DNA of 22,681 bases from IMG/VR virus record IMGVR_UViG_3300047409_000475; one strand, given 5' to 3'. Within the stretch, counting starts at the first letter, position 1. Every line of letters starts with the position of its first letter. This DNA is from an uncultured virus (IMG/VR IMGVR_UViG_3300047409_000475). Lineage: Duplodnaviria; Heunggongvirae; Uroviricota; Caudoviricetes. Below, piece after piece: positions 1-22,681 of the stretch. Position numbers and translations under genes: made by a program. The notes under the pieces were generated by a model. It saw nothing but the letters and a program-made list of their open reading frames with translations, did not search any database and had not been told where the DNA came from.

Positions 1-2
1 TC

Positions 3-2190
3 TCGGCAGCCACCATCCTCGGCAACAACGGTGCAGCCGCTGCCTCGCCGAAGGCGCTGACCGTGTCTGAAGTGAAGGCGATGCTCGGTGTCACGGCGGG
101 CACTGTGCTGGCACCTATCGCCACCTCGGGCAGTGCCGCCGATCTGACCGCAGGCGTCATCGCTGCGGCGCGCTTCGGTGTAGCCACGATAGGGCTGACC
201 AAGCTACAGGCGATTGGTGCCGACACCATCCTCGGCAACACGACTGGAGCGAGCGCCTCACCGGTCGCCCTCACGGTGGCTGAGGTGCGGACGATGCTCA
301 ACCTCGGCGGTTCGACTGGCACTTTGGCCACCATCGCCACCTCTGGCAGCGCCGCCGATCTGATCGCAGGCGTCGTTCCCGCCGCCCGCCTCGGCGCTGG
401 CACGATAGCGCTGAGCAAGCTGGTGGTGATCCCAACCCACACCATCATCGGCAATGACGGGGCAGCGGCTGCTGAACCGCAGGCGTTGACGGTGGCTGAG
501 GTCAAGACGATGCTCGGCATCGCGACGCTGGGCAGCAATCTGGCAGTCATCGCCACGTCAGGCAGCGCTGACGATCTGGTGGTAGGCACCATCCCCGCAG
601 GACGCTACGCGGCAGGCACCATCGCGCTCAGCAGGCTGTCGGTGATCGCGCCCAACATGCTGCTTGGCAACGCCGGGACCGCGAACGCTTCGCCTGCCGC
701 GCTGACCGTTGCACAGGTCAGGACGATGTTGAACCTCGGTGGCTCGACCGGGACACTGGCGGCCATCGCCACGTCAGGCAGCGCCAACGACCTGATTGCA
801 GGCTTCATCCCCGGCGCTCGCTTCGCTGACCACACGATCCTGCTCGCCAAGCTGGCGCTGATCCCGCCTGACACCATCGTCGGCAATACGTTGACGGTCA
901 ACGCAGTGCCGATCCCGCTGACGGTGGCTGAGGTGCGGACGATGCTCAACCTTGGTGGCTCGACCGGGCAACTGGCGGCTATCGCCACCTCGGGCAGCGC
1001 CACTGATCTGGTGACCGGCACCATCAATGTGCTGCGCATCGCCGACCGTTCGCTGACGGTCACCAAGCTGGCGGTGATGGCTGCCAACACCATCCTCGGC
1101 AACAACACCGGGGCCGCAGTGTCGCCTATCGCCCTCACCGTCGCTGAGGTGAAGGCGATGCTCGGGGTCACGGCTGGGACCACACTGGCTCCCATCGCCA
1201 CTTCCGGCAGTGCAGCGCACCTGACGACCGGCGTCATTCCGGCTGCGAGATATGGCGCGGCCACGATCCCGCTGACCGCGATGGTCGTCATCGCCCCAGC
1301 CACCATCCTCGGCAACAACACGGCGGCGAACGCCGCGCCTCTCGCGCTGACCGCTGCGGCAGCGAAGACCCTGCTCGGGCTGGCCGCCATCGCCTCGTCT
1401 GGCGACGCCTCGCACCTCATCGCGGGCCTCCTCCCGGCGGCGCGCTTCGCGGTCGCCTCGATTGGCTTCAACAAGCTGGTGGCGCTCCCCACGCTCACGC
1501 TGCTCGGCAACAACACGGCGGGGACCGCACCTGCACAACCCCTCACCGTGGCACAGGTGAAGGCGATGCTTGGGGTCACGGCGGGCACCACGCTGGCGAA
1601 GATCGCCACATCGGGCAGCGCCACTGACCTGATCACTGGCACGCTGCCGCTCGCCACCCTGCCGGTCAACTACATCCCGTTCGCGCGCATGCAATACATC
1701 GCGGCGGCGCGCGTCATGGGCAACGTCACCACGGTCACCGGGCCGTGCGAGACGGTGAGCCTGCCGCAACTGAGCGGCGCGATGGGCCTGAAGCAATTCG
1801 CCACCAGCACCGACTTGGTGCACGCGACCGGCACGCTGAGCGAAGCACGTATCGCCAACGGCTCACTGATACTGGCGAAGCTGGTCAACATCGAAGCCGA
1901 CCGCCTCATCGGCAACAACAACGCCAGCGGCGGTGCCGCTGCCGCGCCGAAGGTGCTCTCGTCGCCACAGGTGGCGGCCATGCTGAAGCTCGGTGCATGG
2001 GCTACCTCAACCGACCTTGTGCACGCGACCGGCACGCTCAGCGCCGCGCGCATCGCCACCGGCTCGCTGGTGCTGGCCAAGCTGGAGCCGATCCTCGCCG
2101 ACCGCATGGTGGGCAACTACAAGACGACGACCGCAGTCCCAGAGGTGCTGTCGAAGGGGCAGGTGATCGGCTGGCTCAACTGCGTGCTGA
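3..2190 (+). repeat. Intragenic tandem repeats, period about 195-216 bp
   Basis: ATCGCCAC(C/G/T/A)TC.GGCAG recurs at about 118, 334, 549, 765, 981, 1194 and 1602, with a diverged IASSGD copy at 1389. Two further diverged units (ATSTDLVHATGTLS) lie at about 1800 and 2000. Confidence 0.9.
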
Positions 2191-2915
2191 AGGACGCGAC
2201 GGTCATCACCGCCGTCAATTCCATGCAGACCAATTGGTTCTTGGCCCTCTCGACCGATCCGGGCGCGGGCGCAAGCCCTGCCTACGTCATCCGCCGCACC
2301 AGCGCGTCGCCCGCCGCCAGCGACACCCTCGGCTACATCTCGTTCCAAGGCAACAACTCGGCGCTGGCCAATGTCAGCTACGCCGAGATCATGGTGACCA
2401 TCAACTCACCAACCGCCGCCGCGCACAGTTCCAAGATGTATCTACGCACCTTCAACGCCGCCGCTGCGACCAACGTTATGACCCTCGGGCTTGGCGTGCA
2501 GGTTGGCAATCCAACTGGCGGCGACAAGGGTGGAGGCACGCTCAACGCACAGGTGGCGGTCTATGACAGCGGCGTAGTGCTCAACTGCATGCCGATGCAG
2601 AAAGAGTTCCTCGCGGGTGCCATCGGCGTCGATCTGGACAAGTGGGACAAGATCGCGGTCGCGGCCAACGGCAGGAAGCACGAGGCCGCCCACCATTTCG
2701 CCAAGCTGCTGAAGGAGGGCGTCGATCCGCGCGACCCGCTGAAGTTCATCGGCAAGATGAAGGAAATGCAAGCGCTTCCGGGCATGCCGACAGAGGCGGA
2801 CTGGCGGCACAACGAACTGAGTGTCGGCGAGATGGTCAACCGGATGTGGTTGGCCGTAGAGATGCTCGCCGTGGCTTGGATGACGCAAGTTGAAAAAAGG
2901 GAGACTGCGCAGTGA
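3..2915 (+). CDS. Tail fibre/adhesin-like protein with ~72-aa tandem repeats and C-terminal intramolecular-chaperone-like domain (5' truncated by window edge)
   Basis: Frame is open from position 3 (SAATILGNNGAAAASPKALTV...), so the true start lies upstream. About 10 Ala/Gly/Thr-rich repeats (IATSGSAxDL...TIxGN...ALTVAEVKxML). The C-terminus (ALPGMPTEADW...LSVGEMVNRMWLAVEMLAV) resembles the chaperone/coiled-coil tails of phage fibres. Confidence 0.8.
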   Translation, partial: SAATILGNNGAAAASPKALTVSEVKAMLGVTAGTVLAPIATSGSAADLTAGVIAAARFGVATIGLTKLQAIGADTILGNTTGASASPVALTVAEVRTMLNLGGSTGTLATIATSGSAADLIAGVVPAARLGAGTIALSKLVVIPTHTIIGNDGAAAAEPQALTVAEVKTMLGIATLGSNLAVIATSGSADDLVVGTIPAGRYAAGTIALSRLSVIAPNMLLGNAGTANASPAALTVAQVRTMLNLGGSTGTLAAIATSGSANDLIAGFIPGARFADHTILLAKLALIPPDTIVGNTLTVNAVPIPLTVAEVRTMLNLGGSTGQLAAIATSGSATDLVTGTINVLRIADRSLTVTKLAVMAANTILGNNTGAAVSPIALTVAEVKAMLGVTAGTTLAPIATSGSAAHLTTGVIPAARYGAATIPLTAMVVIAPATILGNNTAANAAPLALTAAAAKTLLGLAAIASSGDASHLIAGLLPAARFAVASIGFNKLVALPTLTLLGNNTAGTAPAQPLTVAQVKAMLGVTAGTTLAKIATSGSATDLITGTLPLATLPVNYIPFARMQYIAAARVMGNVTTVTGPCETVSLPQLSGAMGLKQFATSTDLVHATGTLSEARIANGSLILAKLVNIEADRLIGNNNASGGAAAAPKVLSSPQVAAMLKLGAWATSTDLVHATGTLSAARIATGSLVLAKLEPILADRMVGNYKTTTAVPEVLSKGQVIGWLNCVLKDATVITAVNSMQTNWFLALSTDPGAGASPAYVIRRTSASPAASDTLGYISFQGNNSALANVSYAEIMVTINSPTAAAHSSKMYLRTFNAAAATNVMTLGLGVQVGNPTGGDKGGGTLNAQVAVYDSGVVLNCMPMQKEFLAGAIGVDLDKWDKIAVAANGRKHEAAHHFAKLLKEGVDPRDPLKFIGKMKEMQALPGMPTEADWRHNELSVGEMVNRMWLAVEMLAVAWMTQVEKRETAQ

Positions 2916-3250
2916 AGAAAATCAGGATCAGGGTGCAGGACGGGCCGACCGGCAGCGAGCCGACATCGTCGATCACCGTGCTGCGGCTGGTGGCCAGCAA
3001 CAGCCCGCACAAGCCGCTGCCGGTGGATGAGATCAGGAAGCGCGTCCGCATCATCGATGCGCTCGACGGCGTGACGCCCGAGAACACCAACGGCTACTTC
3101 ATGCTGGAAGACGACGACCACAAGGCGCTGGTCACGGCCGTCAACGACTTCCCGTGGGCGACTGCCAGCCACACGTTGCTCACCATCATCGACGACGTGA
3201 TCGGTGCCGAGACGATGCCCAAATCGTCGATGAAGCTGGTCGAGCAATGA
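2912..3250 (+). CDS. Hypothetical protein, possible tail fibre assembly/chaperone
   Basis: GTGA overlap with the fibre stop; GGGAG upstream; 112 aa; position directly after the fibre. Confidence 0.65.
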   Translation: MKKIRIRVQDGPTGSEPTSSITVLRLVASNSPHKPLPVDEIRKRVRIIDALDGVTPENTNGYFMLEDDDHKALVTAVNDFPWATASHTLLTIIDDVIGAETMPKSSMKLVEQ

Positions 3251-3251
3251 G

Positions 3252-3479
3252 GTGGCCGACCGGATGCCATGCCTCATCCCCGGCTGCGACCGTGACACGC
3301 GCTCGCCCTATAACGGGCGCGTGGGGGCGATCTGCGGCCCGCACTGGTTTAGGCTCACGCTGAAGACGCGGCGCGCGTGGTGGAAGGCTACCGACTACGG
3401 CAAGCGTTCACCACCGCGCGAGCTCGTCGATGCGATTGTCGCTGAACTGAACGACGGTCAGAGCAGGAAGACTGGCTGA
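3252..3479 (+). CDS. Small Cys/His protein (CxxxxC...CxxHW), putative zinc-binding
   Basis: CLIPGC...ICGPHW motif common in small phage proteins; abuts both neighbours. Confidence 0.6.
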   Translation: MADRMPCLIPGCDRDTRSPYNGRVGAICGPHWFRLTLKTRRAWWKATDYGKRSPPRELVDAIVAELNDGQSRKTG

Positions 3480-3991
3480 TGATCCGCAAGGGCAAGCGCT
3501 ACAAGCCGGTGCTGCTCGGAGCTACTGCGCCGAAGGCACCCATGGCTCCGGGCATCAGCCAGCCGAGCACGCAGTATCTCTACAACGTGCAAGTGGACTA
3601 CATCGACCGCGACGGCGCTGACGCGCTGTGGAGCGGCTCGTTCTACGCCGCCAACATGCAGACGGCCGAGAACATGGGCCGCGACTTCGTGGTCAAATAC
3701 CTGCAGCCGCAGTCGATCATCGACGCGGCGACGGTGCCCGACGGCTTCACCACCACGGAGCCGACGCCGATCCTGATGGGCACGCTGGCAGCCAACGAGA
3801 ACCGTGACAGCATGCTGGCGACCGGCACGCTCGGGCCGCTGCCGATCTATGGCACGCTGGCCGCCGTCGAGGGGCCTGCCATCGACCTTGCCGCCATCAC
3901 CGGCAGCCTCGGCCCGCTGCCGATCATCGGCTCGCTGGACACGGTCGAGCCGGGGCCCGACAGCGCCGCCATCACCGGCACCCTCACTTAA
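3479..3991 (+). CDS. Hypothetical protein with three C-terminal ~24-aa repeats (G[TS]L...E..D.AA.TG.L)
   Basis: TGATG overlap with the previous gene; typical GC3 codon bias; repeats visible in the protein. Confidence 0.7.
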   Translation: MIRKGKRYKPVLLGATAPKAPMAPGISQPSTQYLYNVQVDYIDRDGADALWSGSFYAANMQTAENMGRDFVVKYLQPQSIIDAATVPDGFTTTEPTPILMGTLAANENRDSMLATGTLGPLPIYGTLAAVEGPAIDLAAITGSLGPLPIIGSLDTVEPGPDSAAITGTLT

Positions 3992-4002
3992 ATCCCAGAA
4001 AG

Positions 4003-4146
4003 CGGTAAGCGCGCGTCGGGCGGTCCATCCGCCCTACACCCCAACGGGGGCCGCCAGCGCGTGGCAGACCGTGGCGGCGGCGAAGCCAAGCTGGACGCGA
4101 GCAAGGCTTCGCCGCTATTATCCAGTCCCCTACGAAGGGCTTACGA
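4003..4146 (+). ncRNA. Candidate structured non-coding RNA (unknown class)
   Basis: Closing stem GTAAGC(4005-4010)/GCTTAC(4139-4144) encloses several hairpins and a possible pseudoknot; lies between a stop codon and a terminator. Confidence 0.4.
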
Positions 4147-4153
4147 CAAACCG

Positions 4154-4189
4154 AAAAAACCCCCCGGAATTTAATCCGGGGGGTTTTTT
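4154..4189. terminator. Bidirectional intrinsic terminator
   Basis: AAAAAACCCCCCGGA-ATTTAA-TCCGGGGGGTTTTTT perfect inverted repeat between convergent gene blocks. Confidence 0.9.
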
Positions 4190-4246
4190 GTTGTTTTCCC
4201 GACAAGGGAAAAAACTTCCCCGGCCCGCCGGGGAAGTTGGGGAAGT

Positions 4247-4498
4247 TCATTCGTCGATCCAGTTGCCGCCGCGCGGCCGGTAGTCGCGCTCGTCACCGTG
4301 CAGGCCGTGCAAGAGGGCGAGCCCTTCACCGCTCAGGGCGCGGGCGAGCTCCTCGTCACGTGCCTCCTCGGCCTCCCCGACTTGCCGCACGAGCTCGGCG
4401 ATCTCGTCAGGGGGGATGTTGGCGGCGTCGAGCAGCGCGGCGACCTTGCGCTGCAATCCGGTCGTCTTGGTCAGGTCCATGCCATCAACGTAGGTCAT
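4247..4498 (-). CDS. Hypothetical protein (83 aa)
   Basis: GGAG upstream of ATG; overlaps the stop of the upstream gene; last gene before the terminator. Confidence 0.7.
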   Translation of the reverse strand: MTYVDGMDLTKTTGLQRKVAALLDAANIPPDEIAELVRQVGEAEEARDEELARALSGEGLALLHGLHGDERDYRPRGGNWIDE

Positions 4499-4757
4499 GT
4501 GCGTGCTCCGCGTTCAGCTTGTTGGCGAGTGCTTCGGCTTCAACGACCGCCTTGGCAAAGGCGTTGCGGTTGCTGGAGCCCATGTTGCGACGCTCCCACG
4601 TATCGACGATCCGCACCACGCCTCGGGCGTGCGTGCCGATCATCTTCGGCGCTTCGCCTGCGGGAAGGTCCGTCTCGACGACGGCCACCCGGCCGTAGCG
4701 TCCCCAGCAGCGAGATGGCATCTTGGCGCTGGCAGTCATCACGATAAATCTGTTCAT
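4485..4757 (-). CDS. Hypothetical protein (90 aa, MNRFIVMTAS...)
   Basis: Start preceded by the junction variant GGAGAAATGACCATG. Confidence 0.8.
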   Translation of the reverse strand: MNRFIVMTASAKMPSRCWGRYGRVAVVETDLPAGEAPKMIGTHARGVVRIVDTWERRNMGSSNRNAFAKAVVEAEALANKLNAEHAHDLR

Positions 4758-4759
4758 GG

Positions 4760-4951
4760 TCATTTCTCCTTCCGATGTGTGAACTCCACGAGGCGAGCCG
4801 GGATCACGATGCTGCTGTTGCAGTCGTCGCAGCAGCGACCATCGTTGACCGGCCACGCGTTGTTGCCGTAGCCGCTGTATGGCTGCTGGCAGATCGAGCA
4901 GACCTTCGTCTCCTTGGTTGTCCCAAGGCCGTAGCGTCCAATCTCGGTCAT
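4760..4951 (-). CDS. Small zinc-finger phage protein (CxxC...GNNAWP...RCCDxCN)
   Basis: 63 aa; exact junction motif at start; Cys pattern seen in many small phage proteins. Confidence 0.8.
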   Translation of the reverse strand: MTEIGRYGLGTTKETKVCSICQQPYSGYGNNAWPVNDGRCCDDCNSSIVIPARLVEFTHRKEK

Positions 4952-4953
4952 GG

Positions 4954-5154
4954 TCATTCTCCCTTCCGGTGAACGGCGCTGATCTCGCTGGGGCGGACTA
5001 CGAAGGCGGCGGTGCCCTCGTAGCGCACGGTTGGCCAGTCGGTGGCCGAGAAGCCGTTGACGACGCGCGTCACCTTGCGGGTGGGCCAGCGACAAATCGC
5101 GCGGAACGTGATGCGGTCGCCGACCTTCCAGCCGTGCATGTTCTCAGTCTTCAT
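4954..5154 (-). CDS. Hypothetical protein, possible SH3/KOW-like beta barrel (66 aa)
   Basis: Exact junction motif at start; WKVGDRITF N-terminal pattern. Confidence 0.75.
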   Translation of the reverse strand: MKTENMHGWKVGDRITFRAICRWPTRKVTRVVNGFSATDWPTVRYEGTAAFVVRPSEISAVHRKGE

Positions 5155-5156
5155 GG

Positions 5157-5402
5157 TCATTCTCCTTCCGTCTTCACCGCGCGGTAGACCCGTCTGGTGT
5201 ATGTGTGGTGGGGCTGCTTGTAGATCGGGTGCTTGACCGTCTCCTCGTAGACCGCCACCAGCCCGCGCTTCACGAGGCTGTCGAGCAGCCGCACGGCGGT
5301 CGAGTGGTTCTTCCATACCCAAATCCCACCGGGGTAGCCGCCGTGGCGGCGGATCGCGTCGAGGATGCTCGCCTGCTCCGTTCCTAATTTGCGTGTGGTC
5401 AT
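5157..5402 (-). CDS. Hypothetical protein, possible winged-helix DNA-binding (81 aa)
   Basis: GGAGAACGACCATG at start; EQASILDAI...RLLDSLVKRGLV pattern is wHTH-like. Confidence 0.75.
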   Translation of the reverse strand: MTTRKLGTEQASILDAIRRHGGYPGGIWVWKNHSTAVRLLDSLVKRGLVAVYEETVKHPIYKQPHHTYTRRVYRAVKTEGE

Positions 5403-5422
5403 GGTCGTTCTCCTGTTGGGTT

Positions 5423-5734
5423 CAAGGGTGAGGGTCACTGCAACAGTGGTCGATGACGCCAGCAGCGGCTGGCTCCCACGCTACGCTCCCGCTTATTCCC
5501 ACCGTCGGGCATCGCCCGATACTCGCTTTTTCGCGGTCCTCTTGGGCCGGTATCTTGCGCCGTGACCCCTCACTCCTTGTCGGCTCGCTGGATGATCTCT
5601 CGCCAACCCTTCGGCGGTTCGCATTCCGCTGTCTCGGCAGTCAGTTGCGTCCCGTCTCACTCGGGCTGCTGCCTATGGCGTCCGACGAGAGATCGTCTAG
5701 AGAGCCTGTGGGCTGGCGGGGCTTTCGCCCCGCC
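5423..5734 (-). ncRNA. Candidate ~310-330-nt structured RNA or processing element inside the leftward early operon
   Basis: Two long-range stems (5423-5438/5562-5579 and 5582-5602/5686-5706), many internal hairpins and a GAAA-capped hairpin (5715-5734); no credible ORF. Strand assignment is uncertain. Confidence 0.5.
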
Positions 5735-5755
5735 TGTTGCCTCGGCTTCAGCACA

Positions 5756-6046
5756 TCAACCAACCTCCTCCGTGCGGGCGAGCGCCCGGCGGAATGCCGG
5801 GTCTACGTTCTCGTCTTCAAGCAGCATGCCGAGCGGCCCGGAGGCGGTAGTCATGCGGCGTGCTGCCTTGATGATCCGGTCAAGGACCGCAGTGTCGTGC
5901 TTGTTGGGTCCGCCGTTCTCGTCGGAGGTCGAGATGTTGGCCACCCACTCAAGGAAGTCGTCGCGCTCGCGGCCACGGCCGGTGGTGTATCTGACACCCG
6001 TGGGCATCGAGCCGCGAGCTCTGGCGATTGCTGCTGGTGTGTTCAT
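5756..6046 (-). CDS. Hypothetical protein (96 aa)
   Basis: AGGGGATGACCATG junction variant at start. Confidence 0.75.
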   Translation of the reverse strand: MNTPAAIARARGSMPTGVRYTTGRGRERDDFLEWVANISTSDENGGPNKHDTAVLDRIIKAARRMTTASGPLGMLLEDENVDPAFRRALARTEEVG

Positions 6047-6048
6047 GG

Positions 6049-6285
6049 TCATCCCCTTTCCTCGGTTGCTCTACGGATGCGGCCATCGTCGCCGACGTAG
6101 AGGGCTGTGCTGTGATGGCCGCCGGTCTTCACCCAGCGGTGCGCCTCGGCGGCGCTGACGTGGCGGACCTTGTCGTAGGTCCGGTGCAGGTAAGTCCGCT
6201 CGGTGACGTTGCGCGTCTCGTGCAGCGTCGAGGACGTGAAGAATGGGCTGTCCTTCGAGAGGTTCGATCCGATGTAGTAGCTCAT
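6049..6285 (-). CDS. Hypothetical protein (78 aa)
   Basis: Exact junction motif at start. Confidence 0.75.
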   Translation of the reverse strand: MSYYIGSNLSKDSPFFTSSTLHETRNVTERTYLHRTYDKVRHVSAAEAHRWVKTGGHHSTALYVGDDGRIRRATEERG

Positions 6286-6295
6286 GGTCATTCTC

Positions 6296-6865
6296 CTATG
6301 CCGGGGTGAGCAGGGGGTGGCGGGTGCGCTCGGCGTCAAGCTTGCCGATCACGTAGTGGATCGCGAGACGCTCTGCCTCGGTGGCGACGGGGTTGGAGCC
6401 GTAGAGCAACCCGAGCAGCACTGCCCTGTGGCGCTCGCGCTCCTCGTCCTTTACCCGCTTGCGCTCGGCGCGCTCGGCCTCGAACTTCGCCGCCGCTGCC
6501 TCACCAGCCGCCTTCGCGGCCTCGAAGCCTTCGGCAGTCCGCAACTGGCCGGTCCTGACCAGTTCGACGACCTTGGCGTAGTTGCTCGGGTCCATCCACG
6601 GCTTGCTGGCGCTGGCGAGGTAGACGGTGCGCAGGCGTGCGCCTTCCACCGTCTCGATGTGATAGTCCCGGCCCCAGCCATTCGGCATGCTCAGGTAGCC
6701 GACCAGCGCACCGTCGAGGCGAACCTCGATGAGGCTGCGCTCGCGCGCGGCGCTGGTGCTGTAGCGGTAGCTACGCGGCTTGATCTTGGTGAAGCGGACG
6801 TGATCCAGCGCATCGAGCTCGGCCGCGTTGCTGGTGTTGTAGACTGCCTTCAGTTCCTTCGTCAT
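6296..6865 (-). CDS. Hypothetical protein (189 aa), first gene of the leftward early operon
   Basis: Exact junction motif at start; follows promoter and hairpin leader. Confidence 0.8.
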   Translation of the reverse strand: MTKELKAVYNTSNAAELDALDHVRFTKIKPRSYRYSTSAARERSLIEVRLDGALVGYLSMPNGWGRDYHIETVEGARLRTVYLASASKPWMDPSNYAKVVELVRTGQLRTAEGFEAAKAAGEAAAAKFEAERAERKRVKDEERERHRAVLLGLLYGSNPVATEAERLAIHYVIGKLDAERTRHPLLTPA

Positions 6866-6980
6866 GGTCATTCTCCTATCTCAGGCGGGGGGACCAGACC
6901 CATCAACCGCGACCACCCACTCTCTGTCTTTGTCGAGGTGTTAAGTGGTGGTTCGGTGTTGTCTTGGTCTGGTCCCTCCT

Positions 6981-7020
6981 GCCCAATGCATATAAGTTGG
7001 CACACACGACGTTCAAGGGG
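6981..7020 (-). promoter_or_regulatory. Leftward sigma70-like promoter TTGAAC-N16-TATATG with TGCCAACTTATATG box
   Basis: 34/40 identical to the element at 8677-8716; lies upstream of the operon. Confidence 0.7.
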
Positions 7021-7392
7021 ATTACTCAAGCCCTTGTGCATGGCAGCTATGCGGCAGTGGAGGGTAAGTGGGGAGGGCGCACTCCTGCCCGGCGACCAAA
7101 CCGGAACAGGGGCCTTCCCTCCCCCCTGCCGGGGAGAATAGTCCGACAGGTAGTCCCGATGTAAGCCCGATCAGCGCGTAGAGCAAGCCGGAAGGCGGCA
7201 GTGCTCCATGGCTGGCCACCTTTCCTGCCACTCGCGGCGGGCCCGCTCGACGGCACTCTCTTCCCGGCGCGTGGCGTCGTCGTAGTAGAGGTAAGGACGG
7301 CCCGTCTGGCCACCTCGCGTGAGGTGTTCGATGCAGGGCGGCTGGGCGCAGGAGGCGGCGATAAGGATGACGGTGGGCATGTGCAAACTTTT

Positions 7393-7428
7393 CCCCTTGA
7401 ACATATAAGTTGGCATTCCATTTATAGC
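7393..7428 (+). promoter_or_regulatory. Rightward promoter (CCCCTTGAAC -35) with the 14-bp box inverted in the spacer
   Basis: Same CCCCTTGAAC as the other promoters, followed by CATATAAGTTGGCA (7402-7415) and an AT-rich -10 region; about 40 bp upstream of the DUF932 gene. Confidence 0.6.
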
Positions 7429-7463
7429 CTGTCGCTGGCTAAATGGCGACTAGGAGAAAGACC

Positions 7464-8552
7464 ATGAGCACAATCACTACCGCATCACAACAGTGGGCCT
7501 CGCGCCCGGACGACGAACGCTTCACCTCGCTGCATGACCTGAGCGATCACTTCCACCGCATCCGCGAATTGTCGGCCAGCAAGGTGGTCACGACCAGACA
7601 GATCAGCGTCGAGCCCGTCGAGGGTGAGCGCAACGGTCTGCAGGTTGTCGGCCCGAATGGCAACGGCTACGCGCCGACGCACTGGAGTTTTGGCCAGCTT
7701 GCTTCGCTCGCCAAGGCACCGGCCGGTTACCTGCGGACGCTTCCGGGCCCGCTGGCGGCGGACAACATCAACTACGGCCTCAAGTTTGCTCGCGAGAGCG
7801 AGGAGGTTGGTGTCCTTCTGCAGCGCGGTGACGAGCCGCAACTGCGGGCCGCGACCGGTCCTTCATACGGGAGGATTTGGAACAGCGAAGTCTCTGACGC
7901 GCTCGTGTCCCGCTTCGGGGACGGCGTGACCGGCGATTGGAAGGTGCCCGGCGAGTTCGGCCACGACGTCGCGGTCACGAAGCGGAACACCACGATTTAC
8001 GGAAGCGATAGGGACATGTTCGTGTTCCTCGCCGACGAGCACAACAAGATCGAGGTGCCGGATCGCCGCGACGGCCAGCCGGGTGCGATGTCCAGAGGCT
8101 TCTTTGTCTGGAACTCGGAAGTCGGCGCAACCTCAATCGGGGCCAGCTTTTTTCTCTTTGACTATGTGTGCATGAACAGGATCGTCTGGGGTGCACGCGA
8201 CTACAAGGAGATCAGGCTGCGCCATAGCCTGACCGCTCCCGACCGCTGGTTGGAGGAGGTCACCCCGGTGCTGATCGAGTATAGCAAGTCCTCTGCTCAG
8301 CCGGTCATCGACGCGGTGGCGGCAGCCAAGGCCGCGAAGCTTGACAACGTCGATGAGTGGCTCGCGAAGCGCTACTCCGCGAAGCAGGCGGTCACCCTGC
8401 AGGCGGTGCACGGTCGCGAAGAGAACCGGCCCATCGAGACGCTCTGGGACGTGTCCACGGCGCTCACTGCGCAGGCTCGCGACCTGACCTACCAAGACGC
8501 CCGCGTGGCGCAGGAGCGGGAAGCCGGAAAGGTGCTGGCGCTGGCAGCGTAA
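7464..8552 (+). CDS. DUF932-family protein
   Basis: N-terminal QWASRPDDERFTSL and motifs PTHWSFGQL, RAATGPSYGRIW, SDRDMFVFL, RGFFVWNSEVG, VCMNRIVWG match the DUF932 type found on alphaproteobacterial mobile elements; GGAGAAAGACCATG start. Confidence 0.8.
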   Translation: MSTITTASQQWASRPDDERFTSLHDLSDHFHRIRELSASKVVTTRQISVEPVEGERNGLQVVGPNGNGYAPTHWSFGQLASLAKAPAGYLRTLPGPLAADNINYGLKFARESEEVGVLLQRGDEPQLRAATGPSYGRIWNSEVSDALVSRFGDGVTGDWKVPGEFGHDVAVTKRNTTIYGSDRDMFVFLADEHNKIEVPDRRDGQPGAMSRGFFVWNSEVGATSIGASFFLFDYVCMNRIVWGARDYKEIRLRHSLTAPDRWLEEVTPVLIEYSKSSAQPVIDAVAAAKAAKLDNVDEWLAKRYSAKQAVTLQAVHGREENRPIETLWDVSTALTAQARDLTYQDARVAQEREAGKVLALAA

Positions 8553-8615
8553 CAGCCAGCGCCGGGGGGCAGGGGAGCCGGGCATCTGGGGTGTCCGGCT
8601 CCCTCCACGACGGTC

Positions 8616-8644
8616 AAGGGCGGTCCTACGGGGCCGCCCTTTTT
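8616..8644 (+). terminator. Intrinsic terminator after DUF932 gene
   Basis: AAGGGCGGTCC-TACG-GGGCCGCCCTTTTT with a cUACGg (UNCG) tetraloop; preceded by a second hairpin at 8573-8603. Confidence 0.85.
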
Positions 8645-8676
8645 GCATGGCTGGTAGCCTGCCCGCGCCAGCAATT

Positions 8677-8716
8677 CCCCTTGAACGTCACGTATACCAA
8701 CTTATATGCTTTGGGT
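8677..8716 (+). promoter_or_regulatory. Rightward promoter TTGAAC-N16-TATATG with box TACCAACTTATATG
   Basis: Near-duplicate of 6981-7020; lies between a terminator and an RBS. Confidence 0.7.
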
Positions 8717-8729
8717 AAGGAGAACGACC

Positions 8730-8984
8730 ATGAACCGCAAGGACTACACCGAAGGCGAGAGCGAGAGGCAACTGCGCAAGTGGGGCTTCGAGCTCCGGGG
8801 CGGCGAGCCGCACGTGTCCCACGACATCTGGGACCACTGGGACGACGGCCGCTCGATCATCGTCTACGACGACGGCCGCTGGTATCTCATCATCCGGGGC
8901 CGCCTCGCTGACGCCACGCCCAACCGCCGCACCGGACGCGGCACCGCCAGCCTGATGACCTACCTCAGAACCGCAGGAGAATGA
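8730..8984 (+). CDS. Hypothetical protein (84 aa)
   Basis: GGAGAACGACCATG start; ends in GE* within the next junction. Confidence 0.8.
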   Translation: MNRKDYTEGESERQLRKWGFELRGGEPHVSHDIWDHWDDGRSIIVYDDGRWYLIIRGRLADATPNRRTGRGTASLMTYLRTAGE

Positions 8985-8986
8985 CC

Positions 8987-9166
8987 ATGACCGACATCGT
9001 CACCGCCATCATCGCCTACGAGAACGGCGAGCTCGACGACGAAAGCACCGACGAACTGTTCCAGCACCTCGTGGACAACGGGATGGCTTGGAGCCTGCAA
9101 GGCCACTACGGCCGCACCGCCATGGACCTGATCCGGGCCGGGCGCGTGACCCCGAAGGGAGAATGA
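8987..9166 (+). CDS. Conserved small phage protein (YE.GEL...LFQ.LVD.G.AWSLQGHYGRTA)
   Basis: Recognisable widespread phage motif AWxLQGxYGRxA; exact junction motif at start. Confidence 0.85.
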   Translation: MTDIVTAIIAYENGELDDESTDELFQHLVDNGMAWSLQGHYGRTAMDLIRAGRVTPKGE

Positions 9167-9168
9167 CC

Positions 9169-9444
9169 ATGACCGACATACCGCGCATCCACGCCGAGCT
9201 CGCAGTCGAGCTCGGTGTCGATAGGATCGCCGCCAGCTACGTCAGGGAGAAGCACCTACCCGCTTTGCTGCGCTCCCCTTGGGGTGATACCCGGCAGATC
9301 GTAGAACGTCTGGAGCGCGCCCTGCGGGCTGGACAGAAGGGTGTGGCTCGCGGCCACTGGGCGGCAGACGCCAATCGGCTGCTGGCCATCCGGGGTGCGC
9401 TGCAGACTGAGCGCGCCACGCTGGTAAGGGAGATCGGGCAATGA
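9169..9444 (+). CDS. Hypothetical protein, resembles alphaproteobacterial DUF6477-like proteins
   Basis: Pattern Y.R...LP.LL...RLERALRA...G..GHW..D.NR; exact junction motif at start. The family name is tentative. Confidence 0.7.
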   Translation: MTDIPRIHAELAVELGVDRIAASYVREKHLPALLRSPWGDTRQIVERLERALRAGQKGVARGHWAADANRLLAIRGALQTERATLVREIGQ

Positions 9445-9662
9445 AAGAACTGCGCGTCGGCATGCCGCTGACGCTGCGCACCCTGCATCGCCGCACCGGC
9501 AAGCCCGGTGCGCGCGATGGTTACGTCGTCAGCATCCGCAAGCTGACCCCCAAGTTCATCTACGTCGGCAGCGACCGCTACCACCGCGACACGTTGCGCC
9601 AGTATCAGACCAAGGACGACGACTGGCGCAGCGACTGGATCATCTGGCTGGAGCCTAGATGA
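9441..9662 (+). CDS. Hypothetical protein (73 aa), beta-rich
   Basis: ATGA overlap, GGGAG SD; LRVG...VVSIRKLTPKFIYV pattern. Confidence 0.75.
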   Translation: MKELRVGMPLTLRTLHRRTGKPGARDGYVVSIRKLTPKFIYVGSDRYHRDTLRQYQTKDDDWRSDWIIWLEPR

Positions 9663-9853
9663 ACCGATGGGCGGATCGGATGCTCGACGAGCTCCGCGAC
9701 AAGGCTGTCGAATTGCGCCGCCAGTTGGCGGGCATCGAGGCCGCCATCAAGGCGCTGGAAGCCGGTTACGATACCGAGCCGCTGGATTATCCTGCGGCCC
9801 TCACCCGCATCGAGAAAGCAGTTGACGATCTGAAGCACGACAAAGGAGAATGA
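9659..9853 (+). CDS. Small coiled-coil hypothetical protein (64 aa)
   Basis: ATGA overlap, GGAG SD; heptad pattern; ends KGE* in a junction motif. Confidence 0.75.
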   Translation: MNRWADRMLDELRDKAVELRRQLAGIEAAIKALEAGYDTEPLDYPAALTRIEKAVDDLKHDKGE

Positions 9854-9855
9854 CC

Positions 9856-11073
9856 ATGAAGGACGCAACGACCGACGATCCGCGCCTGACGCTGCTCGAC
9901 ATTGCCTCCACCGACGACCACCCGCGCCGGGGGCTGCGGTTGCGCCCGAGCATCGCCGCCGTCTGGGCGCAGCGCTCCAACGCACGCCGCTTCGTGTTCG
10001 ACCGCGAGGCCTCGCGCCGCGTCGGCGAGATGCTCAACGGGCACACCGACTTGCTGGTCGATAACATCGAGTTCGCGAGAACGCCCTTCCCCACCTGCTA
10101 CTTCGAGTTCGATGCCCGCGCCATGTGGGCGGCGTGGCGGCCCGAGCAGCCGCACTCGCTCACCTCCGACGAGCGCGTCGGCTACCTCGTGCACGAGGGG
10201 ACCGTGGTCATCCTGTCGAACGGCAAGCGCCCCAACACGGTGCGTTCGGCGCTGTGGCCGGGTGCAGGCTTCGGCGGCGTCTGCTTCCGCATCAACCGGC
10301 CGCAGGCGATCCCGCTGACGCGGCTCACCGGCCACAACGAGGTGGACGCCACCCGCATCCGCGACGCCTACGTGTTCGGCGGCCAGCGGCAGATCGACCT
10401 CAACGATCCGCGCGTCTTCAAGCACCCGCATGGTGGTCCGATCAGCATCGACCAAGGGTCAATGCGCGGCGAGCTCGGAGCGGGCATCACCATGCCTGAG
10501 CTCAAGGGCGCGTGGACGCATGGCCAGATCGCCAGCCACTTTGATCTGCAGCCGACCTTCAACACCGTGACGCACTTCGGTGAATTGCGCGACACACCTG
10601 GGCGCGAGTTCTCAGAGCTCTGCTTCATGGGGGGCGGCGATCCGCTGACGCTGGTGACGCTGCTGTTGTTGCTCAACCAGCCGAGCAAGTTCGTCAGCAT
10701 GCAGCCGGTGGCGCGCACGGTTGGCCTGTGGCGGGGCGCGCGCAAGGTGTTCCAAGAGCACCACGTCGTCACGCTGCACGTCAGCGACCGGCCGGTCAGG
10801 GTCAGGGACATCTTCAACCTCACCGACCGCAAGAGCCCGGTGAACCATGACGTGATGGGACATTGGAAGCACTTCAACAAGGCGACCGACTGCGACCATC
10901 ACTTCCCCGGCGGCCAGCGCATGGCGTGGGAGCCCATCGGGGCCGAGCGCACATTGTCGGGCGACTACAAGCGCTATTGGTGTAGCCTGTGCCTGCAGCG
11001 GCGGACGTGGACCGAAGCGTTCCGCACCGGGGGACCGGGCGTTGCCACTACCGAGTATGCGGTGACGCGATGA
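9856..11073 (+). CDS. Hypothetical phage protein with C-terminal HxVxGHW motif and Cys/His zinc-ribbon-like insert
   Basis: 405 aa; exact junction motif; SPVNHDVMGHWKH...CDH...CSLC...W...F.TG.P. Confidence 0.8.
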   Translation: MKDATTDDPRLTLLDIASTDDHPRRGLRLRPSIAAVWAQRSNARRFVFDREASRRVGEMLNGHTDLLVDNIEFARTPFPTCYFEFDARAMWAAWRPEQPHSLTSDERVGYLVHEGTVVILSNGKRPNTVRSALWPGAGFGGVCFRINRPQAIPLTRLTGHNEVDATRIRDAYVFGGQRQIDLNDPRVFKHPHGGPISIDQGSMRGELGAGITMPELKGAWTHGQIASHFDLQPTFNTVTHFGELRDTPGREFSELCFMGGGDPLTLVTLLLLLNQPSKFVSMQPVARTVGLWRGARKVFQEHHVVTLHVSDRPVRVRDIFNLTDRKSPVNHDVMGHWKHFNKATDCDHHFPGGQRMAWEPIGAERTLSGDYKRYWCSLCLQRRTWTEAFRTGGPGVATTEYAVTR

Positions 11074-11321
11074 GAGATTTCACCAAGCAGGAATTGGACG
11101 CGGCGCGCGACATGGCCGACAAGGTCATGGGGCTCTACCAGCCGTTCGCCAACCAGCCAAGCTTCGTCGTGATCAGCCTCATCCACGCCATGACGCGGGT
11201 GATGTCGCTGTTGCCGCCGGGGAATGACGAGGCGATGCTCGATGTGGTGCGCGACCTGATCAAGTCGGGGCTGCCGGTGATGCGCCGGATCGTCAACGAG
11301 CACGCCAAGACGCTGCAATGA
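11070..11321 (+). CDS. Hypothetical protein (83 aa)
   Basis: ATGA overlap with the previous stop; helical, good codon bias. Confidence 0.7.
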   Translation: MRDFTKQELDAARDMADKVMGLYQPFANQPSFVVISLIHAMTRVMSLLPPGNDEAMLDVVRDLIKSGLPVMRRIVNEHAKTLQ

Positions 11322-11328
11322 AGTTGCA

Positions 11329-11544
11329 ATGAGCCACTACCGCACGCTCAAGGCGGTCGATGACTTCACGGTGCGCAGCCACGAGAAGTTCCGCTTCTCG
11401 TGCTGCGACTGCGGCCTCGTGCACGACATGCTGATGGTGGCCAGCCCGAAGGGCCGGGTGATCGGCGTGGCGGTCGAGCGCAACGAGCGTGCAACAGCGG
11501 CGATGCGCCGCGAGATGAAAAAGCGCAGGAGGCTGCTCGGATGA
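11329..11544 (+). CDS. Small phage protein with CCDCGLVH motif
   Basis: CCDCGLVH...R.ERATAA.RR pattern recurrent in phage hypothetical proteins. Confidence 0.75.
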   Translation: MSHYRTLKAVDDFTVRSHEKFRFSCCDCGLVHDMLMVASPKGRVIGVAVERNERATAAMRREMKKRRRLLG

Positions 11545-11813
11545 CTACGGTGTTCGTCAGGCGGCGGGTGATCGACATGCTCTACGAGTTCGCCATGCTG
11601 ACCAGCGTCGCGCCCTTCCGCCTGCATGACTACGTGCGCAAGCAGCGCACCAGCGACCTGTGGGAGGTGAACATGAACGAGCAAATCTACGCCATGGTCG
11701 TCAAGCTGCGCCGACCGGAAGAGCCATTCGACGATGCGGCCGAGCGCGTCCTGCAATACTCCATCGACTGGGCGACGGGACAGGTGCAAGGGGCGACGCG
11801 GCGCGTGACCTGA
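11541..11813 (+). CDS. Hypothetical protein (90 aa)
   Basis: AGGAGG SD, ATGA overlap. Confidence 0.7.
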   Translation: MTTVFVRRRVIDMLYEFAMLTSVAPFRLHDYVRKQRTSDLWEVNMNEQIYAMVVKLRRPEEPFDDAAERVLQYSIDWATGQVQGATRRVT

Positions 11814-11882
11814 TGGTGCGCCCGCCGATCCACGGTCGTCGAGGGGGGCGGGGGAATTGACCTAGGGGGCGGGCGCGGCGCT

Positions 11883-12845
11883 TCAGGTGGGATACTTGCG
11901 GCTCGTCGGCAAGAACGATGTCTCGATCTCGTTCCACTTGTCGGTGACCCGCTGCCGCACCGCCGCACGCAATTCTACGGCAGCGGCGGCATCGGAGCGC
12001 AGCGCCTTGAGCAGCGCCGCAGGCTTCTCGTCGTTCAGCGCCGCGTGTGCGTCGAGGAAAGCGACGCAGGCCTTGTGGTCATCGACGCCGTAGCCGAAGG
12101 TGATTTCAAATTCACACTCGCGGAATGGCAGCGACACCTTGTTTTTTTCGAGCCGCGCCTTGACCGTGATGCCGGTGATCCGCTCGATGCCTTTCACCTC
12201 GCGGCGCACGAGGCTCGTCTGTGTCAGGTGCACGACTTGGCTGGCGTAGAAATCCAATGCCTTGCCACCGGCACGCACCCACGCCTTGCCATAGCCGCCG
12301 ATCCTCGAACGCGTCTGGCTGACGATCATCAGCGTGACGTTGGCCTTCGCCATGTCGCCGACGCGCCGCCGGAAGAGCTCCGACAGCGCAGCAGCCTTGT
12401 CGGTGCCGTAGGTGGCGCTGCGGAAATCGCGTTCCTTCTCGGCGATGTCGCCGAGCGCGTCCAAGCTATCGACGATGTAGAGCACCGGCTTCGGTGCCTC
12501 GTCGATGACGCGTGAGAGGTCGTCGTAGAAATCCTCGACGGTGTCGAGGTGATCCAGCTTGATGCGCTCCACCGGCAGCCCAAGGCTGCGCGCGTAGTGC
12601 TCGTCGAAGGAGTGCTCGCTCTCGCGATACCAGATGCTGCCGCCCGGATGCGCGATGCCGAAGTTGGCACACGCCTCGATGGCCAGCAGCGTCTTGCCCG
12701 AGCTCCGGTCGCCGACCACGTTGCTGATCCGGCCGAGCGCCCAGCCACCGCCGAGCGCCCGGTCGAGCACCGTGCAGCCCGAGCCGGTGAAGCTGAGGCT
12801 GTCAGGCTCCACCGGCTCGGGCTTCGGCTTACTCCGCTTCGCCAC
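11883..12845 (-). CDS. recA: RecA/UvsX-like recombinase
   Basis: SGCTVLDRALGGG, Walker A GDRSSGKT, Walker B YIVDSL, SQTR, GGKALDFYAS, KNKVS.PFR. Confidence 0.92.
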   Translation of the reverse strand: MAKRSKPKPEPVEPDSLSFTGSGCTVLDRALGGGWALGRISNVVGDRSSGKTLLAIEACANFGIAHPGGSIWYRESEHSFDEHYARSLGLPVERIKLDHLDTVEDFYDDLSRVIDEAPKPVLYIVDSLDALGDIAEKERDFRSATYGTDKAAALSELFRRRVGDMAKANVTLMIVSQTRSRIGGYGKAWVRAGGKALDFYASQVVHLTQTSLVRREVKGIERITGITVKARLEKNKVSLPFRECEFEITFGYGVDDHKACVAFLDAHAALNDEKPAALLKALRSDAAAAVELRAAVRQRVTDKWNEIETSFLPTSRKYPT

Positions 12846-13056
12846 GCTGCACCCGTGCCACCAGCATGGCCTCAGCGGCGCTGTAGGCGTGATCGGCCAG
12901 CGCCCGGTAGGTCAACTCGGTTGGTGGTGACATGCGCCGCCCCAGCAGCCCGCTGAGCGCCTGCGCGGCGAAGTAGTCGCGCAGGCTCATCCCCTTGAAC
13001 ACGGCACCCGTGGCAGCGGGGAAGGCGGGCTCGTCGCCCGTCGGGTTATCGAGCAT
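12829..13056 (-). CDS. Conserved small phage protein (PAFP...GMSLRDYFAA...AY..A.AML.AR)
   Basis: Well-known widespread phage motif GM[ST]LRDYFAA. Confidence 0.85.
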   Translation of the reverse strand: MLDNPTGDEPAFPAATGAVFKGMSLRDYFAAQALSGLLGRRMSPPTELTYRALADHAYSAAEAMLVARVQRGEAE

Positions 13057-14003
13057 CAGCGCGTGCGCAGCGTGGCGCGCGGCTGTTGCTGACGGCGTTG
13101 AGGCTGCGGTTCCGGCTTGCCACCGGTCAGCCCTTCGTAATTGTAGTCGTCGTCCTCAGCGTCGGCGGTCGCCTCCTGCGTGACCTCCTCCTCCTCGTAG
13201 GGATCGGCGCGCCGCGTGCGTGCAGGAGTGGCCGGTGCTGCCAGCAGCGCATCGCCAGCGCCATCGTCCACCACCGCCTGCGTGGTGCCGAGCAGCGCCT
13301 TGTTGAGATACTCAGCCGGGTAGTATTGCAGCGTCGTCGGCAGCGGGTTGTCTTCCACCCAGTTGAGGATGGCCTGCTGCACCCGCGTGTCTTCCGACAG
13401 CGGGCTCTCCTCGCGGGCGATCTGGTGACCGATGTATTTGGTCAGCAAACCCTTGCCGGTCTTCTGGAACGATACGTCAAACCCAATGTCGGGATTGTCG
13501 ATCCAGATCGGCTCGTCGGTCTTACGGCTGTAGCAGAGCGAGGCGATGTCACGATCCTGCGTGCCGCTCATATGGAAGAGCAGCGGCTTGTTGGGCTCGT
13601 CGCTCTCGCGGTCGAGTATCCAAGACAGGACGCGTTCCTTGGCGCTCAGCTTGTAATACTCGTTGTCGTCACCCGCCATCTGCGCCTTGCGTGCTTCGTC
13701 GCAGATCGGGCAAGGCTTGCCCCGCATCTTGGTCAGGCAGAGGTAAGACCCCTGATCGGGTCCGATCCAGCCGTGCTGCCAAAACGTGTAGCCGTAGTGA
13801 CGGGCGTTGTCCCACGTCGGAGGCAAAAATCTGATCGTGTTGTAACCATCAGAGGGCCGCCACGTGTCGAAGCCTGCCTTGAAGACGCTGTCGAAGCGTG
13901 AGGTCTTGCGCTCTACCCGCTCTTTCAGGTGCTCGACTGATCTCTCTTGGTATTTGAAGGCGGCTCTACGGGGCTGTTGTTGTTGATTGTGAAAAGATGG
14001 CAT
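13056..14003 (-). CDS. Single-stranded DNA-binding protein, T4 gp32-like
   Basis: NTIRFLPP, H...C...CPIC zinc ligands, acidic C-terminal tail; AGGAG SD; located between the RecA-like and UvsY-like genes. Confidence 0.8.
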   Translation of the reverse strand: MPSFHNQQQQPRRAAFKYQERSVEHLKERVERKTSRFDSVFKAGFDTWRPSDGYNTIRFLPPTWDNARHYGYTFWQHGWIGPDQGSYLCLTKMRGKPCPICDEARKAQMAGDDNEYYKLSAKERVLSWILDRESDEPNKPLLFHMSGTQDRDIASLCYSRKTDEPIWIDNPDIGFDVSFQKTGKGLLTKYIGHQIAREESPLSEDTRVQQAILNWVEDNPLPTTLQYYPAEYLNKALLGTTQAVVDDGAGDALLAAPATPARTRRADPYEEEEVTQEATADAEDDDYNYEGLTGGKPEPQPQRRQQQPRATLRTR

Positions 14004-14008
14004 ATCTT

Positions 14009-14521
14009 TTATCTCCTATATGTCCTGCGTTTTTCCATTAGCTTCTCTTTGACTACTGCTGGATCGATTGCTCCTCCTGCTTGCCTCTGTAATTCCACTA
14101 GGTCTGTGAGTGACGATTTGCGTTGTGAGTAAGCTTCCTTGAGAGCGGTAACCTCGCCGATCTTCTTGGTCACGTCAACCATCAGCAGGCTGTATTCCTG
14201 CACCTTTGGATCGAGCGTCACGTAGGCGTCGGCCTCGCCGACCGTCATCCTCGTCTCGGCTCCCAGCCGCACCGATTGCAGCCGCCGTGCCTTGGCCTCG
14301 TCGAGCGCCAGCCGCAGGTTGTCGTGCTCGGCCTTCGCGGCGGCGAGCATCTTGGCGACGCGATAGAATAATTCCGGCTGGCTGGCATCGGCCTGCATCA
14401 GGTCGAGCGTGTCGATGCGGATCGCTGCTTCGAGCTCGGTGAACGTCGGCTCGTGGCGTGCTGTCGGTGCGCCGTTGCCCATGGTCGCGCGCTCAACCAT
14501 TCGCTTCACCCATTTATTCAT
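14009..14521 (-). CDS. Putative UvsY-like recombination mediator
   Basis: Long helical protein (IDTLDL...QPELFY...T..E.DAYV..DP...AY.QRK..L..L) next to ssb and recA; start codon uncertain (14521 or later). Confidence 0.6.
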   Translation of the reverse strand: MNKWVKRMVERATMGNGAPTARHEPTFTELEAAIRIDTLDLMQADASQPELFYRVAKMLAAAKAEHDNLRLALDEAKARRLQSVRLGAETRMTVGEADAYVTLDPKVQEYSLLMVDVTKKIGEVTALKEAYSQRKSSLTDLVELQRQAGGAIDPAVVKEKLMEKRRTYRR

Positions 14522-14532
14522 CCTCCCTGTCC

Positions 14533-17022
14533 TCAAGCTATCTGAACAAACCCGCCATCACCCGTGCTTTCGAAATGACCTACCTTGCTGAGATTGCACC
14601 AGTCGTAGCCGGTCGATACTTCGACGGCAAGCGGGACATTCAGCCACAGGTGCTCCATCCGCAGCATCTCGTGCAGGATGATCTCGACGCACTCGTCGAA
14701 GCGCTCCTCGCGGATGAAAAAACCGAGATCGTCGTGCACCAGCATCACCGGCTGCAAGTCCTCGTCTTCATACTGCGACAGCCTGACCATCGCCTCGCAC
14801 ACGAGCAGCGCCTCGTCGGCTTGGATCGGTGAGTTGACGATCTGGTTCTCGGTGATCGGGGCCCTGCGCCTGAACTTGCTCAAGCCGGTGACGAAATGGT
14901 GCTTTGCATAGAATTGGTGCAGCCTGTCCTGCCATAGCTTCACGTCGGGAAATTCACTCCAGAACTCCTCGTAGAGTTTGTAGCCGTGCTCGATATCGAC
15001 GCCGAGATATCCGGCGATTGATGCGGGCTGCGAGCCGAAGAACAGCGGGAACACCAACCGGTTCTTGGCGACGCTGCGCAGTTCCTTCGCGTCGCGCTTC
15101 TTGGCCCAGCTTGGGACGCGCCGCTGGATGCGCTCCGACCAATCGCCATGGATGTCGTAGTGGTCGAGGAAGGCCTGCACCAGCGCCGGGTCTTTGCTCT
15201 CCATCGCGACGTTGCGGGCTTGGATGCCAGAGTAATCGACGCACACCATGACGGTGCCCGGCCGCGCCACGATCTGCGAGCGCACCACCTTGGCGTCGGT
15301 GTCGCGCGTCGGGAAGTTCTGGATGTTCGGCTCATTCGAATTGGTGCGCCACGTCCGCGTCCCCGTGGTGCCGATCACCGGGTGCAGCATGCCGTCATAC
15401 ACCAACGGCTTCTTGGCTGTCGGCCCGAAGGGCGTCAGGTAGGTGCCGAGCACCTTGGCGATGCCGCGCCATTCGAGCACCAACTTGGCGGCGGTCGAGC
15501 CGATGCCGAGCAGCATCGGCTCATCGGTGGTGAACTTGTGCGTCGTGTCGATGCCGAGCAGCGTCGCCACCTGCTTCGGCGACGCGACGTTGAATTTCGT
15601 GCCGTCGGCTTCGAACTCCTGCACCGCAGGCAGCTTCGCCAGCTTGCGCTCGATGCGGTCAAGCTTGCCCCGATACTGCGCCGTGAGCTCGGCGTTGACG
15701 GCGCTGTCGAACGGCAGCCCACGGTGCTGCATGTGCACCAGCGCCGCCACCCTCGCCATGTGGTGGCGGTAGGCCGGGAGCAAGCCCTGCTTGCGGATCG
15801 ACGCCTCCTGCTTCTCCCAGAGCCGCAGGCAGTATTTGGCGTCCATCGCGTTGTAGGTCAGCACCTGATCGAGCGGCTCGTTGTCGAGGTTGGTCACGTC
15901 GAGCGCCGAGACGTTCTTCAACGGCAGCCCGTAGTTCACGAGGCACAGATGGTCGAGCGAGTGCGCCCGAGGGCGGCTGTCGAGCAGGAAGGCCTGCGCG
16001 AGGCTGTCGGCCCACAGCGCCGGGCGCACGGCGCGCTTGCCGAAAAAGTGCAGCGTCCACAGCATCTCAAACGATGCATTGTGCGCCACCTTGACGACCG
16101 GCGCTTCGAGGAAGCGCTGCAGCGCCCCTAGGATGGCGCTACGCTCGCTTTCCGACCATGTGGCCTCCCGGTGGTCGAGCGGGAAGGCAATCGCTTCCTG
16201 ACCGATGGCCAGCCCGGCGCTGAGCAGTCGAGCTCCGGGCGCGAATGGCGACAGGCCGGTCGTCTCGTAGTCGAACCCGACGCGCTCACACGCGTCGGTC
16301 GCCAACGTCAGCCAGTCGATCACCTGACCCGCCTTGTTGAGCGTCCTGACCCCGGCGAGCGCGTCGTCGGCACCTTCGATTGTCGGCGGCGGCAGCTTGT
16401 CCACGCGCGAGAAGGCCACCTCGATCTGGTGCCGCAGCGACGCCTTCAGCGCATCTTGGTCGCGCTCATAGGCGTGCAGGATCGAGGCGGGGTGCACGAA
16501 AGCGAAATACCAGCAGACATGCTTGCCGATCTGGATCGGCATCTTGCGACCAGCGAAGCGCGTGATGCCGGTCTGCCCGGTCAGCGCCAAGAGCGGGGTG
16601 TTGCCGAAGCCGAAGATCGCCTTCGGCTGCGCTGCTTCGATGTCGTCGATCAGGTAGCCACGGCAGTGCATCATGGCGAGCGGCGAGGGTGCCGTCTGCT
16701 TGCCGATCTTCGGTGGCCAAGATTGCACGACGTTGTTGAAGCGCACCGACGGCTTCCATGCGGGCGGTATCATCGAGCGCAGCATCTGCCCCGACTTGCC
16801 GACGAACGGCCTGCCCTCCGCAGCTTCGACCGCCCCCGGCGCTTCACCGAGCATGTAGACATCGCACGGCATGGCACCCGACGGGCCCGCCTTCGGCGAC
16901 ATCTCCAGCGGGCACCCGACGCAGCCCGCAGCCATCAGGGCGGCGGGATCGATCCCGTGGAAGGGATCGCGCGGCTTGCGCTGCGTCTTCGGCTTGGCCG
17001 CGTCGGGTGGCATGAAGCCCAT
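14533..17022 (-). CDS. polA: Family A DNA polymerase with N-terminal family-4 uracil-DNA-glycosylase-like domain and 3'-5' exonuclease
   Basis: UDG: CxxCPL, GEAPG..E...GRPFVG.SG, HPA. Exonuclease: FDYETTGL, HNASFE, YNAMDA. Polymerase: T.T.R..S..PNIQNFP, DYSGIQAR, R..AKN..VFP.FFG, NSPIQ, VHDD. Confidence 0.92.
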   Translation of the reverse strand: MGFMPPDAAKPKTQRKPRDPFHGIDPAALMAAGCVGCPLEMSPKAGPSGAMPCDVYMLGEAPGAVEAAEGRPFVGKSGQMLRSMIPPAWKPSVRFNNVVQSWPPKIGKQTAPSPLAMMHCRGYLIDDIEAAQPKAIFGFGNTPLLALTGQTGITRFAGRKMPIQIGKHVCWYFAFVHPASILHAYERDQDALKASLRHQIEVAFSRVDKLPPPTIEGADDALAGVRTLNKAGQVIDWLTLATDACERVGFDYETTGLSPFAPGARLLSAGLAIGQEAIAFPLDHREATWSESERSAILGALQRFLEAPVVKVAHNASFEMLWTLHFFGKRAVRPALWADSLAQAFLLDSRPRAHSLDHLCLVNYGLPLKNVSALDVTNLDNEPLDQVLTYNAMDAKYCLRLWEKQEASIRKQGLLPAYRHHMARVAALVHMQHRGLPFDSAVNAELTAQYRGKLDRIERKLAKLPAVQEFEADGTKFNVASPKQVATLLGIDTTHKFTTDEPMLLGIGSTAAKLVLEWRGIAKVLGTYLTPFGPTAKKPLVYDGMLHPVIGTTGTRTWRTNSNEPNIQNFPTRDTDAKVVRSQIVARPGTVMVCVDYSGIQARNVAMESKDPALVQAFLDHYDIHGDWSERIQRRVPSWAKKRDAKELRSVAKNRLVFPLFFGSQPASIAGYLGVDIEHGYKLYEEFWSEFPDVKLWQDRLHQFYAKHHFVTGLSKFRRRAPITENQIVNSPIQADEALLVCEAMVRLSQYEDEDLQPVMLVHDDLGFFIREERFDECVEIILHEMLRMEHLWLNVPLAVEVSTGYDWCNLSKVGHFESTGDGGFVQIA

Positions 17023-17025
17023 GGA

Positions 17026-17862
17026 CTACGGCGCGGGCATCTCTTGGCAGAAGCCCGCTTCCTGCAGCACCTTGATCGAGTGCTTGAAGTCCGAGCGGAT
17101 GGTGCTCACCGAAATCGGTGTCACGTCGATGTGCTTTTCCTTCAGCTTCTCCATCAACTCGGCGTTGGTGACATCCGGGTTGCGGATCATCATCCGCTTG
17201 ATGGTGGTGCTGGCACCGGGGGCCGCAGGCTTCGGTGGGCGTGTCACCTCGCCGTCGTCCTTCGCCTTGATCGACTTGACCGGTGCCTTCGAAGGCGTCT
17301 TCACGGCGGGCGGCGGCTTGCGCACCGGGGCCTTCGAAGGCGTCTTCACGGCGGGCTTCTGGCTCGGCTTCGGAGCGGCGGCCACGACGGGCTCTTCGAC
17401 CTCTACCGGCGGCTCGTCTTCCTCGAACGCAACCTCCTCTGCATCGACCGGTGCGTCTTCTACCTCAGCCTCTTCCGGCTCGGCCTCTGCGGCCTCCAGC
17501 GGCTCGTCTTCGGCCTCGACCGGGGCTTCCTCCTCGACCGGTGCCGGGGCCTCTTCCGCCTCGACCGGCGCTTCGTCTTCCTCGACCGGCGCAGCGGGCG
17601 CTACGTTCAGAGTGGCGCGTGCCGTGGTGGGCACGTGATCGGAAAACTCTTTGATGTCGTTGGGATTTGTGTGCGCCTGATAGAGTTTGACGCTGTCGTT
17701 ATACCAAGCCTGTGCTTCCCCCGAGAGAGCGTCCCATGACTGCGAGGTCATTTTCTGACCGTCCTTCAGCATGCGGACGAAATATTGTGGCCTGCTCTCC
17801 CCGGCTCCCTGCTTGACCTTTGTCGCCTTGATCAGTTCCATTTCCAATTTGCTCGTTGGCAT
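17026..17862 (-). CDS. Hypothetical protein with acidic Glu/Ala/Pro linker, Lys/Pro repeats and small C-terminal helical domain (278 aa)
   Basis: GGAGGT SD before ATG 17862; internal DNA repeat GCCTTCGAAGGCGTCTTCACGGCGGG twice (about 17285 and 17330). Confidence 0.8.
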   Translation of the reverse strand: MPTSKLEMELIKATKVKQGAGESRPQYFVRMLKDGQKMTSQSWDALSGEAQAWYNDSVKLYQAHTNPNDIKEFSDHVPTTARATLNVAPAAPVEEDEAPVEAEEAPAPVEEEAPVEAEDEPLEAAEAEPEEAEVEDAPVDAEEVAFEEDEPPVEVEEPVVAAAPKPSQKPAVKTPSKAPVRKPPPAVKTPSKAPVKSIKAKDDGEVTRPPKPAAPGASTTIKRMMIRNPDVTNAELMEKLKEKHIDVTPISVSTIRSDFKHSIKVLQEAGFCQEMPAP

Positions 17863-18016
17863 CGCTACCTCCAAAAGGATGGCGAAGCTAGGCGCATCGG
17901 ATCGATTGCGCAAGCCCCGAATTTATTCGATGACGAGGGTCGCGCGCAGGCGCGCGGACTTCAATGTCTAAGGCTACCACCATTCTTTTCAGAGACTGAA
18001 AAACTTGTAGGTGAAA

Positions 18017-18100
18017 AAGAAGCCCTGTGAGGGAGCGAGCGAAGCGAGCGAACGAACAGGGCTTCTTCTCCAACAGGCGAGCGAAGCGAGCCTGTTGGAG
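18017..18100 (+). other. Two abutting DNA hairpins with GCGAAGC caps; candidate replication origin/primase signal
   Basis: Inverted repeats 18017-18028/18056-18067 and 18068-18078/18090-18100, each topped by GAGC-GAA-GCGA; AT-rich tract follows. Confidence 0.55.
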
Positions 18101-18220
18101 TAGTTCTTTGAGAACAGGCGCGCGTAAGATGGTTGGTGTATGTTGTAATTGGTAATTTGATCTGATAGGGGGCATTGGATGTTGAAATTGGAAATTCCCC
18201 TGACAGAAGGAATGGGAGCC

Positions 18221-18526
18221 ATGGTTAAGAGGCTGAGGCTGTTCTCACACACAGTGACCAACAGGACGGGGCAGTATCACACCTCGTCGAAAACCTACTC
18301 TCGAAAGCTATGCCTCAAGACCATGCTGGCGATGGAGCCATCCCTCACCCGCATCTTCGTCAAGTGTGGCGGCAACGCTTTCGAACACGCATACCTCAGC
18401 AAGAAGGACCGCTTCAGGAAGCAGGTGTGGAGGTTCTACATCAACGAGAAGGTGGACGAGGTCACCCTCAACGCGGCAGAGCTCAACGCTCTCGGTGTTC
18501 ATCAAGATGTTGAAGAAATTCGGTAA
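18221..18526 (+). CDS. Hypothetical protein (about 101 aa)
   Basis: GGGAG before ATG 18221; start uncertain (18179 possible). Confidence 0.55.
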   Translation: MVKRLRLFSHTVTNRTGQYHTSSKTYSRKLCLKTMLAMEPSLTRIFVKCGGNAFEHAYLSKKDRFRKQVWRFYINEKVDEVTLNAAELNALGVHQDVEEIR

Positions 18527-18537
18527 CCACGTATATT
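18510..18537 (+). promoter_or_regulatory. Putative promoter TTGAAG-N16-TATATT
   Basis: Same geometry as the promoters at 7016 and 8681; about 40 bp upstream of the HTH gene. Confidence 0.45.
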
Positions 18538-18578
18538 ACTGGGGAACCAAAATCCCGCTCGCAGGAGTTCTGAGCCCC

Positions 18579-18812
18579 ATGAAGAGACTAAAGCTACGCC
18601 GCCCTCCCGACCGCTGGGAGCTCGCAGGCAACAGGCGCGAGCAGGTTGTCGAACTGCGCGAGCAGGGCTACAACCAGCCGGAAATCGCGGACATCCTTGG
18701 AATAACCCAAGCCCGCGTGAGCCAGATCATGGCTCCCTACGACAAGCAGCGGACAAATAAACGCCACATGCTACGTCTTCTTGACGCAGAGCCGGTGTGT
18801 GCATCGGCCTGA
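18579..18812 (+). CDS. Small helix-turn-helix DNA-binding protein
   Basis: RREQVVELREQGYNQPEIADILGITQARVSQI classic HTH; AGGAG upstream; start uncertain. Confidence 0.8.
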   Translation: MKRLKLRRPPDRWELAGNRREQVVELREQGYNQPEIADILGITQARVSQIMAPYDKQRTNKRHMLRLLDAEPVCASA

Positions 18813-18822
18813 AAGGTCCGAG

Positions 18823-19320
18823 ATGAGTGCAACAGCCGAGAGCATCATCACCTCGCTGGGCAGCCTGCCTCCCGGCGAGGTGGAGCATGTGCTCAAGCAC
18901 ATCACCGCCATGCGTTCGCTGGGCGCGTGGGGCGGCGAGAGCACCGATGACGACAGCAGCGAGGCACGGCGCGTCTTCCGCATCCTGTGCGAGGAGATGC
19001 AGCTTGCCGGGCTGATCGACATGCACAACGTCAGCTACCAGCGTATGCGCAACCGGCGCGGCTTCGCCGAGAAGGCCAAGCACGTCTGCGCCTTCCTCGA
19101 TGAGCAGCATCAGGACCGCCGCGTGCAGGACGGCATCCTGCGCATCGGCATGCAGTTGTTGATCCGCTGGATGCGTGAGTGGGCCGATACCAAGGGCGAC
19201 TTCTTGGTGACGCCCTACGTCCTTGCGCGCAACATACACAAGCTTCCGGCACGCCTCGACCGCGCGTTCCCCGGCTACGGTGCAGTCGGCATGTTGCACC
19301 TGCTGATACCGAATGCATGA
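18823..19320 (+). CDS. Hypothetical phage protein (165 aa, C-terminal LDRAFPGY..GML)
   Basis: AAGG upstream of ATG; strong codon bias. Confidence 0.75.
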   Translation: MSATAESIITSLGSLPPGEVEHVLKHITAMRSLGAWGGESTDDDSSEARRVFRILCEEMQLAGLIDMHNVSYQRMRNRRGFAEKAKHVCAFLDEQHQDRRVQDGILRIGMQLLIRWMREWADTKGDFLVTPYVLARNIHKLPARLDRAFPGYGAVGMLHLLIPNA

Positions 19321-19367
19321 GATTGCCTGCCGCCTTGGAGCGCACCTCCTTGTGCACGGCAGCAATG

Positions 19368-19421
19368 GCACCGGCCCCCTGTCTCCTTCCTGCTTCGTGG
19401 GGGCCGGTGTTCTTTTGTTTT
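19368..19421 (+). terminator. Probable intrinsic terminator (large loop)
   Basis: GCACCGGCCCCC...GGGGGCCGGTGT followed by TCTTTTGTTTT. Confidence 0.6.
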
Positions 19422-19436
19422 GAATGAGGGGGCCAT

Positions 19437-19859
19437 GTGGCGCGGTCACTATCCATCGATCTGTGCAAGCGCCTAGCGCGGCTGCTGCCGCTGTTGTCGT
19501 CCGACCAACCGGGTGAGGTGACGGCGACTGCCGCCGCCATCGGCCGAGCTCTGAAGGCAGCCGAGCGTGACTGGCACGACCTCGTTGCCGTGCTCACCAG
19601 CGTGCCCGCAGTGCAGCCGAAGCCTGCCCACCGGCCACAGCGCGACGCGCGCGGGCAAGCCATCGACAGCGAGTATGTGATCGAGCTCGTGCACAACATC
19701 CGGCAATCCGGCTGCTACCTGTCAGCCAAGGCCACCGGCTTCCTCGACAGCCTCGAAGACCGCGCCGACAGCTACGAGCTCATCACCTTTTCGGAAAAGC
19801 AATGGGAGTGGTTTGTCGCGCTGCTGCAGCAGGCCAGCGTCGATTTCGACATGGCCTAA
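19437..19859 (+). CDS. Hypothetical protein (LSSDxPGEV.A.A.AI.R.L...DWHDL family)
   Basis: GAGGGGG SD, GTG start; N-terminal motif common in alphaproteobacterial phages/prophages. Confidence 0.75.
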   Translation: MARSLSIDLCKRLARLLPLLSSDQPGEVTATAAAIGRALKAAERDWHDLVAVLTSVPAVQPKPAHRPQRDARGQAIDSEYVIELVHNIRQSGCYLSAKATGFLDSLEDRADSYELITFSEKQWEWFVALLQQASVDFDMA

Positions 19860-19950
19860 AATAAGTTGAGTAAGTGGGCTTGCCGCCCAGCCAATATAGC
19901 CACACCTAAGCAGGCAGCCGGACCTCAATGCGTCTGGCAAGGAGATGACC

Positions 19951-21648
19951 ATGCAAGTCAAGTTGAAAGAGTTGAAGCCCAATCAATTTCGCGACTTCGC
20001 CGTCGATCCCGTCGATGAAGCGCAAGTCGCCACCCTCACCAAGTCCATCAAGACCAACGATTTCTGGGGCGGCGTCGTCAGCCGCCAGACCGACGACGGC
20101 ATCGAAGTTGCCGCTGGCTGGCACCGTATCAAGGCCGCCATCGCCGCAGGCAAGGTGACGGCAGAAATCTACGTCGCGCCGAAGGGCAAGATGACCGATC
20201 ACGACGCGATCCGCATCTACGCCACCGAGAATGCCACGCACCGTGGCGACCATGGCGCGGCCGTCGCCGGATCGGTGGCGTCGGCCATCAAGTATATCGC
20301 ACGCGCCATCCTCACCGAAAATTGGTCGCTGATTGGTGGTGACTTCTCGGCGGCGCAGCAGGCCACCCTGAGCAAGAACCTGCTCGACAACGGTGTCGGT
20401 GAGAAGGTCATCTTGGGGTTCTTGGGCGACATCCCCGGCATCAACAACGGCACCATCCGCGACCAGATCATCAACCTCAAGTCATCCGGCATCTACGACC
20501 GGCTGATCGGTGAGGTGCAGGCTGAGCTCGCCGCCATCGAGGCGGCCGAGCGCAAGGCGGCTGCCGAGGCAGAGGCCGAGAAGCGGCGCGCGGCCGAAGC
20601 TGCGGTGCGCGCCGAGTTCGAGCGCACTGTGGCAGCCGAGAAGCGCGAGAAGGAACGCGAGGCGGCGCGTGCCGCCAAGGCGAAGCGTGACGCCGAGATC
20701 GCCGCCGAGAAAGAGGCGAAGCAGAAGCAGCGGCTGCGCGAGGAGGCGGCGCGCGAGGCTGATCGCGAGCGGCGCGCCGAGGCGAAGCGCAAGGCCGACG
20801 AGGAGCGCGCCAAGGAGCGCGCCAAGGCTGATGCCGAGCACCGCAAGCGGGCCGATGCCGAAGCCAAGGAGCGCGCCGAGCGCGCCGCCAAGGCGAAGGC
20901 CGAGAAGGAGGCGGCCGACAAGGCGAAGGCCGCTTCCAAGGAGGAGGAGCGCAAGCTGCGCGAAGACCGCAAGGCGTTCGACTTCGAGGGCGTCACCGCT
21001 GTGCTCAAGGACGCCAACTACGTCACCCTGTTCCGCGAACTGGTGACCGGCATCGGTGTCGCACCCTACGTCGGGCGCGACGAGCAGGCAGAGCTCGCCA
21101 AGCGGCTGGTCAAGGCGGCGAAGCAGGAGCCGGAAGACCGCTTCAAGCACCGCCGCGACGATCCCACCCGCTTCCCCGGCTTCATGCGGGAGTTCGTCCT
21201 GACGCTGGCCGTCGCCATGCAGAAGGAGAAGGCAGGCATCACACGCGCGCAGGAGAAGGAAGCGCAGCGCGCCGACAAGTATCGGCAGGCAGAGCAGAAG
21301 CTGGAGATGTTCTGGAGCGGCATTCGCTCAGCCCGGTCGCAGTTCTTCGGGCTGGTGCGGCTTGCCGAGGAAGCCAAGATGAACCCGGCACAGCACATCA
21401 CCTTCCGGCAGTGCATCGACGCGATGCTGGAGGTGATGGAGGAGTGCCGCAAGCAGGGGTTCAGTAATTGGGAGGGCGAGGATGATGTGGTGCGTGCAAC
21501 GCGCACCAGCGTCAACGGGCGTTACCACAAGATGGTCGCTCACCTCAGCAACTCCAACGAGGGTGAGCGGCACAATGCTGCTGACCTCTTGCACGAAGCA
21601 GCCCGCAAGAGGGGAACGACCGTGCCCAAGCTGCTGGGCATCGAGTGA
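19951..21648 (+). CDS. ParB/Srx-like N-terminal domain protein with long Ala/Glu/Lys/Arg helical region
   Basis: LKPNQFR...LTKSIK..DFW..VV.R....EVAAGWHRIKAA ParB-like motif; about 150-aa charged helix; GGAGATGACCATG start. Confidence 0.75.
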   Translation: MQVKLKELKPNQFRDFAVDPVDEAQVATLTKSIKTNDFWGGVVSRQTDDGIEVAAGWHRIKAAIAAGKVTAEIYVAPKGKMTDHDAIRIYATENATHRGDHGAAVAGSVASAIKYIARAILTENWSLIGGDFSAAQQATLSKNLLDNGVGEKVILGFLGDIPGINNGTIRDQIINLKSSGIYDRLIGEVQAELAAIEAAERKAAAEAEAEKRRAAEAAVRAEFERTVAAEKREKEREAARAAKAKRDAEIAAEKEAKQKQRLREEAAREADRERRAEAKRKADEERAKERAKADAEHRKRADAEAKERAERAAKAKAEKEAADKAKAASKEEERKLREDRKAFDFEGVTAVLKDANYVTLFRELVTGIGVAPYVGRDEQAELAKRLVKAAKQEPEDRFKHRRDDPTRFPGFMREFVLTLAVAMQKEKAGITRAQEKEAQRADKYRQAEQKLEMFWSGIRSARSQFFGLVRLAEEAKMNPAQHITFRQCIDAMLEVMEECRKQGFSNWEGEDDVVRATRTSVNGRYHKMVAHLSNSNEGERHNAADLLHEAARKRGTTVPKLLGIE

Positions 21649-21662
21649 GGAGAATGGACCAA

Positions 21663-22334
21663 ATGTCAAATTTGTTGTGGGGTAATGCCAACCCGCGTCG
21701 CGGGTTGGTCTATGCTAAATACGCCGAGCCGTTCCTTAAGGACTTCCCCATCGGCAGCTACGTCATCATGGACACGCAGTTCGATCCGTGGTGCTGGGCG
21801 CATGGCATGCTGCCAAGCATCAGCCCGCAGGCGCAGGCCAACCATTCGTGCGACGAATGGACCGCACACAATCAGCGGCGGCAGAAGGTGTTGAAGGGCT
21901 TCTTCAAGACCACGACGCACCCGCGCGTGTCAACGCCGTATGCTCTCGTCGCCAGCAAGCGTGAGCCGGGGGAATACATCGTGCGCGCCGCGTCGGAGGA
22001 AGCGATGCGTGGGCGGCTGGCGATCAAGTTCGACCGCTTGACTGTCACCTACCGCAAGCAGCTTGAGCATCTCCTGCAGGGGCCCGACTACGGCAAGCTG
22101 CCGGTGGAGGTGCGCTTCCTCTGTGAGGAGACTTACCGGGGCATCGGCAACTTCCGGCGGCGCGTCAGTCTGGACGCCACCATGCTGATCGAGAACTTGG
22201 AGGAGTTGCGGCTGCGGCTGGAGAAGCTGGACCATGACAACCAGCTTCTGCTGACCAGCGGCGAAGACGCCAACGGCAGTGACGACCTCGACGTCGAAGA
22301 CGACAACGGTGAAGACGAAGACAGCGACGAGTAA
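21663..22334 (+). CDS. Hypothetical protein with acidic C-terminal tail
   Basis: GAGGAG SD; followed by a terminator; start 21654 or 21663. Confidence 0.75.
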   Translation: MSNLLWGNANPRRGLVYAKYAEPFLKDFPIGSYVIMDTQFDPWCWAHGMLPSISPQAQANHSCDEWTAHNQRRQKVLKGFFKTTTHPRVSTPYALVASKREPGEYIVRAASEEAMRGRLAIKFDRLTVTYRKQLEHLLQGPDYGKLPVEVRFLCEETYRGIGNFRRRVSLDATMLIENLEELRLRLEKLDHDNQLLLTSGEDANGSDDLDVEDDNGEDEDSDE

Positions 22335-22338
22335 AACG

Positions 22339-22371
22339 AAAACCCCCGCCGGTCATCCGGCGGGGGTTCTT
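22339..22371. terminator. Bidirectional terminator hairpin
   Basis: AACCCCCGCCGG-TCAT-CCGGCGGGGGTT between convergent stops. Confidence 0.85.
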
Positions 22372-22372
22372 G

Positions 22373-22681
22373 TCAGGCCACGAGGCCAAGCTTCTGGTAG
22401 CGGCGCAGCCGAGGCCGCAGCTTCTTCAGCGCCGTCTGAGCTCGCTTGATCCGCGCCTCCCATTCGGTCACCTGCAGCCGCACCGCCTTCGCCCGCTTCA
22501 GCACCGTCGCATCACGCCGCTCCGACACCTGCTCCGGTGTCTTCGGCGTGCGCGTCCGCTTGGCGATGCCGGTGGGCTGTCTCGGCGTCTCAGGTGCGAA
22601 CACCCGATACGCCGACTTGACCTTGCGGCGATCCGTCTCAACCCACTTCACCACGCCGCCGCCAATCGTCTCGGCGACGTG
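22373..22681 (-). CDS. Basic hypothetical protein, 3' part only (start beyond window)
   Basis: Frame is open to the window edge (HVAETIGGGVVKW...); C-terminal W..RIKRAQTALKKL..R.RRY coiled coil. Confidence 0.65.
   Translation of the reverse strand, partial: HVAETIGGGVVKWVETDRRKVKSAYRVFAPETPRQPTGIAKRTRTPKTPEQVSERRDATVLKRAKAVRLQVTEWEARIKRAQTALKKLRPRLRRYQKLGLVA

Follow-up and report, generated by a model that had tools for sequence, protein, structure and literature searches.

The window analysed here, a stretch of 22,681 nucleotides, belongs to an uncultured soil phage with a genome GC content of 64%, whose host is probably an alphaproteobacterium. A second IMG/VR record, G001, holds the rest of the same phage; it is identical (100%) to window positions 9776-22681, and the two together span at least 52 kb. 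Genes were called heuristically with our own script, which rewards starts preceded by a Shine-Dalgarno (SD) sequence. A Pfam and PHROGs scan found that the phage encodes RecA/UvsX-like, gp32-like, SbcCD-like and PDDEXK/RusA-like proteins. Every related record found in a search for relatives was this phage itself, with 100% identity. For PolA, identity to the nearest relatives does not exceed 42%, and those relatives lack the motif described below; among GenBank phages it does not exceed 31%.

A 14-mer, GGAGAATGACCATG, recurs in exact and variant form at gene starts in the window (Table 1). Each copy makes up a whole initiation region, consisting of the SD core GGAG, the spacer AA(T/C/A)GACC with a constant length of 7 nt, the start codon ATG, which is present at every copy, and then an A. 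When 15 copies are aligned, the conserved block runs from about position -2 through the A after the ATG (14-17 nt), and the flanks show no conservation upstream of position -2. The ORFs that follow the window copies are always in the sense orientation and encode 59-405 aa, or 565 aa after the most distal variant.

Table 1. Copies of the 14-mer and accompanying elements in the window (position 1 is the first nucleotide of the window).
Feature	Position	Strand	Context
Two terminator-like hairpins	4154..4238		Close the minus-strand array and convergent plus-strand genes
Variant GGAGAAATGACCATG, one-base insertion (extra A)	4755..4769	-	Start of ORF 4485-4757; TGA is stop of ORF 4760-4951
Exact copy	4949..4962	-	Start of ORF 4760-4951 (63 aa, Cys-rich); TGA is stop of ORF 4954-5154
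Exact copy	5152..5165	-	Start of ORF 4954-5154 (66 aa); TGA is stop of ORF 5157-5402
GGAGAACGACCATG	5400..5413	-	Start of ORF 5157-5402 (81 aa, phrog_14896); no upstream ORF ending there
Terminator-like hairpin	5504..5520
Variant AGGGGATGACCATG, GGGGATGACCATG-like	6044..6057	-	Start of ORF 5756-6046; TGA is stop of ORF 6049-6285
Exact copy	6283..6296	-	Start of ORF 6049-6285 (78 aa); internal TGA unused, upstream gene 6296-6865 ends at a TAG overlapping motif base 1
Exact copy	6863..6876	-	Start of ORF 6296-6865 (189 aa), first gene after promoter-like element 6990-7016
Promoter-like element TTGAAC-N11-CCAACTTATAT	6990..7016	-	Heads the minus-strand array
GGAGAAAGACCATG	7453..7466	+	Start of ORF 7464-8552 (362 aa, phrog_1362; homologues annotated DUF932)
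Promoter-like element, same family as 6990-7016	8681..8707	+	Heads the plus-strand array 8730-9853
GGAGAACGACCATG	8719..8732	+	Start of ORF 8730-8984 (84 aa); 11 nt past promoter-like element
Exact copy	8976..8989	+	Start of ORF 8987-9166 (59 aa, DUF7417); TGA is stop of ORF 8730-8984
Exact copy	9158..9171	+	Start of ORF 9169-9444 (91 aa); TGA is stop of ORF 8987-9166
Exact copy	9845..9858	+	Start of ORF 9856-11073 (405 aa, no family); TGA is stop of ORF 9680-9853
Variant GGAGATGACCATG, one-base deletion	19941..19953	+	Start of ORF 19951-21648 (565 aa, no family)

The seven exact copies that an earlier note had placed in the window were all found where it put them, compared with none across 100 dinucleotide-preserving shuffles. 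Its six variants likewise all lie at gene starts; the entries for those at 4755, 6044 and 19941 are given in corrected form in Table 1. Allowing up to three mismatches, the window yields 14 matches against 1.45 expected, 12 of them already listed in that note. The remaining two, at 11219 and 21611, precede ORFs of just 9 and 8 aa and were rejected as gene starts. G001 adds five further exact copies and about five further variants; one of these additional sites is located between the SbcD-like and SbcC-like genes. Across at least 52 kb, GGAGAA[T/C/A]GACCATG occurs 15 times, always sense-oriented at an ORF start and nowhere else, and TGACCATG is found at 19 sites, of which 17 are SD-preceded ORF starts; shuffles predict 1.1. 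About 21 of the 87 gene starts lie within two edits of the motif, including roughly six indel or two-edit variants, and the distribution of edit distances is bimodal (18 starts at 0-2 versus 69 at 3-9).

Copies of the motif are restricted to one class of genes. It precedes 21 of 57 early-region genes and none of 30 late-region genes (Fisher p=3.7e-5), and none of the nine named replication and recombination enzymes (p=0.019), which bears out, for genes that can be named, the claim that tail and replication genes lack it. Late genes instead carry GGAGG-type sites with varied spacers. The genes behind the motif are compositionally native (GC3 of 0.84 versus 0.82, p=0.30), and pairwise comparison of the phage proteins linked to it found no similarity at E<=0.01. 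The arrays are headed by a single promoter-like family of about 40 nt, and the region of the plus-strand element matches G001 20853-20908 with 84% identity over 58 nt. Terminator-like hairpins are limited to the two locations in Table 1.

The anatomy of the motif suggests how it might act. In seven of the 12 exact copies and in two variants, the TGA within the spacer is the stop codon of the upstream gene and precedes the following ATG by 2 nt. C or A occupies base 7 in three copies, each of them at an operon-first gene without an in-register upstream ORF. The predicted unpaired probability from -12 to +4 averages 0.56 at 17 motif starts, compared with 0.42 at 68 other starts (p=0.001), a gap that may be partly compositional, as the motif itself is A-rich in a genome of 64% GC. 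For comparison with starts in general, we collected, across 110 other phage loci, 198 distinct ORF starts of the form GGAG-N7-ATG. This generic set prefers A at bases 5, 6 and 9 (0.59, 0.51 and 0.39), C at base 11 (0.41) and A after the ATG (0.53), and its commonest triplet before the ATG is ACC (20 of 198). The motif spacer thus equals the generic phage-start preference plus an embedded stop, a combination whose exact spacer that preference predicts in only about 1 in 1,500 such starts.

Taken together, the anatomy of SD, spacer, stop and start, the match to the generic preference and the greater predicted accessibility indicate that its primary role is in translation. We therefore favour the reading that the 14-mer is the standard initiation and coupling module of this phage for one gene class, and the genes it serves are probably for the most part small ones without assigned function in early, non-structural operons. 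Judging from geometry, a ribosome terminating at the TGA would be held by GGAG and would start again on the following ATG. In front of operon-first genes, the module would act as an ordinary open ribosome-binding site. The copies would be uniform because each represents a generic phage start optimum (GGAG-AA..ACC-ATG-A) with a stop built in, and this uniformity may be kept because selection favours strong initiation on early transcripts whatever the context. Several observations count against this account. In five of the 12 exact copies, base 7 is T without serving in a stop. Plain selection for the best ribosome site does not explain why late genes, presumably including highly expressed virion genes, avoid the motif, nor does it explain identity at all seven spacer bases.

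One alternative is a site for a trans-acting factor. A phage or host protein, a nuclease or an RNA might bind or cut the motif on mRNA and so tune the whole early class jointly, much as T4 RegA and RegB act on early ribosome sites. The discreteness of the class, the extension of identity to bases that no ribosome site needs and the exclusion of late genes and replication enzymes all fit such a factor. Among the matches of 71 proteins to Pfam and PHROGs, however, there is no translational-repressor or RegB-type nuclease family, and there is no separate complementary locus, as segments able to pair over at least 10 nt are either the opposite strand of copies or weak G-U pairings. Furthermore, eight other unrelated phage-like contigs (GC 41-72%) have the module at the head of arrays of unrelated small genes, a recurrence that also favours the translational reading. 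The phages with the same 14-mer have no detectable protein in common with the source phage, which is not expected of a private regulator. We consider a dedicated factor unlikely, if still a serious competitor; it was also raised, in the available account of the cluster K start-associated sequences, by the authors who described them (PMC3203893).

On counts from Alphaproteobacteria, the group of the probable host, the motif does not look like a general host-type ribosome site. Across 201 Alphaproteobacteria genomes there are 65 matches, 15 of which come from one IS element, and a reversed-motif control gives two; the phage carries 14 copies in 52 kb. In bacterial MAGs (loci L177 and L178), the paired motif stems from tandem paralogues. 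This last case lends something to the idea that the copies are a historical residue, left at the junctions of tandemly duplicated small genes whose coding parts have diverged past recognition, as does the clustering of copies in arrays with 180-260-nt spacing. Duplication of this kind is very improbable as the explanation here: the motif-linked proteins show no pairwise similarity, as noted above, the copies are spread over four separate genome regions on both strands, and a neutral remnant should decay as fast as its flanks, which are unconserved.

A further alternative is that the motif is kept as a recombination joint, at which phage recombination enzymes insert, delete or swap small genes in register. 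Any crossover between copies would restore an intact junction, since the repeat contains the SD, the stop and the start, and the phage encodes the recombination proteins listed above. Some of its copies are alike over up to 27 of 29 nt, and another pair over 22 nt, as had been reported for the copies at 8976 and 9158. Indirect evidence comes from other phage lineages, the only ones in which gene-sized indels ending in start junctions were seen. In one locus (L170), a 97-aa gene lies between two copies of this motif; a related locus (L166) lacks the gene, and both end points fall within the copies. The alignments of the two loci share a 16-nt overlap at the motif, the lone L166 copy has base 7 from the left L170 copy and base 8 from the right, and nucleotide identity shifts from 88% to 97% across the motif. 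Similarly, two other loci (L197 and L221) differ by a 58-aa gene that has a repeated CAACCAAGGAGA start junction at its borders. A scan of related loci found nine distinct clean indels, and in three or four of them the common end sequence is an SD-to-start repeat 9-32 nt long; overall, five or six of ten clean indels between related loci end at a repeated ribosome-site/start junction.

Such indels do not reveal a purpose, because any repeated junction of 14-17 nt would leave the same pattern as a by-product. Gene junctions are where indels should be seen in any case, as products of other kinds do not survive, and any repeat blurs the end point. The repeat is short (14-17 nt, with unconserved flanks), and the motif genes are neither compositionally foreign nor paralogous, which are signs against recent turnover. 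Selection for future evolvability is also a weak force, and an immediate translational benefit a stronger one. A motif maintained for recombination as such is an unlikely proposition, and we rate it below a trans-acting factor. With about 20 repeats in the genome, the motif is nevertheless likely to undergo short-homology recombination incidentally, and it is plausible that recombination there is a by-product of a translational role. A dual use, in which the motif is a standard part that both insulates coupled starts and permits in-register gain, loss and reordering of ORFan genes through UvsX, gp32 and SbcCD at a useful rate, is possible, if some way short of probable.

The 14-mer belongs to a kind of phage signal that is already known, and most likely it serves translation and is not a dedicated gene-shuffling device. 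A signal of the kind seen in cluster K mycobacteriophages is now found in an unrelated uncultured soil phage with a probable alphaproteobacterial host; it acquires a simple anatomy, that of a generic phage start optimum with a built-in stop, and is tied to one promoter class. If the indel pattern generalises, it would supply a minimal way for small early genes to turn over, and it is among these genes that anti-defence and host-takeover functions are usually looked for. If the dual-use reading is true, repeated start junctions would be a general means, as yet without a name, by which ORFans turn over in many phage lineages, and one that requires no promoter-terminator cassette. None of these findings is a large surprise.

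The closest known counterparts are the start-associated sequences (SAS) of cluster K mycobacteriophages. In the available accounts (Pope et al. 2011, PMC3203893; a 2025 survey, PMC12699233), these are short asymmetric repeats, present in roughly 10-20 copies per genome, with the consensus GGGATAGGAGCCC located 3-7 bp upstream of the start; about half have an upstream 17-bp inverted repeat (ESAS), they recur at the same gene families in related phages, and their function is described as still unexplained, with translation suspected. As far as those descriptions go, the 14-mer resembles SAS in being a short asymmetric repeat (15 copies plus about six variants in at least 52 kb) that is confined to the non-structural part of the genome and has one orientation relative to the gene. 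Starts are nearly always ATG with SAS and always ATG here. Both elements hold an SD core with conserved bases beyond SD pairing and sometimes overlap an upstream stop codon. SAS are rare in host-type genomes, and the 14-mer may be as well, judging by its count in the 201 Alphaproteobacteria genomes. The two differ in sequence (GGAGAATGACCATG versus GGGATAGGAGCCC) and probably in host, cluster K phages infecting mycobacteria. Moreover, the block of the 14-mer runs from SD through spacer to start codon, whereas SAS, as described, flanks the SD and lies 3-7 nt ahead of the start, and the 15 aligned copies, unconserved above -2, lack ESAS-like inverted repeats.

Promoter-early stem-loops (PeSLs) of T4-type phages are a second relative. 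As portrayed by Arbiol et al. 2010 (PMC2839356) and Comeau et al. 2014 (PMC4122927), they are composites of a sigma-70-like promoter and a terminator stem-loop, and recombination between copies accounts for indels between related phages, the very idea that the earlier note proposed for the 14-mer; PeSLs are also associated with mini-circles. Both are, on this portrayal, repeated regulatory sequences before small ORFan genes in variable early regions, and PeSLs end with an SD and start codon, which the 14-mer also has. Unlike PeSLs, the 14-17-nt block contains no -35/-10 pair, and most copies lie between coupled genes inside operons. One chance promoter match, TTGACG-18-GAGAAT, occurs at 9822-9851. 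Nor does the repeat enclose a stem-loop terminator, the hairpins of the window lying elsewhere (Table 1); the phage's promoter-like family, roughly 40 nt long and separate from the 14-mer, comes closer to the PeSL promoter.

Translational coupling junctions and engineered bicistronic-design ribosome sites place an SD within the end of the upstream ORF and a stop a few bases from the next start, making downstream initiation independent of that gene's own sequence. The 14-mer has the same arrangement of SD and stop. Natural coupling junctions are, to our knowledge, not normally base-for-base identical across a dozen unrelated genes of one genome; the 14-mer, by contrast, is identical across about that many.

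The 14-mer GGAGAATGACCATG is a real and clearly non-random feature of this phage. Its seven exact copies lie in the window where the earlier note had placed them, as opposed to none in 100 dinucleotide-preserving shuffles, and allowing up to three mismatches yields 14 matches where 1.45 are expected. The previous tally of thirteen copies holds, with twelve among these matches and the thirteenth at 19941. The copy at 19941 is a form shorter by one base (GGAGATGACCATG), and that at 4755 is better taken as a form longer by one base (GGAGAAATGACCATG). Each of the thirteen is followed by a sense-oriented ORF of 59-405 aa, and those at 8976 and 9158 do share 22 bases. Matches at 11219 and 21611 were rejected as gene starts, the ORFs after them being just 9 and 8 aa. 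The whole phage holds 15 copies of GGAGAA[T/C/A]GACCATG, with T at base 7 in 12, C in two and A in one. The core TGACCATG occurs 19 times, with 1.1 expected; 17 of these occurrences are at ORF starts preceded by a Shine-Dalgarno (SD) sequence, and a search of the phage for scattered non-start copies of the motif was negative. Once four start choices are re-assigned, some 21 of the 87 starts called differ from the motif by no more than two edits, and the edit distances are bimodal, with 18 starts at 0-2 and 69 at 3-9; genes were called with our own codon-usage script, which gives SD-preceded starts a bonus.

Locations of promoter-like elements, genes and a repeat in the window, in the record holding the rest of the same phage (G001, with its loci L007 and L008) and in a marine phage contig (L166)
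Feature	Location	Strand
Promoter-like family copy	window 8681-8707	+
Promoter-like family copy	window 6990-7016	-
Promoter-like family copies, two places in G001	L008 853-915; L007 15860-15900	
Promoter-like family site	window 7398-7415	+
DUF932-like protein	window 7464-8552	
DUF7417	window 8987-9166	
RecA/UvsX-like	window 11883-12845	
gp32-like SSB	window 13056-14003	
UDG-exonuclease-PolA fusion	window 14533-17022	-
Portal, endolysin, large terminase, primase, SNF2 helicase, DnaB	G001	
GcrA-like and NusG-like, SbcC- and SbcD-like proteins	G001	
L166 ~48-nt repeat	~536-583, 922-958, 1391-1455, 2969-3016, 4232-4279	reverse

The IMG/VR record G001 (42,436 nt) matches window positions 9776-22681 at 100% identity, ends there and lacks window bases 1-9775, so the phage spans at least 52 kb. 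It is widespread in soil and very uniform: all or part of the window was found in 18 soil runs, parts of it in ten or more runs from different studies, and the window, G001 and a 9-kb IMG/VR record (L155) are 100% identical. GcrA is an alphaproteobacterial cell-cycle regulator, and the GcrA homologue together with a GC content of 64% suggests an alphaproteobacterial host. The GcrA-like gene and one for a NusG-like protein adjoin the terminase gene (L007 9304-9780 and 10225-10728, minus strand). Two further proteins have composite architectures. The three-part DNA polymerase joins a uracil-DNA-glycosylase-superfamily domain (residues 54-193) to a 3'-5' exonuclease and a family A polymerase, and an unusual portal fusion of 1,448 aa (L007 848-5194, minus strand) carries a portal domain (44-396), a pyridine-nucleotide-disulphide oxidoreductase domain (660-960) and, in addition, a C-terminal part.

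The motif is built as an SD core, GGAG, a 7-nt spacer and ATG. Across the 15 copies, conservation runs from about position -2, which is A-rich, to an A after the ATG, and the flanks carry no information, which marks it as a discrete module of 14-17 nt rather than the central part of some longer repeat. In seven of the 12 exact copies and in the variants at 4755 and 6044, the upstream ORF terminates at the TGA within the spacer. No ORF ends at this TGA in the remaining five exact copies; one of these has an upstream gene ending at a TAG that overlaps base 1, and four have no in-register upstream ORF. Where base 7 is C or A, as it is in three copies, the copy is always operon-first, and this distribution indicates that the stop role is real but secondary. 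Recoding by frameshift or read-through at GAA-TGA-C was rejected on inspection, since the site lacks a slippery heptamer and another TGA follows in frame. GAGAAT was likewise rejected as a -10 box because copies sit within operons and have no -35 element. Pairing with the 16S 3' end that extends past GGAG seems unconvincing. Predicted accessibility from -12 to +4 is higher at motif starts than at other starts (0.56 versus 0.42, p=0.001) and than at non-motif genes of the early region (0.45, p=0.013). Translation initiation and coupling is probably the function of the 14-mer.

The motif is confined to particular genes. Its reported absence from tail genes extends to the late regions as a whole (the window below 4000 and G001 below 15000), where no gene out of 30 carries it; among the remaining 57 genes, 21 do (Fisher p=3.7e-5). 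The named replication and recombination enzymes also lack it (0 of 9, p=0.019). In G001, an exact copy heads a 144-aa gene lying between the SbcD-like gene and the SbcC-like one. Genes carrying the motif resemble the rest in GC3 (0.84 versus 0.82, p=0.30) and in length, and the description of the genes between copies as unrelated agrees with the lack of detectable paralogy among motif-linked proteins. Strict motif identity and exclusion from late genes are what a trans-acting reader of the motif would account for. Such a reader is nevertheless unlikely: no translational-repressor or RegB-type family appears among the matches of the 71 proteins scanned, and the phage has no locus complementary to the motif and no antisense RNA with its complement.

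Much of the sequence follows a generic preference of start sites. Loci of other phages (110, totalling 1.06 Mb) supplied 198 distinct ORF starts of the form GGAG-N7-ATG, in which the spacer favors A at bases 5, 6 and 9 and C at base 11, with A after the ATG, and ACC is the most frequent triplet before ATG (20 of 198). The motif amounts to this preference plus T-G at bases 7-8, which with A9 forms the stop codon. The exact spacer occurs in none of the 198 starts and is expected about once per 1,500 from their frequencies. This preference accounts for which sequence is used; it does not account for the presence of twelve identical copies in a single genome. To gauge whether the motif is simply the ribosome site of the host, matches were counted in 201 alphaproteobacterial genomes, sampled from the class to which a Hyphomicrobiaceae MAG belongs: 35 genomes contain 65 matches, as opposed to two for a reversed control. 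These counts are indicative only, as is the density of about a quarter of a match per several-Mb genome compared with 14 in 52 kb of phage. Three of the 65 are tandem paralogues, and a single IS element of one genome (G068) supplies 15. In contig 1 of that genome (L179-L183), the transposase start site of the 15 IS copies is the same 14-mer.

Single 14-mers are common in IMG/VR (at least 120 stretches), whereas pairs 165-195 nt apart are rare, with four in IMG/VR (one being this phage), nine in JGI metagenomes and three in GTDB genomes. Setting aside one duplicate record, a 99-bp tandem repeat (L168), tandem-paralogue cases (L175, L177 and L178) and L176, where a 20-aa ORF follows one of the only two copies, leaves eight unrelated phage-like lineages of 41-72% GC, each with the module or near variants on 2-6 non-homologous small genes. 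The only detectable protein they have in common with this phage is a DUF7417 fragment. In several, the upstream gene ends just before GGAG or crosses the motif in another frame, and some variants have TAA in place of TGA. Two permuted-spacer controls gave no pairs as opposed to four for the motif, but they are just 3-4 times less likely per copy by background frequencies and prove little; the recurrence is thus taken to reflect convergence on a favored sequence and does not prove that one system is shared. Approximately 8 of 80 other loci repeat a start 14-mer of their own three times. Repeats of TGCTCGGAATG in two loci, L141 and L137, were rejected as start motifs, being 9-bp tandem repeats. 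In L168 (1871-2966, minus strand), each 99-bp unit contains the 14-mer followed only by 8-aa ORFs, so the 14-mer is not a start junction there. The motif-sharing marine phage contig L166 has a ~48-nt repeat in five or more copies in its small-gene region, possibly the promoter or terminator cassette of that phage.

The earlier note had proposed the motif as a joint for the gain, loss and shuffling of accessory genes. No relatives of the phage were found for comparison. Window 4000-12000 gave no match to GenBank phages by megablast and blastn, or only short single-gene ones at 70-75%. Relatives of the DUF932-like protein (24 loci, 46-60% aa identity) contain no exact copies; of nine PolA loci, two are the same phage and the others, at most 42% identical, have no motif copies. 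A search with the 405-aa protein returned the same phage alone, and PolA tblastn against GenBank phages reached at most 31% identity. Contigs from four soil runs (X3-X6), which cannot show rare deletions or circles, are identical to the window in their long pieces. The only joint near motif copies, from 8712 to 9153, occurs in a single X3 contig with 23 letters on its short side and none fitting both sides; rather than a deletion, it most simply reflects the paralogous copy of promoter plus motif that this genome carries at G001 20853-20908. Among 41 of the 82 variant positions, none is inside a motif copy, which is weak evidence.

In other phages, alignments indicate that gene-sized indels break at repeated start junctions. 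A 97-aa gene in L170 lies between GGAGAATAACCATG and GGAGAACGACCATG, and L166 lacks the gene and has GGAGAATGACCATG at the junction, where there is a 16-nt overlap between the alignments and a shift in identity from 88% to 97%. A 58-aa gene bounded by CAACCAAGGAGA distinguishes L197 from L221. Across all pairs of related loci, a scan gave nine distinct clean indels, whose shared end is an SD-to-start repeat of 9-32 nt in three or four and just two bases in two. The closely related phage contigs L148 and L149 (99% identity) carry different inserts at one junction, 1,132 nt and 448 nt (~1894-2999 and ~2199-2664); their shared end, CAGGAGAAGCCATGA plus the first codons, points to cassette replacement at a start junction. 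Repetition would give such breaks equally well as a by-product, with selection retaining the junctions that work. A selected role of the motif in recombination is improbable. A search for literature linking ribosome binding sites, microhomology and mosaicism found nothing relevant.

The motif arrays are preceded by a conserved promoter-like family, CCCCTTGAAyG-N11-CCAACTTATATGC. Before the DUF932-like gene, its CCAACTTATAT part is inverted relative to TTGAAC, which suggests a candidate regulator half-site rather than a -10 region alone. The minus-strand small-gene array also contains a gene-free gap of ~350 nt (window 5403-5755), with a hairpin at 5504-5520, TTGAAC immediately before the motif at 5400 and no Rfam match; the window as a whole has no Rfam families and no tRNAs.

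The exact 14-mer was not found in a literature search. The 14-mer is a signal of the start-associated-sequence (SAS) kind, and the SAS of cluster K mycobacteriophages is the nearest described system (PMC3203893, PMC12699233). The two have in common their copy number, restriction to non-structural genes and position at ATG starts, as well as an SD core with unexplained conserved bases and a function unknown for both (PMC3203893, PMC12699233). They differ in sequence, extent and host, and the phage described here has no extended inverted repeats of the SAS kind (PMC3203893). The model behind the joint proposal was the promoter-early stem-loops of T4-type phages, which are promoter-terminator composites; the 14-mer module is not such a composite (PMC2839356, PMC4122927).
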